Origin: an uncultured virus (IMG/VR IMGVR_UViG_3300035180_002914)
Taxonomy: Duplodnaviria > Heunggongvirae > Uroviricota > Caudoviricetes
Direction: 5' to 3' (one strand)
Virus record (IMG/VR): IMGVR_UViG_3300035180_002914
DNA length: 64,000 nucleotides
Under the pieces are notes generated by a model that was given only the letters and a program-made list of their open reading frames with translations, made no database searches and had not been told where the DNA came from. Positions 1 through 64,000 of this stretch are shown piece after piece (the first letter of the stretch is position 1; each line of letters opens with the position of its first letter). The translations under genes were made by a program, and so were the position numbers.

Positions 1-315
1 TTAAACGAATACAATATAAATAACAATTTTGTATCTTTTCTTCCAGGAGTTCTCAAGTCAGGCGATATTATTTCGTTTGTTTCAATAAGAAATTCAATAA
101 ACAAAATAAAAAAACACGAACATACTTATATTGCTTCTGAAGATAATAATGTAATTTCTGTTCCATCAGATATGGATTTGACTTCTATTTTCGTTTATAG
201 AAACGGTGTCATTTTGAGAAGTTTAACATATACTGTTAATAATCACACAAAAGAAATTTCATTCATTCCTGGTACTCTATCAGACGGCGATTGGGTTCTA
301 ATACAAGTTGTCTAA
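1..315 (+). CDS. C-terminal part of a probable virion structural protein (5' truncated by window edge)
   Basis: Frame 1 is open from base 1 to TAA at 313-315. The ending (IFVYRNGVILRSLTYTV...LSDGDWVLIQVV) resembles the C-terminus of the fibre at 8618-11686 (AVFKNGVRIP...LSKGDTIII). Confidence 0.55.
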   Translation, partial: LNEYNINNNFVSFLPGVLKSGDIISFVSIRNSINKIKKHEHTYIASEDNNVISVPSDMDLTSIFVYRNGVILRSLTYTVNNHTKEISFIPGTLSDGDWVLIQVV

Positions 316-739
316 GTTCTGTCAAGGTACTTATGTACCAAAAAATCCCCAGAAATACGCTGGGGATGTCTCTAAAATCTACTATCGCTCTTCTTGGGAA
401 AAACTCTTTATGTGTTGGTGTGATTTTACCGACGCTGTAGTAAAATGGGCAAGCGAAGAAATTGTTATACCATATCTATATACAATAGACAACAAAATCC
501 ACAGGTATTTTCCCGATTTTTATGTTGAGATAGAAAAGAACGGTATAATTGAAAAATACCTTATAGAAATAAAACCTTCAAAAGATATGCAAATCAAAGC
601 TACAAAAAATAAAAAAAGACTAGTCGAGAACGCTATCACTGTAGAACAAAATAGATGTAAATGGGAAGCAGCTCAAAAATTTTGTGAAGAAAATGGTATA
701 ACATTTAAAGTTCTCACCGAAAAAGATTTACCTGTGTGA
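308..739 (+). CDS. gp4: T4 gp4-like head completion nuclease (TnsA-like)
   Basis: PKNPQKYAGD..IYYRSSWE, YFPDF and LIEIKP motifs. Confidence 0.9.
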   Translation: MSKFCQGTYVPKNPQKYAGDVSKIYYRSSWEKLFMCWCDFTDAVVKWASEEIVIPYLYTIDNKIHRYFPDFYVEIEKNGIIEKYLIEIKPSKDMQIKATKNKKRLVENAITVEQNRCKWEAAQKFCEENGITFKVLTEKDLPV

Positions 740-793
740 TTATTTTAAACCTTTATTATTTATAATTCTATGTTCTAAAAAAGGAGAATTCGT

Positions 794-979
794 ATGGAAA
801 TAAGAAAAATTTCAGAGTGTAAAAGAGACTGTGTTGGTCAAAAAATCGAAGGTTCTAACCACAAAAAAAGAACTGAGAAAGGTGTTGGTATGTATGTCAT
901 CATAGAAAACAACGGTAGAGGCGGAAGAAGAACCTCTAGAACAGTTCATTGTAGAGAAAAGGACTTACCGAGAGGTTAA
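794..979 (+). CDS. small basic hypothetical protein
   Basis: 61-aa ORF with AAGGAG RBS. Confidence 0.55.
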   Translation: MEIRKISECKRDCVGQKIEGSNHKKRTEKGVGMYVIIENNGRGGRRTSRTVHCREKDLPRG

Positions 980-981
980 TC

Positions 982-1506
982 TTAACCTCTCTTTTTCATA
1001 GCCTTTGATGCTCTTGCGAATAAGACTTCTCCTTTAGGCGCTCCTTTTATGAAAGTCTCTACTCTTAGTTCTATTGCTTGTTGATGAAGATTGAAAGGGA
1101 TTTTAACACCTCTTTTACTTATTCTTTTTCTTATATAAAGTCTTAAAACAGGTTTTCCTAGCTTTAAAACGAATTTTCTTATTTGACTCCAGCTAAAAAC
1201 AATCCTTTGTTGTTTTTCTATTTCTTTTCCGTATAGAGAAAAGAGATATTGATATAAAATTTTTCTTCTTCTTACAGGTAGATAATGGAAATTTAATCCC
1301 AAAAGATAGTTTGATGACAGCCTGAGACAGAATACCATTGGAGTTCTATCCCATCTATTAGTTTTATCTTTAGCATCGTATGTAAAGAAAACAAGGTTTC
1401 CTGGAGCAAGATTCTTATTATCCAGAGGTCTTGTCTCTTTCATAATAAGACTTCTTACCATTCTTAATGATGCTTCAGCCGATAATTGGTCCTTAGTTTT
1501 TTTCAT
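982..1506 (-). CDS. gp2: T4 gp2-like DNA end protector
   Basis: PGNLVFFTYDAK..WDRTP and GLNFHYLP motifs; TATAAATA upstream. Confidence 0.85.
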   Translation of the reverse strand: MKKTKDQLSAEASLRMVRSLIMKETRPLDNKNLAPGNLVFFTYDAKDKTNRWDRTPMVFCLRLSSNYLLGLNFHYLPVRRRKILYQYLFSLYGKEIEKQQRIVFSWSQIRKFVLKLGKPVLRLYIRKRISKRGVKIPFNLHQQAIELRVETFIKGAPKGEVLFARASKAMKKRG

Positions 1507-1545
1507 AATTTTAAACTTCTTTAAGGTAAAATAATATCAATATAT

Positions 1546-1553
1546 TATTTATA
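1546..1553 (-). promoter_or_regulatory. T4-type late promoter TATAAATA
   Basis: Exact TATAAATA on the minus strand, 40 nt before gp2; gp55 is encoded in the window. Confidence 0.6.
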
Positions 1554-1566
1554 GGAATTAAAATTA

Positions 1567-2301
1567 ATGGCGGTTTATTTAAAAGAAGAAGATCTACTTT
1601 TAGAACTTCGAAAATGTAAGGAAGATCCAAAACATTCAAAGGAAGCTCTAGGTGAAATGTTTATTTCAATAGCAAACAATATGACGAGGATGCCTAGTTT
1701 CTCCAATTATTCTGACCTATGGAAAGCCGATATGATTTCAAATGCTGTTATGAGATGCCTTCTTTATTATAGAAATTTTGACGAATCTAAGATTAGTAAA
1801 AGAACTAATAAACCAGTAAAAGCCTTTGCATATCTTACTGAGATTTGCTTTAAATCATTTGTTGAAGTAATAAATCAGAAAAGACGAAATGAAAAAATAA
1901 TGGAAAGAAGCATAGAGATATCACAGCTTGATGAAGTAATCAAAGAATATGGAAAAAAGCTTCTAAGAAAAAGTTATGAAGAAGAGGAAGAGATTGTTCC
2001 AACATATTATGTCGTTGTTTCTAAGAATGGAAACGATATTAAACAACCTGAAGAAATAAAACACGACACTCTTGTAGTACTACTAGAAGAAGCTGAAGTT
2101 TCTTTTGAACTTTTTGAAAAACTAAAAAGAGAAAATAAATTTGAAAATCTTGTACTCCAAAAATATTCTAAAGAAAAATTTGACTTCTATAAAAATCCGA
2201 ATAAGAAAAAAAATGTAAAAGATATCATCAAAATGAGTGACGATGAGATTTTAAAAGAGCTAGGAATAGAATCTATTGATGAATGGGCAAATGATGAGTA
2301 A
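1567..2301 (+). CDS. gp55: T4 gp55-like late sigma factor
   Basis: LGEMFISIA, FSNYSDLWKADMI and AFAYLTEICFKSF motifs; lies next to gp47/46. Confidence 0.85.
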   Translation: MAVYLKEEDLLLELRKCKEDPKHSKEALGEMFISIANNMTRMPSFSNYSDLWKADMISNAVMRCLLYYRNFDESKISKRTNKPVKAFAYLTEICFKSFVEVINQKRRNEKIMERSIEISQLDEVIKEYGKKLLRKSYEEEEEIVPTYYVVVSKNGNDIKQPEEIKHDTLVVLLEEAEVSFELFEKLKRENKFENLVLQKYSKEKFDFYKNPNKKKNVKDIIKMSDDEILKELGIESIDEWANDE

Positions 2302-3379
2302 TAAAAAGGCTATAATTGTCGGCGACCTTCACTTTGGAATGAAGAATTTCGACGAGAGAGTCTTTGAAGAACAAAAGGCTTTTTTTGAAAACCTTTTGAA
2401 ATTCGCTCATAATGAGAAAATAGAAAATATTTTCTTTTGTGGAGATTTCTTCGATAATAGAAGAACAATAGACATCAATTTTCTATATAGAGCGAAAAAC
2501 GAGATTATAGCTCTCTTACCAAAATATAATATAATCGGATGGGAAGTTCTAGGTAACCACGACATATATTTTAAGAACAAAAGAAGCGTTAATTCTACAT
2601 CTCTTTTTGAAACAGAAAATTTTAAAGTTATATCCGAGCCGACCGAAATAAACTTCTTTGGAAAGACTGTAGCATTTATTCCTTGGATATTACCTGATGA
2701 AACGCTTCAAGAAATGAATTCTGACTATGTTATAGGACACTTTGAAATTAAGAATTTCGAAATTTTGAAGAATGTCGTAGACGAGCATAGTAAAATAGAT
2801 AAAAACTTTTTAAAAAAGATTTATCCGAACGCTAAAATAGTATTTTCAGGACACTACCATTTAAAGAACTCTGATGGGTATATCTATTATGTAGGCACAC
2901 CATACCAAATAAATTGGGGTGATTTTGACACAGAAAGAGGCTTCTATGTTTTAAACTTTGAAACAGAAGAACTAGAATTTTTCCCAAATACCTTTTCGAA
3001 AAGATTTATCAAAATTCTCTATCACGAATCTGATGAAAAGCCGTATAAAATAGAAGGTTTAATTCCAGGAAAAGTATTTGAGATGGATTTGTCTGAAATA
3101 AAAGAAAAAATTGAATTGTTAAAACAAAATACGATAAAATTTATTATAAACGATTCAAAAGACCATCTATATGACGAAGCGCTCTTTTTATTAAAATCTA
3201 ATGATGTTAAATTCGACTTTGTTAATAATGTTGAAGTTTCTGAATTATCAATAAAGATGTCTGAAACTACAAGTAAAATGATACAAAACAAGTCAACAAT
3301 AGAGCTTTTGATATCATATTTTGAAACTGAAAATACAGATTTGAAAGAAGAATTCCTAGCGATACTGGAAAGTAAATGA
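2276..3379 (+). CDS. gp47: gp47/Mre11/SbcD recombination nuclease
   Basis: GDLHFG, GDFFD, GNHD and SGHYH phosphoesterase motifs. Confidence 0.92.
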   Translation: MMNGQMMSNKKAIIVGDLHFGMKNFDERVFEEQKAFFENLLKFAHNEKIENIFFCGDFFDNRRTIDINFLYRAKNEIIALLPKYNIIGWEVLGNHDIYFKNKRSVNSTSLFETENFKVISEPTEINFFGKTVAFIPWILPDETLQEMNSDYVIGHFEIKNFEILKNVVDEHSKIDKNFLKKIYPNAKIVFSGHYHLKNSDGYIYYVGTPYQINWGDFDTERGFYVLNFETEELEFFPNTFSKRFIKILYHESDEKPYKIEGLIPGKVFEMDLSEIKEKIELLKQNTIKFIINDSKDHLYDEALFLLKSNDVKFDFVNNVEVSELSIKMSETTSKMIQNKSTIELLISYFETENTDLKEEFLAILESK

Positions 3380-5142
3380 TTAAATTCAAAAAGATTAGAG
3401 TTAAGAACTTTTTAAGTTTCGGAAATTCTTTTACCGAATTCAAGTACAAAAACGGACTTGATTTGGTAGTTTCACATAACGGCTCAGGGAAGTCTTCGAT
3501 AGGTATAGAGGCTCTTTATTTCGCTGTTTTTGGCAAACCTTATAGAAAGATTAAGTTACAATCTTTGATAAACAATATCAACGAGAAGGAATTGCTTGTT
3601 GAGTTGTTTTTTGATTATAATGGGAAAGAGTATCAGATAAGAAGAGGTCTGAAACCTCAAGTTTTTGAGATTTACGAGAATGGCGAATTATTAGACCAAC
3701 TATCTCATAATAAAAATCAGCAAGAATTTCTTACTCAGACTCTTATGGGCGGAGTTTCTGAAAATATTTTTAGACAACTTATTGTTCTAGGTGCTAATAT
3801 TTCTTCTTCTAAAGCGTTTCTAGATCTTAATAAACAAGAAAAAGAAGATGTCTTTCAAATTATTGCTGACACCGAAATATTTAAAGACCTAAAAATAAGA
3901 TTAAAAGAAAAACTAGGTAATCAAAAAACTCTAATCAGAGAATATACCTATCAACAAGAAACTCTTGAGAAAACTCTAGAGTCAGAACAAATTATTCTTA
4001 ACCAACTTATAGAAGAAAACGAGCTTAAGAAAGAGGGCGAGAAAGCACTACTCAAAGAAGAGCTTGATAATAAAAACAAAATCATTGAAGAGATGAAGTT
4101 AGAGCTTTCAAAATTTAAACCATTGAAAGATGGTTACGAGAAAGCACTTAAAATAAAGGAAACTATCGAAAATAATTTAAGCGCTCTCTCTATAAAAAGA
4201 AAAGAAATAGAAAAAGAAATTCAAAAACTCGAAATAACAGAAAAAACATACTCACATTGTATAGGTTGTAAAAAGCTTGAGTTGTTAGGAGTAGCCTATT
4301 CTGAAGAGGAGTTAAATCATCATAGAGAAAATCTTCAAATTAATGACGAAGAAATAAAAATTCAAAAATCAAAGCTTGTTGAATTAAACAAGAAGCTTAA
4401 CTCTTTAAAAGAAAGATTAGACGATGCTAAAGCCTTGAAAGCGAAGCTTGACATCCATTTAAGTGAAAAAACGAAAATAGAAATTAAAATTAACACAATG
4501 CTTGATAGCTCTCCGAAGGTTTCAAAATCAGAAGAGTCTTTAAAGAATTCTATCTCTGAAAAGAAAGAGCAAATCAAAACCATCTTAACTAAATTATCTA
4601 AAGATAGAACTAAATTAGAAAAATATCAAAGACTTGAAAGCCTTCTTGATTCTGATAGGCTAAAAGGAGTTGTAATTTCTATGCAACTTCCACTTTTCAA
4701 CAAGTTGATTAATGAGTATCTTGAGAAATTTTCCGGAATTTCTTATAACATATTCATTGACAAGGACTTCACTGAAAGAATAATTCTTAGAGGCGAGGAA
4801 AAAGAATATAATTCAATGAGTAATGGCGAAAAAATGAGAATAAACTTTAGTATTCTTTTCGCATTCCACAAAATGATTGAGCTAAGAAATGGCTTTAAAA
4901 CCAATCTTCTAGTTCTAGATGAAGTTCTTGACTCTTCTGCTGATTATAATGGTAGAATGGAACTTCTTGAGATTTTGAAAAGAGAATACACTAACGAGAA
5001 AGATGTTATTATAATTTCTCACAATACAGATATTGTTAGTGATAACTCAGAATTTGATAGGATAATATCTATTGATAAAAGTAAACATTTCAGTAAAATC
5101 ATTATAAGTGAAAATGGAGACAACGGAAAAGATGAAAAATGA
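3376..5142 (+). CDS. gp46: gp46/Rad50/SbcC ATPase
   Basis: NFLSFGN, Walker A NGSGKSS, CIGC zinc hook within coiled coil, MSNGEK signature, LVLDE Walker B. Confidence 0.93.
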   Translation: MIKFKKIRVKNFLSFGNSFTEFKYKNGLDLVVSHNGSGKSSIGIEALYFAVFGKPYRKIKLQSLINNINEKELLVELFFDYNGKEYQIRRGLKPQVFEIYENGELLDQLSHNKNQQEFLTQTLMGGVSENIFRQLIVLGANISSSKAFLDLNKQEKEDVFQIIADTEIFKDLKIRLKEKLGNQKTLIREYTYQQETLEKTLESEQIILNQLIEENELKKEGEKALLKEELDNKNKIIEEMKLELSKFKPLKDGYEKALKIKETIENNLSALSIKRKEIEKEIQKLEITEKTYSHCIGCKKLELLGVAYSEEELNHHRENLQINDEEIKIQKSKLVELNKKLNSLKERLDDAKALKAKLDIHLSEKTKIEIKINTMLDSSPKVSKSEESLKNSISEKKEQIKTILTKLSKDRTKLEKYQRLESLLDSDRLKGVVISMQLPLFNKLINEYLEKFSGISYNIFIDKDFTERIILRGEEKEYNSMSNGEKMRINFSILFAFHKMIELRNGFKTNLLVLDEVLDSSADYNGRMELLEILKREYTNEKDVIIISHNTDIVSDNSEFDRIISIDKSKHFSKIIISENGDNGKDEK

Positions 5143-5392
5143 TACAAAAGAATTTATAGAAGAAGTAAAAAATTTCGCTAACACTAAAGGACTAAGTTTA
5201 AAAGATACAAAACTTTTAGAACTTATTCTTCTTTACTGTGACGAAAATGAACTTGACGAGGAAGAAATAGGTGTAATGCTTTCAAAAGATAGAGGTATTA
5301 CGGCTATTCTAGAAAAAGAAATGATTGAAGAAAAACTTCATAATGTGAAAAAGTATTCAATAAAAGAAGAAGAAAGTCTAGAGGACTTCTAA
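5108..5392 (+). CDS. gp33: gp33-like late transcription co-activator
   Basis: Small acidic protein with LYCDENELDEEEI..LEKE pattern, in T4-like context. Confidence 0.6.
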   Translation: MKMETTEKMKNDTKEFIEEVKNFANTKGLSLKDTKLLELILLYCDENELDEEEIGVMLSKDRGITAILEKEMIEEKLHNVKKYSIKEEESLEDF

Positions 5393-5393
5393 T

Positions 5394-5897
5394 ATGTTAC
5401 CTGAATCAAAACAGTATCAAATCTATTGGTCAGTAGAACTTACTAGAAAAGAAGGTAGACTTGTTAGATTTGTATCTGTATCTGATAAGAAGAAAATTCT
5501 TTTTAGAAATGTAGTAAATGTGAATTTTTATGAGAGCTGGACTGAAAAAAACTTTAAGCTAGCGGCGATTTGTTGCGCATTCTACAATAAGAAAAACTTG
5601 TTTAAAGAATTTGAAAAAGACCTAAGCAAATATAAAAGATTTAAAGATTACTTCTCAAAACCAAATTTTTACTTTTCAAAAGACCAAAACTATATGGAAG
5701 AGAAATATGGTAAGGAATTCGATGTTAAAGACATAATGAAAGAATATCTTTCTAATAAGATTTCATTATTAATGCCATTATTTTCCTTTGAAGAAATTGA
5801 TGACTCAAGTAGAATTTTGAAATTTGAAAAAGAAAGATTACGATTTTTGAGCCTCTATATTGATAGAGAGAAATTGTTAAACTTAATTCAGATATAA
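5394..5897 (+). CDS. hypothetical protein, possibly a gp59-like helicase loader
   Basis: Basic, aromatic 167-aa ORF after gp33; the functional guess is mostly positional. Confidence 0.3.
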   Translation: MLPESKQYQIYWSVELTRKEGRLVRFVSVSDKKKILFRNVVNVNFYESWTEKNFKLAAICCAFYNKKNLFKEFEKDLSKYKRFKDYFSKPNFYFSKDQNYMEEKYGKEFDVKDIMKEYLSNKISLLMPLFSFEEIDDSSRILKFEKERLRFLSLYIDREKLLNLIQI

Positions 5898-5923
5898 TAA
5901 TACTCTAAAGAAAAAGGATATCG

Positions 5924-6889
5924 ATGAAAAAAATTGACAACAGACATTTTATTTGGGCTGAAAAATATCGACCACAAAGTCTAGTTGATATGATACTCCC
6001 TTCTGATGTTATGGCTAAATTTCAAGAGTTTAAAGAACAAAGCCAAATTCCAAATCTTCTTCTTTGTTCGTCAACTCCAGGATTAGGAAAGTCTTCAATA
6101 GCTACAGCTATTCTTAAGGATCTTGAAGCTGATAGTCTTTGGATAAATTGTTCTAGAGACGGTAATATAGATACAGCAAGAAATAAAATAACAAATTTTG
6201 CTACTAATGCGTCTTTTACTGATGCTCCAAAAATTGTTATTATGGACGAATCTGATGGTCTTTCTTCTAGTGCTGGAGGAGCACAACAAGCTCTTAGAGG
6301 TATAATTGAAGAGTTCTCCAAAAACACAAGATTTATATTTACAGCAAACTATCCTGATAAGTTAATAGAGCCTTTAAGAAACAGACTTGTAACTTTCGAT
6401 TTTGATGAAATGTTCCATAAAAATAAGAAAGAACTAGGTGCTCAAATATTTAAAAGACTAACATTCATTCTTGAAAATGAAGGTATTGAATACGAAAAAG
6501 AACAACTTCAAAAAGTTATTCTAACCTATTATCCTTCAGTAAGAAAGATGATAATGATTTTACAACAAAATTCTACTAGCGGAAAACTAGAAATTTCCGA
6601 GAGAATTTTGAATGAAAATTTAGTTGTTGACGAGATTATTGTAGCATTAAAGAAAAAAGATTTTTCAAAAGCGAGACCTCTGTTAAATGAATTATCTGAT
6701 CCAGAGCATCTCTATACTATGGTTTATAGCAAAATAGACAAAATTGTTTCAGAGAAAAGTATTCCTGTTGTTATAATGACTACAGCGAAATATCTAGATA
6801 TGAGTCAAAGGTCAAGAGACAAGTATATTACTCTAGCTGCGTATTGCGCTGAACTATGTCTTTCACAACAAATTGAATATAAAGGTTAA
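5924..6889 (+). CDS. gp44: gp44/RFC clamp loader large subunit
   Basis: WAEKYRP, PGLGKS, IMDESD and FIFTAN motifs. Confidence 0.93.
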   Translation: MKKIDNRHFIWAEKYRPQSLVDMILPSDVMAKFQEFKEQSQIPNLLLCSSTPGLGKSSIATAILKDLEADSLWINCSRDGNIDTARNKITNFATNASFTDAPKIVIMDESDGLSSSAGGAQQALRGIIEEFSKNTRFIFTANYPDKLIEPLRNRLVTFDFDEMFHKNKKELGAQIFKRLTFILENEGIEYEKEQLQKVILTYYPSVRKMIMILQQNSTSGKLEISERILNENLVVDEIIVALKKKDFSKARPLLNELSDPEHLYTMVYSKIDKIVSEKSIPVVIMTTAKYLDMSQRSRDKYITLAAYCAELCLSQQIEYKG

Positions 6890-6891
6890 AA

Positions 6892-8121
6892 ATGGAACTT
6901 ACAAATAAACAAGTATTACATTCTACTACATCGGATCTTGCTTTTTCTCTTCCGGAATTTATTTCTAGAGAAAATTTACTTTCTCAGATTGATAGTTCTT
7001 TTACTGCTTTCACTTATATTCTTAGACAAAAAAATGCTTTTGAAGCGGTAGAAATTCTTAAAGAGAAAATGCGTATTGAAGTCATTGAAAGACCGATTAG
7101 TGTAAATTATACTTTGTTTCAATATAAAGGTTATAATGAAGATGGAGAACTTATATTATTCTTTCATCTACTTTACGACAGAAAAGAAACTGATGAAGAG
7201 TTTAACGAATATGATATTTATGTAAAAAACATTAAAGAAACAGAATTTGTAAATAAAGTATTTGCTGAGTTTGATGTTGAAGTATCACAAACAAAAATTC
7301 AGATAAGAAGATTCTATCAAAGATCTGATGGTCTTTTAGGAAGAAGTAGCAACATATACTATAGACTAGAAGAAATGAAAGAATTTAAAAAGGAATATTA
7401 TCCGTATATTGATGTAGATGAAATGTTTAAACAATTTCTTCTTTCAAACGAGAACATTTTGATAGTAATAGGCGATCCAGGGTTAGGAAAATCTAAAATG
7501 TTGAATGTTTACCAAAGGTTTCTTCTTGAAAATATAGATTTAGTAAAGAAAGATGATAATTCAGAAACTTCTGGAGAAATTTTAGCTTTCTATTTGAAAA
7601 ATGAAAATCTTCTTTCAAACGATGAGTTTTGGAATGAAATAAGTGAAGAAATTCCAGATCTTGTTATTTTAGATGATATAGATTATTACTTGACTCATAG
7701 AACAGCCGAAGTGAATTCAAATATAGACGATCAAAAAAATAAATTCATTTCTAATTTTCTTACCACTACTGATGGTCTATTTACAAAAACTAAAAAGACA
7801 AAGTTTTTGATAACATCAAATCTTTCTACGGAAGATCTAGATGTTGCTCTTCTAAGAAAAGGAAGAATGTTTGATATTATAAAATTGAGACCACTAACTA
7901 ATTCCGAAGCTAAGAATGTTTGGAATACCTACGATTTAGATGAAGATTTTGATAAGTATTTTAAGAGCGAGACAGTTTTACCTTCTGATCTTGGTTCTAT
8001 AATAAAACTTCTTCAAGAGAAAAAGGCTAAGAAGAAAGAAACAAAACATTCTTATTTAAAAGAAGAAGGTATTTCTATTTTAGAAAAAGTTAAGAAAAGA
8101 AAACATAAAGAAATGATTTGA
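6892..8121 (+). CDS. AAA+ ATPase
   Basis: GDPGLGKS, LVILDD, ITSN and LDVALLRKGR (second region of homology). Confidence 0.85.
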   Translation: MELTNKQVLHSTTSDLAFSLPEFISRENLLSQIDSSFTAFTYILRQKNAFEAVEILKEKMRIEVIERPISVNYTLFQYKGYNEDGELILFFHLLYDRKETDEEFNEYDIYVKNIKETEFVNKVFAEFDVEVSQTKIQIRRFYQRSDGLLGRSSNIYYRLEEMKEFKKEYYPYIDVDEMFKQFLLSNENILIVIGDPGLGKSKMLNVYQRFLLENIDLVKKDDNSETSGEILAFYLKNENLLSNDEFWNEISEEIPDLVILDDIDYYLTHRTAEVNSNIDDQKNKFISNFLTTTDGLFTKTKKTKFLITSNLSTEDLDVALLRKGRMFDIIKLRPLTNSEAKNVWNTYDLDEDFDKYFKSETVLPSDLGSIIKLLQEKKAKKKETKHSYLKEEGISILEKVKKRKHKEMI

Positions 8122-8130
8122 TAACTATTT

Positions 8131-8172
8131 AGAGAGATATACAACTTCAGTATATCTCTTCTTTCTTCTTTA
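8131..8172 (+). terminator. intrinsic terminator
   Basis: GAGATATAC/GTATATCTC stem followed by a pyrimidine-rich tail, after the AAA gene. Confidence 0.6.
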
Positions 8173-8552
8173 CTCCTACTATTCCTTTCAAGTATTATCT
8201 CTACTTTAATATAATTTATTAGTTTAAAAAGAGTTTGTGTTTCTATAGCCGTCCTTAGAATATAGCATATAGCATTTTCTTATCTAAAAAAATTTTATTT
8301 TTTACTTTTATATAATAATCGCTAAAAAATTTATTTTTCTACTTTAATATAATACTACACTAAAAAATATTTTTATTAAATGATGTTTTATATACAACTA
8401 AAAAGTTTGAATCATATAATGATGGTTTAGGAGAGGTTTACTAAGATATAGATAACATTTTATAGGTTTAAGTTTCTGTGGTATTAATCAAAGTTCAAAG
8501 CATTTTTAATAAAGATTATCATTATTAAATTTTTGATACTCTTTCATATCTG

Positions 8553-8576
8553 GAGTAGCAGAAGATCCTGCTACTC
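8553..8576 (-). terminator. hairpin after the fibre gene
   Basis: GAGTAGCAG/CTGCTACTC 9-bp stem. Confidence 0.5.
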
Positions 8577-8617
8577 TTATATTATTTTCAGTCTTTTTAG
8601 TAAAATAACTATCAGAC

Positions 8618-11600
8618 CTAATTAGAACTATCTATTATTATAGTGTCGCCTTTAGATAGTGAATCATTAAAGGTCAAAGTAGTTCCATCTACAGACCAAG
8701 CAGTAGAAGGAATTCTTACACCATTTTTAAATACTGCGAAACAAGAACCTTTAGGTCCATTCAATGTAATTTGTGTTTGTCCATCATCCGCAGTTAATTC
8801 TTGTGTGTAAGCAGGTAATTTAGTTCCTGAGGTTATTAGACCTTTACTATTGACTGTGATGTAATTATAAGATCCGGCTGTAACTACATCAGGAAGCGTA
8901 GCTGTAGCACTAATATCACTTGAACCATCAAATGTTGGAGTAGTAAATGATATATCTCCAGTAACTTTTAAAACTCTACCTGTAGCCAATTTAGACGGTA
9001 TATATGAATTAATAGCACCTGTTACAAACGCTGTAGTAGCTATTTGGGTTGTATTTGTTCCAGAATCAGCTGTTGGTGCTACTGGTGTACCTGTAAATGA
9101 AGGCGAATCAATAGGAGCTTTAGTACCTACTACATTAGTTAAAGCTGAAACAGTTGATTCGTCTTTTGATAGTTGGTCGGCTATTTCTTTTAGTGTATCT
9201 AGTGTAGAAGGAGCTGAATTAACTAGATTAGCTATAGCTGTGTCAGTATAAGATTTAGCTGAAGATAGTGTACTAGTGTCTTTATTATCAACATCCGTTT
9301 TAGTATAAGCATCTGTTATACCATAACCACTTACAGTAGTTGGTTTATTTAGTATTTGGGCTACACCACTAGTAGCAGACCAATCAGAGTTTACTTGCGG
9401 TTGATTATTGTAATTATCACTTACCCATTTCTTAGTATCAGATATAGCACCAGCTACAAATTTTGTAGTAGCTATTTGATCTGTATTAGTACTAGAGTCG
9501 GCTGTTGGTGCTATTGGTGTTCCTGTAAATGTAGGAGAGCTGATTGGAGCTTTAGCACTTAGAGCTGTATCTACATCAGTCTTTGAATAAACATCTGTAA
9601 TACCATATCCTGCTACTGTAGTAGGTTTATTTAGTATTTGAGCTACACCACTAGTAGCGCTCCAGTCGGCATTTACTTGAGATTTTCCATTACCATAATT
9701 ATCATTTACCCACTTTTTAGTATCAGATATTGCGCCAGAAACGAATTCTGTAGTAGCTATTTGAGTAGTATTATCTCCAGATGTTGGTGTAGGCGCTTTA
9801 GGTGTGCCTGTAAATGTAGGTGAGTCTAATGGTGCTTTAGTTCCTACCACATTTGTAAGAGCGGAAACTGCTGATTCATCATTTGTAAGTTGATCAGCTA
9901 TTTCTTTTAGTGTGTCTAACGTTGATGGAGCAGAATTTACTAGATTAGCTATAGCTGTATCTGTATAAGATTTAGCTGAAGATAAAGTACTAGAATCTTT
10001 ATTATCAACATCAGTTTTAGTGTAAGCATCAGTAATACCATATCCAGCAATAGTAGTAGGCTTGTTTAGTATTTGAGCAACACCACTAGTAGCACTCCAA
10101 TCTGAACTTACTTGAGGTAGAGCGCCAGCAAAAGGCTGTTTACTAATCCAAGTTTTTGTATCTGAAATAGCTCCAGAAACAAATTTTGTAGTAGCTACTT
10201 GGTCTGTATTAGTACTAGCGTCTGCTGTTGGTGCTATTGGTGTTCCTGTGAATGTAGGAGAGTCTATAGGTGCTTTAGCACTTAGAGCTGTATCTACATC
10301 AGATTTAGTATAAGCGTCTGTAATACCATAACCAGCAATAGTAGTTGGCTTATTAAGAATTTGAGCTACACCACTAGTAGCCGACCAGTCGGAATTTACT
10401 TGAGTTTTATCATCACCATAGTTATCATTTACCCATTTCTTAGTATCAGAAATAGCACCTGCGACAAATTTTGTAGTAGCTAATTGATCTGTATTTGTAC
10501 TAGCATCTGCTGTTGGAGCAGTTGGAGTTCCAGTGAACGCAGGAGAGTCTAATGGAGCTTTAGTACCTACTACATTAGTTAAAGCGGAAACACCAGACTC
10601 GTCTTTTGACATTTGATCAGCTATTTCTTTCAGAGTATCTAGTGTAGAAGGAGCTGAGTCAACTAGATTAGCTATTGCTGTATCTGTATAAGATTTAGCT
10701 GATGATAGTGTACTAGAGTCTTTATTATCTACATCTGTTTTTGTATAAGCATCAGTAATACCATATCCAGCAATAGTGGTAGGTTTATTCAAAATTTGGG
10801 CTACACCACTAGTAGCACTCCAATCCGAACTTACTTGCGGTAAAGCATTATAGAAAGGTTGTTTGCTAATCCAAGTTTTAGTATCTGATATAGCTCCAGA
10901 TACAAATTTTGTAGTAGCTAATTGATCTGTATTAGTACTAGCATCTGGAGTTGGTGCTATCGGTGTTCCTGTAAATGTAGGAGAGTCAATTGGAGCTTTA
11001 CTTTTTAGCGCAGTATCAACATCAGATTTTGTGTAAGAGTCTGTGATACCATAACCAGCTACTGTAGTAGGTTTATTGAGTATTTGGGCTACTCCGCTTG
11101 TTGCTGTCCAATCAGAACTTACTTGTGGTAAAGCGTTATAGAAAGGCTGTTTACTTATCCAAGTTTTTGTATCTGAAATAGCTCCTGTAACAAATTTTGT
11201 AGTAGCTATTTGGTCTGTATTAGTAGTAGCATCAGCTGTTGGAGCTACAGGAGTTCCTGTGAATGAAGGCGAATCAATAGGAGCTTTAGTACCTACCACA
11301 TTAGTTAAAGCTGAAACAGTTGATTCATCGTGTGATAGTTGATCAGCTATTTCTTTCAAAGTATCTAGTGTAGATGGAGCTGAATTAACTAGATTAGCTA
11401 TTGCTGTATCTGTATAAGATTTAGCTGATGAAAGAGTACTAGAGTCTTTATTATCAACATCAGTTTTAGTGTAAGCATCAGTAATACCATATCCAGCAAT
11501 AGTAGTAGGCTTGTTTAGTATTTGAGCAGCACCACTAGTAGCTGTCCAGTCAGGATTTACTTGGACGTGGTCATTACTATAATTATCACTTACCCATTTC

Positions 11601-11686
11601 TTAGTATCAGAAATGGCGCTAGAAACATAATCTTTGGTAGCTAATTGGTCTGTAGATGTAATTCTTCCCATTTTTATACGCCCCAA
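8618..11686 (-). CDS. tail/collar fibre protein with 7 tandem repeat units
   Basis: Repeated fibre motifs ILNKPTTIAGYGITD, APSTLDTLKEIA and KAPIDSPTFTGTP.APT..TNT.QIATT.FV, plus VNSKGLITSG. Confidence 0.85.
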   Translation of the reverse strand: MGRIKMGRITSTDQLATKDYVSSAISDTKKWVSDNYSNDHVQVNPDWTATSGAAQILNKPTTIAGYGITDAYTKTDVDNKDSSTLSSAKSYTDTAIANLVNSAPSTLDTLKEIADQLSHDESTVSALTNVVGTKAPIDSPSFTGTPVAPTADATTNTDQIATTKFVTGAISDTKTWISKQPFYNALPQVSSDWTATSGVAQILNKPTTVAGYGITDSYTKSDVDTALKSKAPIDSPTFTGTPIAPTPDASTNTDQLATTKFVSGAISDTKTWISKQPFYNALPQVSSDWSATSGVAQILNKPTTIAGYGITDAYTKTDVDNKDSSTLSSAKSYTDTAIANLVDSAPSTLDTLKEIADQMSKDESGVSALTNVVGTKAPLDSPAFTGTPTAPTADASTNTDQLATTKFVAGAISDTKKWVNDNYGDDKTQVNSDWSATSGVAQILNKPTTIAGYGITDAYTKSDVDTALSAKAPIDSPTFTGTPIAPTADASTNTDQVATTKFVSGAISDTKTWISKQPFAGALPQVSSDWSATSGVAQILNKPTTIAGYGITDAYTKTDVDNKDSSTLSSAKSYTDTAIANLVNSAPSTLDTLKEIADQLTNDESAVSALTNVVGTKAPLDSPTFTGTPKAPTPTSGDNTTQIATTEFVSGAISDTKKWVNDNYGNGKSQVNADWSATSGVAQILNKPTTVAGYGITDVYSKTDVDTALSAKAPISSPTFTGTPIAPTADSSTNTDQIATTKFVAGAISDTKKWVSDNYNNQPQVNSDWSATSGVAQILNKPTTVSGYGITDAYTKTDVDNKDTSTLSSAKSYTDTAIANLVNSAPSTLDTLKEIADQLSKDESTVSALTNVVGTKAPIDSPSFTGTPVAPTADSGTNTTQIATTAFVTGAINSYIPSKLATGRVLKVTGDISFTTPTFDGSSDISATATLPDVVTAGSYNYITVNSKGLITSGTKLPAYTQELTADDGQTQITLNGPKGSCFAVFKNGVRIPSTAWSVDGTTLTFNDSLSKGDTIIIDSSN

Positions 11687-11967
11687 ATACCATAAGCTCT
11701 AAATGTAACTCCAGCAGTAGAAGTATTTACTACAACACTCTCTCCAGAAACTACTATCATATCAGTTCTTTCTAGCACATCATTAGCAGCTATAGTTGTT
11801 TTGTATTCTATTGCGTCTCCGCCTATTGTTATACTTACAGTAGCTGAATCAGAAGTCGTATTACAAGCATTTATAGTCATAGTAGCAGTTTTACCTACAG
11901 GCACTTTACACAAAACTGTATCTGTGTTAGCATCTGGCGTTACACTACCAAATTTTATTCCGGCCAT
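11674..11967 (-). CDS. small beta-rich probable virion protein
   Basis: 97-aa ORF overlapping the fibre start; late promoter upstream. Confidence 0.6.
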   Translation of the reverse strand: MAGIKFGSVTPDANTDTVLCKVPVGKTATMTINACNTTSDSATVSITIGGDAIEYKTTIAANDVLERTDMIVVSGESVVVNTSTAGVTFRAYGIWGV

Positions 11968-11990
11968 TTTATCCCCCTTAGTTTTCGAGA

Positions 11991-11998
11991 TATTTATA
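11991..11998 (-). promoter_or_regulatory. late promoter TATAAATA
   Basis: Exact motif upstream of the minus-strand fibre operon. Confidence 0.65.
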
Positions 11999-12092
11999 AC
12001 ACTTTAAAAATCTGAAAACTTATTGATACAATATTAAATTTGTGATATATTTATTTTGACTCTTTAGTGAAACTCCGGACCTGAATAATAAG

Positions 12093-13679
12093 GTGATAAA
12101 TATTCTAGGAAAATATTTTGGAGTATCTATGGGATTTTTTGAATCATTAAACGAAAGCCTTAAAACAGGTTTTTTCAAACAAAAACGACCGGAAATGATG
12201 CCAATCATACAACAACAAACTGTAGACAGGTATCTTACACACGGAGAAGAAAACTATTCAAATACAGTTTTTTGGTTTGATGGTTTACCTTCTTCTACTA
12301 CTTCGGCTTTCTCAGATAAAAGTGCACTAGAACAGCTTCTTGAAAAACAAGCTAATCTTATCACTACTTATAGAAAAGTATCATCATATTCTGATGTACA
12401 AGCTGGAATAGATGAAATAATTAATGAGTTTCTTTTCACAGCAGCGAAAGACGATCCGATACAAGTACAATTTGATGATAGTGCTGAAGTTTCAGATTCT
12501 ATAAAAGAAGCATTTGCGGAAGCCTTAAAATCAGTTTTGAGACTTTTGAATTTTGAAGAAAATTCTTATACTATGGTTCAATCTTGGTTTATAGATGGTC
12601 AACTAAATATTCAAGTTGAATATCATAAAAATTTGAATAGAGGAATTAAATCTCTTAATATACTATCACCTTATTACCTTTATTTTGATAAGAATGACAA
12701 TAAATGGAAGTATTTTCAAATTAGAGAAAATAAGTTCTTTATATTTAATCAACAAGACTTAAATGAAATAACATTTCTTCCAGAAGAAGTTATAAGACTA
12801 GATTCAGGACTTTTTGATCAAGGAGTTATTCGTTCAAATCTACATAATGCGATAAAAGTAGCTAATATGCTTGAGTCTCTGGAAGATATGTTAGTTCCAA
12901 TGAGATTTTCACACTCTGTATCAAGAAGAGTGTTTAATATGGATATATCTGGTCTGCCTGCGGCGAAAGCCCAGCAAGCGGCGCTTGAGATGCAAAATAA
13001 ATTCAGATATAAAAAGGTATACGATCCGTCAACAGGAAGTATAACAAATACTTCTGCCGTCAATGCGATAGTAGAAGACTATTGGGTTATGTCAAGAGAC
13101 GGTAATAAAGGTCTAGATGTACAAACTCTAGATGAAACTGGAAATCTTGGCGAGATGAATGACATCAAATACATAAGAGAAAAACTTTATCTAGCGATGA
13201 AAGTTCCTCTCTCTAGAATGAATGTCGATACATCCGCCGATTATGATTTTGGTTCAATGACTGTATCTAGAGATGAAATAAAATTCTTCTCATATATTAG
13301 TAGACTAAGAAGACAATTCAATAAACTTTTCATTGAACTTATGAAAAGACAATTAGTTTCTCAAGGTAAAATGAAAGAAAGTGAGTTTGAAAAATTCAAA
13401 GGTCAATTCAAACTAATATATTCAAAAGAAAATTCTTTCCTTGATAAACTAGAAACCGAATCATTTAAAGAGAAAATTGATACTTATAGTACTGTAGAGC
13501 CTCTTATAGGTAAAAAATTTAGCGAACTATGGGTAAATAAAAATATTCTTAAGATGACAGACGAAGAAATTAGGCAGATGAGAACTGAAATCGATCAAGA
13601 AGCTGCTGAAAGGAAAAAAAGAGAAGCTGAAAACAGCGGTGGAAGTTCTGATGAAGAAGAAAACGATGAAGAATACTAA
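12093..13679 (+). CDS. gp20: gp20 portal protein (start probably ATG at 12128-12130 region, MGFFES)
   Basis: WFIDG, LEDMLVPMRF..SRRVFNMDIS, EDYWVMSRDG and RDEIKF motifs. Confidence 0.93.
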   Translation: MINILGKYFGVSMGFFESLNESLKTGFFKQKRPEMMPIIQQQTVDRYLTHGEENYSNTVFWFDGLPSSTTSAFSDKSALEQLLEKQANLITTYRKVSSYSDVQAGIDEIINEFLFTAAKDDPIQVQFDDSAEVSDSIKEAFAEALKSVLRLLNFEENSYTMVQSWFIDGQLNIQVEYHKNLNRGIKSLNILSPYYLYFDKNDNKWKYFQIRENKFFIFNQQDLNEITFLPEEVIRLDSGLFDQGVIRSNLHNAIKVANMLESLEDMLVPMRFSHSVSRRVFNMDISGLPAAKAQQAALEMQNKFRYKKVYDPSTGSITNTSAVNAIVEDYWVMSRDGNKGLDVQTLDETGNLGEMNDIKYIREKLYLAMKVPLSRMNVDTSADYDFGSMTVSRDEIKFFSYISRLRRQFNKLFIELMKRQLVSQGKMKESEFEKFKGQFKLIYSKENSFLDKLETESFKEKIDTYSTVEPLIGKKFSELWVNKNILKMTDEEIRQMRTEIDQEAAERKKREAENSGGSSDEEENDEEY

Positions 13680-13697
13680 GCGAATAAAGGAGAAGTA

Positions 13698-13883
13698 ATG
13701 AAAAATATAGTAGATCTTTGTGCTAACGGAAAATTTTCGGATTTTCTTTCTACGGCAAAAGAAGAAATAAGAAATAGAATAACTTCTAGAGAAGATGTCT
13801 CTCAAAGAATTTCTGAAATTAGAAAATACAGAGAAGTAATAAAAAACTCTAAACCTGCATCTGTGGAGAAAAAAGGAGAATAA
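13698..13883 (+). CDS. small prohead core protein (gp67/gp68 position)
   Basis: 61-aa ORF with RBS between portal and protease genes. Confidence 0.45.
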   Translation: MKNIVDLCANGKFSDFLSTAKEEIRNRITSREDVSQRISEIRKYREVIKNSKPASVEKKGE

Positions 13884-13885
13884 AC

Positions 13886-14575
13886 ATGAAAAACTTAAAA
13901 CTAATGGTTGAAGCAGAAGAAACACAAGTAGATTTTCTTGTAGAAGCTTCAGAAGGTAAAAAAAATATCTTTATAGAAGGTGTTTTTTCTACAATAGGAG
14001 AAAGGAACAGAAACAAAAGAATTTACCCTAGACATATTTGGGAGTCTAATGTTGCTCAGTATCAAGAGGAGTTAAAAAATTCTACTGTAAACACACTAAT
14101 GGAAATGGAACATCCGCCTAGAACTACAGTAGATCCACTAGAAGCGGTTGCAAAGATAACCAAATTGGACATAGAAGGAAAATATGTAATAGGTAAGTCC
14201 AAATTTTTAGATAATCCAAAAGCTAATATTATAAAAAACTTAATCGATGAAGGTATCAGAATAGGTGTTTCTTCTAGAGGAGTAGGTAATGTTGGTAATG
14301 ATGGTGTTATAACTAATTATAAATTGATCAATTTTGACATAGTATCTCTCCCTTCAGACTACAATGTGAACCTAAACAGAGTATACGAATGCTTTGTAGA
14401 AGGTATCTACACTGATAAGACTTATACTATTAATGAATCTACAGGTCTAATAGAAGAAGTAAAAGAAGAAGCTATAATAGAAAGTAAACTTACTCAAATA
14501 AAAAAACTAAAAGACTACGATAGAAAACTAGTAGAAACTTATATCCTCAACCAATTTAAAAACCTCTTAAAGTAA
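13886..14575 (+). CDS. gp21: gp21 prohead protease
   Basis: IEGVF..NRNKRIYP, EMEHP, IGVSSRGVG and FDIVSLPS motifs. Confidence 0.93.
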   Translation: MKNLKLMVEAEETQVDFLVEASEGKKNIFIEGVFSTIGERNRNKRIYPRHIWESNVAQYQEELKNSTVNTLMEMEHPPRTTVDPLEAVAKITKLDIEGKYVIGKSKFLDNPKANIIKNLIDEGIRIGVSSRGVGNVGNDGVITNYKLINFDIVSLPSDYNVNLNRVYECFVEGIYTDKTYTINESTGLIEEVKEEAIIESKLTQIKKLKDYDRKLVETYILNQFKNLLK

Positions 14576-14678
14576 TCCCTCTTAAAACGGAGATAAAAAT
14601 CTCCGTTTTCTTCACAAATAAATATACTTGTAAAGGTGTTAAATCCTTACGGAAAGAAAAACTAACTCGGAGAAGAAT

Positions 14679-15449
14679 ATGAATTTAAAACCAATTTTTG
14701 AATCTATTGACTCTGAAGTTTTTACCGACGAACTTAAAGAAAAAGTAGAAGTAATTCTTTCCGCAGAAGTAGAACAAAGAGTAGCTGAAAGTCTTGAAAA
14801 AGAAAAAGAAGCGCTTGTCGAATCTATGGAAGCTGAAAAGGAAGAATTTAAAACTTCTCTTTCTGAAAAAGTTGAAAACTATTTTGACTATCTTACACAA
14901 GAACTAAGTGAAAAATTCCTTATTGAATCCGCAGAAGAAGTTGTTGAATTGAGAAAAGCAGCTCTTTTCGAATCAGTAAAGGCGCTCGCTGGCGAATTCG
15001 GAATCACTATTGCCGAAGCGAAAGCTTGTGATAAAGAAGACGAAGAAGATAAAGAAGACGGTGAAACTGAAGAAGAAAAAGAAGGTAAAGGTAAAAAAGA
15101 TAAAGAAGCTGAAGAGTTGAAAGAGTCTTTTGATAAACTATTTGAAGAACATCAAGCTCTAAAAGCTAAATATATAGAACTGTCTAAGATAGGACTTATA
15201 AAAGAACTATCTGAAGGTCTAACTCTACCTCAAGCCGAAAATTTCGCAAAACTTGCAAAAGTTGTGGAATTGAAATCTACTGATGTAGAATCTGTAGAAA
15301 AATTTATGGAACAACTAAAATCTATTAAAGAAGCTCTTGAATTTACTAGTTCAGAAGCTAAAGAAGAGGAAAAAGTTGTTTCTGAGTCTGTAAAAGAAGA
15401 AACAAAAAAAGCTGTATCAGTTATTGATATTGCTAAAAAACACTGGTAA
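14679..15449 (+). CDS. gp22: gp22 prohead scaffold
   Basis: Glu-rich coiled coil between gp21 and gp23; AATAAATA late-type promoter near 14616. Confidence 0.8.
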   Translation: MNLKPIFESIDSEVFTDELKEKVEVILSAEVEQRVAESLEKEKEALVESMEAEKEEFKTSLSEKVENYFDYLTQELSEKFLIESAEEVVELRKAALFESVKALAGEFGITIAEAKACDKEDEEDKEDGETEEEKEGKGKKDKEAEELKESFDKLFEEHQALKAKYIELSKIGLIKELSEGLTLPQAENFAKLAKVVELKSTDVESVEKFMEQLKSIKEALEFTSSEAKEEEKVVSESVKEETKKAVSVIDIAKKHW

Positions 15450-15475
15450 TAAAAATTAAAGGAGTAAAATCTAAA

Positions 15476-16813
15476 ATGGAAAATCTTGTAGAAAAATACA
15501 GTGATGCTCTAGAAAGCAAAAAATTTGCTGCTCTAAGAGAATCTGAAAAATCAGTTATGGCGACGCTTCTTGAAAACACAGCTAAAGAAGCTCAAAAACT
15601 TATAAGCGAAGGTACAGTATCTGGCGATATTCAAACTTTCACAAATATACTTCTTCCTCTTGTAAGAAGAACTCACCCAAATCTAATCGCTAACGCTCTT
15701 ACTGGTGTTGCTCCACTTCCTGGACCAACAGGTTATATCTATGCTCTTACAACTAGATATACTGGCACAAGCGATAACTCAATTGTTCCTGTAGCAAACG
15801 CACAAATCCTTGTAACTGATCTTGCTGATGCATCTACTAAATTTACAGTAGGCGGTGATATATCAACTTCTGATAAAAAAGCTGGTAAAGTTATCTACAT
15901 AGAAGGAAGCAAACTACTTGTTAAAAATGTTTCTGGCGTATTTGCTGCTGGTGATGCGGTTGACAATGCTAATCCTTTCTCTGCTGCTGAAACTACTGTA
16001 ACTGCTGTTTTCTCAAACGAAGCTACATTTACAAGAGTGCTTAAAAACTATACTGGTCCTGTTTCTACAGCCGTAGGTGAACAACTTGGCACTGATATGA
16101 AAGAACTAGGTATTACAATAGCTAGACAAATGGTAGAAACAACAACCAGAAAACTAAAAGCAAAATACACTGTTGAAATGTTCCAAGACCTTCAAGCAGT
16201 TCACGGTCTAAATGCTGAAAACGAATTGATGAACCTTATCTCTTATGAACTTCAAGCTGAACTTGATAGGGAAATTGTTACTTATGTAAACAATACAGCT
16301 ACTGTTGTTTCTGACGCTACTGTTCACTCTTATGATGGTAGATGGGAAATAGAAAAATACAGAAGCCTAGCTCTTAAAATTGATGCTGAATCTAGAGAAA
16401 TCGGTAGATTGACAAGAAGAGGCGCTGGTAATACTCTTGTAGTATCTCCAAAAGTTTCTATTATGCTTTCTGCTCTCGGTGGTTTCATTCTTTCTCCAGT
16501 TCCTAACAATGTTGATGGTCTATCACTTGCTTCTCAAGTTGGTACATTTGACGGTAAATACAATGTTATAGTTGACAACTTTGCTGAAGCTGATTATGTA
16601 ACTACACTTTACAAAGGTGCTACTGCTGCTGACAATATGTGTTTCTACAGCCCATATGTCCCAGTAAGCTTTATCAAAACTGTAAATCCTGAATCTGGTC
16701 AACCAGCTCTAATCGCTGCTTCTAGGTATGCTCTAAGCAAAAACCCTCTTAACCCAGAAAATTACGCTAGAACATTCGGTGTTTCTCTAACAAGTACTGT
16801 ACTAGGTGCTTAA
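15476..16813 (+). CDS. gp23: gp23 major capsid protein
   Basis: LVRR..PNLIA, PTGYIYAL, RKLKAKYTVEMFQDL..HGL, YSPYVP and SRYAL motifs. Confidence 0.96.
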   Translation: MENLVEKYSDALESKKFAALRESEKSVMATLLENTAKEAQKLISEGTVSGDIQTFTNILLPLVRRTHPNLIANALTGVAPLPGPTGYIYALTTRYTGTSDNSIVPVANAQILVTDLADASTKFTVGGDISTSDKKAGKVIYIEGSKLLVKNVSGVFAAGDAVDNANPFSAAETTVTAVFSNEATFTRVLKNYTGPVSTAVGEQLGTDMKELGITIARQMVETTTRKLKAKYTVEMFQDLQAVHGLNAENELMNLISYELQAELDREIVTYVNNTATVVSDATVHSYDGRWEIEKYRSLALKIDAESREIGRLTRRGAGNTLVVSPKVSIMLSALGGFILSPVPNNVDGLSLASQVGTFDGKYNVIVDNFAEADYVTTLYKGATAADNMCFYSPYVPVSFIKTVNPESGQPALIAASRYALSKNPLNPENYARTFGVSLTSTVLGA

Positions 16814-16824
16814 TAGCCTTCATT

Positions 16825-16854
16825 CTTAGAGTCCTCTTTGGACTCTAAGTTTTT
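16825..16854 (+). terminator. intrinsic terminator after gp23
   Basis: CTTAGAGTCC/GGACTCTAAG stem followed by TTTTT. Confidence 0.85.
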
Positions 16855-16952
16855 AATTAAATATCTTCTCTTTGAAGTTGTTTTGTTAAAAACTTTCTTT
16901 CAAACAATCCGCTTTAAATAAATAATTCTATCATATCATTAGGAATAGAAGT

Positions 16953-17780
16953 ATGCAACCAACAATTCTAAAAGATCTAATAGATGATAGAGACTATATT
17001 TTCTCTTCAAATACTCAGATAGTCAATTCCTTTTCGCTTAAAGACTATGTTGAAGTAATAGAAGACCAAAGACAAACACATAGTTGTACAGCTCACGCTG
17101 GAACTTCAGCTTTTGAAATTCATCTAAAAATGCAAAACAACTTCTTTCAAACCTCTAGACTATTCTTATATTATTGGTTGAGAAATGGAAATTCAAATTT
17201 AGAAGGTAAAGATAATGGAGCATATACAAGAGATGTATGTAAATGTCTTTATACTTACGGAATATGTCCAGAAGATCATTGGAAATTCGATCTTAATAAT
17301 ATTGAAACACAACCGCCTCAATCTGTTATAGATGAAGCAAAAAAGAACAGAGTATTGAAATATGAAAGAATTATTGAACAAAAAGACAATACTTTAAAAT
17401 CAATCAAACAAGCAATTTGTGAAAAGAAACCTATAATAATAGGAATGAATATTGACGATAGATTTTTCTCTGCTGGTGTTCAAAGTGTATTTGAAGAACA
17501 AGTAAAAGCATTTAAATCTACACCTAGAGGCGAAGATAAAGGCGGTCATACTATGGTAATAGTAGGATATGATGGGGATAATCTAATTATAGAAAACTCT
17601 TGGAGTTCTCAGTGGGGAAATAATGGTTTTATTTGTTTACCTTATGAAGATATATCAGGAGATATATTAGATTTGTGGGTAATGTCTGAGATTGACACAA
17701 ATTTACAGAATGATGTGAAACAAATAACTCTTTTAGATAAAATCAAAATCTTTTTTAAAAACCTTTTTAGGAGAAAATAA
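16953..17780 (+). CDS. papain-like C1 cysteine peptidase
   Basis: DQRQTHSCTAHA (Cys), GGHTM (His) and ENSWSSQWG (Asn) triad motifs. Confidence 0.9.
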   Translation: MQPTILKDLIDDRDYIFSSNTQIVNSFSLKDYVEVIEDQRQTHSCTAHAGTSAFEIHLKMQNNFFQTSRLFLYYWLRNGNSNLEGKDNGAYTRDVCKCLYTYGICPEDHWKFDLNNIETQPPQSVIDEAKKNRVLKYERIIEQKDNTLKSIKQAICEKKPIIIGMNIDDRFFSAGVQSVFEEQVKAFKSTPRGEDKGGHTMVIVGYDGDNLIIENSWSSQWGNNGFICLPYEDISGDILDLWVMSEIDTNLQNDVKQITLLDKIKIFFKNLFRRK

Positions 17781-18277
17781 TGTTTTATAATGATACAACA
17801 GTAAAAGTTAATGATAGGTTTACTGTTCCTGGTACTTATTATTGGACTTGTCCTGTCGGAGTTTCAAAAGTTACAACACTATGTATAGGCGGCGGAGGCT
17901 ATAGTTCTAGCACAAGTTCTGGTGTTGGTGGAGGAATAGGATGGAAAACAAATATTCCTGTTGTTCCAGGAACACAATACCTTGTTAAAGTAGGAAAAGG
18001 CGGTACTACAGCAAATAACTCAAATACTCCTGGAGAGACTTCATTTTTTATTTCTCCATATTTTGTTGCTGGAAATGGAGGAGGTACATACCAAACTGGT
18101 TACGGCGGTGTCGGAGATGGTGGCGGAGACGGCATTTATGTAAGAACTTGGAATGGTTCAAGCGGTTATGGATCTCCGTCTACAGACTCTTCTAGTAATT
18201 ACGGAGTAGGCGCTGTAAGAATTGTTAGCGGAATTCCATTAGATCTTTCCTTTAATGGTTATCTGTTTTGGTTATAA
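17780..18277 (+). CDS. glycine-rich domain virion/tail-associated protein
   Basis: FTVPGTYYWTCPVGV..IGGGG, VVPG..Y.VKVG.GG and GAVRI motifs. Confidence 0.7.
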   Translation: MFYNDTTVKVNDRFTVPGTYYWTCPVGVSKVTTLCIGGGGYSSSTSSGVGGGIGWKTNIPVVPGTQYLVKVGKGGTTANNSNTPGETSFFISPYFVAGNGGGTYQTGYGGVGDGGGDGIYVRTWNGSSGYGSPSTDSSSNYGVGAVRIVSGIPLDLSFNGYLFWL

Positions 18278-18321
18278 TTTTAAACTAAAATAAGTTAAAA
18301 TAAAAATATGAAAGGATTTTT

Positions 18322-18807
18322 GTGGGAATAAACAGCAAACAAAAAGGTAATAGCTTCGAAAGAATAGTAGCAAATAGACTATCAGAAGTTTTCGAAGACT
18401 ATTACGGGAAGAAACAATCTTTTTATAGAAACGCTAATTCTGGTGCGTTCTTCGGCGGAAAAAATCAATTTAGAACTGAAACACATTTAGAAGAACACCA
18501 AGACTTTGGAGATATAATCACTCCTAAAGACTTTAGATTTACTATTGAGTGTAAAGCGTATAAAACTCCTCCATCATTTAAGTCTATTATAGAAGGCAAA
18601 GTCACACAATGGGATACTTGGCTAGAACAAGCTGAAACTGACGCCGAAAATGCTAAAAAACAGCCGCTTCTAATTGTAAAATACAATAACTGTCCTATAA
18701 TAGTCTTCTCGAAAATTTACTATGAACTAGAGATAGTTTCTCTATATAAAGACTATTTCATTTATCAATTTGAAGAGTTTTTGAAAATAGGTGAAGATTT
18801 ACTTTAG
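18322..18807 (+). CDS. PD-(D/E)XK Holliday-junction-resolvase-like nuclease
   Basis: NSKQKGNSFER, SGA, GDII and IECK motifs. Confidence 0.8.
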   Translation: MGINSKQKGNSFERIVANRLSEVFEDYYGKKQSFYRNANSGAFFGGKNQFRTETHLEEHQDFGDIITPKDFRFTIECKAYKTPPSFKSIIEGKVTQWDTWLEQAETDAENAKKQPLLIVKYNNCPIIVFSKIYYELEIVSLYKDYFIYQFEEFLKIGEDLL

Positions 18808-18819
18808 AAAGGAGAAAAT

Positions 18820-19107
18820 ATGTTTGAATTTCCTTCAGTTCCTAGATGGGTTAATAAAAAAGATGTAGTAATAGAACTTGATCCGTACGAACAAATAACT
18901 GAGTCTGGTATTATTACTGGAGTAGGAAATAGATCTGTTTTAGATAGACAAACTCAAGGTACTGTAGTTGTTGTTGGTAGTAAAGTAAAAGAGGTCGAAG
19001 TCGGTGATAAAGTAGTTTTTGGAAAAGAGTTCGGTATCGATTACACTGTTGGTGATAAGAAGTATACACAGATTCTGGAGAAACATATTCAACTCAAAAT
19101 GGATTAA
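18820..19107 (+). CDS. groES: GroES-like co-chaperonin (copy 1, intact mobile loop)
   Basis: TESGIIT loop and GTVVVVG..VEVGDKVVF. Confidence 0.85.
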   Translation: MFEFPSVPRWVNKKDVVIELDPYEQITESGIITGVGNRSVLDRQTQGTVVVVGSKVKEVEVGDKVVFGKEFGIDYTVGDKKYTQILEKHIQLKMD

Positions 19108-19147
19108 ACTTTTTAAGCTAAAAATTTCTTAAAAGATTAAAGTTAAA

Positions 19148-19170
19148 TTTAAGAAAATTTTAGCTATAAT
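19148..19170 (+). promoter_or_regulatory. early (host sigma70-type) promoter TTTAAG-N11-TATAAT
   Basis: Same spacing recurs at 29289, 31815, 32889, 34608, 35929, 49412 and 55436, with TTTAAA variants at 41582 and 41920. Confidence 0.8.
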
Positions 19171-19218
19171 TCTTCTTGAAAAGAAATCTAATAACCAAAG
19201 ATTCAATAAAGGAAGAAT

Positions 19219-19518
19219 ATGTCAGAAGAAACACAATCAATTCTTTTATGGTTAAACAAAAGAGATATAGTAATAGAGCTTGATTCTGATGAACTTGATA
19301 CTTCTGATGAAGAAGGTGAAAGAATTGATTCAGAAAGACAAGCTAAAGGTACTGTAATTGCTGTTGGTAAAAAAGTAAAAAATATCAAAGAAGGTGATAG
19401 AGTAATATTTGAAAAAGCATATTGCTTGTCTTATTCTATTTGTGGTAAAAACTATGTAAAAACCCAAGAAAGATTTATACAATTTAAGTTACATAAAGTC
19501 TTTTTGAGACACAATTAA
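19219..19518 (+). CDS. GroES-like paralog (copy 2, acidic loop)
   Basis: GTVIAVGKKV..IKEGDRVIF; colinear with copy 1. Confidence 0.75.
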   Translation: MSEETQSILLWLNKRDIVIELDSDELDTSDEEGERIDSERQAKGTVIAVGKKVKNIKEGDRVIFEKAYCLSYSICGKNYVKTQERFIQFKLHKVFLRHN

Positions 19519-19565
19519 AATTTAAACTTTCCAGAGCTATAATTTCTTCCTTTAAAAGGAATATT

Positions 19566-20081
19566 ATGAACACTTTAACAGACAAAGAAAAGAAATATCA
19601 TAATTTCTATATGGACATAGCAGAAAGATGTTCACTAATGTCTTTTGCTGAAAGAAAGAAAGTAGGTTGTGTTATTGTTAAAGATGGTAACATAATCGCT
19701 ATGGGTTGGAATGGTATGCCTTCAGGAATGGATAATAGATGTGAAGACTTAATTACTTGTTCTTATTGTAATGGAAGCGGTTCAGTCGATATTGTTCACG
19801 GTATGGTTGATTGTGATCGTTGTGATGGAACAGGACATTTTCTTGTTACTAAAACAGAGTGTCTTCACGCAGAATTGAACGCTCTTTCTAAACTAGCTAA
19901 ATCAAATAATTCTGCTGAAGGAGCTACTCTTTATGTTACTCTTTCACCTTGTGTTGATTGTGCTAAGTTGATAATACAATCAGGAATAAAAACTGTAGTA
20001 TTTAAAGAGCCATATAGAGATCTTTCTGGTATTGAATTACTAGAAAAATGCGGCATAAAAGTAATATATCCACAGAAGTAA
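19566..20081 (+). CDS. dCMP deaminase with an inserted CxxCxGxG zinc finger
   Basis: VGCVIV, GWNG, HAELNAL and SPCVDCAK motifs. Confidence 0.92.
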   Translation: MNTLTDKEKKYHNFYMDIAERCSLMSFAERKKVGCVIVKDGNIIAMGWNGMPSGMDNRCEDLITCSYCNGSGSVDIVHGMVDCDRCDGTGHFLVTKTECLHAELNALSKLAKSNNSAEGATLYVTLSPCVDCAKLIIQSGIKTVVFKEPYRDLSGIELLEKCGIKVIYPQK

Positions 20082-20097
20082 AATCAAAAGGAACTTT

Positions 20098-20685
20098 ATG
20101 ATAGTAAATCCAATAGCAATTGAATCAAATACTAGAGGCGAAAAACAGTATGACTGTTATAGCCGACTATTTAATAAAAATAGAACAGTATTTCTTGTAG
20201 GAGAAATAGAAGAAGAACTTGTTACTTCAGTGATATCTCAGCTGCTTTATCTTGATTCTGTTTCGGACGAGCAAATAACTATGCTTATAAACTCTCCAGG
20301 AGGAGTAATTACAGACGGCTTTTCTCTAGTTGATATTATGAGAACTATTTCTTCTCCTGTTAGAACTGTTTGTATTGGTCAAGCAGCTTCAATGGGAGCT
20401 TTCATTCTTTCTTGCGGTACTAAAGGTCAAAGATACACTTTACCTAATTCTCGTATACTCTTCCATCAACCTTTATCGGGAGTACAAGGACAGGTAACTG
20501 ATATAGGAATTCACTACAAAGAAGTTATGTTCCTTAAAGAAAGACTGTATGAAATTCTAAGTGAAAATACAGGACAAAAAAAAGAAGTAATTTATGACAA
20601 ATTAGAAAGAGACTGTTGGATGTCTCCAAAAGAAGCTTTAGAATTTGGAGCTATTGATCACATTAAAGAGAAACCGACGAACTGA
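20098..20685 (+). CDS. clpP: ClpP protease subunit
   Basis: YDCYSRL, INSPGG, GQAASMG, HQP and ERD; Ser-His-Asp triad intact. Confidence 0.95.
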   Translation: MIVNPIAIESNTRGEKQYDCYSRLFNKNRTVFLVGEIEEELVTSVISQLLYLDSVSDEQITMLINSPGGVITDGFSLVDIMRTISSPVRTVCIGQAASMGAFILSCGTKGQRYTLPNSRILFHQPLSGVQGQVTDIGIHYKEVMFLKERLYEILSENTGQKKEVIYDKLERDCWMSPKEALEFGAIDHIKEKPTN

Positions 20686-20772
20686 TATTAAAATAATTTA
20701 CAGAATATACTCAAAGGGATGGTTATTTAAAAATAAATAGCCTCCCCATTTTATCTCACGAAAGGAAAAAGA

Positions 20773-21840
20773 ATGAACGAATTTGAAAGAATTATGCTTC
20801 AAGAGTCGTATGTGAATCCTGCAGCAGGAGAAAAACCCGAAGACGTTTACAAAAGAGTTTGTCGCGCTGGAGCCGACAATCCCGAACACGAAAAAAGACT
20901 TTATAGCTATTTTGAGCGAAATTGGTTTAGAACATCAACACCAATAACAGCGAATCTAGGAAATGAAAGAGGTTTACCTATTTCTTGTTTCGTACAGCAA
21001 ACTTCAGATTCTCTTAATGATATCTTTAACAAATATTATGAGGCTATGGTTCTTGGTGCTGCTGGAGGTGGTATAGGAAATGACTTCTCAGAAGTAAGAG
21101 AGGTAGGCGCTAAAACTAAGAACGGTAAAACATCAGGTATAATGCCTTTCCTAAAAATAAGCGAGTCTATTGCTCAAGGTATTTCTCAAGGAGGTTTGAG
21201 AAGAGCCTCTCAAGCAATTTATCTAGATGTACATCATCCTGAAATAGAAGAATTTATAGAAATGAGAACTACAAAAGGTGCTTCTATAGAAAGAAGGATG
21301 CCTAAACTACATCACGCAGTAAAACTTACTGATGAGTTTTTAAATGCTGTCATAAACGGCGAGTCATATAACCTATACTCTAGAAAAGACGGAAGTGTAG
21401 TAAAAACTCTAGATGCTTTTGACATATTTACAAAAATTCTTACTAAGAGACATCAACACGGCGAACCTTATCTATTCTTTTCGGAAAACGCTAATAAGAA
21501 TTTGAATGAATTGTATGTGAAAGCTGGATGGAAAATAACAACTTCACAGTTATGCTTATCTGGCGATTCTATATTAGAAACAGAAGAAGGCTATAAAAAA
21601 CTAAAAGATATAAAAATAGGCGATAAAGTAAAGTCTATGAATACTGAAACAAAAGAAATTTCATTCAAAGAAGTTACTGATTTTGCTATGACTTCGCCTA
21701 AAGCTAAAGTAATGAGAATAACAGATACTGAATCTGGCAAACAAATCGTTTGTACTCCTGACCATAAAATTTGGACAGAAAACAGAGGTTATGTTATGGC
21801 CAAAGATTTGAATGAAACTGATGTTCTTAAAATATCTTAA
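20773..21840 (+). CDS. nrdA: class I RNR large subunit N-half fused to split-intein N-fragment (IntN 21553-21837, 95 aa)
   Basis: STPITANLG, PISCF, GGGIG, QGG.RRA and HPEIEEF; then TTSQL|CLSGDS...CTPDHKIWT. No ATP cone. Confidence 0.93.
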   Translation: MNEFERIMLQESYVNPAAGEKPEDVYKRVCRAGADNPEHEKRLYSYFERNWFRTSTPITANLGNERGLPISCFVQQTSDSLNDIFNKYYEAMVLGAAGGGIGNDFSEVREVGAKTKNGKTSGIMPFLKISESIAQGISQGGLRRASQAIYLDVHHPEIEEFIEMRTTKGASIERRMPKLHHAVKLTDEFLNAVINGESYNLYSRKDGSVVKTLDAFDIFTKILTKRHQHGEPYLFFSENANKNLNELYVKAGWKITTSQLCLSGDSILETEEGYKKLKDIKIGDKVKSMNTETKEISFKEVTDFAMTSPKAKVMRITDTESGKQIVCTPDHKIWTENRGYVMAKDLNETDVLKIS

Positions 21841-21855
21841 TAAGGGAAGAAATAT

Positions 21856-22932
21856 ATGCTCAAAATAGAATTTTTAGAGGAAGAAATTCCTGTTTATGAT
21901 ATAACTGTGGAGGATAACCACAATTTTTTCGCTAATGAAATACTAGTTTCAAACTGCAATGAAATAATGTTGAGAGTAGCAGAAGATTACACTGCTGTAT
22001 GTTGTTTGGCTTCAGTCAACCTAGCAAAATACGATGAGTGGAAAGACAACTACCAATTTATAGAAGATATTATGAGACTTCTTGATAATGTAATTGACGA
22101 TTTTGAAAGAAAAGCTAAATCTGGAAAATTCGGTGAACCGAGAGGTTTCCAAAACTCTCTTAAATCCGCTCTATATGAAAGATCTGTTGGTCTAGGTCAA
22201 ATGGGTCTTCACACATATCTCCAATCTAAAATGATACCTTTCGAGTCAGCTCTTGCTGAAGGTTTCCAAAGAAAGGTTTGTACTTTCTTGAAAGATGCTA
22301 CTGATAGAGCGTCAAAAGAAATAGCTAAAGAAAAAGGCGCTTGTCCTATGTCTATCGAATATGGAGATGGAACTGATAGATTCGTCTGTAAGATGGCTAT
22401 TGCTCCTACTGGAAGTATTTCTATTCTTTGTGACAATGTGTCTCCTGGAATAGATCCTATTATAGCTAACGCTTATATTCACGAAAATAAAACAGGAAAA
22501 CACGAAATAAGAAATGTCAATCTTGAAAAGTATATCAAGAAATATGCTGAAGAGAATGGCGAAGATGATAAGTGGATTGAAAAACAGTGGAAAAGAATAA
22601 TCAAAGACAGAGGTTCTGTTCAAGGTCTTGAGTGGATGAGTGACGACGCTAAACTTGTATTCAAAACAGCTTACGAAATAGACCAAAGATGGATTATTTC
22701 TCACGCTAAAGTAAGACAAGAAAAAATTGACCAAGGTCAATCCGTAAATCTATTCTTTAATCACGATGTTGATAGAAGTTATCTTGCTTATGTACATTTA
22801 CAAGCTTGGAAAGCTGGATTAAAAGGTCTTTACTACTGTAGAAGTCAATCTGCTACTAAAGCTAGCTCAAATTACGAAAGAGAAATAATTCAAGAAATGG
22901 ACAAATATGAAACTTGTTTGTCTTGTCAATAA
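21856..22932 (+). CDS. nrdA: split-intein C-fragment (21856-21954, 33 aa) fused to RNR large subunit C-half
   Basis: PVYDITVEDNHNFFANEILVSN|CNEI; VCCLASVNL, IAPTGSIS, DQGQSVN, KGLYY and C-terminal CLSCQ. Confidence 0.93.
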   Translation: MLKIEFLEEEIPVYDITVEDNHNFFANEILVSNCNEIMLRVAEDYTAVCCLASVNLAKYDEWKDNYQFIEDIMRLLDNVIDDFERKAKSGKFGEPRGFQNSLKSALYERSVGLGQMGLHTYLQSKMIPFESALAEGFQRKVCTFLKDATDRASKEIAKEKGACPMSIEYGDGTDRFVCKMAIAPTGSISILCDNVSPGIDPIIANAYIHENKTGKHEIRNVNLEKYIKKYAEENGEDDKWIEKQWKRIIKDRGSVQGLEWMSDDAKLVFKTAYEIDQRWIISHAKVRQEKIDQGQSVNLFFNHDVDRSYLAYVHLQAWKAGLKGLYYCRSQSATKASSNYEREIIQEMDKYETCLSCQ

Positions 22933-22947
22933 AAAGGATGGTGTAAA

Positions 22948-24408
22948 ATGTCAAAAAAATATAATTTATTTCATACTGATTCAAAATCATATAAACCATT
23001 TCATTATCCAAGCGCTTATGATAGATATAAAACTCACGAGGTAGCCCTTCACTGGACTACCGAAGAGATAGACCTTTCAGGCGATATGAAAGACTGGACT
23101 ACTATTTCTATAGAAGAAAAGCACATAATAACAAGTATATTTCAAGGTTTTGTTCAAAATGACACAGAAGTAGGTATGGGATATGATATTCTTATTAGAG
23201 CATTTAAACCCAATGAAGTTAAAATGATGTTGAGAAGCTTCGGAAACAGAGAATCTCTACATCAAGACGCTTATAGTTTGCTTCTTGATACTCTAGGCTT
23301 TCCAGAAGAGTTCTATAAAGAATACGAGTATATTCCTAGTCTTTCTCTAAAATATGATTATATACATAAAGCAAGAGTTAGACAATTCCATTACTATGTT
23401 TCTGAATATGGTATAGAAAAAGCTGATATAGAATTCAGAAAAGATGTTGCTAGAATGATAGCTGTTTATTCTGGTTTAGTAGAAGGTATATCTTTATTTG
23501 CTCAGTTTGCTATACTAGCTTCTTTCTCTAGAGATGGTAAATTTCCTGGTATGAACAAGGTTTTGTCGTGGAGTATCCTTGATGAAAATTGTATAATAGA
23601 AGGTACGGAAGTTCAATTAGAAGATGGTTCTTGGAAAAAGATAGAAGATCTTCAGCCAGGAGAAAAAATACTCCAATTCGATATGGAAACAGAAGAATAT
23701 TCTTTTGTAGAACCAACACACTTTACTAAATCTTGTCCAGATTACTATTATAAATTTGAGTCAGATGATGTCGAACAAATAGTTACTCCTGGTCATAGAA
23801 TGGTATTTAAAAGAGATGGAAAAGCACAAGAAGAAATAGCAGAAAAATATGAATTTGTGGAAGGTGATGAATTTATAAAAGGCGGTAGTAGTAAAATAGA
23901 AAAAACAAAGCTTGAAAATACAGATAAAAAAAATTTCTATTGTCCAACTGTTCCAGGAAAAGCTTTTGTTATTAGAAGTAATGGCAAAGTTTCTGTTACT
24001 GGAAACTGTCACATCGACGGCAACGCTTGGTTATTCAAAACTATAATAAAAGAGAATAGACAAATCTGGAATGATGATTTTAAAAGAGATATTTACGAAG
24101 CTGCCAGACAGATTGTAGCTAAAGAAGAAGATTATATTGATTATGTATTCAAACTAGGAGACTTGAATAATCTTACTAAAGATGAAATGAAACTTTATGT
24201 AAGATATATTGCTGATCAAAGATTAAAACAATTCGGACTCAAACCGAACTACGGTATCAAAGAAAATCCTCTTCCTTGGATGGAAAATCAGTTGAGTCTG
24301 ACTACTTACACTAATTTCTTTGAAAGTACTGTCTCAGAATATTCTTTTGGTACTATGACTGGAAGTTGGGACGAGGCTAAAGAAAAAATGAAAGAACTTT
24401 TCTCGTGA
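22948..24408 (+). CDS. nrdB: RNR small subunit with a cis mini-intein (23590-24006, 139 aa)
   Basis: HWTTEEI, ESLHQDAY and EGISLFAQF; ILDEN|CIIEGTEV...VTPGHRM...YCPTVP...VTGN|CHIDG; NFFE. Confidence 0.93.
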   Translation: MSKKYNLFHTDSKSYKPFHYPSAYDRYKTHEVALHWTTEEIDLSGDMKDWTTISIEEKHIITSIFQGFVQNDTEVGMGYDILIRAFKPNEVKMMLRSFGNRESLHQDAYSLLLDTLGFPEEFYKEYEYIPSLSLKYDYIHKARVRQFHYYVSEYGIEKADIEFRKDVARMIAVYSGLVEGISLFAQFAILASFSRDGKFPGMNKVLSWSILDENCIIEGTEVQLEDGSWKKIEDLQPGEKILQFDMETEEYSFVEPTHFTKSCPDYYYKFESDDVEQIVTPGHRMVFKRDGKAQEEIAEKYEFVEGDEFIKGGSSKIEKTKLENTDKKNFYCPTVPGKAFVIRSNGKVSVTGNCHIDGNAWLFKTIIKENRQIWNDDFKRDIYEAARQIVAKEEDYIDYVFKLGDLNNLTKDEMKLYVRYIADQRLKQFGLKPNYGIKENPLPWMENQLSLTTYTNFFESTVSEYSFGTMTGSWDEAKEKMKELFS

Positions 24409-24460
24409 AAGTTTTTTTTAAAATAAAATCCGCTATAATAAAAATTAAAAAGGAAACAAA

Positions 24461-24844
24461 ATGTTTATTTATCTAATCGGTGTGATTTTCTATATTTTCG
24501 GTAGCGGATTTGTTTCTGCTTATACAGCTATGTTTTGGGTCTCGTTAGTTGGCTTCAGTATTGTTAGCTTTATTGCTTTTTTGATTCTTGTATTTAGTGG
24601 AGCTGCAATAGGCTCTTCTGTCGGGAATAATAAAGGTTTGTCAACAGTTCTCGGTGCTTTAGGCGGAACGGTGTTACTTCCATTTATTATGGTTTTTGGA
24701 ATTTTGAAAATTGCTCTTCTTTGGTATGTAATGTCAAATGTTGCTATTACAGGTATGACAGGTACAACTCTTGTTGCTGCTGTTGCGCACGCTGTCATCA
24801 CATTGCTTGAATGGATAAAAACTATTTTACAACCGAAAGCTTAA
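24461..24844 (+). CDS. multi-pass membrane protein
   Basis: About four hydrophobic segments; own promoter and RBS. Confidence 0.7.
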   Translation: MFIYLIGVIFYIFGSGFVSAYTAMFWVSLVGFSIVSFIAFLILVFSGAAIGSSVGNNKGLSTVLGALGGTVLLPFIMVFGILKIALLWYVMSNVAITGMTGTTLVAAVAHAVITLLEWIKTILQPKA

Positions 24845-24847
24845 ATA

Positions 24848-25402
24848 ATGCCAAAAACATTTGTTATATCTGATACACACTTCTTTCACTTTAACTGTAT
24901 CAGATACAACTCTCGTCCATTCTCTGATGAGTATGAGATGAACGAGACTATCGCTAAAAATTGGAATTCTGTAGTCTCTCCTGAAGACACGGTAATCCAT
25001 CTTGGCGACCTTTCTTGTGGGTTACAAGGCAGAAAGGATTCTTTAAGCGAACTTTGTCGAAGCCTTAACGGTAATATAATTCTTATAAAAGGAAATCACG
25101 ACCATTTCGACTCTTCATTTTATATAAACGAATGTGGTTTTAAGGCTTTCATAAAGTTTATTAAAACTGAAAGAGTATTTTTCTCACATATTCCTGTTGT
25201 TGATGAATACGAAGTGTTCGATAATAAAGAAGCCTTCCAGCAGTATAAAAAAGAATGGGAAGAATGGAAATCTGGTAAACAAAATCCAATAAACATATTT
25301 GGACACGTCCATAACACACATTTTAAGTCGACTCAGGGTATCTGCGTTTCTGTAGAAAATACGAACTATACTCCGCTCGATTTGTCTACAATTTTAAACT
25401 AA
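24848..25402 (+). CDS. calcineurin-like metallophosphoesterase
   Basis: SDTHFFH, HLGD, GNHD, SHIP and GHVH motifs. Confidence 0.9.
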   Translation: MPKTFVISDTHFFHFNCIRYNSRPFSDEYEMNETIAKNWNSVVSPEDTVIHLGDLSCGLQGRKDSLSELCRSLNGNIILIKGNHDHFDSSFYINECGFKAFIKFIKTERVFFSHIPVVDEYEVFDNKEAFQQYKKEWEEWKSGKQNPINIFGHVHNTHFKSTQGICVSVENTNYTPLDLSTILN

Positions 25403-25422
25403 AATAGGATAAAATACAAGTT

Positions 25423-25830
25423 ATGGAAAAAAGAAATTCGTGGAATGTAATGTCTAGTGCATTTAAAAAAGACTTCTATCCGACAGAAGAAGAAATAAAA
25501 GACATTTCTTCTTTTGTCTTTTGTAGATTTTTATCAAACCATCCTTTTGGTGCTCTTATAGTAAACTTTATTAATGTTTACCCAGAAGTGCCGATTGAAA
25601 ATCAATATCAACTTGTTAGATATTCTATGCCGAAAATTCAGTATTTAAAGTATCCATCAATTAAAAAAATATCTAAGACAGAAGAGTTAGAAAATATAAT
25701 GGATTATTTTAACTGTTCAGAAAAAACAGCACTAGAATATTTAGAGTTAATGAGTGATGAAGAAAAGGAAAGGATTATGAAAAAATTCGAGCATCACAGA
25801 ATAGAAAAAAGAAAGAATAGAAAGAAATGA
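25423..25830 (+). CDS. gp62: gp62-like clamp loader small subunit
   Basis: SSFVFCRFLS and IMDYFNCSEKTALEYLELM pattern. Confidence 0.7.
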   Translation: MEKRNSWNVMSSAFKKDFYPTEEEIKDISSFVFCRFLSNHPFGALIVNFINVYPEVPIENQYQLVRYSMPKIQYLKYPSIKKISKTEELENIMDYFNCSEKTALEYLELMSDEEKERIMKKFEHHRIEKRKNRKK

Positions 25831-26792
25831 TTTTACATATAAGTCATACAGATCTTGATGGTATAGGATGTCAAACTTGTGTAATAGAAACATTTCCAGA
25901 TGAAGAGGTATCTCTTAGAAATATTTCATATATTCATATAGAACCAACACTTAATATTCTTTCTTCAATAGCAGGAAAGTATTCTAAGGTTTTTATTACT
26001 GACTTAATGTTTAAAAACGAAAAATATTTAATTACTCTACAGGAAATATCTAACAAATATCCTAATGTAGAATTTTATTTTTTCGACCATCATAATTATG
26101 ATTTTAATATTAAGAAATATCAAACTAAAAACCTTATAATTTTACATACAAATAAAATGTCAGCTAGTAAAATTACTTTCCTAGCTTGTAAGAAAAAATG
26201 GAATCTAGAAAATTCAAAGCTTGAAAGATTTATAGAACATATAAGTGCTTATGATATCTTCGATAGAGATAGTATTTTCTTTGAAAAAGGATTTAAACTT
26301 TTCAGACTTACAACTTGTGAAAAGTATAGGTTTCAAAACATAGTTAAACTCATTGATGATATGATAGCTTCAGATTATTTACTATTTTCTGAAGAACACG
26401 AAGAAATGATAAAAAATAAAATCGAAGAAAATAAAAGAACTCTCGAGAAATATAAGAATTCTGGAGGTATAATTTTCGAAAAGAACTGTGTAGCAGCATT
26501 TTCAACAAATGAATATATTATAGATCTAATAAGAGAAGAATATGAAAAAGACTATGATATATTCATTAATATGACTCTTTTTGGAAGAGGCTCTGTAAGA
26601 TTATCTGATAGTTTAAATACTAAAGAGTTTGATGTTAAGAGTATACTAGAAGATATTTGTAAAAGAAAAGAATCCTTTAAAGAATTAGATGGTCACGAAA
26701 AAGCTTTTGGTATTCTTTTTGATAAAAATCACGAGAGCTATAAGAAAGACATTGTATCCATAGTCCAAGAGTTTTTCAAATATTTAAAATAG
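25827..26792 (+). CDS. DHH-family phosphoesterase
   Basis: HTDLDG, ITDL, DHH and GHEKAFG motifs. Confidence 0.88.
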   Translation: MILHISHTDLDGIGCQTCVIETFPDEEVSLRNISYIHIEPTLNILSSIAGKYSKVFITDLMFKNEKYLITLQEISNKYPNVEFYFFDHHNYDFNIKKYQTKNLIILHTNKMSASKITFLACKKKWNLENSKLERFIEHISAYDIFDRDSIFFEKGFKLFRLTTCEKYRFQNIVKLIDDMIASDYLLFSEEHEEMIKNKIEENKRTLEKYKNSGGIIFEKNCVAAFSTNEYIIDLIREEYEKDYDIFINMTLFGRGSVRLSDSLNTKEFDVKSILEDICKRKESFKELDGHEKAFGILFDKNHESYKKDIVSIVQEFFKYLK

Positions 26793-26817
26793 ATTTTTAT
26801 AAAATATTCCATAAAGG

Positions 26818-28173
26818 ATGTACATGGAAGAACAAATTCTACACTCCTTACTTTATTCCCCGGAATATTTCAGTAAGGTATTCACTCATTTAAAGCGAAC
26901 ACATTTTTCTAAAGTCGAAAACGCTGAAATTTTTTCGGCTATAAAGTCTTATTTTGAAAGGACAGAAGAATACCCTAGACCAAAAGAAATAGGTCTGTTT
27001 ATAAAAAATGATCCAAAATACTCTGAGTCTAGAGATTTTCAAAAAGGCATTCTGAGTCATTTCAAAGAAATATTCGTTGACTCAACTCCTATACATAATT
27101 TGCAGTATATGGTTGAAGAAACTGAAAAGTTTGTCAAGCTAAAAGAACTACAAGACGCTATTCTTTCTTCGGCTAAAATAATGCAAAAACAGGGTGAGCT
27201 TACTCAAATACCTGTTATGATAGAAGAAGCCCTTAAGATACACTTTGATTCTGATATAGGACACGATTATAATTCTGAAATATCTGAAAGGATCGAGTAC
27301 TATAATAAAAAGAATTTCGGATATACTTCCGGTATTGGAGAGTTCGATAAGAAACTAGGCGGCTTCCGACCAAAGACTTTAAACATTTTTGCTTCACCAT
27401 CACACGGAGGTAAATCTGCTCTTTTGGTCCATACAGCAGCTTCTAACTTATTAAAGAAAAAGAATGTTCTGTATATTACACTAGAAATGTCAGAACTAGA
27501 AATATCGAAAAGAATAGATGCTAATATTCTTAATATAGATCTTTTTGAGTTATCGAAAATAGACAAAACAGTCTTGAAATCGAAATTTGAAGAAGTTAGA
27601 CCACAACTAGGAAAACTTGTAATTAAAGAGTATCCTGCTGGATCTATGGATATTGTGACTCTTAATGGTCTTATAACTGACCTTAAGAACAAAAAGGACT
27701 TTGTACCTGATTTAGTTATTATAGACTATATAGGCTTGATGAAGTCTTCAAGAGGAAGTTTAGGAACATTCGGTAACACTTATAGCCTTATGAAATCTGT
27801 TGCCGAAGAGTGTCACGGATTTGCTAAGAAACAAAATTTACCAGTTGTGACAGCCGTTCAGTTGAATAGAAGTTCTTACGGCAATATAGATGCAACCGAG
27901 GACACCGTTTCAGATTCTCTCGGTTTTGTTATGACAGCTGACACTCTTACTCTTATGATATCTAACGATGAAATGAGAAAGAATGGACAGATAATTCTAT
28001 CAATTAGAAAAAATAGGAATACAGGCGACCTATCTAAAATATTGATTGGCGTAAACTTTAAACGAATGCAATTCTTCGACGCCGCTGGGACAATAGAAGA
28101 AACTTCTCCAGCCGAAAGCACGCTAATGAAAGACAATGAATTATTTGAAGCGTTCACAAGTCAAAGTTTTTGA
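26818..28173 (+). CDS. gp41: gp41/DnaB-like replicative helicase
   Basis: SHGGKS, YITLEMS, IKEYP, IDYIGL and TAVQLNR motifs. Confidence 0.93.
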   Translation: MYMEEQILHSLLYSPEYFSKVFTHLKRTHFSKVENAEIFSAIKSYFERTEEYPRPKEIGLFIKNDPKYSESRDFQKGILSHFKEIFVDSTPIHNLQYMVEETEKFVKLKELQDAILSSAKIMQKQGELTQIPVMIEEALKIHFDSDIGHDYNSEISERIEYYNKKNFGYTSGIGEFDKKLGGFRPKTLNIFASPSHGGKSALLVHTAASNLLKKKNVLYITLEMSELEISKRIDANILNIDLFELSKIDKTVLKSKFEEVRPQLGKLVIKEYPAGSMDIVTLNGLITDLKNKKDFVPDLVIIDYIGLMKSSRGSLGTFGNTYSLMKSVAEECHGFAKKQNLPVVTAVQLNRSSYGNIDATEDTVSDSLGFVMTADTLTLMISNDEMRKNGQIILSIRKNRNTGDLSKILIGVNFKRMQFFDAAGTIEETSPAESTLMKDNELFEAFTSQSF

Positions 28174-28299
28174 TATCATCCGAAATAGAAGTTGACTTCA
28201 AAATAATTTCTAAAAAACTTTTTATTTTAAACTTTTTTAGAATATAATTTGACTTTAGAAAGTGATAAATAATCGCTTTCTATATAAAAGGAGATAAAA

Positions 28300-28503
28300 A
28301 TGAAAAAAGTTCTTGTAAGCCTTCTTGTTATAGCTGGTCTTGCTTCTGTAGGTTTTGCAGCTGAAGCTAAAAAAGCTGATGAAAACAAAACTGAAAAAGT
28401 CGAATCAAAAAAAGCTAAAAAAGCTGAAGAAAGAAAAGCTAAAAAAGCTGAAGCAAAAAAAGCAGCTGAAGCTAAAAAAGCTGAAGCAAACGCTACAAAA
28501 TAA
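28300..28503 (+). CDS. small exported Lys/Ala/Glu-rich protein
   Basis: Signal peptide MKKVLVSLLVIAGLASVGFA followed by AEAKK repeats. Confidence 0.7.
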   Translation: MKKVLVSLLVIAGLASVGFAAEAKKADENKTEKVESKKAKKAEERKAKKAEAKKAAEAKKAEANATK

Positions 28504-28552
28504 AACGATCTAAAGCCGAATAATACACCTTTGTGCTAGGCTTTAGAAATAA

Positions 28553-28725
28553 GTCCATCTAGTTGCCAGTAACCTCTTTTGTCGAAAGAGGCTAGACGGA
28601 TATGCGGCGTCAAATAGCGCCGCTGACTGTGTGCTTAATAAAAAGTCCATTTAGTTATCAGTAACCTCTTTCAATGATAGGAAGAGGCTAGATGGATACA
28701 CGGGAGTAACTACCCGTTGATTGTT
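28553..28725 (+). ncRNA. tandem pair of a structured RNA motif (unassigned)
   Basis: Copies start at 28553 and 28645; stems are conserved, the P3 stem covaries, and a pseudoknot is likely. Confidence 0.6.
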
Positions 28726-28742
28726 TAATGAAGCACTTAATA

Positions 28743-28784
28743 ACTTTCTTCGATGGCTATTCGAGAATAGCCATCGAAGAAAGT
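28743..28784. repeat. perfect 20-bp inverted repeat
   Basis: ACTTTCTTCGATGGCTATTC-GA-GAATAGCCATCGAAGAAAGT. Confidence 0.85.
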
Positions 28785-28952
28785 CATTCGAATAATTTCT
28801 CATTGAGTATTCAGAAGTAAGTGCACCTCTACTTCAATGTCTCGAGAAATCCTTCGGCAGCAAAGGATCGCATAGTTTTAAGGGTGTGCGTATAGTTGTT
28901 GTCTCAGCTGGGAACATTGCTTAAACAATGAAACCAGCTTCCATTTAAACAC

Positions 28953-29240
28953 GGGCGGTTAAGGGTAAGATCCTGTTATTGTGTAGGTAAGAAATACACT
29001 TGAAAACAAATAAGTGCAAACAATACAAACTTTAAACCTGCAGCGGAGTTGGCAGCTTAACAAGAAACAACTCCTTTTGCTACGAAGTTGAATTTTTTCT
29101 TTTCCTTTCTTTTCACTTTTCTCTAAAAACATTGTAAAACTCCTATTTGAACTCAAAATCGTTTCAAGTGCGATTTTGTTTTAACTATTTCTTAACGAAG
29201 ATATCAGGATAACACGGCTTCGATGCCGTATCGTCCACCA
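28953..29240 (+). ncRNA. ssrA: tmRNA, tag ANNTNFKPAAELAA (29016-29060)
   Basis: Acceptor stem GGGCGGT/ATCGTCC with G3:U Ala determinant and ACCA end; T-arm ACGGC-TTCGAT-GCCGT; helix ATCCTG/CAGGAT; resume context ATAAGT-GCA; smpB 1 kb away. Confidence 0.92.
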
Positions 29241-29333
29241 TTTCTTAAATTAACCTTAATTTTTAATTTTGCTGAAATTTAAGATTAGTTTAAGAAATTT
29301 TTAGTTATAATTTCTCAAATTAAGTAAAAAGGC

Positions 29334-29618
29334 TTGAAAATGAAAACTATCGAAAACGATATCAAAACTTTCCAAACTTCTAAAATTATTTTCGAAGAAG
29401 GCGTTTCAGAAGAAAATATAGCTAAAGCTATTGAACTTGCTAACCAAATCGATTATTACTATAATTATATTGATGACGGTGCTCAATATAGAGCTGCGGG
29501 TAGAAAAAATAAAATTCTGGCTGAAAAACTATTAGAACTTGGCTGTGTAGAAATAATAGTACCATTTAATGGTAGAAACTGTGAAATAAAAACTGAAACT
29601 TATTGTAAAGGATTTTAA
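29334..29618 (+). CDS. hypothetical early protein
   Basis: Follows promoter at 29289; DYYYNYIDDG..YRA motif. Confidence 0.6.
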   Translation: MKMKTIENDIKTFQTSKIIFEEGVSEENIAKAIELANQIDYYYNYIDDGAQYRAAGRKNKILAEKLLELGCVEIIVPFNGRNCEIKTETYCKGF

Positions 29619-29815
29619 TGAGAAAAAGAGTAGTAATGACTTGTCTAGTAACAAAAACCTTTTATGTAGATGAAGAAACAGAGCAAGGCGTAGTGAACAA
29701 AATCAACAATTCGTTGGCGGAATGGAATAATACTGACCTTTTTGAGACGATAAAGCCGGACAAAATAATAAAAATACAAAATATTAAAATTAAAGAAGTA
29801 GAGGAAGGATTTTAA
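29618..29815 (+). CDS. hypothetical protein
   Basis: Translationally coupled ORF. Confidence 0.55.
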   Translation: MRKRVVMTCLVTKTFYVDEETEQGVVNKINNSLAEWNNTDLFETIKPDKIIKIQNIKIKEVEEGF

Positions 29816-29816
29816 T

Positions 29817-30218
29817 ATGGGTATTCAAGCAAAAATATATGGAGACTTGTATATAGCTAGAAAAAACAACTTACCAACAAAAGAAGATCTATCGTTCCTT
29901 CTTGGAGAAGTGATGGCTCCAGGAAAGAATAAAGGTAACAGGGAGAGTACTGACGGTGAATGTGTTCAAGTAATTAGAAACTTGTTGAAGAACGAATATT
30001 TGAAAGACTCGGAAAGGGCGCTTTATGAATCTTATCTTCCAAAACAAATGAATGACGATGAAGTAGTAAATGGAATTAAAAAGCTAGTTTCTGAAAAATC
30101 TCTTCCTGCTGTTCCAAAATCGCTAGGAGAAATAAACGCTCATTTTAAACAAAATTTTGATGGTCTGTATAATCCTAAAAGTCTATCAGAACTATCTAAA
30201 CAGGTGTTAGGTATATGA
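29817..30218 (+). CDS. YqeY/GatB-domain protein
   Basis: LLGE, TDGECVQVIR, SYLPKQM and FKQNFDGLY motifs. Confidence 0.75.
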   Translation: MGIQAKIYGDLYIARKNNLPTKEDLSFLLGEVMAPGKNKGNRESTDGECVQVIRNLLKNEYLKDSERALYESYLPKQMNDDEVVNGIKKLVSEKSLPAVPKSLGEINAHFKQNFDGLYNPKSLSELSKQVLGI

Positions 30219-30625
30219 TATCATTCGCTAAGAACACAAAAGCGAAATTCGATTATACAATCGAAAAGGAGCTTGAGTGTTCCTTGATACTTTTTGGACA
30301 AGAGGTAAAGGCCATCAGAGAACACCGAGCGAACTTAAAAGGTGAATATTGTATGATTGACTCTAAAGGTGTCTATACGAAATTTCATATAGGAAAGGTT
30401 GACGATCCTACAAGGTTAAAGACAGTTCTCTGTACTAAGAAAGAAAGAGAGAAAATGATGAAATTTCTTTCTGAAAAGGGAACTACTATTATACCTCTCG
30501 AGTTATATCAAGACGAAAAAACAGTTATTAGGCTAAAAGTTGGATTTTGTAGAGGTAAAAAACAATACGAAAAGAGAGAAACAATAAAAGAAAGAGATTT
30601 AATAAGAAGAGGCGATGGCAATTAA
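30215..30625 (+). CDS. smpB: SsrA-binding protein SmpB (compact)
   Basis: NTKAKFDY.IE, L.G.EVKAIR, GTTIIPLELY and RGKKQYEKRETIKERD. Confidence 0.9.
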   Translation: MISFAKNTKAKFDYTIEKELECSLILFGQEVKAIREHRANLKGEYCMIDSKGVYTKFHIGKVDDPTRLKTVLCTKKEREKMMKFLSEKGTTIIPLELYQDEKTVIRLKVGFCRGKKQYEKRETIKERDLIRRGDGN

Positions 30626-30643
30626 GTTTAAAGGATAAGAATT

Positions 30644-30973
30644 ATGCTACTTGATGAAAATATAGGTATAGACTTCGGTTTTGGATTCGGCGACGGATCT
30701 GGTAGCGGTTATGGTGCAGGTTCAGGTAGTGGTTCTGGAATGGGAGATGGATATGGTGATGGATATGGATTTGGTTATGGTTCGGGCGAAGGCACTAGTT
30801 ATGGAGATGGAGACGGTGATGGATCTGGTAGTGGCTCTGGTTCTGGTAACGACTATGGCTGTGGCGGCGGCTCTGGTTATGGTCGTAACTATGGTTGTGG
30901 TAGTGGTTTTGGCTGTGGTAATGGAGACTGGGAAGATGATTCAGACCAAGATGAAATTTTAAATAAAGGATAA
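30644..30973 (+). CDS. Gly-rich (Gx dipeptide) low-complexity protein
   Basis: About 80 aa of G-[DYSFNC] dipeptides; AAGGA RBS. Confidence 0.7.
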   Translation: MLLDENIGIDFGFGFGDGSGSGYGAGSGSGSGMGDGYGDGYGFGYGSGEGTSYGDGDGDGSGSGSGSGNDYGCGGGSGYGRNYGCGSGFGCGNGDWEDDSDQDEILNKG

Positions 30974-30976
30974 GAA

Positions 30977-31354
30977 ATGATTAATATAAAAGATTTAACT
31001 CTAGAACAAATAACTGAACTTAAGTGCTTGTTTGAGAATATGACAATTAAAGGCTGTAATGAAATGGTAGGAACATATTCTATCATAAGAACTTACTCTG
31101 CTGGAGTATGGTTTGGCAAGGTACTACAAAAAGAAGGTAATGAAATTATTCTAGGAGAAGCTAGAAGACTTTATTACTGGAAAACAGCTAATAAAGGTAT
31201 TAGTCTAAGTGAAGTATCTATTGCCGGTCTAGATAATAGTAGTAAAGTATGCGAAGCTGTAGAAAAAGTATGGCTTCAACCAATAGAGATAATTCCTTGT
31301 ACTGATGTTGCGATAGAAAACATAAAAAGTCAAAAAAGTTATGTGGTTAGATAG
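30977..31354 (+). CDS. small beta-barrel protein, probably Sm/LSm-like (DUF6948-like)
   Basis: VGTYSIIRTYSAGVWFGKV...EIILGEARRLYYW and IEIIPC. The fold is inferred from the strand pattern. Confidence 0.6.
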   Translation: MINIKDLTLEQITELKCLFENMTIKGCNEMVGTYSIIRTYSAGVWFGKVLQKEGNEIILGEARRLYYWKTANKGISLSEVSIAGLDNSSKVCEAVEKVWLQPIEIIPCTDVAIENIKSQKSYVVR

Positions 31355-31634
31355 ACACATTAATAAAAGTTCCGGATTCGGTAATGGTACTGGTGATGGA
31401 TTTGGTTCACAGTTTGGATTTGGAGATGGTAACGGATCTGGAGATGGTAACGGATCTGGATACGGCTGTGGACTAGGTTGCGGTTCTGCAAACGGTCAAG
31501 GTTCTATATTTAATGATGGCGATGGTGTTGGTTACGGTATCGGAGACGGTTATGGCAATGGAGATGGTTATGGCGCTGGATATGGTTACGGAGACGGTAA
31601 CGGATCTGGTGGTTATGGTGGTGGAGAAGGTTGA
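31341..31634 (+). CDS. Gly-rich low-complexity protein
   Basis: GDGNGSG and GYGDG repeats; overlaps the upstream stop. Confidence 0.7.
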   Translation: MWLDRHINKSSGFGNGTGDGFGSQFGFGDGNGSGDGNGSGYGCGLGCGSANGQGSIFNDGDGVGYGIGDGYGNGDGYGAGYGYGDGNGSGGYGGGEG

Positions 31635-31969
31635 TTTTTATATAGTTTCGGCAATGGGTGATTTGTTGGAAAATAAAAAAGTATGATACAGAGATAAAGA
31701 GTTTAGTTGTTCACTAATAATAGAGTCAGTTTAAAACTTGAGAAGCCGAATTGCTTCTCATACTATAAAATAAGAGATAAAAAATTTAGTTTTGAAGATT
31801 AAATTTAAGCTTTCTTTAAGAATAGTTTAGTTATAATTTTCTAAATTAAAAAAGAGGAGATTAAAATGTTCGGTAAACCATCAGAAATAAAAAGACTTTT
31901 CGAGATAATGATATCTCAAAATATAGCTACTATTGCTGAAGCAGCAAAAATCCTAAAAAGCTATAAAAA

Positions 31970-32314
31970 ATGAAACTTTTAAAAGTAGAAAATCAAAAAA
32001 CAAATTCAGAAGCCGATTCTTTAATTGGTTCTGTTCACGTTTCTTATGAAAGTTCTACTTCTCTTCTATTTCCTATTTCTCTGAAAGATAAGGATATAGA
32101 GCTAGATCTTATTGTAAGAGGTAATCTTGTATCACTTCTTCTTAGAAAAACTGAATCGGGTCGATCTTATCTTGTAGAAGTTGTAGAATTAAAATTTGAC
32201 ACTCCTATTAGAGCTTATATTGATATGCTTTGTGGCTTTCCAGAGCTTGTAGTTCTAGATTTTAATGATGTAGAAGAAAAATCTAAAAGAAACTACTCTA
32301 TGGTAGAACTATGA
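31970..32314 (+). CDS. hypothetical protein
   Basis: ORF in an early-promoter cassette (promoter at 31815). Confidence 0.55.
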   Translation: MKLLKVENQKTNSEADSLIGSVHVSYESSTSLLFPISLKDKDIELDLIVRGNLVSLLLRKTESGRSYLVEVVELKFDTPIRAYIDMLCGFPELVVLDFNDVEEKSKRNYSMVEL

Positions 32315-32407
32315 CTAATATATAGAAATAAGTATATGGAGAGATCTTTGAATGGCGAAATTTTTAGTTAAATCTCCATATTTCAAAATACAAAACGGAG
32401 AAATAAA

Positions 32408-32863
32408 ATGTTATTTCATTCTAAAGATTTTCCAGAAGAAATTTTCGAGATTGACCATCAGGTTTTATCTAGTGCCGAAAGAGCAGGTCTTGAACATAGT
32501 TTTGAGAAGGTGAAAGTAGATGGAGGATTAAATTTCACAATTAAAAAGATATATCGATTGAGAAATTCAGGATGGCAATTTTTTGAAATAAGCTATGATT
32601 CACACACTGAAAACATAAAGAGCATAGAAGAAATAGAAAAAGCAAGTATTGACAATCTCTTTTTCCCTTCTTTAGAGTTTAAGGGTATCCAAGATAAAAA
32701 GCCTTATGGTATCGTAAAAATGGATGTAATAGCAAAAAACGTTGAACACGCTTGTACTTTCAAAGATCGATTTGTAAATTTCTCTTCAAAATTAGAAGAA
32801 GATTTTGAAACTTGTGCTTTCAAATTCTATAAAGAAATGATAGCGAACGGCGGAAACTTTTGA
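32408..32863 (+). CDS. hypothetical protein
   Basis: 151-aa ORF with GGAG RBS. Confidence 0.55.
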   Translation: MLFHSKDFPEEIFEIDHQVLSSAERAGLEHSFEKVKVDGGLNFTIKKIYRLRNSGWQFFEISYDSHTENIKSIEEIEKASIDNLFFPSLEFKGIQDKKPYGIVKMDVIAKNVEHACTFKDRFVNFSSKLEEDFETCAFKFYKEMIANGGNF

Positions 32864-32941
32864 TTTGTAAATAGTATCTTAAGTTTGTTTTAAGAAAAGT
32901 TTAGTTATAATACCTTTAAACAAAAAAATGAAAGAGATGAA

Positions 32942-34243
32942 ATGATTCTGAAAATACTTGAGCTTTTGAATTCCGACAATTCACGTCTCTTTAAAGAGAG
33001 AGTACTTGAAGAACATTTACATAATGAAACACTTAAGAAAGTGTTGAATTATGCATATTCACCGTACAAGGTCTACAACATTCGAAAAATTCCTGAGTAC
33101 AAAAAAAGATCTGCTGGTCTAATTGGTCTAGAACAAGCAATGAATGAGCTTGACGATTTAGTCAATAGAAAATACACAGGAAACGAAGGTATAGCACATC
33201 TTAAAAATATTCTTGAATCAGTATCAGAAAGAGACGCTCAAGTAGTTGAAAGAATAATAGGAAAAGATCTAAAATGCGGCGTGTCGACTTCTACAATCAA
33301 CAAAATTTTTCCTGGTCTTGTTCCTACATTCGATTTAATGCTTTGTCAACCTTTCAATGAAAAGACTATAAAGGCTATAAAATATCCAGCACTTTCACAA
33401 TTAAAAGCAGACGGAACAAGAATTGTCTGTGTAGTTGAGTCATCTACTAATGTGAGATACTTTACAAGAAATGGAAGAGAGATAGAAAACCTTGAATGGA
33501 CTATCCCTTATGTACAAGACTTCGTTGGTTATGTTATTGATGGTGAGTTTGTTGCCGAAGAAAATGGTGAGCTTCTAAAAAGACAAGCTGGAAATGGTCT
33601 TGTTCAAAAGGCTCTTAAGGGTACTGCTTCTGAGGAAGAAAAAACAAAAATCAGATTTCAAGCTTGGGATCTAATTGGCATTAAATCATTTAAAGAAGGT
33701 TATGATAAAGAAAAATATGTCTCAAGATTTAATCGTTTGAATGAAATGATAAAAGATAATAAGTTCCTTTCTATTATACCGACAAGAAGAGTAAACTCTT
33801 TTGAAGAAGCTAAAGAACACTTCAATGAAGTTTATAATCAAGGCTTTGAAGGCACAGTCCTAAAAAATGAAGACCAAATCTATGAAAATAAGCGTGTCAA
33901 AGGACAAGTAAAATTAAAAGCAGAACTAGAGTGCTCTCTAAGAATAGTAGATTTTGAATACGGTACTCCTGGAAGTAAGTATGAAAAAGTTCTTGGTTCT
34001 CTTGTTTGCGAGTCAGAAGATGGAAAAATAAAAACTCACCTTTCAGGCTTTACCGATGAGTTTAGAAATGAATTCAAAATTGAAGACTTCAAAGGGAAAA
34101 TTGTAGAAGTAGTGTATAACGAAGCTATCTCCACAAAAACCGGATCTTGGAGTTTGTTCCTTCCTAGATTTAAATCTATAAGAGAAGACCGCTCAACAGC
34201 CGATAAGTTTGAACACATAGTAAAAGAGAAAAAGGTGAAGTGA
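32942..34243 (+). CDS. gp30: ATP-dependent DNA ligase (gp30-like)
   Basis: QLKADGTR, IDGEF, AWD, EGTVLK, KLK and SLFLPRF motifs. Confidence 0.95.
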   Translation: MILKILELLNSDNSRLFKERVLEEHLHNETLKKVLNYAYSPYKVYNIRKIPEYKKRSAGLIGLEQAMNELDDLVNRKYTGNEGIAHLKNILESVSERDAQVVERIIGKDLKCGVSTSTINKIFPGLVPTFDLMLCQPFNEKTIKAIKYPALSQLKADGTRIVCVVESSTNVRYFTRNGREIENLEWTIPYVQDFVGYVIDGEFVAEENGELLKRQAGNGLVQKALKGTASEEEKTKIRFQAWDLIGIKSFKEGYDKEKYVSRFNRLNEMIKDNKFLSIIPTRRVNSFEEAKEHFNEVYNQGFEGTVLKNEDQIYENKRVKGQVKLKAELECSLRIVDFEYGTPGSKYEKVLGSLVCESEDGKIKTHLSGFTDEFRNEFKIEDFKGKIVEVVYNEAISTKTGSWSLFLPRFKSIREDRSTADKFEHIVKEKKVK

Positions 34244-34389
34244 ATCGTCTTTGATGAAAGATATAAATATTGTAGAATTTGTGATTTAAATCACACAAAT
34301 TCTACGAGGTTTACTATGATTTTAAGTATTATTTTTATTTCTGTGTTATCTATAGTGATCTATTATCAAGAAATAGCGAAAGGATTACT

Positions 34390-34596
34390 GTGATTTTAAC
34401 TTCTTATAACTCTTCAAATAACCTTTATGGTGCTCTTTACCACACTAAACTTTCAGACTATACATCAAGAATAGATGTTGCGATAAAAACTCCTAACGAA
34501 ACGAAATTAAAAACCTTCGATGAAAAAGAAAACAAAAAATCTCATACAATAACTTTTCAAAAAGAACTTGGAGTTAATTTAGATTTTTACTTATGA
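34390..34596 (+). CDS. hypothetical protein
   Basis: GTG start with AAGGA RBS. Confidence 0.45.
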   Translation: MILTSYNSSNNLYGALYHTKLSDYTSRIDVAIKTPNETKLKTFDEKENKKSHTITFQKELGVNLDFYL

Positions 34597-34653
34597 TTTA
34601 AGCTTATTTTAAGTTTAGTTTAGTTATAATTTCCTAAACCGAAAAGGATTAAA

Positions 34654-34947
34654 ATGACGAAAGCAGAAAAATATTTAGGTCGTTCTAAACTTACAGCTAG
34701 ATGTTATGACGGTTTCTTTGATGATGATTTTATGACAAGACTAAAAATAAAAATTGATAGAGTGCTTAAATCTACTAATGAAGAAATAATTTTTTTAACA
34801 TCAGAACAAATTCTTGATACAAGAATTTATATGATAAAGGTTCTTAGAAGAATTAATCGAAAGCCTTGTGTTTATAATTGGAGTATTTTGAAATTTTCAA
34901 CTTCAGAAGAAGCAATCGATTTTTATGAGGAAGAAAAATATCTTTAA
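34654..34947 (+). CDS. hypothetical early protein
   Basis: Follows promoter at 34608. Confidence 0.55.
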   Translation: MTKAEKYLGRSKLTARCYDGFFDDDFMTRLKIKIDRVLKSTNEEIIFLTSEQILDTRIYMIKVLRRINRKPCVYNWSILKFSTSEEAIDFYEEEKYL

Positions 34948-34979
34948 GCGGAACGAAAATAATTTTAAAGGAATCAAAT

Positions 34980-35300
34980 ATGGCAGCAAATCCAGAACTA
35001 GTAGAAAAACAAGGTCTTACGCCTAAAGATGTCGAAGAAATCGAACAACTACATTCAAAAAGAAAAGAAATAGAGTCTAAAATGTCAAAATCAAAAGATG
35101 TTTCTACTCTTAGAAAACTTTTTGAAGAATGGACAGATAATGAGTTCGAACTACAAAGAACTTGGAAGTTTAAAGAAGACGAAAGATACCATAGAAGTTG
35201 GTACTTGCCTCACTGTATTTGTCCTAAAATGGATAATAATGAGAGAATAGGACACGGTATGATTATCAATAAAAATTGTCCGATACACGGAGGAGATTAA
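34980..35300 (+). CDS. Cys/His (probably Zn-binding) phage protein
   Basis: LQRTWKF, HRSW, CICPKMDN and CPIHG. Confidence 0.6.
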   Translation: MAANPELVEKQGLTPKDVEEIEQLHSKRKEIESKMSKSKDVSTLRKLFEEWTDNEFELQRTWKFKEDERYHRSWYLPHCICPKMDNNERIGHGMIINKNCPIHGGD

Positions 35301-35301
35301 A

Positions 35302-35541
35302 ATGAATTTGTTGGCGATATATATTTTTTCTGTAATAGGTTGTCAAGCCGTTTTTAAAGCTTTCTTTGAGCCTATGCTTTATAAGCTCTGGTATGGAAAA
35401 ACTGACAGAATAAAATACAATGAATGGTTAAGTGTTATTTCATATTTCAAAATGATGACTTGGATGCCATTCGTAAATACTATGTTTTTGGCTATTTTCG
35501 GTTATTTCTTTGTTTTATTTAATAGAAGGGGTAAATTTTGA
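35302..35541 (+). CDS. small membrane protein
   Basis: Two hydrophobic segments. Confidence 0.55.
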   Translation: MNLLAIYIFSVIGCQAVFKAFFEPMLYKLWYGKTDRIKYNEWLSVISYFKMMTWMPFVNTMFLAIFGYFFVLFNRRGKF

Positions 35542-35879
35542 AAAAACAGAAAAACGAATCTCTTACCATAAAGATAATACCAGTTAAAAATAAACCGACA
35601 AATTTTAATGAGTATATCTTTAAACACGAGGCTATAAATGAAATTTTTGTTGAAGAGCTTCTTTTCGATTACGGAAGAATGTTTGTTAATTACTCTGCTT
35701 CTGATGGAATTTTTCTAGCAGAAAAAGAAAAGGTAAGCGGTACAGATTCTTACGGATTTTCGTATAAAGTTAAACAAGGCGAGTTTAAAATTCGTTTCTT
35801 ATCTCAAGAACAGGCTATTTTTAATGATATATTGACTTTAGTTTTTAATAAGTTAAATGTCCAGTTTTTAGCAGGGTGA
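35538..35879 (+). CDS. hypothetical protein
   Basis: Coupled TTG-start ORF. Confidence 0.5.
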   Translation: MKKQKNESLTIKIIPVKNKPTNFNEYIFKHEAINEIFVEELLFDYGRMFVNYSASDGIFLAEKEKVSGTDSYGFSYKVKQGEFKIRFLSQEQAIFNDILTLVFNKLNVQFLAG

Positions 35880-35983
35880 ATTCTAAAAATATTTCTATGG
35901 GTTTTGAAAACTTTTCAATTAAGATACTTTTAAGCTTTATTTAGTTATAATTACAACATATAAAAAGTTTAAAGGATTTTTAA

Positions 35984-36178
35984 ATGTACAGCTTCAGATT
36001 TTTACTAAATAACGTTGATGGTGTAAAAGGTGTTCTTTCAACTAGTGTAAACGCTTGTTGTGAAGAAGAAGCTTATGATATTATTTTCGATGAATACGGA
36101 GAAGATGTTGAAGTTCTTGAATGTACTTGCACTGGTCCAGCGTTCGATGAAGATGCTATGAGATATGGTGATTTTTGA
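35984..36178 (+). CDS. small acidic protein, paralog 1 (SFRFLL family)
   Basis: Paralogs at 36175 and 49465; early promoter at 35929. Confidence 0.7.
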   Translation: MYSFRFLLNNVDGVKGVLSTSVNACCEEEAYDIIFDEYGEDVEVLECTCTGPAFDEDAMRYGDF

Positions 36179-36390
36179 TGTTAAGCTTTAGGTTTCTATT
36201 AGCTAATGTTAACGGTGAAACGGGTGTTCTTCCTGTTGTAGTAGACGCTGAATATGAAGATGAAGCTTATGATATAGTTTACTTTATCTATGGAGATAAT
36301 GTCGAAATTGTAGACTGTAGTGTTGTCAGTCTTATAGATGATAAAGAGGACGACGATGATGAAGATAAAATGGAGTATGAAGTAATTTAA
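36175..36390 (+). CDS. small acidic protein, paralog 2
   Basis: SFRFLLANVNGETGVL...EAYDI. Confidence 0.7.
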   Translation: MMLSFRFLLANVNGETGVLPVVVDAEYEDEAYDIVYFIYGDNVEIVDCSVVSLIDDKEDDDDEDKMEYEVI

Positions 36391-36495
36391 TATAATGGAG
36401 CTCATTTTCTTTTCTGTATTATATGTTCTTTGGTTGTATCTGTTAGCAGTTATGAAAGGTTAAATATTGATATTATAGCCAATTAAGGATTAAAA

Positions 36496-36843
36496 ATGAG
36501 ATTAAAAAACTTTGAAGTATACAAAGTAAAGAAAGAATTCTTGAATGAAAATACTGGAGAAGAATTAGATTTTGATATAGATGTTGTTCCAATTGGAAGA
36601 GACTTTAGAGACGGCTCTCTTAAATTTATACGGTTAGATACTTTTACGGAGCAATACTTCGATGAAAGTAGTGAGGACTTCGAAGACAATTTCTATTGCT
36701 CATCTACAAAAGTAGATCTTCTTAATATGTACAGGAGCTACCTGGAGAGACAGTTAATCACTTTTTGTGAAACTGAGCCAAATATGATGAAAAGAGAAAT
36801 TGAAACATTATATACTATTATTAAAATTTTACGAAAAACATAA
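36496..36843 (+). CDS. hypothetical protein
   Basis: 115-aa ORF with RBS. Confidence 0.55.
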   Translation: MRLKNFEVYKVKKEFLNENTGEELDFDIDVVPIGRDFRDGSLKFIRLDTFTEQYFDESSEDFEDNFYCSSTKVDLLNMYRSYLERQLITFCETEPNMMKREIETLYTIIKILRKT

Positions 36844-36910
36844 TATAGAATATAATGACTAGTGATTTAAATGGAATTGATATATAACAAAACACTTAAG
36901 AGAGGTTTAA

Positions 36911-37180
36911 ATGTACGCAATAATTTTTCAAATAAGTGATTCTTTACCTGAAGAGTATAGTAAAACCGCTTATGCTGATATAAGAAAATTTATGGAGTCT
37001 AACGGCTTTACTTGGCAACAAGGTAGTGTTTATTTTGGTGGACCGGCAATTAATGCTGTAACTTGCGTTACGACAGTCCAAAGATTAGCGGCAACATTTC
37101 CTTGGTTTAGAACCTATGTTAAGGATATTAGAATGCTCAGGATTGAAGAAGTAAATGATTTGTTACCGGCTATAATATAA
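36911..37180 (+). CDS. vapD: VapD (Cas2-like) nuclease
   Basis: MYAI.F, AYADIRKFM..NGF.WQQGSVY and WF...VKDIRMLRIEE.NDL. Confidence 0.9.
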   Translation: MYAIIFQISDSLPEEYSKTAYADIRKFMESNGFTWQQGSVYFGGPAINAVTCVTTVQRLAATFPWFRTYVKDIRMLRIEEVNDLLPAII

Positions 37181-37199
37181 AATCAAAGGTATTAAGATC

Positions 37200-37574
37200 G
37201 TGATAGTAACAAAAGACTTATTAACTTGGGATAACCTTGTTTTAAGAGAAATTACTTTCGAAAAAAGTTTGGTTGAATTACTTTTAACAATCTGTGGTGG
37301 TAATATTGGCGCTCTTTTAAAAGACTGTAAACTATATACAAGGAAAATCCCTTATGTTCTACACTTCCAAGAACTTGTTGTTACTATATTCAATTTTTCT
37401 AGTCAGAATGAAGAAACCAATCAGTTTGCTCGGACTAATTTCATTATCTCAGAAAATTTACTTACAATGATAAACGAATTCAGTATAGGCTTCTCTGAAA
37501 GAGATATAGAAAACGCTATTTACAAGATTTTGAAAGACTTTTCAGAGAAACATCTTCAAAGACCGATATTTTAA
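37200..37574 (+). CDS. hypothetical protein
   Basis: 124-aa ORF. Confidence 0.5.
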   Translation: MIVTKDLLTWDNLVLREITFEKSLVELLLTICGGNIGALLKDCKLYTRKIPYVLHFQELVVTIFNFSSQNEETNQFARTNFIISENLLTMINEFSIGFSERDIENAIYKILKDFSEKHLQRPIF

Positions 37575-37628
37575 ACCTAAATAAGGTATAATAAAAATAT
37601 TTTGAGCCCAAATATAAAAGGATAACTA

Positions 37629-38723
37629 TTGTCTCAACAATTACATCATACACTTATAGATCCAGGACATAGAACTAATGTTGTAATAAGACCATTAGAC
37701 GAGGCACTACTTGAGTTTGAACTGGCTAGATTTGAAACTGCAGTAGCTTATTTTTATGATTACGAAAGGACTGGAAAACAAAGCTCGCTAGATTCTGCTT
37801 GGAAGATGATTAATGAATATTCTGGTCCGGACTTTGATGAATATTTCAGATTTAAGTTTTTGATATCAACAAGAATAAATGACCCATTCCTTCAAGCAGA
37901 GTACGATATACTAAGAGGATATCAAATTAAATTGTCAAACGGTAATGAAGAAGTGATAAGACTTATATCTTCGCCTAAATATAATAGATTTGGTTTTGTT
38001 GATGCTCCGAATACAAAAGAATATGTAATAGTGTTGGAACAAGGTTTTGGTGATATCTTTATGGCATTTCAAAATGTTGAAATAATAAAAGATAAAAATA
38101 TTACAATACTTCATCCAGCTCAACACGCGCCTATAATTTCATTATTGAAATATTTGTTTCCACAATTTAAATATGAACAAGCTAAAAATGCGACTGAAAT
38201 TAACAGGTATCTTCATAATAACAAAGTTGAAAACTTTTCACTTATAATGGATTTGTTTAACTATTCCTTAGTTGTTAAAAGAGAGTTTCCTTTTTATCAA
38301 CTAGATTTAAAATTTCCAAAAAATAATAAGATAGGCTTTCAACTAAATACTACTGAAAGATCTGTAGAAGTACATAGAGACATAGATGTTGAAAATATTC
38401 TGTTCTTAAAGAGCAAATATGAATTGACTTGCTTTAATGTTCCTAGAAAGGATTACGCAGGAGTTAATAATCCTACTATTACAAACTGGAAAGATACTTA
38501 CGATCTTCTTAAAGATATGTCTGCTTTGATATGCGCTGATAGTGGAATATTACATCTTGGTGTTTTGATGGGACTAAAAACTATTTGTCTAGTAGATGCT
38601 AAGAAGTTTATTGATAGAAAATGGAAAACAGGTTACTATAAAAATTATAGCAACTTCCATATACTTGACATAGGTTCAAAAACCTTTAAGAAAGATCTAC
38701 AAAATATCTTAAAAGGAGATTGA
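37629..38723 (+). CDS. GT-B glycosyltransferase, GT9/heptosyltransferase-like
   Basis: EQGFGDIFM and ICADSGILHLG.LMG.KTI motifs. Confidence 0.75.
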   Translation: MSQQLHHTLIDPGHRTNVVIRPLDEALLEFELARFETAVAYFYDYERTGKQSSLDSAWKMINEYSGPDFDEYFRFKFLISTRINDPFLQAEYDILRGYQIKLSNGNEEVIRLISSPKYNRFGFVDAPNTKEYVIVLEQGFGDIFMAFQNVEIIKDKNITILHPAQHAPIISLLKYLFPQFKYEQAKNATEINRYLHNNKVENFSLIMDLFNYSLVVKREFPFYQLDLKFPKNNKIGFQLNTTERSVEVHRDIDVENILFLKSKYELTCFNVPRKDYAGVNNPTITNWKDTYDLLKDMSALICADSGILHLGVLMGLKTICLVDAKKFIDRKWKTGYYKNYSNFHILDIGSKTFKKDLQNILKGD

Positions 38724-38941
38724 TTTTAAAATGAAAGAAATGATTAAGGAAGAAGAAGGTAAAATATTTGTCGGATATGACGAATTTATGAATGATTTTG
38801 AAGAAGTTGAAGATTTCATTTATAGAGGTAAAGATGGCTTGAAATACTCTCTTATTTGCAAGAGTGAAACAGATATTTTTGAGCTTGAATTAGTTGAGTG
38901 TTTGTAAAATAAATACTTAAAAATATTTGAGTGAGAAATAT

Positions 38942-41467
38942 ATGAAAAAAATTAGTGAGTTTTTGTGTGAAGGTGCTTCAGGAAAAACTCGATACTCTAC
39001 CGAATTGGGAGTTTTGTCTCATTTTCTCGGAGGTATTGATATTAAATCTCCTGAAGATATTCTTGATGAAAATTTTTGGGGAGACACATCAAAATTTTCT
39101 GGTGGTTGGGATACTCTTAAAAAAAGATTAGATCTAATAACAAAAGATGGAAAACCTGAGATAGATGTTTCTCTTTTCAATGTTTTCAGAAGAAGAGGAG
39201 CAGAGCTTTCAAATGTAATGAAAGATGGAGACAATCCAACAGAATTTTCTTGGGCCGGTGGACAAAACAAATCAGCAGATTCGGATCCTTCTGATGTTTC
39301 ATTTACTAGTGGTTCTGAATATTCTGGTGTTTCTATAAAAGCCTCTGCTTCTTCAACATTAACTAATCTTACAGCAAAAGAAGTAGATAAAAATATAGAA
39401 GACGGCGGTGCTTCTTCAGATGATGAAAATTCCGAAGAAATAATAGACGCATTGGAAGACAATTTACCAAAAGAATTTTCAAAAGAAAATAGTGATATTT
39501 TTATTAAGACTGCTCCTTCAGAATTCAAAATTTTATGGAATAGTATTGTTGCTGATTATCTCCAAGAAATAAAAGAAGATAATGTAATTTACGGTTTTTC
39601 TAGGGGTGATGGGGAAAAGAAAGATTCATTTAAACAAGAAAAAATAGAAGAAGGTCAAAAGAAAAGCAAAATTATAAAATACGGAATATTTAAAAGAGAC
39701 AATCAATATTATGTCGTTGTTGGATTTAATATAGATGAAAATCCAACAAAGGAAGAAAATTTTTATTCCTATAATATAAAATCAAAATATTTTAGACCTT
39801 TTGGAAATTATTTTGTTCAAAATGCTTCAAAATTTAAAAACGAAAGAGACGCCTTCTTTAATAAAATAAAAGACTCTCTAAAACCACAATTTGAAAAACT
39901 TCTCGAAACTAAAGAAAACGTCTTTAGATTCTTAAATATTTCTAAAAAATCATATTATTACCTCACAGACAAAAAGATTTTCCTTGTGAAAAAACAAGCA
40001 GATTTTGGTGAAAATATTTCTGTAAAAATTTGTTCAAATAAGGCAGAAGATAATACTGGTATACAATACAATGTAGTAATATATTCTGATGGAACTCCAA
40101 AAGCTTCTTTTACCTTTTATTTGAGATATGCCAATGGCGTTTTCGTTGCTTCTCCGACAATAAGAATTCAGAAACCAAAAGGTTTTACAAGCTTCTGTTG
40201 GGAAGTCTTATCTGGTTCAGAACGCACAAAAATGAGTCAATGTAAAGAATCTACAATAAACGAAGGTGGAAATGTTTCAGTAAGGCTAGGCGACGAAATA
40301 CACACAGCAGATAAGATAGATTTGAATAAATTATCTAGAGGTGAAATTACAGCTAAAATAGCAGAAATGCTTAACACTATCAATGACAACTATGAAAAGA
40401 AATTCGGCACTCCTATTTGGAAAAATAGAGAATACCTAAATTCACATATGGTTTTCAACGGCTCTTCAAATGCGTTCTTTGATAAATCGATCAGTGATGA
40501 AGAATTCAAAAAATATAAACCTCTAGTCGGCGACATAGACCTTTCTGTACCTGATGTTCACTCAGAACAACTATTCGATTTTCTTCAAGATTATAGAGGT
40601 AAGGAAATATCAAAAGGCGTTCAATATATCGGTATGAATAAAGAGTCTGCTGGTAATAACGCTCAATTCAATTGTCTTTTCCTTCTCAAAGACTTCAATG
40701 TAAAAGTACAAATAGATTTTGAGTTGGTTTCATACGACCACAAGACTGGAATGCAAACAGACTTTTCATCTTTCGCTCATAGTTCTGTTTGGTCTGATAC
40801 TGTAATGGGATATGAAAATAAGATTAAGGGTGTTTCACATAAGCTATTAATAATCAATATGGTAAGAGCGCTTTCTATCAGACCAGATATTGTTTTATTG
40901 ACTGATGCGTCTCCTGAACCAGAAGATCCTTCTGAAGATGATAAAATGAAATTTTCTAGTTCATCTAAAGCGAAGGGAAGGCTTTCTATGCTAGCATTCT
41001 CTGTAGATAGAGGTATGAGAGTAAAATATAGACAAATCTTCTATAAAAACGGTGACCCTGTTATGCACGATGGAAAATATGTCTTTAAAGAGGAAAAAAC
41101 TTCTAATTCAGTTTATTCTAAAAATTTGGAAGAAATTTATGAGCTTCTTTTTAAAGAAAAGCCTACATCAGCAGATTTAACTCTTTTTAGATCATTCTAT
41201 GGTTGCTTAACTCTACTCAAGAGATATAATATCGACAAAAAAATTATTATGACTATGACAGAAATTATGATTAAAGAGAGTTTATGGGGATTAAATCCTA
41301 AATCTCAAGTCTTAGGTTTAAGCTCAAGAGAGGAAGATGAAGGTATTAAAATGGGTATTATAAATGCTATTATAAAATACTTCCCTTATGTTAAAAAAAT
41401 AGCAGAAGACTCTCAAGCGCTAAGAGACGAATATTACTCTAAAGTGACTTTGGATAGAAGAATTTAA
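38942..41467 (+). CDS. large probable internal virion protein with a nuclease-like N-half and a Pol-beta-type nucleotidyltransferase C-half
   Basis: Start MKKISEFLCE, internal STINE|GGNV, SDV..GVSIK, GSS...GDIDL and VQIDF; late-type promoter near 38908. Confidence 0.55.
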   Translation: MKKISEFLCEGASGKTRYSTELGVLSHFLGGIDIKSPEDILDENFWGDTSKFSGGWDTLKKRLDLITKDGKPEIDVSLFNVFRRRGAELSNVMKDGDNPTEFSWAGGQNKSADSDPSDVSFTSGSEYSGVSIKASASSTLTNLTAKEVDKNIEDGGASSDDENSEEIIDALEDNLPKEFSKENSDIFIKTAPSEFKILWNSIVADYLQEIKEDNVIYGFSRGDGEKKDSFKQEKIEEGQKKSKIIKYGIFKRDNQYYVVVGFNIDENPTKEENFYSYNIKSKYFRPFGNYFVQNASKFKNERDAFFNKIKDSLKPQFEKLLETKENVFRFLNISKKSYYYLTDKKIFLVKKQADFGENISVKICSNKAEDNTGIQYNVVIYSDGTPKASFTFYLRYANGVFVASPTIRIQKPKGFTSFCWEVLSGSERTKMSQCKESTINEGGNVSVRLGDEIHTADKIDLNKLSRGEITAKIAEMLNTINDNYEKKFGTPIWKNREYLNSHMVFNGSSNAFFDKSISDEEFKKYKPLVGDIDLSVPDVHSEQLFDFLQDYRGKEISKGVQYIGMNKESAGNNAQFNCLFLLKDFNVKVQIDFELVSYDHKTGMQTDFSSFAHSSVWSDTVMGYENKIKGVSHKLLIINMVRALSIRPDIVLLTDASPEPEDPSEDDKMKFSSSSKAKGRLSMLAFSVDRGMRVKYRQIFYKNGDPVMHDGKYVFKEEKTSNSVYSKNLEEIYELLFKEKPTSADLTLFRSFYGCLTLLKRYNIDKKIIMTMTEIMIKESLWGLNPKSQVLGLSSREEDEGIKMGIINAIIKYFPYVKKIAEDSQALRDEYYSKVTLDRRI

Positions 41468-41619
41468 TTTCTTCTGTTCACCTTAATACCATCTAGCAAA
41501 ATCTGGATTATATCTTACTGGAAAGAGAAAGGCGATTTTGTTATAAAGCGTTCTTTGAAATAAGGGAAAATTCTCCTTTATTTTAAACTTTTCTTAGCTA
41601 TAATTTTAACTATAAAAGG

Positions 41620-41918
41620 TTCTTTTAAATCCAGAGCATTATAAAGTTTGATTACAACGAACAAATATTGAAAATTGGTAATGATTGTGTATGCCTGTAA
41701 GACTTCGATCTTCCCATACATAATCCGCTTGCTTGCCGGCGTAGACAAGCCCGATTGGATTTCCTGAGGTCAATGGAAAACCTTTGCTGCGACGAGACTC
41801 GTAAGGTCAAAATACCTACACTGTTGTGTTTAAACTTTTGTGTTGTGAGGCGCACTAAAAACTCGAGAGTCTAAAAACTCTGACATCAAACTTGATTTTA
41901 TCTCTGGATTTAAAGAAT
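41620..41918 (+). ncRNA. about 300-nt structured RNA (unassigned)
   Basis: Own promoter (41582-41604); ends pair as AAATCCAGAG/CTCTGGATTT and AAGTTTGAT/ATCAAACTT; internal GATTGTGTATG/CATACATAATC stem. Confidence 0.6.
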
Positions 41919-41997
41919 TTTTAAACTAATTTCAGTTATAATAATTTATGAAAGTTGAAAAGAGAATTTTATTCAATGAGTTCTCTTTTCAGCCTTC

Positions 41998-42158
41998 CCA
42001 GCTGACACCTGATTGTGGTAAAGGCGAACAATCTATGAGTTTTCGTTGCTCTAAATAATAACGGACGGTTAGCACTTCCGTTAATATAGTGTTGAGTTAG
42101 TTTGATTGGCTGATTGCTCTAAAAAGAAGCCTTTAAGTGCTGTCTGGGAAACAGTGCG
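41998..42158 (+). ncRNA. double-pseudoknot RNA (unassigned)
   Basis: Loops TAAAGGC (42019) and AGCACT (42071) pair with the contiguous GCCTTTA-AGTGCT (42129-42141). Confidence 0.5.
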
Positions 42159-42205
42159 AATGATTCAATGGTTTCTTGGCGCCATTGAATCAAGAAATGA
42201 TACAA

Positions 42206-42337
42206 TTGAATCATAGAAAAAGACTACATCGTCAGCAAAACGATGAGATCGTAGGTTTATACCCTACCCAATTAGTGAATAATTAATTCGGAGCTTCCGA
42301 TTGATTAGAGCTGTCTCAAAATGTTCTTTTTCGATTT
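42206..42337 (+). ncRNA. YrlA-like Y RNA with a permuted tRNA-like module
   Basis: Terminal stem encloses an anticodon-like arm CATCGT-CAGCAAA-ACGATG, AGATC, T-arm GTAGG-N7-CCTAC and a D-like AGCT...AGAGC. A Ro60 gene is in the window. Confidence 0.65.
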
Positions 42338-42367
42338 TATCAATCTTTTATAAAAGATTCAAAAAAG

Positions 42368-42445
42368 AATGAATCATAAAGAGAGAATACAACGCAAATA
42401 TTGTCTGCCAATTGGATAGATCCAAACTTCTCTTTTGATTTCATC
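42368..42445 (+). ncRNA. short Y-RNA-like paralog
   Basis: Shares TGAATCA..AGAGAATACAACG ... TTCTCTTTTGATT terminal stem with the 42206 copy. Confidence 0.55.
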
Positions 42446-42507
42446 ATTCTTCTTTGAGTCTTTGTGTTGAGGACTCGTGGTGACCCGTGTCAAATAATTA
42501 AAATTGT

Positions 42508-42570
42508 AATGAATTACAAAAGAAGAATACATCGAAATTGGGTTTTGAATAGTTTCTTCTTTGATTCAAT
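42508..42570 (+). ncRNA. short Y-RNA-like paralog
   Basis: TGAATTACAAAAGAAGAATACATCG ... TTCTTCTTTGATTCA. Confidence 0.55.
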
Positions 42571-42694
42571 CGTTCAATTTTTAAACCTTTTTTTATTAGA
42601 ATAAAATTCTAGCAAGTCAGAAATATAATGTTTTTGATTCTGATTTGTTAGAGTTTTTACTCTTTATCTTGAAATTAAACAAGAAAGGATTACA

Positions 42695-42970
42695 ATGGCT
42701 GATACAAGTCCTTGGGAAATAGGAAAGAAATATCTCATCAGAACAGTGACTATGATTGACACTGGTAGACTAGTGGATGTGACACCGCAAGAGTTGGTGT
42801 TGGAAGACGCCGCTTGGATTGCGGACACCAATAGATTTTCTGACGCTCTGGTGGGAAAAAGAGAATTTAAAGAAGTTGAGCCGTTCCCTGACGGGAAAGT
42901 AATCATCGGCAGAGGCTCAATAATCGATGCCGTACAAATCAACATAGATTTGCCTAGAGAACAAAAGTAA
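42695..42970 (+). CDS. Sm/LSm-like protein
   Basis: Sm1-like IGKKYLIRTVTMIDTGRLVDV..ELVLEDA and Sm2-like VIIGRGSIIDAV; AAGGA RBS. Confidence 0.6.
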   Translation: MADTSPWEIGKKYLIRTVTMIDTGRLVDVTPQELVLEDAAWIADTNRFSDALVGKREFKEVEPFPDGKVIIGRGSIIDAVQINIDLPREQK

Positions 42971-43149
42971 CGACGTTCTTAAGGGTCGGTTTAGTAAAAT
43001 CTTTGTCTCGACCAAAATATAAATCTATGTCTTGGTCTAAGTCTAAGTTTAGATATGAGTCAGTATCAAATTCTAGACATATTTCTCGGTCTAGATCAGA
43101 GTCTTGGTTGAGAGTTGATTCAAGTTCAGGAACAGGTTTCGTGGCTTGA
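42967..43149 (+). CDS. Ser/Arg/Trp-rich peptide 1 (no canonical start at its leader; -1 frame of the Sm-like gene)
   Basis: Manual translation VTTFLRVGLVKSLSRPKYKSMSWSKSKFRYESVSNSRHISRSRSESWLRVDSSSGTGFVA*. Confidence 0.45.
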   Translation, partial: VTTFLRVGLVKSLSRPKYKSMSWSKSKFRYESVSNSRHISRSRSESWLRVDSSSGTGFVA

Positions 43150-43168
43150 ATAAAAAGAAGGCATAAAA

Positions 43169-43372
43169 ATGTGTATAGCAATCTTGAGAACAGGATACGA
43201 ACAAAATACATCTTGGACAAAGTCGAGATCTCAATCTTTTTCTTGTACAAAAACCTGATCAATGAATAAGTCTTGGACTGGAAAATATTTTAGATCCTTT
43301 TATTGGTCTTGGTCTGGGTCGAAGTCTAGACCTATTTGTACTTGTTCTTGGACTTGGCGAAGGCTAAAATAG
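43169..43372 (+). pseudogene. Ser/Arg/Trp-rich peptide 2 with in-frame TGA at 43256
   Basis: MCIAILRTGYEQNTSWTKSRSQSFSCTKT*SMNKSWTGKYFRSFYWSWSGSKSRP...; same RBS context as peptide 3. Confidence 0.55.
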
Positions 43373-43386
43373 AGGAAGGCGTAAAA

Positions 43387-43608
43387 ATGTGTATATCAGT
43401 TTTAATAATTGGACGTGAAAAAAATAGATCTAGATCTTGGTCAAATTCTAAGTATGGGACTGGTTTTTGGTCTGGGACAAGGTCTTGGTCTTGGACTAGA
43501 ACCAAAGCTAGTTCAAGGTCTGTAAGTCAGACTAAAAAATATTCTTGGTTTGTTTCAAAGTCTTGGTCTGAGTCTAGATCTAGATCGCTAGGGTCTGGAA
43601 CAAAATAA
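43387..43608 (+). CDS. Ser/Arg/Trp-rich peptide 3
   Basis: MCISVLIIGREKNRSRSWSNS...SWSESRSRSLGSGTK; start chosen from the repeated AAGGCrTAAAAATGTGTATA context. Confidence 0.65.
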   Translation: MCISVLIIGREKNRSRSWSNSKYGTGFWSGTRSWSWTRTKASSRSVSQTKKYSWFVSKSWSESRSRSLGSGTK

Positions 43609-43676
43609 AATTTTAAAGTTTAATAAAACTTTAAGGTAATTTACGATAGAATTTCGCCTATAAAGGAGAAGATAAA

Positions 43677-43904
43677 ATGCTAGAAGCGCTCCGCCCACAC
43701 GCAAAACAGCAAAGTGGTAATTGGTTGTCTAGAGATTATAAACTTCAAGAAATAGTTACCACAGAAAGAAATGGCGTGAAGTTCTCTAAAGACGCTATGA
43801 AAAACAATATGTATTCTGAAAGCGTAAAAAAGGATATAGAGGAGTTTTTCTCACCTAGAATAGAAAATGTTAGCAAACTTCTAGCTTTTGCTTCGAATAA
43901 ATAG
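43677..43904 (+). CDS. hypothetical protein
   Basis: AAGGAG RBS. Confidence 0.55.
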   Translation: MLEALRPHAKQQSGNWLSRDYKLQEIVTTERNGVKFSKDAMKNNMYSESVKKDIEEFFSPRIENVSKLLAFASNK

Positions 43905-43913
43905 GATTTTATA

Positions 43914-44051
43914 AGGTCGTTTGGGTTGGGAACCAGCCTTGTGGACTATAAACACAAAGCCTTTCGTGCTCAACTTTGTTGTAAGTTGTTAGTTAGGAAG
44001 TTCACTCTGTTTACAGAAGGGAACGGTTCACAAAAAATTGAGGAGTTTAAA
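43914..44051 (+). ncRNA. stand-alone TnpB omega-RNA scaffold (to 44031) plus guide
   Basis: Homologous to the 3' ends of both tnpB copies, with compensatory stem changes; ends GGTTCAC. Confidence 0.75.
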
Positions 44052-44632
44052 ATGCAGAATTGCATATTTAAGCTCTCGAATATAAATTTTGGTTGTCAAT
44101 CAAACCAGCAAAATTGTAATTTCGAGAGCATATATTAAGTCCTCTAAAATATAGTTTCTGATTCTATATTTTAGATGACTCTAAACTAAAACATAGAATC
44201 TGGAACTGAAAACTTCTTTCTCTTCCGTTTCTAAAATCAGAAAACAATAAATTCTAAAAATGTGATTTTAGAGGCGGATTTTCTCTAACAAAGCAAATCC
44301 CTTCAAATTATAACTACTGTTGTCAAATTGTCTCTAAATTTATGGTTGTAATTTCAATCATATTTTTAGGATTTATTTTTATAAGTTCTCGGTTACTTAT
44401 ATTTTTAAAAATTGTTGTATATGTTTCCTTTAGAGGGATTTTAAAAGACAGAAAGCAAAAATTTTAAATCTATCGAATTATTACTATATATTCTTTGTTA
44501 ATTGATAATCTATTATATCGATTAGTTAAGAATATACCAATTCTTACAGGAAGCTACTGTATAGCTTAATTTTTGATTGCTTTATTCATAAACAATCAGT
44601 TTCTTAGTCTTGTTCTTGCTTAATAGAACTTG

Positions 44633-46125
44633 GTGAACCGCTCCTTCATAAATGAAGGAGCTTCCTAACTAACAGCTTCCAGCGAAGCTGAAACACGAAA
44701 GGCTTTGCGTTTATATAAGTCCGCAAGGCTAGTTCCTAGCCCAAACGACTTCATACCTCTATATAGTATATGTACAGACGCCTGGAAATCTGGATTAGTC
44801 TGATGACCACAAGCCGTACATATAAATTTGTCTTGTTTAGGTCTGTTGTTCTTATCTATATTACCACAGTTTAAACAAGTAATAGAAGTATATAATGGAT
44901 CTACTTTTACAAACAATTTGTCATTAAGCGTTTGCTTATAAGAAAGCATTGTAGTAAATTGATAGAATGAAGCGCCTAAAATTGATTTATTTAAACCTGC
45001 TTTTTGTCTTACATTTTTTCCTTGTTTGACTTCATTTCCTTTAGCAGATTTAGTCATATTTTTCAATTTAAGGCCTTCAACTACTATCAAATCAAATTTG
45101 TTTGTTAATCTTGAAGAGATTTGGTGGTATAGATCCGTTCCTTTTATTAGTTATTTTCTTATGTAGTTTATTCAGTTTTTTCTGTGTCTTTTTATAATTA
45201 CTCCCTAATTTGGTTTTTGATTTTTTACTTACAAGAATTCTTCTAGATTGCTTTCGTATAAGACGTCTAATTATATCTTTTTCCGATAGTATCTTACGAT
45301 TAGAAGAACCATTGTTAATGAAATTTCCTGATTCAACCGATACTAAGTTTGATATCGGTTCAAAGAGAAAATCTACATTGTTAGAAACGGCAAAGTTATA
45401 CACATTCATATCTATACCTATACAATTGTCTTCATTCAAATTGTTAATAGATACAGGCTCTATTTCTTTTTCAAACGAAATTCCTATACTAGCGTAATAA
45501 CCGCTTGCATCTCTAGATATAACAACAGAAGTAAGCTTATAATCTTTAGGAAGTTCTCTATGATATCTTAGTTTGATATCTTGTTTCATAAGTCTTAGAG
45601 TAGTATTTCGTTTATCGGTTTCTTTAATAGATACTGCTTGATTATTCCAAACAAATGATTGTCTTACATCTTTACTTGATTTAAACTTTGGAAAACTGAT
45701 TGATAATGCTTTAGCTTTTTCTTTTGGAGTTATTGCTTTTTGAATGGCTTTATTTCTTTCGTCAATGACATATTTTGAAAATGCTCTTTTGACAGCTTTA
45801 AGGAAATTTATTCTAGCTTGTTGAATGACAACGGAAGAAAAAGGATTATTTCTAAGTTTTAAAGCTTTTTTTATAACTCTATCGTAAGAAACATTATCTC
45901 GATATTGTCTGTCTGACTTTTCGAGTTTTCTATTTCTTTCTTGTTCTTTTTGCCATAGATTTAAACAAATATTATAGGCTTGATTATAAACAAACATTTG
46001 ATGGTCAAGAACTTTCTTTTGTTCTTCTGTAGGATAGATCTGATATTTATAACCTAGATTTACAGTTTTGTTCATACGAAATTTAGTGTTGTTCCTTTTT
46101 ATAATTTGATTTATTTATTTGTTCA
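44633..46125 (-). mobile_element. tnpB: IS200/IS605-related tnpB-only element, copy 1 (ORFs 45092-46075 and 44665-45090)
   Basis: YKYQIYPTEEQ, FPKFK, GIDMN, IVVE, TSITC..CG and C..CG..NPD; right end GCGGTTCAC; no tnpA in window. Confidence 0.88.
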
Positions 46126-46520
46126 AAATGAAGTTAAACAAAAATTGAATTATCACAATAATAAACAGAATAAAATTTTAATAAGGACACATACTTGTCT
46201 TTTACGAGGTTTGGTTTATATTTTCGAAGCATTGTATCATCTCGCTATAAGCATAAAGTGAGAGATTTTTTGTGTTTTGAAGATAAAACTTGTTTATACG
46301 CCGCTGAGTATTTTAGCGGCGTATAACTATAAGTTATATCTCTTCCCTTTCTTCGTAATAGCGAAACACTTAAATAAAAACAAATTCGAATCGTCATTAA
46401 ATAACTCTACATTCAATTTAAACCTTTTTGCGATATAATAGCTGAAATTATTTCTTTTGTTCAAGACAGTATAGGTGTTTTATAAATAATTCAATTTTAA
46501 ATTGTGGAATACTAATCCGT

Positions 46521-47123
46521 ATGAAAAAGACTATGAACCTTGTTTATAAGTACAAATTTTTTCCTACCTTAGATCAAAAAGCTCTTCTTGATTACAATAT
46601 TTTTATATATAACCAAGCATATAATATCTGTCTAAGACGTTGGAAAAAAGATAAAAAAGAAAACGAAAAGCTTGGAAAAAATAATAAACAACAAGAACAA
46701 AGCCCAGAGTATTATGATGAGGTTATAGAACAAACTTTGAATTCTAAAAAGTTACCTTTTTTACCTGTGGTTATAAAACAAGCCAGAGTAAATTTTCTAA
46801 AAGATTTAAAACTAGCTTATTCTAACAGTGTTTCTTCAAAAAGAAGAAAAGCTTCAAAAAATTCGAAAGAAAAGAAAAAAAACAGAAAAACAGGAATTTC
46901 ACAACGTCGAGTCAAAAACATCAGACAATCGTTTGAGTGGGATGAAAAAGAAATGAGTATCAAAGAAGGCTACGATTACGCTACTCTTAGTCTGATGGAG
47001 CTTGACCTACGAATGTTATATCTCCAAAAACTCCCAAATGGCTATAGAATAACCTCTGTTTTGATAATAAGAGATGAGACTGGTTATTATGTTAGTGTGA
47101 AATTCTCGTTTGATAGAATTTAG
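46521..47123 (+). CDS. RuvC-less TnpB derivative (N-terminal HTH/WED part only)
   Basis: Colinear with the N-terminal ~200 aa of the other copies; stops just before the GIDMN RuvC-I motif. Confidence 0.75.
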   Translation: MKKTMNLVYKYKFFPTLDQKALLDYNIFIYNQAYNICLRRWKKDKKENEKLGKNNKQQEQSPEYYDEVIEQTLNSKKLPFLPVVIKQARVNFLKDLKLAYSNSVSSKRRKASKNSKEKKKNRKTGISQRRVKNIRQSFEWDEKEMSIKEGYDYATLSLMELDLRMLYLQKLPNGYRITSVLIIRDETGYYVSVKFSFDRI

Positions 47124-47324
47124 TATACAAAATAAATCTAACTAACCAAAACATCAGTTGAGTAAAATACGTTTGTTATAAAAACTGACCTTTTAAAGGC
47201 TTATAAAAAATTAAGTCATTTTGCTCTTAACTTCTTCGGAAGACTATCAGTCATAAAAATTTCACCATTCTATTTTAGAGAGGTTAAATTTCAATTTTAA
47301 GCTAAATAAATATAGTAATAAAAA

Positions 47325-47915
47325 AGCCCGTTAAGAACGGGTTGAGATGAAAAGCTTTTTTTGTTGATTTTTACCAGAGGATGCCAAGAAGAGCTAGGGG
47401 GCGTCGGGAAAACTTTTCTCTCTAGCTAATTACGTGTCAAAAACACGTAAAACCGGTACTATTGTTAATCAGCCTTGGCCAAAAGAGTCCCAAAAAATTG
47501 ACCGTTTACATTAATGTGTAAGCGTGTCGCCCGATAACCTAAGGGTTTCTGAGAGTATCAAAACCTATGGTTATAATAATCCATACGGGCGAAAAGGGAG
47601 CGTAGAGATAGCTGAAAAGCTGCGTATCCCGCATTTTCTAGTAAAGTTAGACCCGACACTAGGAGCTTGTATATTGGCATAACCGAAAGGTGAGTTCTGG
47701 ATAAGGGATGCCGTCCAGATTAAGCCAATTTTGAAAAACAATCTCTATTTTTCAAACAGCATTTCGACGACTAAGCGAATATGTTTGATATGAGTCCCCT
47801 TAGTGAAAGGGTGAGGTATGTCTAAAAATCTTGGAAACAGGGTTTTTAGATCAAAACCTTCTTTTTCCAAGGGGCTTATATCTTTGAATTCTCTGACATA
47901 GCGAATATGTCATTT
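47325..47915 (+). ncRNA. about 600-nt highly structured ORF-free element, probably a large ncRNA
   Basis: GC-enriched, with about ten hairpins, GAAA tetraloops and loop-loop complementarity; AATAAATA upstream. Strand is inferred. Confidence 0.6.
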
Positions 47916-48428
47916 CTTAAATTTATTCTTATTAAATCCTTCTAAAAAATCTATCTAAACCTTCATCATAAAAAACTCACTTAAAAACTTCATTAATGAA
48001 AATATATCTTTAGTAAAAATTCTTTTAGTTAAATCTACTCTAGAAAAGTTATCTTAGAAGAATATAATCTAAAAAAATTTTCTTTTAGTATTTTCTTAAT
48101 AGGTCACTAAAAAATATTTTTTATTCAAACCATCCTATTATAAAAAATCAAATCATAAATCTTATAATTGAATTTTAATCGACTAAAGCGTTTAAACCAA
48201 ACGAAGCGCAAGCGAGTTTGGTTTAAACAGCTCAGCGAAGCCGTAAGGCGAAGCTGAATGGAAACTTCTTTTTATACTTTCTCCTCTAATAATCTTACTT
48301 CAATTAAATCTCCTTTATAAAAACTTCTTTGGATACAATTTTGTCTCCTATTAATATACTAATCTCTTAAATAAAAATTTAAGGAAACTTTAAGATAAAA
48401 TAGAATATAATTTCTATAAAGGATTTAA

Positions 48429-49410
48429 ATGTATAAAGAAGCGTTAGAAAAATTTCAAAAAGAATATCCAGATTACAAAGTAATCTTTCTACATAAATCA
48501 GGAAGCTATCTTTACGGAACACAAACACAAAACTCAGATATTGATTACAGAGGGATCTTCATTCCATCTAAAAGAGATGTTCTTCTAAAAAGAGATATAA
48601 CACAATGGAATTTCAGTACTACTAATGAAAGTGAAAAGAATAAAGCAGGAGATTTAGATTTAACTCTCTGGAGCGTTTATAAGTTTTTCGGAATGCTTCA
48701 AACAGGAGATACAAACTCTTTTGATACTTTGTTTTCTGTTAATTCTCCTTCAATAGAGTTTTGTTTACCTGAGATGAAACTAATATATGATAATAGATAT
48801 TATTTTCTACCGAATAGTTTAAAGTCCTTTTTTGGTTATGCTTATACACAAGTAAAGAAATACTCTGTAAAAGGTGACAGGCTGAAAGATGTTGAAAATG
48901 TCTTGAAATTTTTGAATAATACTTTTCCTCTTGATACTCTGACTCTTTCTATGGTACAACATAACCTTCCATATTCTGAAAAGCTAAAATGGGTGATTGA
49001 TCAAGATGGAATAGAGTACTATGAAATACTAGGCAAAAAATTTGTCAAGAATATGAAATTAGCAGAATTTAAAGAAAGAGTTCTTGAAATACAAAATTCT
49101 TTTGGAGCTAGAGCAAGAGCTGCAATGGATAGTGGATCTGTCGACTATAAAGTAATGTAATCACGCCTTTAGAGTACTAGATGAGTGTTTGGAATTGATG
49201 GAGACAAAAGAAATTAAGTTCCCTTTAGAAAGAAGAGACTTTTATCTACAGGTAAGAAATAGACAAATAACGTCCGAAGTGTTATTTCAAGCGCTTGAAG
49301 AAAGGTTTGATTTTGTTAGTGAATTTGAAAAATCTAATAAAAATCTTTTGAGGGATAGTAAGTTTGATGTTAAAAAATCTCAAGAAATTTTACTTAACTT
49401 TTTAAGCTAA
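48429..49410 (+). pseudogene. Pol-beta superfamily nucleotidyltransferase (NrdC.11/YcgL-like), split by a 1-nt insertion near 49159
   Basis: SGSYLYGT..NSDIDYRGIF; removing one A from ATGTAATCAC restores DYKVMYHAFRVLDECLELME into the 49189 ORF. Confidence 0.75.
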
Positions 49411-49464
49411 CTTTAAGGTTTATTTAGTTATAATTTTGTCAACTTAAAGATAAAAGGATTTAAA

Positions 49465-49644
49465 ATGTTTAGCTTCAGATTTCTTCTAGATAATGTTGAT
49501 GGTGTATTTGGTACTCTTTCTACTAGTGTAAACGCATACTGCGAAGAAGAAGCTTATGATATTATTTTTGATGAATTTGGTGGAGATATTAAAGTTCTTG
49601 ATTGTGAATGTACAGGTCCAGCGTTTGATGTAGACTATATGTAA
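49465..49644 (+). CDS. small acidic protein, paralog 3 (59 aa, not in ORF track)
   Basis: MFSFRFLLDNVDGVFGTLSTSVNAYCEEEAYDIIFDEFGG...; near-copy of 35984 including its promoter. Confidence 0.75.
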   Translation: MFSFRFLLDNVDGVFGTLSTSVNAYCEEEAYDIIFDEFGGDIKVLDCECTGPAFDVDYM

Positions 49645-49707
49645 GAGAGATACTAAATCTGTTTTTTAACTTTATTATGGTAAAATAAAGAAAAGGAAAA
49701 ATCTGAA

Positions 49708-50172
49708 ATGAGAACATATATAGTTGAAATATTAGATCGGATTAGAAGTTTTTGGACTAACATAAAATACGGCGTAAAAAACCTTTGGAGATACCGAAAG
49801 GTAATTTGGAACGATAGAGATTGGGACTACGCTTTCCTTCTCAATCTTGTTGAATTTAAGACAAAAACAATGTCTGACACTATAAAAAAATACGGTATGA
49901 GTGTTTCTTCTGAAGAAACTGCTAATGAATTAGCTGAAGTTTCTCAACTATTGGGTCGATTAGCCAATGATGATTTTGAAAAACACGTTGACGAACATTA
50001 TGAGAAATGGGACAAAGAATATCGTTTACTTGATGCATTCAAACCGAATAAAAAAAGTGAAGAATATTTAGAGTCTTTGAGACTCGCTTGGAAAAACGAT
50101 AAACAAGATAGGAAACTTGCAGAAAAAAGGCTTCTAAAGTTATTAACCAAATACAAAAATTGGTGGGATTGA
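49708..50172 (+). CDS. phage hypothetical protein (DRDWD...WWD type)
   Basis: IWNDRDWDY and C-terminal NWWD. Confidence 0.65.
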   Translation: MRTYIVEILDRIRSFWTNIKYGVKNLWRYRKVIWNDRDWDYAFLLNLVEFKTKTMSDTIKKYGMSVSSEETANELAEVSQLLGRLANDDFEKHVDEHYEKWDKEYRLLDAFKPNKKSEEYLESLRLAWKNDKQDRKLAEKRLLKLLTKYKNWWD

Positions 50173-50254
50173 GAATATAGGTCAAAGACAGTTTTTTGAC
50201 CTATTAAAGAATAATTGAAAATTTTTCAGTTATAATTTTAGAAATAAAAGGGAG

Positions 50255-50475
50255 CTTAAAAGAAATAACCGAAGAAGAAAATTTAGGGTTTAAAGCTTTA
50301 AAAGAAATGGGTAAATGCTTGAAATAAGAATTCAAATACTTTGAAGTCCATCATATCGGAAGACGACCTTATATAGGTGAGTTTCTAAAAACATCTTCAA
50401 TTCCCTGGACCTGGTGACTATTGCGCCTCTTCCAATTATGCGTTTGACGCTACAAGAGAAATAAGAGGAAGAAGG
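50255..50475 (+). pseudogene. decayed paralog of 52585-52803
   Basis: CCTGGACCTGGTGACTAT versus CCTGGTCCAGGCGACTAT, and ACCGAAGAAGAAA versus ACTGAAGCAGAAA; frame broken. Confidence 0.55.
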
Positions 50476-50483
50476 GTTTGGTT

Positions 50484-51974
50484 TTAAACTAAATAAATAA
50501 ATCAATTATAAAAAGGAATATTACTAAATTTCGAATGAACAAAACTGTAAATCTAGGTTATAAATATCGGTTGTATCCTACAGAAGAACAAAAGAAGCTT
50601 CTAGACCACCAAATGTTTGTATATAATCAAGCCTACAACATCTGTCTTAATCTATGGCAAAAAGAACAAGAAAGAAATAGAAAGCTAGAAAAGGCTGATA
50701 GAAAATACCGAAATGGTACATCTTACGATAGAGTTATAAAAAGAGCTTTAAAACTAAGAAAGATACCATTTTCTTCTGTTGTTATACAAAGAGCGGAAAT
50801 AAATTTTCTCGAAGCTGTTAAACGAGCTTTCTCGAAATATGTTGTTAATGAAAGAAATAAAGCTCTTTCTAAAGCAAAAACTCCTAAAGAAAAAGCAAAA
50901 GCGTTATCAATCGGTTTTCCAAAGTTTAAATCAAGTAAAGATGTAAGACAATCATTTGTATGGAGTAATCAAAATGTAAGTATTAAAGAAACAGATAAAA
51001 GAAATGCTATTTTAAGAATTATGAAGCAAAACATAAAACTTAGATACCACAGAAAACTTCCAAAAGATTATAAGCTTACTTCCGTTGTTATATCTAGAGA
51101 TGCAAGCGGTTATTACGCTAGCATAGGAATTTCGTTTGAAAAAGAAATGGAACAGGTATCTATCGACAATTTAAATGAAGAAAATTGTATAGGTATAGAT
51201 ATGAATGTTTATAACTTTGCTATATCAAGTGAAATAGATTTTCTCTTTGAACCGATATCAAACTTAGTATCGGTTGAATCAGGAAATTTCATTAACAATG
51301 GTTCTTCTAATCGTAAGATACTATCGGAAAAGGATGTAATAAGGCGTCTTAAACGAAAGCAATCAAGAAGAATTCTTGTAAGTAAAAAATCAAAAACCAA
51401 ATTAGGGAGTAATTATAAAAAGACACAGAAAAAACTGAATAAACTACATAAGAAAATAACTAATAAAAGGAACGGATCTATATCATCAAATCTCCTCCAG
51501 ATTAACAAACAAATTTGATTTGATAGTAGTTGAAGACTTAAAGCTGAAAAATATGACTAAATCTGCTAAAGGAAATGAAGTCAAACAAGGAAAAAATGTT
51601 AAACAAAAAGCAGGTTTAAATAAATCAATTTTAGGCGCTTCATTCTATCAGTTTACTTCTATACTTTCTTATAAGCAGTCGCTTAATGGCAAATTGTTTG
51701 TAAAAGTAGATCCATCATATACTTCTATTACTTGTTTAAACTGTGGTAATATAGACAAAGCTAACAGACCAAAACAAGATAAATTTGTATGTACAGCTTG
51801 TGGTCATCAAACAAATCCAGATTTCCAGGCATCTGTACATATACTGTATAGAGGTATGAAGTCGTTTGGGCTAGGAACTAGCCTTGTGGACTTATATAAA
51901 CACAAAGCCTTTCGCTCAGCTTCGCTGGAAGCTGCTAGTTAGGAAGCTTCGCCGTAAACGGCGAAGCGGTTCAC
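50484..51974 (+). mobile_element. tnpB: IS200/IS605-related tnpB-only element, copy 2 (ORFs 50535-51518 and 51520-51942)
   Basis: Same motifs as copy 1 (IVVEDL here); right end GCGGTTCAC at 51974. Confidence 0.88.
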
Positions 51975-52151
51975 GAGAAATGGCACGGTGAAAAGGGCTT
52001 CCAATTTGAAGATATATTTAAACCAGATCCAAAAAGTGAAGAATATATGGCATCTTTGAAACAGGCTTGGGAAAAAGATGCTCAAGACAGAAAATTAGCA
52101 GAAAAAAGACTTTTCAAACTACTAACCAGATACAGGAATTGGTGGGATTGA
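51975..52151 (+). pseudogene. 3' remnant of a paralog/allele of the 49708 gene, interrupted by the tnpB element
   Basis: EKWHGEKGFQFEDIFKPDPKSEEYMASLKQAWEKDAQDRKLAEKRLFKLLTRYRNWWD* aligns to the 49708 C-terminus. Confidence 0.8.
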
Positions 52152-52204
52152 AAATAAACACGGAAAAATGAAATATGAAACTTGAAAAGGAAGGGATAAA
52201 ATAA

Positions 52205-52507
52205 TTATCCCTTTAAACAAGGAAGACTCTTCAAGAATCTTCTAAAATCTGGATCTTTGAGATCCAGCTCTCTTCCAATTATCTTTTCTATTTCTTTAAT
52301 CCAATCTTTCGAAAGACTAATTTCATAGAGTTTATCATTATGTGTAAGTTCTATTTTGCCTTTATCAAGTAGTCTTAAATTATAAAGAAGAATGTCATCT
52401 TTACTTCCGCCATTTCCGTCGTCGGTAATATCGAGCGCTCTATGATTATGATTAGAAATGTCTTTGTATCTTTCGTTGGTTAAAAGAAATTCTTTAAATT
52501 TTTTCAT
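52205..52507 (-). CDS. probable internal head protein
   Basis: N-terminus MKKFKEFLLTNE resembles the T4 internal-protein capsid-targeting sequence. Confidence 0.5.
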   Translation of the reverse strand: MKKFKEFLLTNERYKDISNHNHRALDITDDGNGGSKDDILLYNLRLLDKGKIELTHNDKLYEISLSKDWIKEIEKIIGRELDLKDPDFRRFLKSLPCLKG

Positions 52508-52584
52508 TTTGTTTCCTGAATTTAAGGTAATTTTAATATTTATTTAGATATAATAATAAAAATCAAAATAAAGGAGTTATTTAA

Positions 52585-52803
52585 ATGACTGAAGCAGAAA
52601 AAAAGGAAATTCAAGTTTTAAAAGAAAAGGTAAAAATGCTTGAAAGAAGAATTCAAATACTAGAAGAGTGTCAATATCAACAAATTGGAAGACAAACATA
52701 TATAAGCAAGTTTTTAGAAACAACCCCGAATCCTGGTCCAGGCGACTATCCGTGGCCACTTCAAGTTACGTGTTCGACATCCGAAGAAACAAAAGGAAGT
52801 TAG
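52585..52803 (+). CDS. hypothetical protein
   Basis: AAGGAG RBS; short coiled coil. Confidence 0.55.
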   Translation: MTEAEKKEIQVLKEKVKMLERRIQILEECQYQQIGRQTYISKFLETTPNPGPGDYPWPLQVTCSTSEETKGS

Positions 52804-52945
52804 AGACAAGGGACTTTGGATATTTGTTAAGAGGCTTGTCTAAGAAGCTTTTCAAATATTTAAACTTTTTCAAAGTAAAATTTTAATACTCATTGAGAGC
52901 GAGAGTATAAACGACTTTCAAATTTTTAACTTTACAGGAGCATTT

Positions 52946-54499
52946 ATGTTCAAAATCAATCCAGTTCTAGCAATAGATTCATACAAACTCGGTCATATGT
53001 CAATGTACCCAGAAGGTACGACAAAAGTTTACTGCAACTTCACTGCAAGAAGTTTTAAACACGCAAGAGGTCTTTTCCCAGACGAACTTCCGTTCTTCAA
53101 CAACAAAGCTGTTGTATTCGGCATTTCTGCTGCGTTTCAAGAAATAAACGAGGCGTTTCAAGAAAACTTTTTCAATAGAGACATTAATGATGTACTCAAA
53201 GAATTTGATACAGCTACTCGACCATTCATTGGCGACAACGACAATACGCAGTTGTTGAAAAATATAGAAAACCTGCATAAACTAGGTTATCTTCCGCTTC
53301 AAGTAAAAAGTCTTCCGGAAGGCTCTCAAGTAAAAGAGAATATTCCAATGATGACTATCACTAATACGCATCCAGATTTTGCGTGGCTTCCAAACTATCT
53401 TGAAACATTCATTTCAAGCCAAATTTGGAAATTGAGTACGGCGGCGACGATAGCTAAAGTGTATAAAAACATTTTTGACTACTTCGCTGATAAAACTGGA
53501 ACACCTAGAGATTTTACTCTATTTCAAGGACACGATTTTTCAAGTAGAGGTATGAGTGGTTTTGCTGATGCCGCAAGAACAGGTAGTGCGCATCTTACTT
53601 CATTTATTGGTACAGATAGTGTGGCTTCAGTAGAATATGTAAAAAAATACTATAAAGCAAGCGGTCTGATAGGAGCAAGCGTACCCGCCTCGGAGCACAG
53701 TGTACTTTGTATGGGAGGAAAAGATACTGAAATCGAAACTTTCAGAAGAATTCTTAAAAAATACCCAAATGGCGTCGTTTCGATAGTTTCTGATACTTGG
53801 GACTATTGGAATACAATTACTAATATAGCGAAAGAACTAAAAGAAGAAATTCTCGCTAGAGGTAAAGACAGTCTTGGACTATGTAAAACTGTATTTAGAC
53901 CTGACTCTGGCGATCCAGTAGATGTTATCTGTGGGACTAAAAAATATAAAATTGGTAGTATCGACGGACATATAACAACTGATAATATGCCAGAAAATTG
54001 GCTTAGATTTGTTTCACCAGAAGAAAAAGGTTCTATTCACTGCCTTTATAACATATTCGGCGGAACAAAAACCTCAACTGGACACATTCAACTTGATGAA
54101 CACGTGGGTCTAATCTATGGTGATAGTATCACTCCAAATAGAGCGTACAGTATTCTGAAAAAACTTGACGAAAAAGGTTTCGCTAGTGGTAATGTCGTTC
54201 TTGGTATAGGTTCTTACACATATCAATTTATGACGAGAGACACTCTTGGTTTTGCTATGAAGGCGACTTACGGCGAAATTAACGGAGTTCCTACACCGAT
54301 TTTCAAAGAGCCGAAAACAGATGCAGGTAAAAAATCAGCGAAAGGTCTTCTAAGAGTTGATAAAATCGGTGGCGAATATGTTCTTGTCGAAAATCTTACT
54401 TCTGACGAAGGCGGAGAACTTAAAGTGATTTTCAAAGACGGTAATTTTGAAAATCTTCCGGCATTTGATGAAATAAGAGAAAGGCTTGCGAATGCTTAA
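52946..54499 (+). CDS. NAMPT/NadV-like protein (candidate Namat of NARP1)
   Basis: IDSYKLGH, HDFSSRG, VPASEHS, SIVSDTWD, FRPDSGDP, IYGDSIT, RDT.GFAMK and KKSAKG. Confidence 0.9.
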   Translation: MFKINPVLAIDSYKLGHMSMYPEGTTKVYCNFTARSFKHARGLFPDELPFFNNKAVVFGISAAFQEINEAFQENFFNRDINDVLKEFDTATRPFIGDNDNTQLLKNIENLHKLGYLPLQVKSLPEGSQVKENIPMMTITNTHPDFAWLPNYLETFISSQIWKLSTAATIAKVYKNIFDYFADKTGTPRDFTLFQGHDFSSRGMSGFADAARTGSAHLTSFIGTDSVASVEYVKKYYKASGLIGASVPASEHSVLCMGGKDTEIETFRRILKKYPNGVVSIVSDTWDYWNTITNIAKELKEEILARGKDSLGLCKTVFRPDSGDPVDVICGTKKYKIGSIDGHITTDNMPENWLRFVSPEEKGSIHCLYNIFGGTKTSTGHIQLDEHVGLIYGDSITPNRAYSILKKLDEKGFASGNVVLGIGSYTYQFMTRDTLGFAMKATYGEINGVPTPIFKEPKTDAGKKSAKGLLRVDKIGGEYVLVENLTSDEGGELKVIFKDGNFENLPAFDEIRERLANA

Positions 54500-55391
54500 T
54501 CTTAGACTATTTGCCGTGGAAGAAAACAACGGAGTAAAACAAATTGATATCAAGTTCTCCACATTTCCTGCTGGAGAAAGGTATGTTTGTCTAGATATGG
54601 AAGATTTTAAACCAGAAAAACAAAGAACAGAATTTGTTATTTGCTTACTTTCGGCTTCTTCGGTAGCCGTTATGGACTCTCTTCTTGTGGCTAATGCTGT
54701 CAGAGAGAATTCTTTTGTAAAGGTAAACATAACTCTTGACGCTTCGTATCTTCCATATAGTAGACAGGACAGAGTCTGTAAGGCAGGCGAATCGAATTCT
54801 CTTAAAGTGTTTGGTAAGCTTATTGAAACTCAATTCGATAGAGTAGTTACTAAGGATGTCCATAATCGTTCGGCGTTCGAACAAGCCTTCTCGAATTTTA
54901 ACGGTTTTGCGCTAAACTATAATGTAGATTTTAAAAATGACAATTTCATTGAGGCGAAAACCGAAAAAATAAAAAATATTTTCTTTCCGAACGATGGTGA
55001 AAAAGTCGTAGTTGTTTCTCCAGATAAAGGCGCTATAACAAGAGCGACTAGCGCCTCTCAACAACTTGGGCTTGGAGATGATATCGTTGTTTTCGATAAA
55101 GTTAGAAATGGTTCATCTGTATCAACAGTTATTCGTAATGAATCTATCGAACTTTTGAAATCTGCCAAAACTGTGGTTGTAGTGGATGATATATGCGACG
55201 GCGGTCGAACTTTTATATCGCTAGCAGAAGAGATGAAAGCTTATAACGAAAAAGCGAAATTCGTTTTGATCGTTTCTCACGGAATATTCAGCGCAGGCTT
55301 GGACTGTCTTTATGCTTCTTATAGTGAAGTTTTCTGTCTTTATAACCAATACAATCTTGAAAGACTCCAAAAACTTAAAGAGGGAGAGTAA
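54486..55391 (+). CDS. PRPP-synthetase-like protein (candidate Adps of NARP1)
   Basis: FPAGE, YLPYSRQDR, DVHN, SPDKGA, VVDDICDGGRTF and SHGIFS. Confidence 0.88.
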   Translation: MRMLNLRLFAVEENNGVKQIDIKFSTFPAGERYVCLDMEDFKPEKQRTEFVICLLSASSVAVMDSLLVANAVRENSFVKVNITLDASYLPYSRQDRVCKAGESNSLKVFGKLIETQFDRVVTKDVHNRSAFEQAFSNFNGFALNYNVDFKNDNFIEAKTEKIKNIFFPNDGEKVVVVSPDKGAITRATSASQQLGLGDDIVVFDKVRNGSSVSTVIRNESIELLKSAKTVVVVDDICDGGRTFISLAEEMKAYNEKAKFVLIVSHGIFSAGLDCLYASYSEVFCLYNQYNLERLQKLKEGE

Positions 55392-55490
55392 ATCTCTCCT
55401 TCTCAAATCTTGTATTTACGACGATTTAAACTTCGTTTAAGAAATTTTTAGTTATAATTCTAAATCTTAAAAGTCGAGAAAGGACTCAAA

Positions 55491-55676
55491 ATGGCAAGAA
55501 ATCTAAATATAAATGTGAGATGTAGAATAGCGCTCGGAAAGCTTAAAAGGCATTTTGGCAATTCAATCCCGACTGAGGCTGAGCTTTCTGAAGTAGCTAG
55601 AGAATTTTGTATTAGATACAATCTGCCTGCCGTTTTTATTGTTTACGCATTTTCTTCAATCGAACACAAAGGTTAA
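55491..55676 (+). CDS. hypothetical early protein
   Basis: Follows promoter at 55436. Confidence 0.55.
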   Translation: MARNLNINVRCRIALGKLKRHFGNSIPTEAELSEVAREFCIRYNLPAVFIVYAFSSIEHKG

Positions 55677-55861
55677 ATGTTGGAAATAAACCTGACGAAT
55701 TATATCAAAAAATTTGTATGTTGTTAAAGAAGAAATTCAATTTAAGTTTACATTAAACTGAAATCGGATAAAATAATAGAAAAGTTTGAAACGAGGAGAC
55801 TTTAAGAGTCTCTTCCATCCAGACTTTATGTCTAAAATCATCGTAAAGGAAAACGAATTAA

Positions 55862-57355
55862 ATGAGCAAATTTAACACAACAGCTAAAGGCAAAAACTCT
55901 ACTCCGACAGGAGAAAACCTAGCAGGCGGCGTTTCTTTTGATAGAGATCTTAAATCTGAAGTCGCTTCTGTAGTGCTCAGCTCTATGCTAAACGGTGATC
56001 AATACTATATGACAGCAGAAGAAAAAATGTCGTATATCGATCAACTTGCATCAGAGTGTGCTAAAAACGAAGACACAGCAGTATTCTTCGCTAAAGCTAT
56101 GGTTTACGCTAGAAATGAAGGTTTCTTGAGATCAGTTTCACACCTTATGGCGGTTAATTTAGTAGAAAATGTTAAAGGAAAAGAGTTTGTAAAACCTGCT
56201 CTTATTAAAACTTTTATCAGACCAGACGATATGACAGAAACTGTTGCTCTGTGGAACTCTAGACATCCTGATGTAATGGTTCCAAACTCTATACAAAGAG
56301 CTTGTAAAACTTGCCTTGAAACTAAGTGGGACAGGTTTCAATTGAAGAAGTATGAGGGCAAATCGAAAAAAGTAAAACTAAGAGATATTGTTAAGCTTTC
56401 TCACCCAAAAGACCCAAACGGTGCGTTTAAACAACTAATAGAAGGAACTCTACCAAAAATAGACACCATAGAAAGAAATGTTGCCGCTGGCGAGTCAGCT
56501 TCTGAATCAATGAGCAAACTATTGAGAGAAAACAGACTACCGTATATGGCAGCTGTAAAAAACATAAGGAACGCTCTCGAATCTGGTTTGTCAAAAGATG
56601 ATGTTCTTAAATTCTGTGAATTGATAGTGAATGATAAATTGAGAGCTAAGTCTAAAATAATGCCATTTAGATTTTGGGATGCATATAGACAAGTTGAAAT
56701 TTCTAGTGGTATCGATAGATTTACAAAAGAACACGTAAAAGAAGCTCTTGAAATAGCTTTTATAGCTGCTACAAAAGACCTTAATATTCTGAAAGAAGGT
56801 GAAAGAATAGCTCTTTGTCTGGATGAATCTGGATCTATGGGTCGTATGTATGACAATAAATCACCGTTTTATCACGGAGCTATTTTGACTTGCGCAATTC
56901 ACGCTAGCGTAGGAGCTAAAAACTCTATTGTATACGGCTGGGACACTGGTTGTAGAGAAATATCTATGATAGCGAATTCTCCGTTCGCAACACTGTCTGG
57001 AATGGAAGCTAACAGTGGTGGTACATCAGTAGAAGCTCCTCTTCAAAAAATGATTCAAGATAAAGTATATGTTGATAAAATTTTGATTTTTACAGACGAA
57101 CAGTTTTTGTCAGCAAGAGGTTGTAAGAATAAAAAATTTGATTCAGTTCTAAATGAGTACAAATCTAAAATTAACAAGGATGTACAAGTTATATTTTGGA
57201 ATTTAGCTGGATATTCTGGAGGAGCACCATATAATACCTTTAATGGTAATATATCAGAAATCTCAGGTTATTCTGATAGAATTCTATCTGTTCTTGGAAA
57301 CCTTTGGGGAGACAAAAGTGCTCTTGTAAGAGAAATTGAAAAAGTTGAGCTTTGA
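55862..57355 (+). CDS. rsr: Ro60/TROVE-domain RNA-binding protein with vWA domain
   Basis: MSKFN..NLAGG.SF, ARNEG.LRS, FQLKKY, LRDIVKLSHPK, PFRF, DESGSM, GGT, IFTD and WNLAGY. Confidence 0.88.
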   Translation: MSKFNTTAKGKNSTPTGENLAGGVSFDRDLKSEVASVVLSSMLNGDQYYMTAEEKMSYIDQLASECAKNEDTAVFFAKAMVYARNEGFLRSVSHLMAVNLVENVKGKEFVKPALIKTFIRPDDMTETVALWNSRHPDVMVPNSIQRACKTCLETKWDRFQLKKYEGKSKKVKLRDIVKLSHPKDPNGAFKQLIEGTLPKIDTIERNVAAGESASESMSKLLRENRLPYMAAVKNIRNALESGLSKDDVLKFCELIVNDKLRAKSKIMPFRFWDAYRQVEISSGIDRFTKEHVKEALEIAFIAATKDLNILKEGERIALCLDESGSMGRMYDNKSPFYHGAILTCAIHASVGAKNSIVYGWDTGCREISMIANSPFATLSGMEANSGGTSVEAPLQKMIQDKVYVDKILIFTDEQFLSARGCKNKKFDSVLNEYKSKINKDVQVIFWNLAGYSGGAPYNTFNGNISEISGYSDRILSVLGNLWGDKSALVREIEKVEL

Positions 57356-57384
57356 TGAGGCTCAACTTTCTGAAAGGAATGTGA

Positions 57385-57579
57385 ATGGAATTAATGTTAG
57401 ATATTACTTTGGTGATAGTGTTTATTTTATATTTTTTTGTAAGATATAAGCTGAAAGAGAAAGAAATAAGAAAGGAAATTTTCGAGTCTCTCTATAAAGG
57501 CTACGAAAAACAAAGTTCTCTAGTCAATTTTGTGAAACTTTTTACTCAAAGAATTACAATATCTTTTAAAAGAAGTTGA
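57385..57579 (+). CDS. small membrane-anchored protein
   Basis: N-terminal hydrophobic helix. Confidence 0.5.
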   Translation: MELMLDITLVIVFILYFFVRYKLKEKEIRKEIFESLYKGYEKQSSLVNFVKLFTQRITISFKRS

Positions 57580-57675
57580 AACTAACATTTTCTTTTGACT
57601 TTGAAATGCTTGTGAAAAATTTTAAAAATTTAAGATAATTTTAAGATTTAATACAATATAATTTTAATAAGAAAA

Positions 57676-58059
57676 ATGAAGGAGAAAGAAATGGAAATGG
57701 AAAAAGTTTTAACTAACGCTATGGAAGCTTATAAAGCAGAAGATTATAAAACAGCTCTTGAATTATTCACACAAGCTTCTGAAATGGGAAGTGCTAGAGC
57801 TTGTTTTTTACTTGGTCTAATGTATGGTTGGGGAATAGGTGTTCAAGAAAACAATGTGAAAAGAGTTGAGCTATTCGAAAAAGCTTGTGATTTGGGATGT
57901 GGAGAGGCGTGTTATAGGCTTGGTTTTATGTATGAATGGGGGATGGGTAATATCGAACAAAACTTTTCTAAAGCGTCAGAGCTGTATGAAAAAGCTTGTA
58001 ATTTAGGATATAAAGAAAATGATTTTAGCGAAGAAACAAAAAGATTTTTAAATATTTAA
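57676..58059 (+). CDS. Sel1-like repeat protein 1
   Basis: ACFLLGLMY..G.GV and KACDLG repeats. Confidence 0.85.
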   Translation: MKEKEMEMEKVLTNAMEAYKAEDYKTALELFTQASEMGSARACFLLGLMYGWGIGVQENNVKRVELFEKACDLGCGEACYRLGFMYEWGMGNIEQNFSKASELYEKACNLGYKENDFSEETKRFLNI

Positions 58060-58105
58060 TTTTTAAAATAGAATACGTTATAATTATATTGAAAGGGAGA
58101 AAAAA

Positions 58106-58795
58106 ATGGAAATAACACTAGAAAATGGTTTGAAAGCTTATGAAGAAGGAGATTATAAAACTGCCTTTGAATTGTTTACAATGGCTTTTGAAAGCGGAAG
58201 TCCTGAAGGTTGTAATTATCTTGGTATTATGTATGACAATGGAGAGGGTATTGAACAAGACAAATCTAAAGCAGCCGAGTTTTTTGGAAAAGCTTGTGAA
58301 CTAGGTGATGCTTCAGGATGTTATAACCTTGGACTAATGTATGAAATTGGAGAAAGTGTAGAACAAGACTACTCTAAAGCAGTAGAGCTATATACAAAAG
58401 CATGTGAACTTGGAAATTCATACGGTTGTAATAACCTTGGAGTTTTGTATGAGTATGGTAAAGGTGTTCAAAAAGATATTAATAAGGCTGTAGAACTGTA
58501 TATAAAGGCTTGTGATCTTGGAAATGCTAAAGGATATTTTAACCTTGGACTTATGTGTGCTAGTGGAGAAGGTGTAGAACAAGACTATTTAAAAGCGGCT
58601 GAGTTGTTCGCAAAAGCTTGTGAACTTGGAATTGCTGAAGGTTGTAATAATCTTGGCGTAATGTTTGCTAATGGATTAGGTGTTGAACAAGACTACAATA
58701 AAGCTGGAGAGCTATTTAAAATGGCTTATGAGATGGGACACGAAAAAGGTCTTGAATCATACAATGAACTAAAAGAAAATGATTTTATTAAGTAA
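58106..58795 (+). CDS. Sel1-like repeat (Hcp-like) protein 2
   Basis: 36-aa KACELG..GCYNLG.MY..G.GVEQD repeats. Confidence 0.9.
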   Translation: MEITLENGLKAYEEGDYKTAFELFTMAFESGSPEGCNYLGIMYDNGEGIEQDKSKAAEFFGKACELGDASGCYNLGLMYEIGESVEQDYSKAVELYTKACELGNSYGCNNLGVLYEYGKGVQKDINKAVELYIKACDLGNAKGYFNLGLMCASGEGVEQDYLKAAELFAKACELGIAEGCNNLGVMFANGLGVEQDYNKAGELFKMAYEMGHEKGLESYNELKENDFIK

Positions 58796-58818
58796 TAATT
58801 AAATTAAAAGGAGATACA

Positions 58819-59526
58819 ATGGAAGACATTTTTTTATTTTTGATAACAAACGGGTCGAAAATCTGCGAAGACGAAAATGATTTCAAAGAAGTAGCGGAAA
58901 CATTAACAAAAGCTTGTGATAAAGGAAATGCTAAAGCGTGTTTCAATCTTGGAATTATGTTTGAATACGGAAAAGGTGTTCAAAAAGACATTCCTAAAGC
59001 CATAGAGTTATATACAAAAGCTTCTGAAAATGGTAACGTCGAAGCGTGTTTTAGACTAGGAACTATGTATGAAAAAGGTCGATATGTCGAAAAAGATTTT
59101 CTTAAAGCGGTAGAACTGTATAAAAAGGCTTGTGATGGCGGATATGCTCCTGGATGTATCAACCTTGGAGATATGTATCGCTACGGAAAAGGTGTTCAAA
59201 AAGACATTTCTAAAACAATAGAACTGTTGGAAAAATGCTGCGATTTGGGATATGATGACGGATTTTATAGTCTTGGATTTAAGTATTTATATGGGAAAGG
59301 CGTTAAACAAGACTACTCGAAAGCTGTAGAGCTATTCACTAAAGCTTGTGATTTAGGAAGCGCAGGTGCGTGTCTTAAACTTGGCGAAATGTATGAGTGG
59401 GGAATGGGAAGCATTGAACAAGACTTATTAAAAGCTGTCGAGTTTTACAAGAAAGCTTGTGATTTGAATGATCCGTATGGTTGTGATCGCTATTCGGTTT
59501 TGATGAAAAATATTTTAGGTAAATGA
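58819..59526 (+). CDS. Sel1-like repeat protein 3
   Basis: Same repeat unit. Confidence 0.9.
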   Translation: MEDIFLFLITNGSKICEDENDFKEVAETLTKACDKGNAKACFNLGIMFEYGKGVQKDIPKAIELYTKASENGNVEACFRLGTMYEKGRYVEKDFLKAVELYKKACDGGYAPGCINLGDMYRYGKGVQKDISKTIELLEKCCDLGYDDGFYSLGFKYLYGKGVKQDYSKAVELFTKACDLGSAGACLKLGEMYEWGMGSIEQDLLKAVEFYKKACDLNDPYGCDRYSVLMKNILGK

Positions 59527-59569
59527 TTCTGGAAACCAGAAATCTTTACAATAAAATGAAGGAAAAGGT

Positions 59570-60346
59570 GTGAAAAATAAAGAGGATTTAGTATCAAAAG
59601 GATTGGAAAATCTTGAAAAAGGTGAATACGAAACGGCTTTAAAAATGTTTACACAGGCTTGTGATTTAGGAAGCTCTGATGCATATTTTATCCTAGGATA
59701 TATGTATGACCACGGAGATGGAGTAGAACAAGACTACTCCAAAGCCGCAGAATTTTACGGGAAGGCTTGCGAAATGGGAGATGCTTCAGGATGCTACAAC
59801 CTCGGACTAATGTTTGATAATGGGGATGGTGTTGAACAAGATAAAATAGAAGCAGCAGAGTTGTATAAAAAAGCTTGTGATGGCGGAATTGCTGAAGCTT
59901 GTCTAAATCTCGGTGTTATGTATGCTTACGGAAAAGGCGTAGAACAAGACTATTTGAAAGCGGCGGAGTACTATAAAAAAGCTTGCGATAAGGGAGATGC
60001 TGAAGTGTGTCATAGGCTTGGTTCTATGTATGAAAACGGAGAAGGCGTTGAACAAGACCTTTCAAAAGCAGTAGAATACTATAAAATAGCTTGCGATAAG
60101 GGAGATGCTGAAGTGTGTCATAGGCTTGGTTCTATGTATGAAAACGGAGAAGGCGTCGAGCAAGACTTATCTAAAGCAATAGAACTGTACGAAAAAGCTT
60201 GTGAAGGCAGTTATGCTCCTGGATACAGCAGTCTTGGACTTATGTATGAAAATGGACGAGGCGTCGAACAAGACCTTTCAAAAGCATTTGAATTGTACGA
60301 AAAGGCTTGCGAATTAGGAGATACTTTCGGATGTTACAAACTTTGA
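59570..60346 (+). CDS. Sel1-like repeat protein 4
   Basis: Same repeat unit; near-identical 108-nt duplication at 59981 and 60089. Confidence 0.9.
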   Translation: MKNKEDLVSKGLENLEKGEYETALKMFTQACDLGSSDAYFILGYMYDHGDGVEQDYSKAAEFYGKACEMGDASGCYNLGLMFDNGDGVEQDKIEAAELYKKACDGGIAEACLNLGVMYAYGKGVEQDYLKAAEYYKKACDKGDAEVCHRLGSMYENGEGVEQDLSKAVEYYKIACDKGDAEVCHRLGSMYENGEGVEQDLSKAIELYEKACEGSYAPGYSSLGLMYENGRGVEQDLSKAFELYEKACELGDTFGCYKL

Positions 60347-60374
60347 ACAAAAATCTAAGAACAAAGGAGAATTA

Positions 60375-61088
60375 GTGGAAAATATTTTTGTATTTTTAGC
60401 GCCTGATGGGTTTAAAGGTTATGACGAAAACGAAGAAGATTTAAAATCCGCAGTAAATTCATTATCGAAAGCTTGTGAAGAAGGAAATTCCAAAGCGTGT
60501 TATAACCTTGGAATTATGTATGAATACGGAAAAGGTGTAAAACAAGATCTATTAAAAGCGGCGGAGTTATATAAAAAGGCAGGTGATGGCGGATATGCTA
60601 GCGGATATAATAATCTTGGTCTTTTGTATTCTAACGGAAAAGGAGTTGAGCTAGACTATACGAAAGCTGTAGAGCTATTCAGGAAAGCTTATGAAATGGG
60701 AAGTATAGCAAGTTGCAACAACCTTGGAGATTTGTATTACTATGGACAAGGCGTTAAACAAGATTTTTCTAAAGCTGAAGAGCTATATTCAAAAGCTTGT
60801 GAGGTAGGATACTCTCGTGGGTGTTTCAATCTTGGTGTTATGTATGAAAACGGTAACGGAGTTCCAAAAGACATTCAAAAAGCAATAGAACTGTATTCAA
60901 AAGCTGCTGAAATTGGAAATGCTAATGCGTGTTATTACCTTGGATTTATGAATGAATATGGTATCGGAGTCCAAAAAGACATAAAAACCGCAATAGAATT
61001 CTACAAGAAAGCTTGTGAACTAGGAAGTGCGGCAGGATGCGAACGCTATTCGAAAGCGAGAAAAATATTTGGGAGTATGTTTGATTAG
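60375..61088 (+). CDS. Sel1-like repeat protein 5
   Basis: Same repeat unit; N-terminus paralogous to protein 3. Confidence 0.9.
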   Translation: MENIFVFLAPDGFKGYDENEEDLKSAVNSLSKACEEGNSKACYNLGIMYEYGKGVKQDLLKAAELYKKAGDGGYASGYNNLGLLYSNGKGVELDYTKAVELFRKAYEMGSIASCNNLGDLYYYGQGVKQDFSKAEELYSKACEVGYSRGCFNLGVMYENGNGVPKDIQKAIELYSKAAEIGNANACYYLGFMNEYGIGVQKDIKTAIEFYKKACELGSAAGCERYSKARKIFGSMFD

Positions 61089-61097
61089 TAGGGAGAC

Positions 61098-62489
61098 TTA
61101 TCTCCCTACCCTAATTTCATCACCATATTTAGCAATTTTACTTCTAACGACTTTTATTAACCTACAACCTACTATATTTACATCGAACTCATTTTCTTTT
61201 TCTGTTTCGTTACACAAGTAGGTAAAACCATTGTTTAAAGCATTACAATATGGATTGTCAAGTTGGCGATTGTGCCCCAAAACTATTACCTTACTGTTTT
61301 GTCCTATTCTTGAAAGAATTAGTCTCATAGAGCTTCGACTTTCGTTTTGAGCTTCATCGATTATTATTACAGAGTTCTCTAAAGTACTTCCTCTCAAAAA
61401 TCCTTCGTATGCAGGTTCTATTCTATACTTGCTAATGAATTCTTTCATTTTTTCTTCAAGAACTTCTTTGTCTCTAAGATTAGTATTTTTATATTTTCTC
61501 TTAACAAGCTTTTCTATGCTATTATAAAGAGGAGCTAAATAACCTCCCATTTTCTCTTCTAGTGTACCAGGAAGAAAGCCAAGTTCTTCTTGTTTATTAT
61601 CTACAGAAGTAATAGTCTTTCTTATATAGATAATTTTCTCGAATTTAGAGTTTTTCTTTTCAATAAGAGCGCAAGCTCCTGAAAGAGCCATAAGTGTCTT
61701 TCCTGTTCCAGCTTGTCCAGGGACAACAATTATATCAGTGTTATCAGCAAGTATAAGAGAACTTAATACTCTTTGTTCTCTATTCATAGGAACAGCATTT
61801 TGTTTTTGTAAAAGGTCTTCGTCTATTTCATATAACTTATCCTTAACTTTATAATAATATTTGTTAATACCTGTTTTCGGATTAATAATTTCGATTCCTG
61901 ATATCGATTTTGGAATTTCTACTCCTAGATCTTTCTCAAGCTTTTCTACTTCCAATATAGGAAGTGATATTTCGTGTTGAGTTTCAAACGATTTAAAAAA
62001 TTCAATTTCAGTTTCTTTCTTATTATCTGTCTTATACGGTTCGACATTAATATTTTCCAGAATACACTTACTTCTAAATGCTATGTCATTAGATAGGACT
62101 AGCAAATTAGGATATTCTTTAGATATCTTTAAAGCACACTCAATAATCTTCCTGTCATTAAGTATCTTTACATCAGTATTCTCAATAGTGGTATCATACT
62201 TAAGAAGAGAAACAAGATGTATTTCACAACCTTGATAATTCACAATGACTCTTTTAGCTGTATGATTAATATTAGAGTGTCCAACTATTTCAGAGTCAGA
62301 CATCATTCTATTAAATTCCCTTGCGTGATATGAAATGATATCGAAGCCTGTCTTCTTGCTATCAAGCTCGTCTATTACAGTTTCAGGAATGATTATCAGA
62401 TTTTTAGAGTTATTTGAAAGTTTAATTATGTTTTGAGGGTCATCCAGCAGTATGTTTGTATCCAAAAGCCAGGATTTTTTATTTTTCAT
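61098..62489 (-). CDS. phoH: PIN-PhoH protein (PhoH2/YlaK type)
   Basis: LDTNILL, VIDELD and NDRKI (PIN); GQAGTGKT, LGFLPG, LRGST and DEAQN (PhoH). Start taken at MKNKK. Confidence 0.92.
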   Translation of the reverse strand: MKNKKSWLLDTNILLDDPQNIIKLSNNSKNLIIIPETVIDELDSKKTGFDIISYHAREFNRMMSDSEIVGHSNINHTAKRVIVNYQGCEIHLVSLLKYDTTIENTDVKILNDRKIIECALKISKEYPNLLVLSNDIAFRSKCILENINVEPYKTDNKKETEIEFFKSFETQHEISLPILEVEKLEKDLGVEIPKSISGIEIINPKTGINKYYYKVKDKLYEIDEDLLQKQNAVPMNREQRVLSSLILADNTDIIVVPGQAGTGKTLMALSGACALIEKKNSKFEKIIYIRKTITSVDNKQEELGFLPGTLEEKMGGYLAPLYNSIEKLVKRKYKNTNLRDKEVLEEKMKEFISKYRIEPAYEGFLRGSTLENSVIIIDEAQNESRSSMRLILSRIGQNSKVIVLGHNRQLDNPYCNALNNGFTYLCNETEKENEFDVNIVGCRLIKVVRSKIAKYGDEIRVGR

Positions 62490-63330
62490 TTTCGTTTTCC
62501 TTGTAATAAATTTTATAACCAACACACTTTTCTCTAGTTGCTCTCAATTTTGGATTATTACAATAACAAGGTTTTACTTCTTCTCCTGTATATAGATGAT
62601 TTTTCATTACTGTGTATGACAATCCATTATTTTCACAAAATTCCTTAAATTTATTACTTCTGATTATAGTAATCTCACCATTTCTTTCAATACAAAGGTC
62701 TTTTACTTTACCGTGATTATCTGATATTTTTTGTTTTGTTTCTTCTGATCGTTTTCCACCTAACATAGTTTTAATTCTTTTTTGTATTTCCTCTTCTGGT
62801 ACTACTCTTCCTGAATTTATTCCTTTATATCCCAATTTTTTTGCTTCGTCTTTGTCCATAACAAAAACTTTGCCTTCATCATTTTTGAAAATACTTTTGT
62901 TTTTTGCTCTTTCTTTTATTTTTTTCCTTTTTTCTTCTGAAACAACAACTGTTAATTTAAATAACGAATATATTTTAGAATTATAAATATTTTCTTTTCT
63001 ATAAAAACAAAATTTATTCATACAATGAAAAGCAAATGACATTTTACTCATTTCACTAGTTTCACCAGTTTTCTTATAATGTTTCCATAAAAGTAAATGA
63101 CAAATATAATGTTCTTTTGGTGTGAGTAATACTATATTTTCAGGATTTTTTTTAGGGGAAGAGAATTCTTTAAAGATAGATTTAGGAAGTATATGGTGTG
63201 CTTCAAAATATTCATAATTAATATCTGATTTTGAAGTTTTTATTCTTTTTTTGCTGATAGCATTATTCACAATTTCAAAATATAATTTGATATATTTTGT
63301 TTCTTTAAAGAAACTGTGTATCTTTTTCAA
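62479..63330 (-). CDS. free-standing HNH homing endonuclease with NUMOD3-like repeats
   Basis: EAHHILPKS, NIVLLTPKEHYICHLLL and RSEETKQKIS; TATAAATA at 63394-63401 on the minus strand. Confidence 0.85.
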   Translation of the reverse strand: MKKIHSFFKETKYIKLYFEIVNNAISKKRIKTSKSDINYEYFEAHHILPKSIFKEFSSPKKNPENIVLLTPKEHYICHLLLWKHYKKTGETSEMSKMSFAFHCMNKFCFYRKENIYNSKIYSLFKLTVVVSEEKRKKIKERAKNKSIFKNDEGKVFVMDKDEAKKLGYKGINSGRVVPEEEIQKRIKTMLGGKRSEETKQKISDNHGKVKDLCIERNGEITIIRSNKFKEFCENNGLSYTVMKNHLYTGEEVKPCYCNNPKLRATREKCVGYKIYYKENENEK

Positions 63331-63448
63331 GAGGATTGTCCTTTACCATATTGGAATTAAATTTTGATATTTTTAAAACTCAACCTCCTGAATTATTTAT
63401 AAGCAGTCATTCTCTGCCTCAAAGAACAGAGAATGACGATGTCTTTAG

Positions 63449-64000
63449 TTATTTTCTTGCTGTAGGAAGTACTAGACCTAGTTTATTATCTTTTTGGACT
63501 TTAGATAGTTTTGGGAAGTAGTTGATACCAGACATTCCTTCAAGCTCAGAGATAGTTATAGTTTTACAGTTACCTGCTGAAGTATTTTCGCAAAGATAGG
63601 CTGCTCCTTTTTGTTGTTTTGGACTATAGACTACTTTGTATATATGGGTAGGAACAAGAACATTATTTTTACCAATAGCTTTAGGCTTATCAGTTTTAAA
63701 GAGTGGACCTGTAATTATATACTCATCACCTTCTTTAGCTGCTAATAGCCTTGTTTCCTTTTCTATAGCAGACCATATTACAGTATTATTTCTATGATCT
63801 TGTGGAACCATATTAGCTAAACTAAAAGACTCTGCTTGAGTAGCTTCTGATCCCATATCAGCAGAAGGTGTCATATGCCCTCTGTCATAACCTGTTCTTT
63901 CATAATCAGATAGTTCAGCTCTTTCTCCAGCAGAAAGTTTACTTTCAGGATGGAACATATCTTTTCTTGGTATTTTAGCCGATATCTTTTCTTTTGTTAG
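63449..64000 (-). CDS. DNA/RNA non-specific endonuclease (NucA/EndoG family), 5' truncated by window edge
   Basis: GYDRGHMTP, SFSLANMVPQ, W..IE, ITGP and VPTHIYK. Confidence 0.9.
   Translation of the reverse strand, partial: LTKEKISAKIPRKDMFHPESKLSAGERAELSDYERTGYDRGHMTPSADMGSEATQAESFSLANMVPQDHRNNTVIWSAIEKETRLLAAKEGDEYIITGPLFKTDKPKAIGKNNVLVPTHIYKVVYSPKQQKGAAYLCENTSAGNCKTITISELEGMSGINYFPKLSKVQKDNKLGLVLPTARK

Follow-up and report, generated by a model that had tools for sequence, protein, structure and literature searches.

The + strand of an island of ~590 nt in the genome of an uncultured T4-like phage is predicted to fold into a dense, two-domain structure, and we consider the island a credible but unproven orphan large structured RNA that belongs to no known family. 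It was analysed within the window, by which we mean the whole 64,000-nt stretch of DNA (IMG/VR record IMGVR_UViG_3300035180_002914). An evolved RNA fold on the + strand is probably the best explanation of the intrinsic evidence. The more specific proposal that the island is a single-copy gene for a + strand RNA of ~590 nt that folds by itself and acts in trans, or has very recently become the relic of such a gene, is made tentatively, as a reading that falls somewhat short of an even chance.

A structured island in an AT-rich phage genome

The window is part of an AT-rich (about 29-36% GC) T4-like phage genome and encodes a portal, a gp23-type major head protein, a clamp loader, SbcCD and ribonucleotide reductase, as well as a DnaB-type helicase, DNA ligase, PhoH, NAMPT, a TROVE/Ro60-like protein and an RlaP nucleotidyltransferase. 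Judged by the major capsid protein, the cultured phages closest to it are those of Campylobacter in the Eucampyvirinae, at ~50% identity, and no tRNA genes were found in the 64 kb with ARAGORN. Near-identical sequence is listed for four runs, all of DNA and none of RNA, whose labels are those of sediment or microbial-mat metagenomes; the island DNA lies on whole-stretch contigs with 0 differences in three of these runs and on sequence covering 47136-48450 in the fourth. The island DNA is genuine, though the matching runs may be the window's own source.

The island lies inside a 1,305-nt gap (47124-48428) in which no ORF exceeds 56 aa. The earlier note on this DNA, written from the letters alone, had described the region as GC-enriched, free of ORFs and densely structured, and each of these descriptions was borne out. 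GC content in 200-nt windows is 0.375-0.435 over 47300-47899, compared to 0.25 at 47100-47299 and 0.19 at 47900-48099. Read-through of a single stop, with any of the stop codons, opened no recoded frame (the longest was 131 codons), and the five small ORFs within the island were absent from the protein collection.

The 591-nt + strand has a minimum free energy (MFE) of -197.5 kcal/mol, compared to -144.8 +/- 6.4 kcal/mol for dinucleotide shuffles (z -8.26), and none of the 100 shuffles folded as well. The - strand of the island reached -159.6 kcal/mol, with a z of -4.97 against its shuffles. In 300-nt windows, the + strand of the island gave z values of -3.85, -4.80 and -7.72, compared to a background by the same method, in 62 window-strands of 1-9300, with a mean of -0.62 (sd 1.2) and a minimum of -3.58. 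G-U pairs account for 25 of the 200 pairs of the + strand fold, all of which would be mismatches on the other strand, and for 11 of the 182 pairs on the - strand, while 47% of the unpaired positions of the + strand fold are A. The fold has a clear preference for the + strand. It is identical in 591-, 661- and 1,177-nt contexts, with helix probabilities mostly of 0.9-1.0. A weaker control, the regression of MFE on base composition across 850 window-strands taken from the window, left residual z values for the island of -1.5 to -3.1 on the + strand and -0.6 to -1.5 on the - strand; since stronger outliers occur at 28501-28950 (both strands) and at 44101-44400, the island is clearly structured but not unique in the genome.

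An origin-associated primer RNA had been raised in the earlier note as an alternative to a phage RNA gene. No GC-skew switch was seen and no iterons or tandem arrays were found, so that nothing supports an origin. The proposal of a candidate large phage ncRNA therefore stands in its main part, as an ORF-free, structured region with a + strand preference and no Rfam family, and its origin/primer alternative is not supported. The T4-type late promoter motif TATAAATA was also considered and set aside, as its 11 occurrences in the window, compared to 9.95 expected, are not informative.

Predicted anatomy and tertiary-contact motifs

The features of the island and its surroundings are collected in Table 1. 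All six stems named in the earlier note are present in the MFE fold, with mean pair probabilities of 0.94-1.0, and AATAAATA, which it had placed near 47305, is found at 47305-12. Domain 1 of the predicted fold (47352-47668) comprises hairpins H2 and H3, a weak H4, H5, the receptor arm H6 and the GAAA hairpin H7, and is closed by the long-range helix H1, the pairing of which is identical in the 1,177-nt fold. Domain 2 (47673-47912) is predicted to form a three-way junction plus four hairpins, and a direct repeat of 16 nt (47769-84 and 47895-910, 88% alike) brackets H11.

Table 1 Predicted and observed features in and around the island (p, pair probability in the fold)
Feature	Position	Strand	Basis
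200-aa ORF, TnpB WED-REC part without RuvC nuclease	46521..47123	+	TnpB alignment, Pfam
cUUCGg tetraloop hairpin, upstream of island	47231..47242	+	read from sequence
34-nt stretch resembling IS left end and upstream motif	47295..47327	+	local alignment to 50482-50516
Candidate structured RNA, ~590 nt, two domains	47325..47915	+	GC island, MFE, Rfam silence
5' hairpin H0, 8 bp, AAG loop	47325..47343	+	p 0.92
Long-range helix H1, 5' strands, four segments, 28 bp interrupted	47352..47384	+	p 0.81-0.92
Hairpins H2 / H3	47392-47427 / 47430-47450	+	p 0.94 / 0.95
Stem AGCUAGGGGG/CUCUCUAGCU	47392-401/47418-27	+	MFE fold, p 0.94
Stem UUACGUGU/ACACGUAA	47430-37/47443-50	+	MFE fold, p 0.95
Hairpin H5	47500..47528	+	main stem p 0.99
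Hairpin H6 with putative 11-nt GAAA-tetraloop receptor	47529..47590	+	fold p 0.94-1.0
Stem GCCCG/CGGGC	47529-33/47586-90	+	MFE fold, p 1.0
Hairpin H7, 6-nt bulge AGAGAU, GAAA tetraloop 47614-17	47596..47630	+	predicted fold
Long-range helix H1, 3' strands	47631..47668	+	pair probabilities; also in 1,177-nt fold
Three-way junction H8, GAAA 47685-88, second arm 47696-47719	47673..47729	+	p 0.76-0.96
Stem UCUGGAU/GUCCAGA	47696-702/47713-19	+	MFE fold, p 0.96
Hairpins H9 (47730-56), H10 (47758-85)	47730..47785	+	p 0.87-0.95
Long imperfect hairpin H11 (96 nt), GAAA tetraloop 47834-37	47787..47882	+	p 0.96-1.0
Stem GAUAUGAG..CCCCUU/AAGGGG..CUUAUAUC	47787-801/47869-82	+	MFE fold, p 0.97-1.0
Stem UCUAAAAAUCUUG/CAGGGUUUUUAGA	47821-33/47838-50	+	MFE fold, p 1.0
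Hairpin H12, 7 bp, GCGAA loop, then U-rich tract	47894..47935	+	p 0.95
Two IS-right-end-like hairpins	48190..48256		perfect 13-bp inverted repeat 48190-48228, then 48228-48256

We infer the ends of the RNA from the hairpins and the U tract. On the + strand, no convincing sigma-70-like promoter was found at the upstream end of the island (~47300), and no standard terminator was called at its downstream end. H12 with its U-rich tract is a possible weak 3' terminator, which went uncalled by the terminator scan because its stem has too few G-C pairs. H0 together with a T run reads as a terminator-like site on the - strand (47341-47327).

GAAA tetraloops, which the earlier note had reported, were located at 47614-17, 47685-88 and 47834-37 and make up 3 of the 13 hairpin loops, compared to 0.10 on average, and never more than one, in 120 shuffles. 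CCUAAG (47538-43) and UAUGG (47566-70), the sole match to the receptor motif in the window, correspond to the canonical 11-nt GAAA-tetraloop receptor, the consensus of which reportedly goes back to Costa and Michel in 1995. In the fold, CC pairs with GG and G47543 pairs with U47566, with a 3x2 internal loop between them (p 0.94-1.0). The earlier note had overlooked this element, and the predicted helix together with the GAAA loops has what defines a GAAA tetraloop/11-nt receptor module. GUCGGG in the loop of H2 (47403-08) is complementary to CCCGAC (47652-57), as is AUGCCAA (47381-87) to UUGGCAU (47674-80), both putative pairings lying outside the MFE fold, and GGCGUC of the H2 loop (47400-05) is complementary to the loop GAUGCC (47707-12), a putative loop-loop pairing.

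The search for relatives of the island, and its IS605/TnpB neighbourhood

Rfam 15 was searched by cmscan at the gathering score on the 64 kb, at E<=10 on 1,601 nt and at E<=10 with lax filters on 601 nt. No match to the island was obtained from any model, including ROOL, GOLLD, OLE, HEARO, RNase P, group I/II introns and the small ribozymes, and the five matches at E<=10 in the 1,601 nt (E 0.9-4.5) lay outside the island or at its edge. This agrees with the earlier note, which could not match the island by eye to ROOL, GOLLD, RNase P or a group I/II intron, as cmscan was silent on these even at E<=10. Membership of ROOL was rejected on a covariance model that was unmatched both at the gathering score on 64 kb and locally at E<=10, and RNase P RNA on its unmatched Rfam models (CR-I to CR-V). 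GOLLD, which often lies beside tRNA genes, was rejected on its unmatched model and on the zero tRNA genes of the window. For a group I intron, IStrons included, the Rfam model (P3-P9 core) was unmatched at E<=10, and there were neither flanking ORF pieces nor a downstream TnpB C-terminal remnant; no P3-P7 pseudoknot with a guanosine-binding site was recognised by eye, and MFE folding cannot show pseudoknots. Group II introns, which are marked by a domain V hairpin and a D1-D4 architecture and often carry a reverse-transcriptase ORF, were set aside on the lack of a cmscan match and of an ORF in the gap, and on an H7 unlike the domain V pattern.

A blastn search of the island in its 'distant' setting against 50,697 phage records gave no true match, and neither did five DNA patterns on viral contigs, the last of which reached 22 loci that all (22 of 22) matched only the 16-19-nt seed, or one DNA pattern on metagenome contigs. 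No island homolog was returned by scans of viral contigs anchored on RlaP and on the major capsid protein, the latter of which reached only the related records G001-G003, by TnpB-fragment alignment scans of metagenome and genome contigs, or by a genome-contig scan with a 327-aa part of TnpB. A single-sequence covariance model of 47500-47630 matched only itself in the window and nothing in G001-G003 or in the Campylobacter phages CP21 and CP220. Among IMG/VR records, G001 is the nearest, and its match to the window stops at ~44850, where it ends inside an IS copy; it therefore cannot contain the island and is silent on the region. G002 and G003 gave no island match. A relative of RlaP with 88% identity (P0002) was found on a 6,131-nt contig.

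Two short contigs bear on the island. A related 151-nt contig (depth 2.3) differs from the window at 12 positions in 47300-47395, and 7 of these differences are listed. Among these 7, 47330 G>A and 47338 C>T together preserve one H0 pair as a compensatory change, the changes at 47332 and 47339 break two H0 pairs (2 of the 7), 47365 T>C would turn a U-G pair of H1 into C-G, and those at 47346 and 47348 lie outside the confident helices. The compensatory change and the U-G to C-G change lend the fold weak support. A 239-nt contig (depth 2.1) joins 47786 to 47890, skipping 47787-47889, with 27 nt on the shorter side, a joint that would remove exactly H11 and weakly hints at what is expected of a variable arm. 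The hints from both contigs are too thin to count as covariation.

The earlier note had also passed over the IS605/TnpB setting, which consists of a fragment upstream, a left-end look-alike and hairpins downstream. Upstream of the island, on the same strand, a 200-aa TnpB fragment is encoded by a gene without the nuclease half, and 200 nt separate its stop from the start of the island. This protein aligns to the TnpB copies of the window over their residues 1-203, at 43% identity, and has a Pfam HTH_OrfB_IS605 match, and a profile of its family matches ISDra2 TnpB over its whole length. Its structure model (pLDDT 85.5, pTM 0.80) has its best fold matches in the ISDra2 TnpB structures 8h1j, 8exa and 8ex9, with a TM of 0.72 by target length for 8ex9, a conformer in which only the non-RuvC part is ordered. 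The confident model and these matches indicate that the 200-aa protein is a complete recognition module without a nuclease. A 203-aa metagenomic relative on a 1,814-nt contig (P0013) has 77% identity; a single in-frame indel of 3 residues separates the two, and both stop after the same C-terminal ...RI. Only 37 proteins among 1.84 billion representatives match it at E<=0.001, none of which but the protein itself exceeds 45% identity, and a full-length relative of the fragment above 45% identity is absent from that collection. The same stop in the relative and the absence of such a full-length protein argue that the short form was kept by selection, as we infer from the sequences. A decayed TnpB C-terminus as the source of the island was rejected, as tblastn with 13 family members (the window's own TnpB and 12 others) gave nothing at E<0.1 beyond residue ~203, and no C-terminal remnant was found in 47124-48500.

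The 34-nt stretch at the upstream edge of the island aligns to the intact TnpB IS copy at 50482-50516 with a local score of 34, compared to a null maximum of 32 in 100 shuffles, and the 18-mer TTTTAARCTAAATAAATA (one degenerate position) occurs free of mismatches only at 47295 and 50482. This IS-left-end look-alike is a possible source of a promoter for the RNA. The two right-end-like hairpins lie 280 nt beyond the island and resemble the right ends of the TnpB copies only at a borderline level (score 27, null maximum 26). With the TnpB fragment and these IS-end-like flanks, the island sits in a patch of IS605/TnpB debris. The scaffold of an omega RNA would be related to those of related TnpB elements and would end at the transposon right end; the two TnpB copies in the window have 3' regions that the island does not resemble. 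A second copy of the island was found neither in the window nor in G001 or G002. Downstream, after 500 nt, comes RlaP as the next gene, behind a promoter/RBS block that recurs at 57623; it is split here into 243+73 aa, compared to 329 aa in the relative P0002. An RlaP homolog is also present in a T4-like phage of Klebsiella, where no intergenic gap precedes it.

Competing explanations and known large RNAs

If the island is a gene for a self-folding RNA, transcription would start just 5' of H0 (47325), perhaps from the IS-left-end-like 34 nt, and would end at the AU-rich hairpin and U tract (47894-47935). Domain 1 would be five hairpins closed by the 28-bp interrupted helix, and domain 2 a three-way junction with four hairpins. 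One GAAA loop would dock into the receptor at 47538-47570, locking a compact tertiary fold, and the remaining GAAA and complementary loops would be free for contacts within or between molecules. Much like ROOL and GOLLD, the RNA might then work as a folded particle, whether as a scaffold, in assembly or in a ribozyme-like role, and would be neither an mRNA nor a leader of RlaP, a gene 500 nt off with its own promoter-like block. Against a working RNA stand the lack of an island homolog in the phage, viral, metagenome and genome collections searched, and a regression control that is only moderate (residual z -1.5 to -3.1), with two stronger outlier regions elsewhere. The only terminator-like call is on the - strand and no + strand promoter was called, 2 of the 7 listed differences in the related contig break H0 pairs, and the surrounding DNA consists of broken mobile elements, a setting in which one expects relics.

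A rival view is that the island is not a working RNA at all, but foreign or decayed GC-richer DNA with a fortuitous fold, or a DNA-level element such as a replication origin with its primer transcript. An island that is an orphan in every collection searched, surrounded by IS fragments, moderate in its background-regression signal, followed directly by an AT-rich tract of 19% GC and flanked by no promoter or terminator calls that fit the + strand is consistent with this view. However, the strand asymmetry, the G-U pairs, the three GAAA loops and the perfect receptor are not what decayed coding DNA or DNA hairpins should produce, and there is no GC-skew switch, no iteron or tandem array and no protein remnant. 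We consider this view unlikely while giving it real weight. Slightly less likely, in our judgement, is that the RNA belongs to the IS605/TnpB remains, either as an oversized, guide-RNA-like (omega-like) partner on the same + transcript as the nuclease-less 200-aa fragment, or as cargo of a TnpB-less IS derivative bounded by the left-end-like 47295-47327 and the right-end-like hairpins 48190-48256. Omega RNAs lie at or just past the 3' end of tnpB on the same strand, and the island is on the same strand, 200 nt 3' of a TnpB-family ORF, albeit one that lacks the nuclease half. The fragment is a complete, confidently folded WED-REC module whose reading frame stays open to an identical end point in the relative with 77% identity, and it has no full-length counterpart above 45% identity among the 1.84 billion representatives, and left-end-like and right-end-like sequences flank the whole. 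On the other hand, the phage has TnpB copies of its own, and the island is unlike their 3' (omega-RNA) regions; known TnpB guide scaffolds are several times shorter than 590 nt. A protein without RuvC cannot cut, no TnpB C-terminal remnant occurs in 47124-48500, the flank similarities are short, AT-rich and borderline, and the single copy in the window, G001 and G002 gives no sign of mobility.

It is improbable, in our estimate, that the island is what remains of a self-splicing intron (of group II, or of group I like those of IStrons) or of another large ribozyme, its exon context lost and its sequence diverged beyond the reach of covariance models. The GAAA tetraloop with the 11-nt receptor is a hallmark module of group I/II introns and RNase P, and its presence here, as well as the adjoining left-end-like motif, would fit such an origin. 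H7, judged by eye against the group II domain V consensus, has a 6-nt bulge on the 5' strand, compared to the 2-nt bulge on the 3' strand of domain V, and there is no interrupted gene and no exon-like ORF piece on either side. IStrons are described as a group I intron joined to an IS605-type element at the IS left end, with lengths of 482 to 2,582 nt and occurrences in phages (PMC4227781), which also favours this relic. However, the IStron introns published there were found with the Rfam group I model at a score of at least 20 bits (PMC4227781), a model that is silent here, and no intron or ribozyme model matched the 601 nt at E<=10 with lax filters. More speculative again, and in our view very improbable, is that the 200-aa protein is a maintained WED-REC 'mini-TnpB' with the 590-nt RNA as its partner, forming an RNP for guided binding of nucleic acid without cutting. 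In such an RNP, a very large RNA would replace most of the protein, and the complex might silence a target in the host or in a rival phage. The complete fold of the fragment, the stop it shares with the 77%-identical relative and its lack of a full-length relative above 45% identity are compatible with this idea.

Returning to the preferred reading, an evolved + strand RNA, we found no account of the island RNA or of a WED-REC-only TnpB among the titles and abstracts listed for the literature on IStrons and TnpB, on GOLLD and ROOL, or on RuvC-less TnpB (2023 on). Large, intricately folded ncRNAs are rare, and few classes are known (ROOL, GOLLD, OLE); that these form RNA-only cages or dimers has been realised only recently, and no task has yet been assigned to them. 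This small set would be widened by a further class from a sediment or mat phage lineage related to Campylobacter phages, and the textbook tetraloop-receptor pair should make the island RNA convenient for structural studies. That it lies behind a TnpB fragment devoid of the nuclease also raises the question of whether TnpB relatives can shrink to an RNA-binding core with an enlarged RNA. The island is a single sequence, and its present value is that of a well-founded candidate.

Compared to known systems, the island resembles an omega (re)RNA in lying on the same strand, just 3' of a TnpB-family ORF, and IStrons in adjoining IS-end-like sequence, the place at which IStrons are described as carrying a large catalytic RNA (PMC4227781). 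It differs from both in that its ORF lacks the nuclease half, its RNA is unlike the phage's own TnpB 3' ends, and it is a single copy without a group I signature. With group I/II introns and RNase P, it shares the exact receptor in a canonical helical frame and three GAAA loops, whereas the rest of the predicted RNA fits none of their models. From ROOL and GOLLD, the island is separated by the lack of an Rfam match, of nearby tRNA genes and of family members. ROOL and GOLLD are described as RNAs of ~600-800 nt that build cages made of RNA only, held together by A-minor contacts and kissing loops (bioRxiv 10.1101/2024.12.08.627333), and the island shares with them its size class, its phage-borne, non-coding character and its many stems, the function of both families being given as unknown in the same source (bioRxiv 10.1101/2024.12.08.627333). 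The likeness extends to stems with contacts of the loop-loop and A-minor type (bioRxiv 10.1101/2024.12.08.627333), those of the island being predicted only. Although the island belongs to neither family, ROOL and GOLLD are, by analogy, the closest known things to it in their way of working.

A second strongly folding region

Besides the candidate structured RNA, a second region without an ORF folds strongly, and lies 3′ of an ORF for a 67-aa lipoprotein-like product. Its fold energy is -189.6 kcal/mol for 617 nt (z -5.67), and the regression of fold energy on base composition placed it further out than any other part of the window, for both strands. Compensating changes between the stems of its two tandem units were observed, for example GUCCAUCUAG..CUAGACGGAU in one versus GUCCAUUUAG..CUAGAUGGAU in the other, and a second stem pair changes likewise, GCGGCG..CGCCGC versus ACGGG..CCCGU. 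A search of the region against Rfam gave no match.

Features of the window discussed in this part
Feature	Position	Description
Ribonucleotide reductase large subunit	20773-22932	read in two neighbouring ORFs of 355 and 358 aa
Second folding region	28504-29333	without ORF
Tandem units	about 28549-28625 and 28647-28725	two, ~100 nt each; within 28504-29333
Hairpin	near 28744-28785	19 bp, perfect; within 28504-29333
TnpB copies	44665-46075 (-) and 50535-51942 (+)	each in two frames
TnpB WED-REC-only protein	46521-47123	200 aa
Palindrome	48047-48108	imperfect, AT-rich
RlaP nucleotidyltransferase gene	48429-49410	split, 243 + 73 aa
TROVE/Ro60-like protein	55862-57355	with vWA domain

Split genes and TnpB copies

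Both TnpB copies of the window are broken at the same point, into 327 + 140/141 aa in differing frames. The copies elsewhere in the same phage (G001, the nearest IMG/VR record) have open reading frames of 471 aa and 476 aa, and the relative P0015 is uninterrupted over 469 aa. The common split points either to a defect present in both copies or to a frameshift that translation reads through. The two pieces of the RlaP gene are 28 nt apart, with a change of frame between them; a relative with 88% identity (P0002) is a single 329-aa protein. The end of the first ribonucleotide reductase ORF also matches helicase families, which may reflect an intein or inserted element.

The WED-REC-only TnpB protein has a confident predicted fold. 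Its stop is the same in a 203-aa relative (77% identity), and P0016, a 202-aa protein with 36% identity, has its end close to this boundary too.

Palindrome and TROVE/Ro60-like protein

The window encodes a TROVE/Ro60-like protein, and the Rfam search of the whole window found no Y RNA. The AT-rich palindrome has a second occurrence in the window, at 8282-8374, and is found in another viral record (G002) as well. Its first 37 nt were also present on much deeper contigs in all four DNA metagenome runs, indicating that the palindrome is common to another, more abundant genome.
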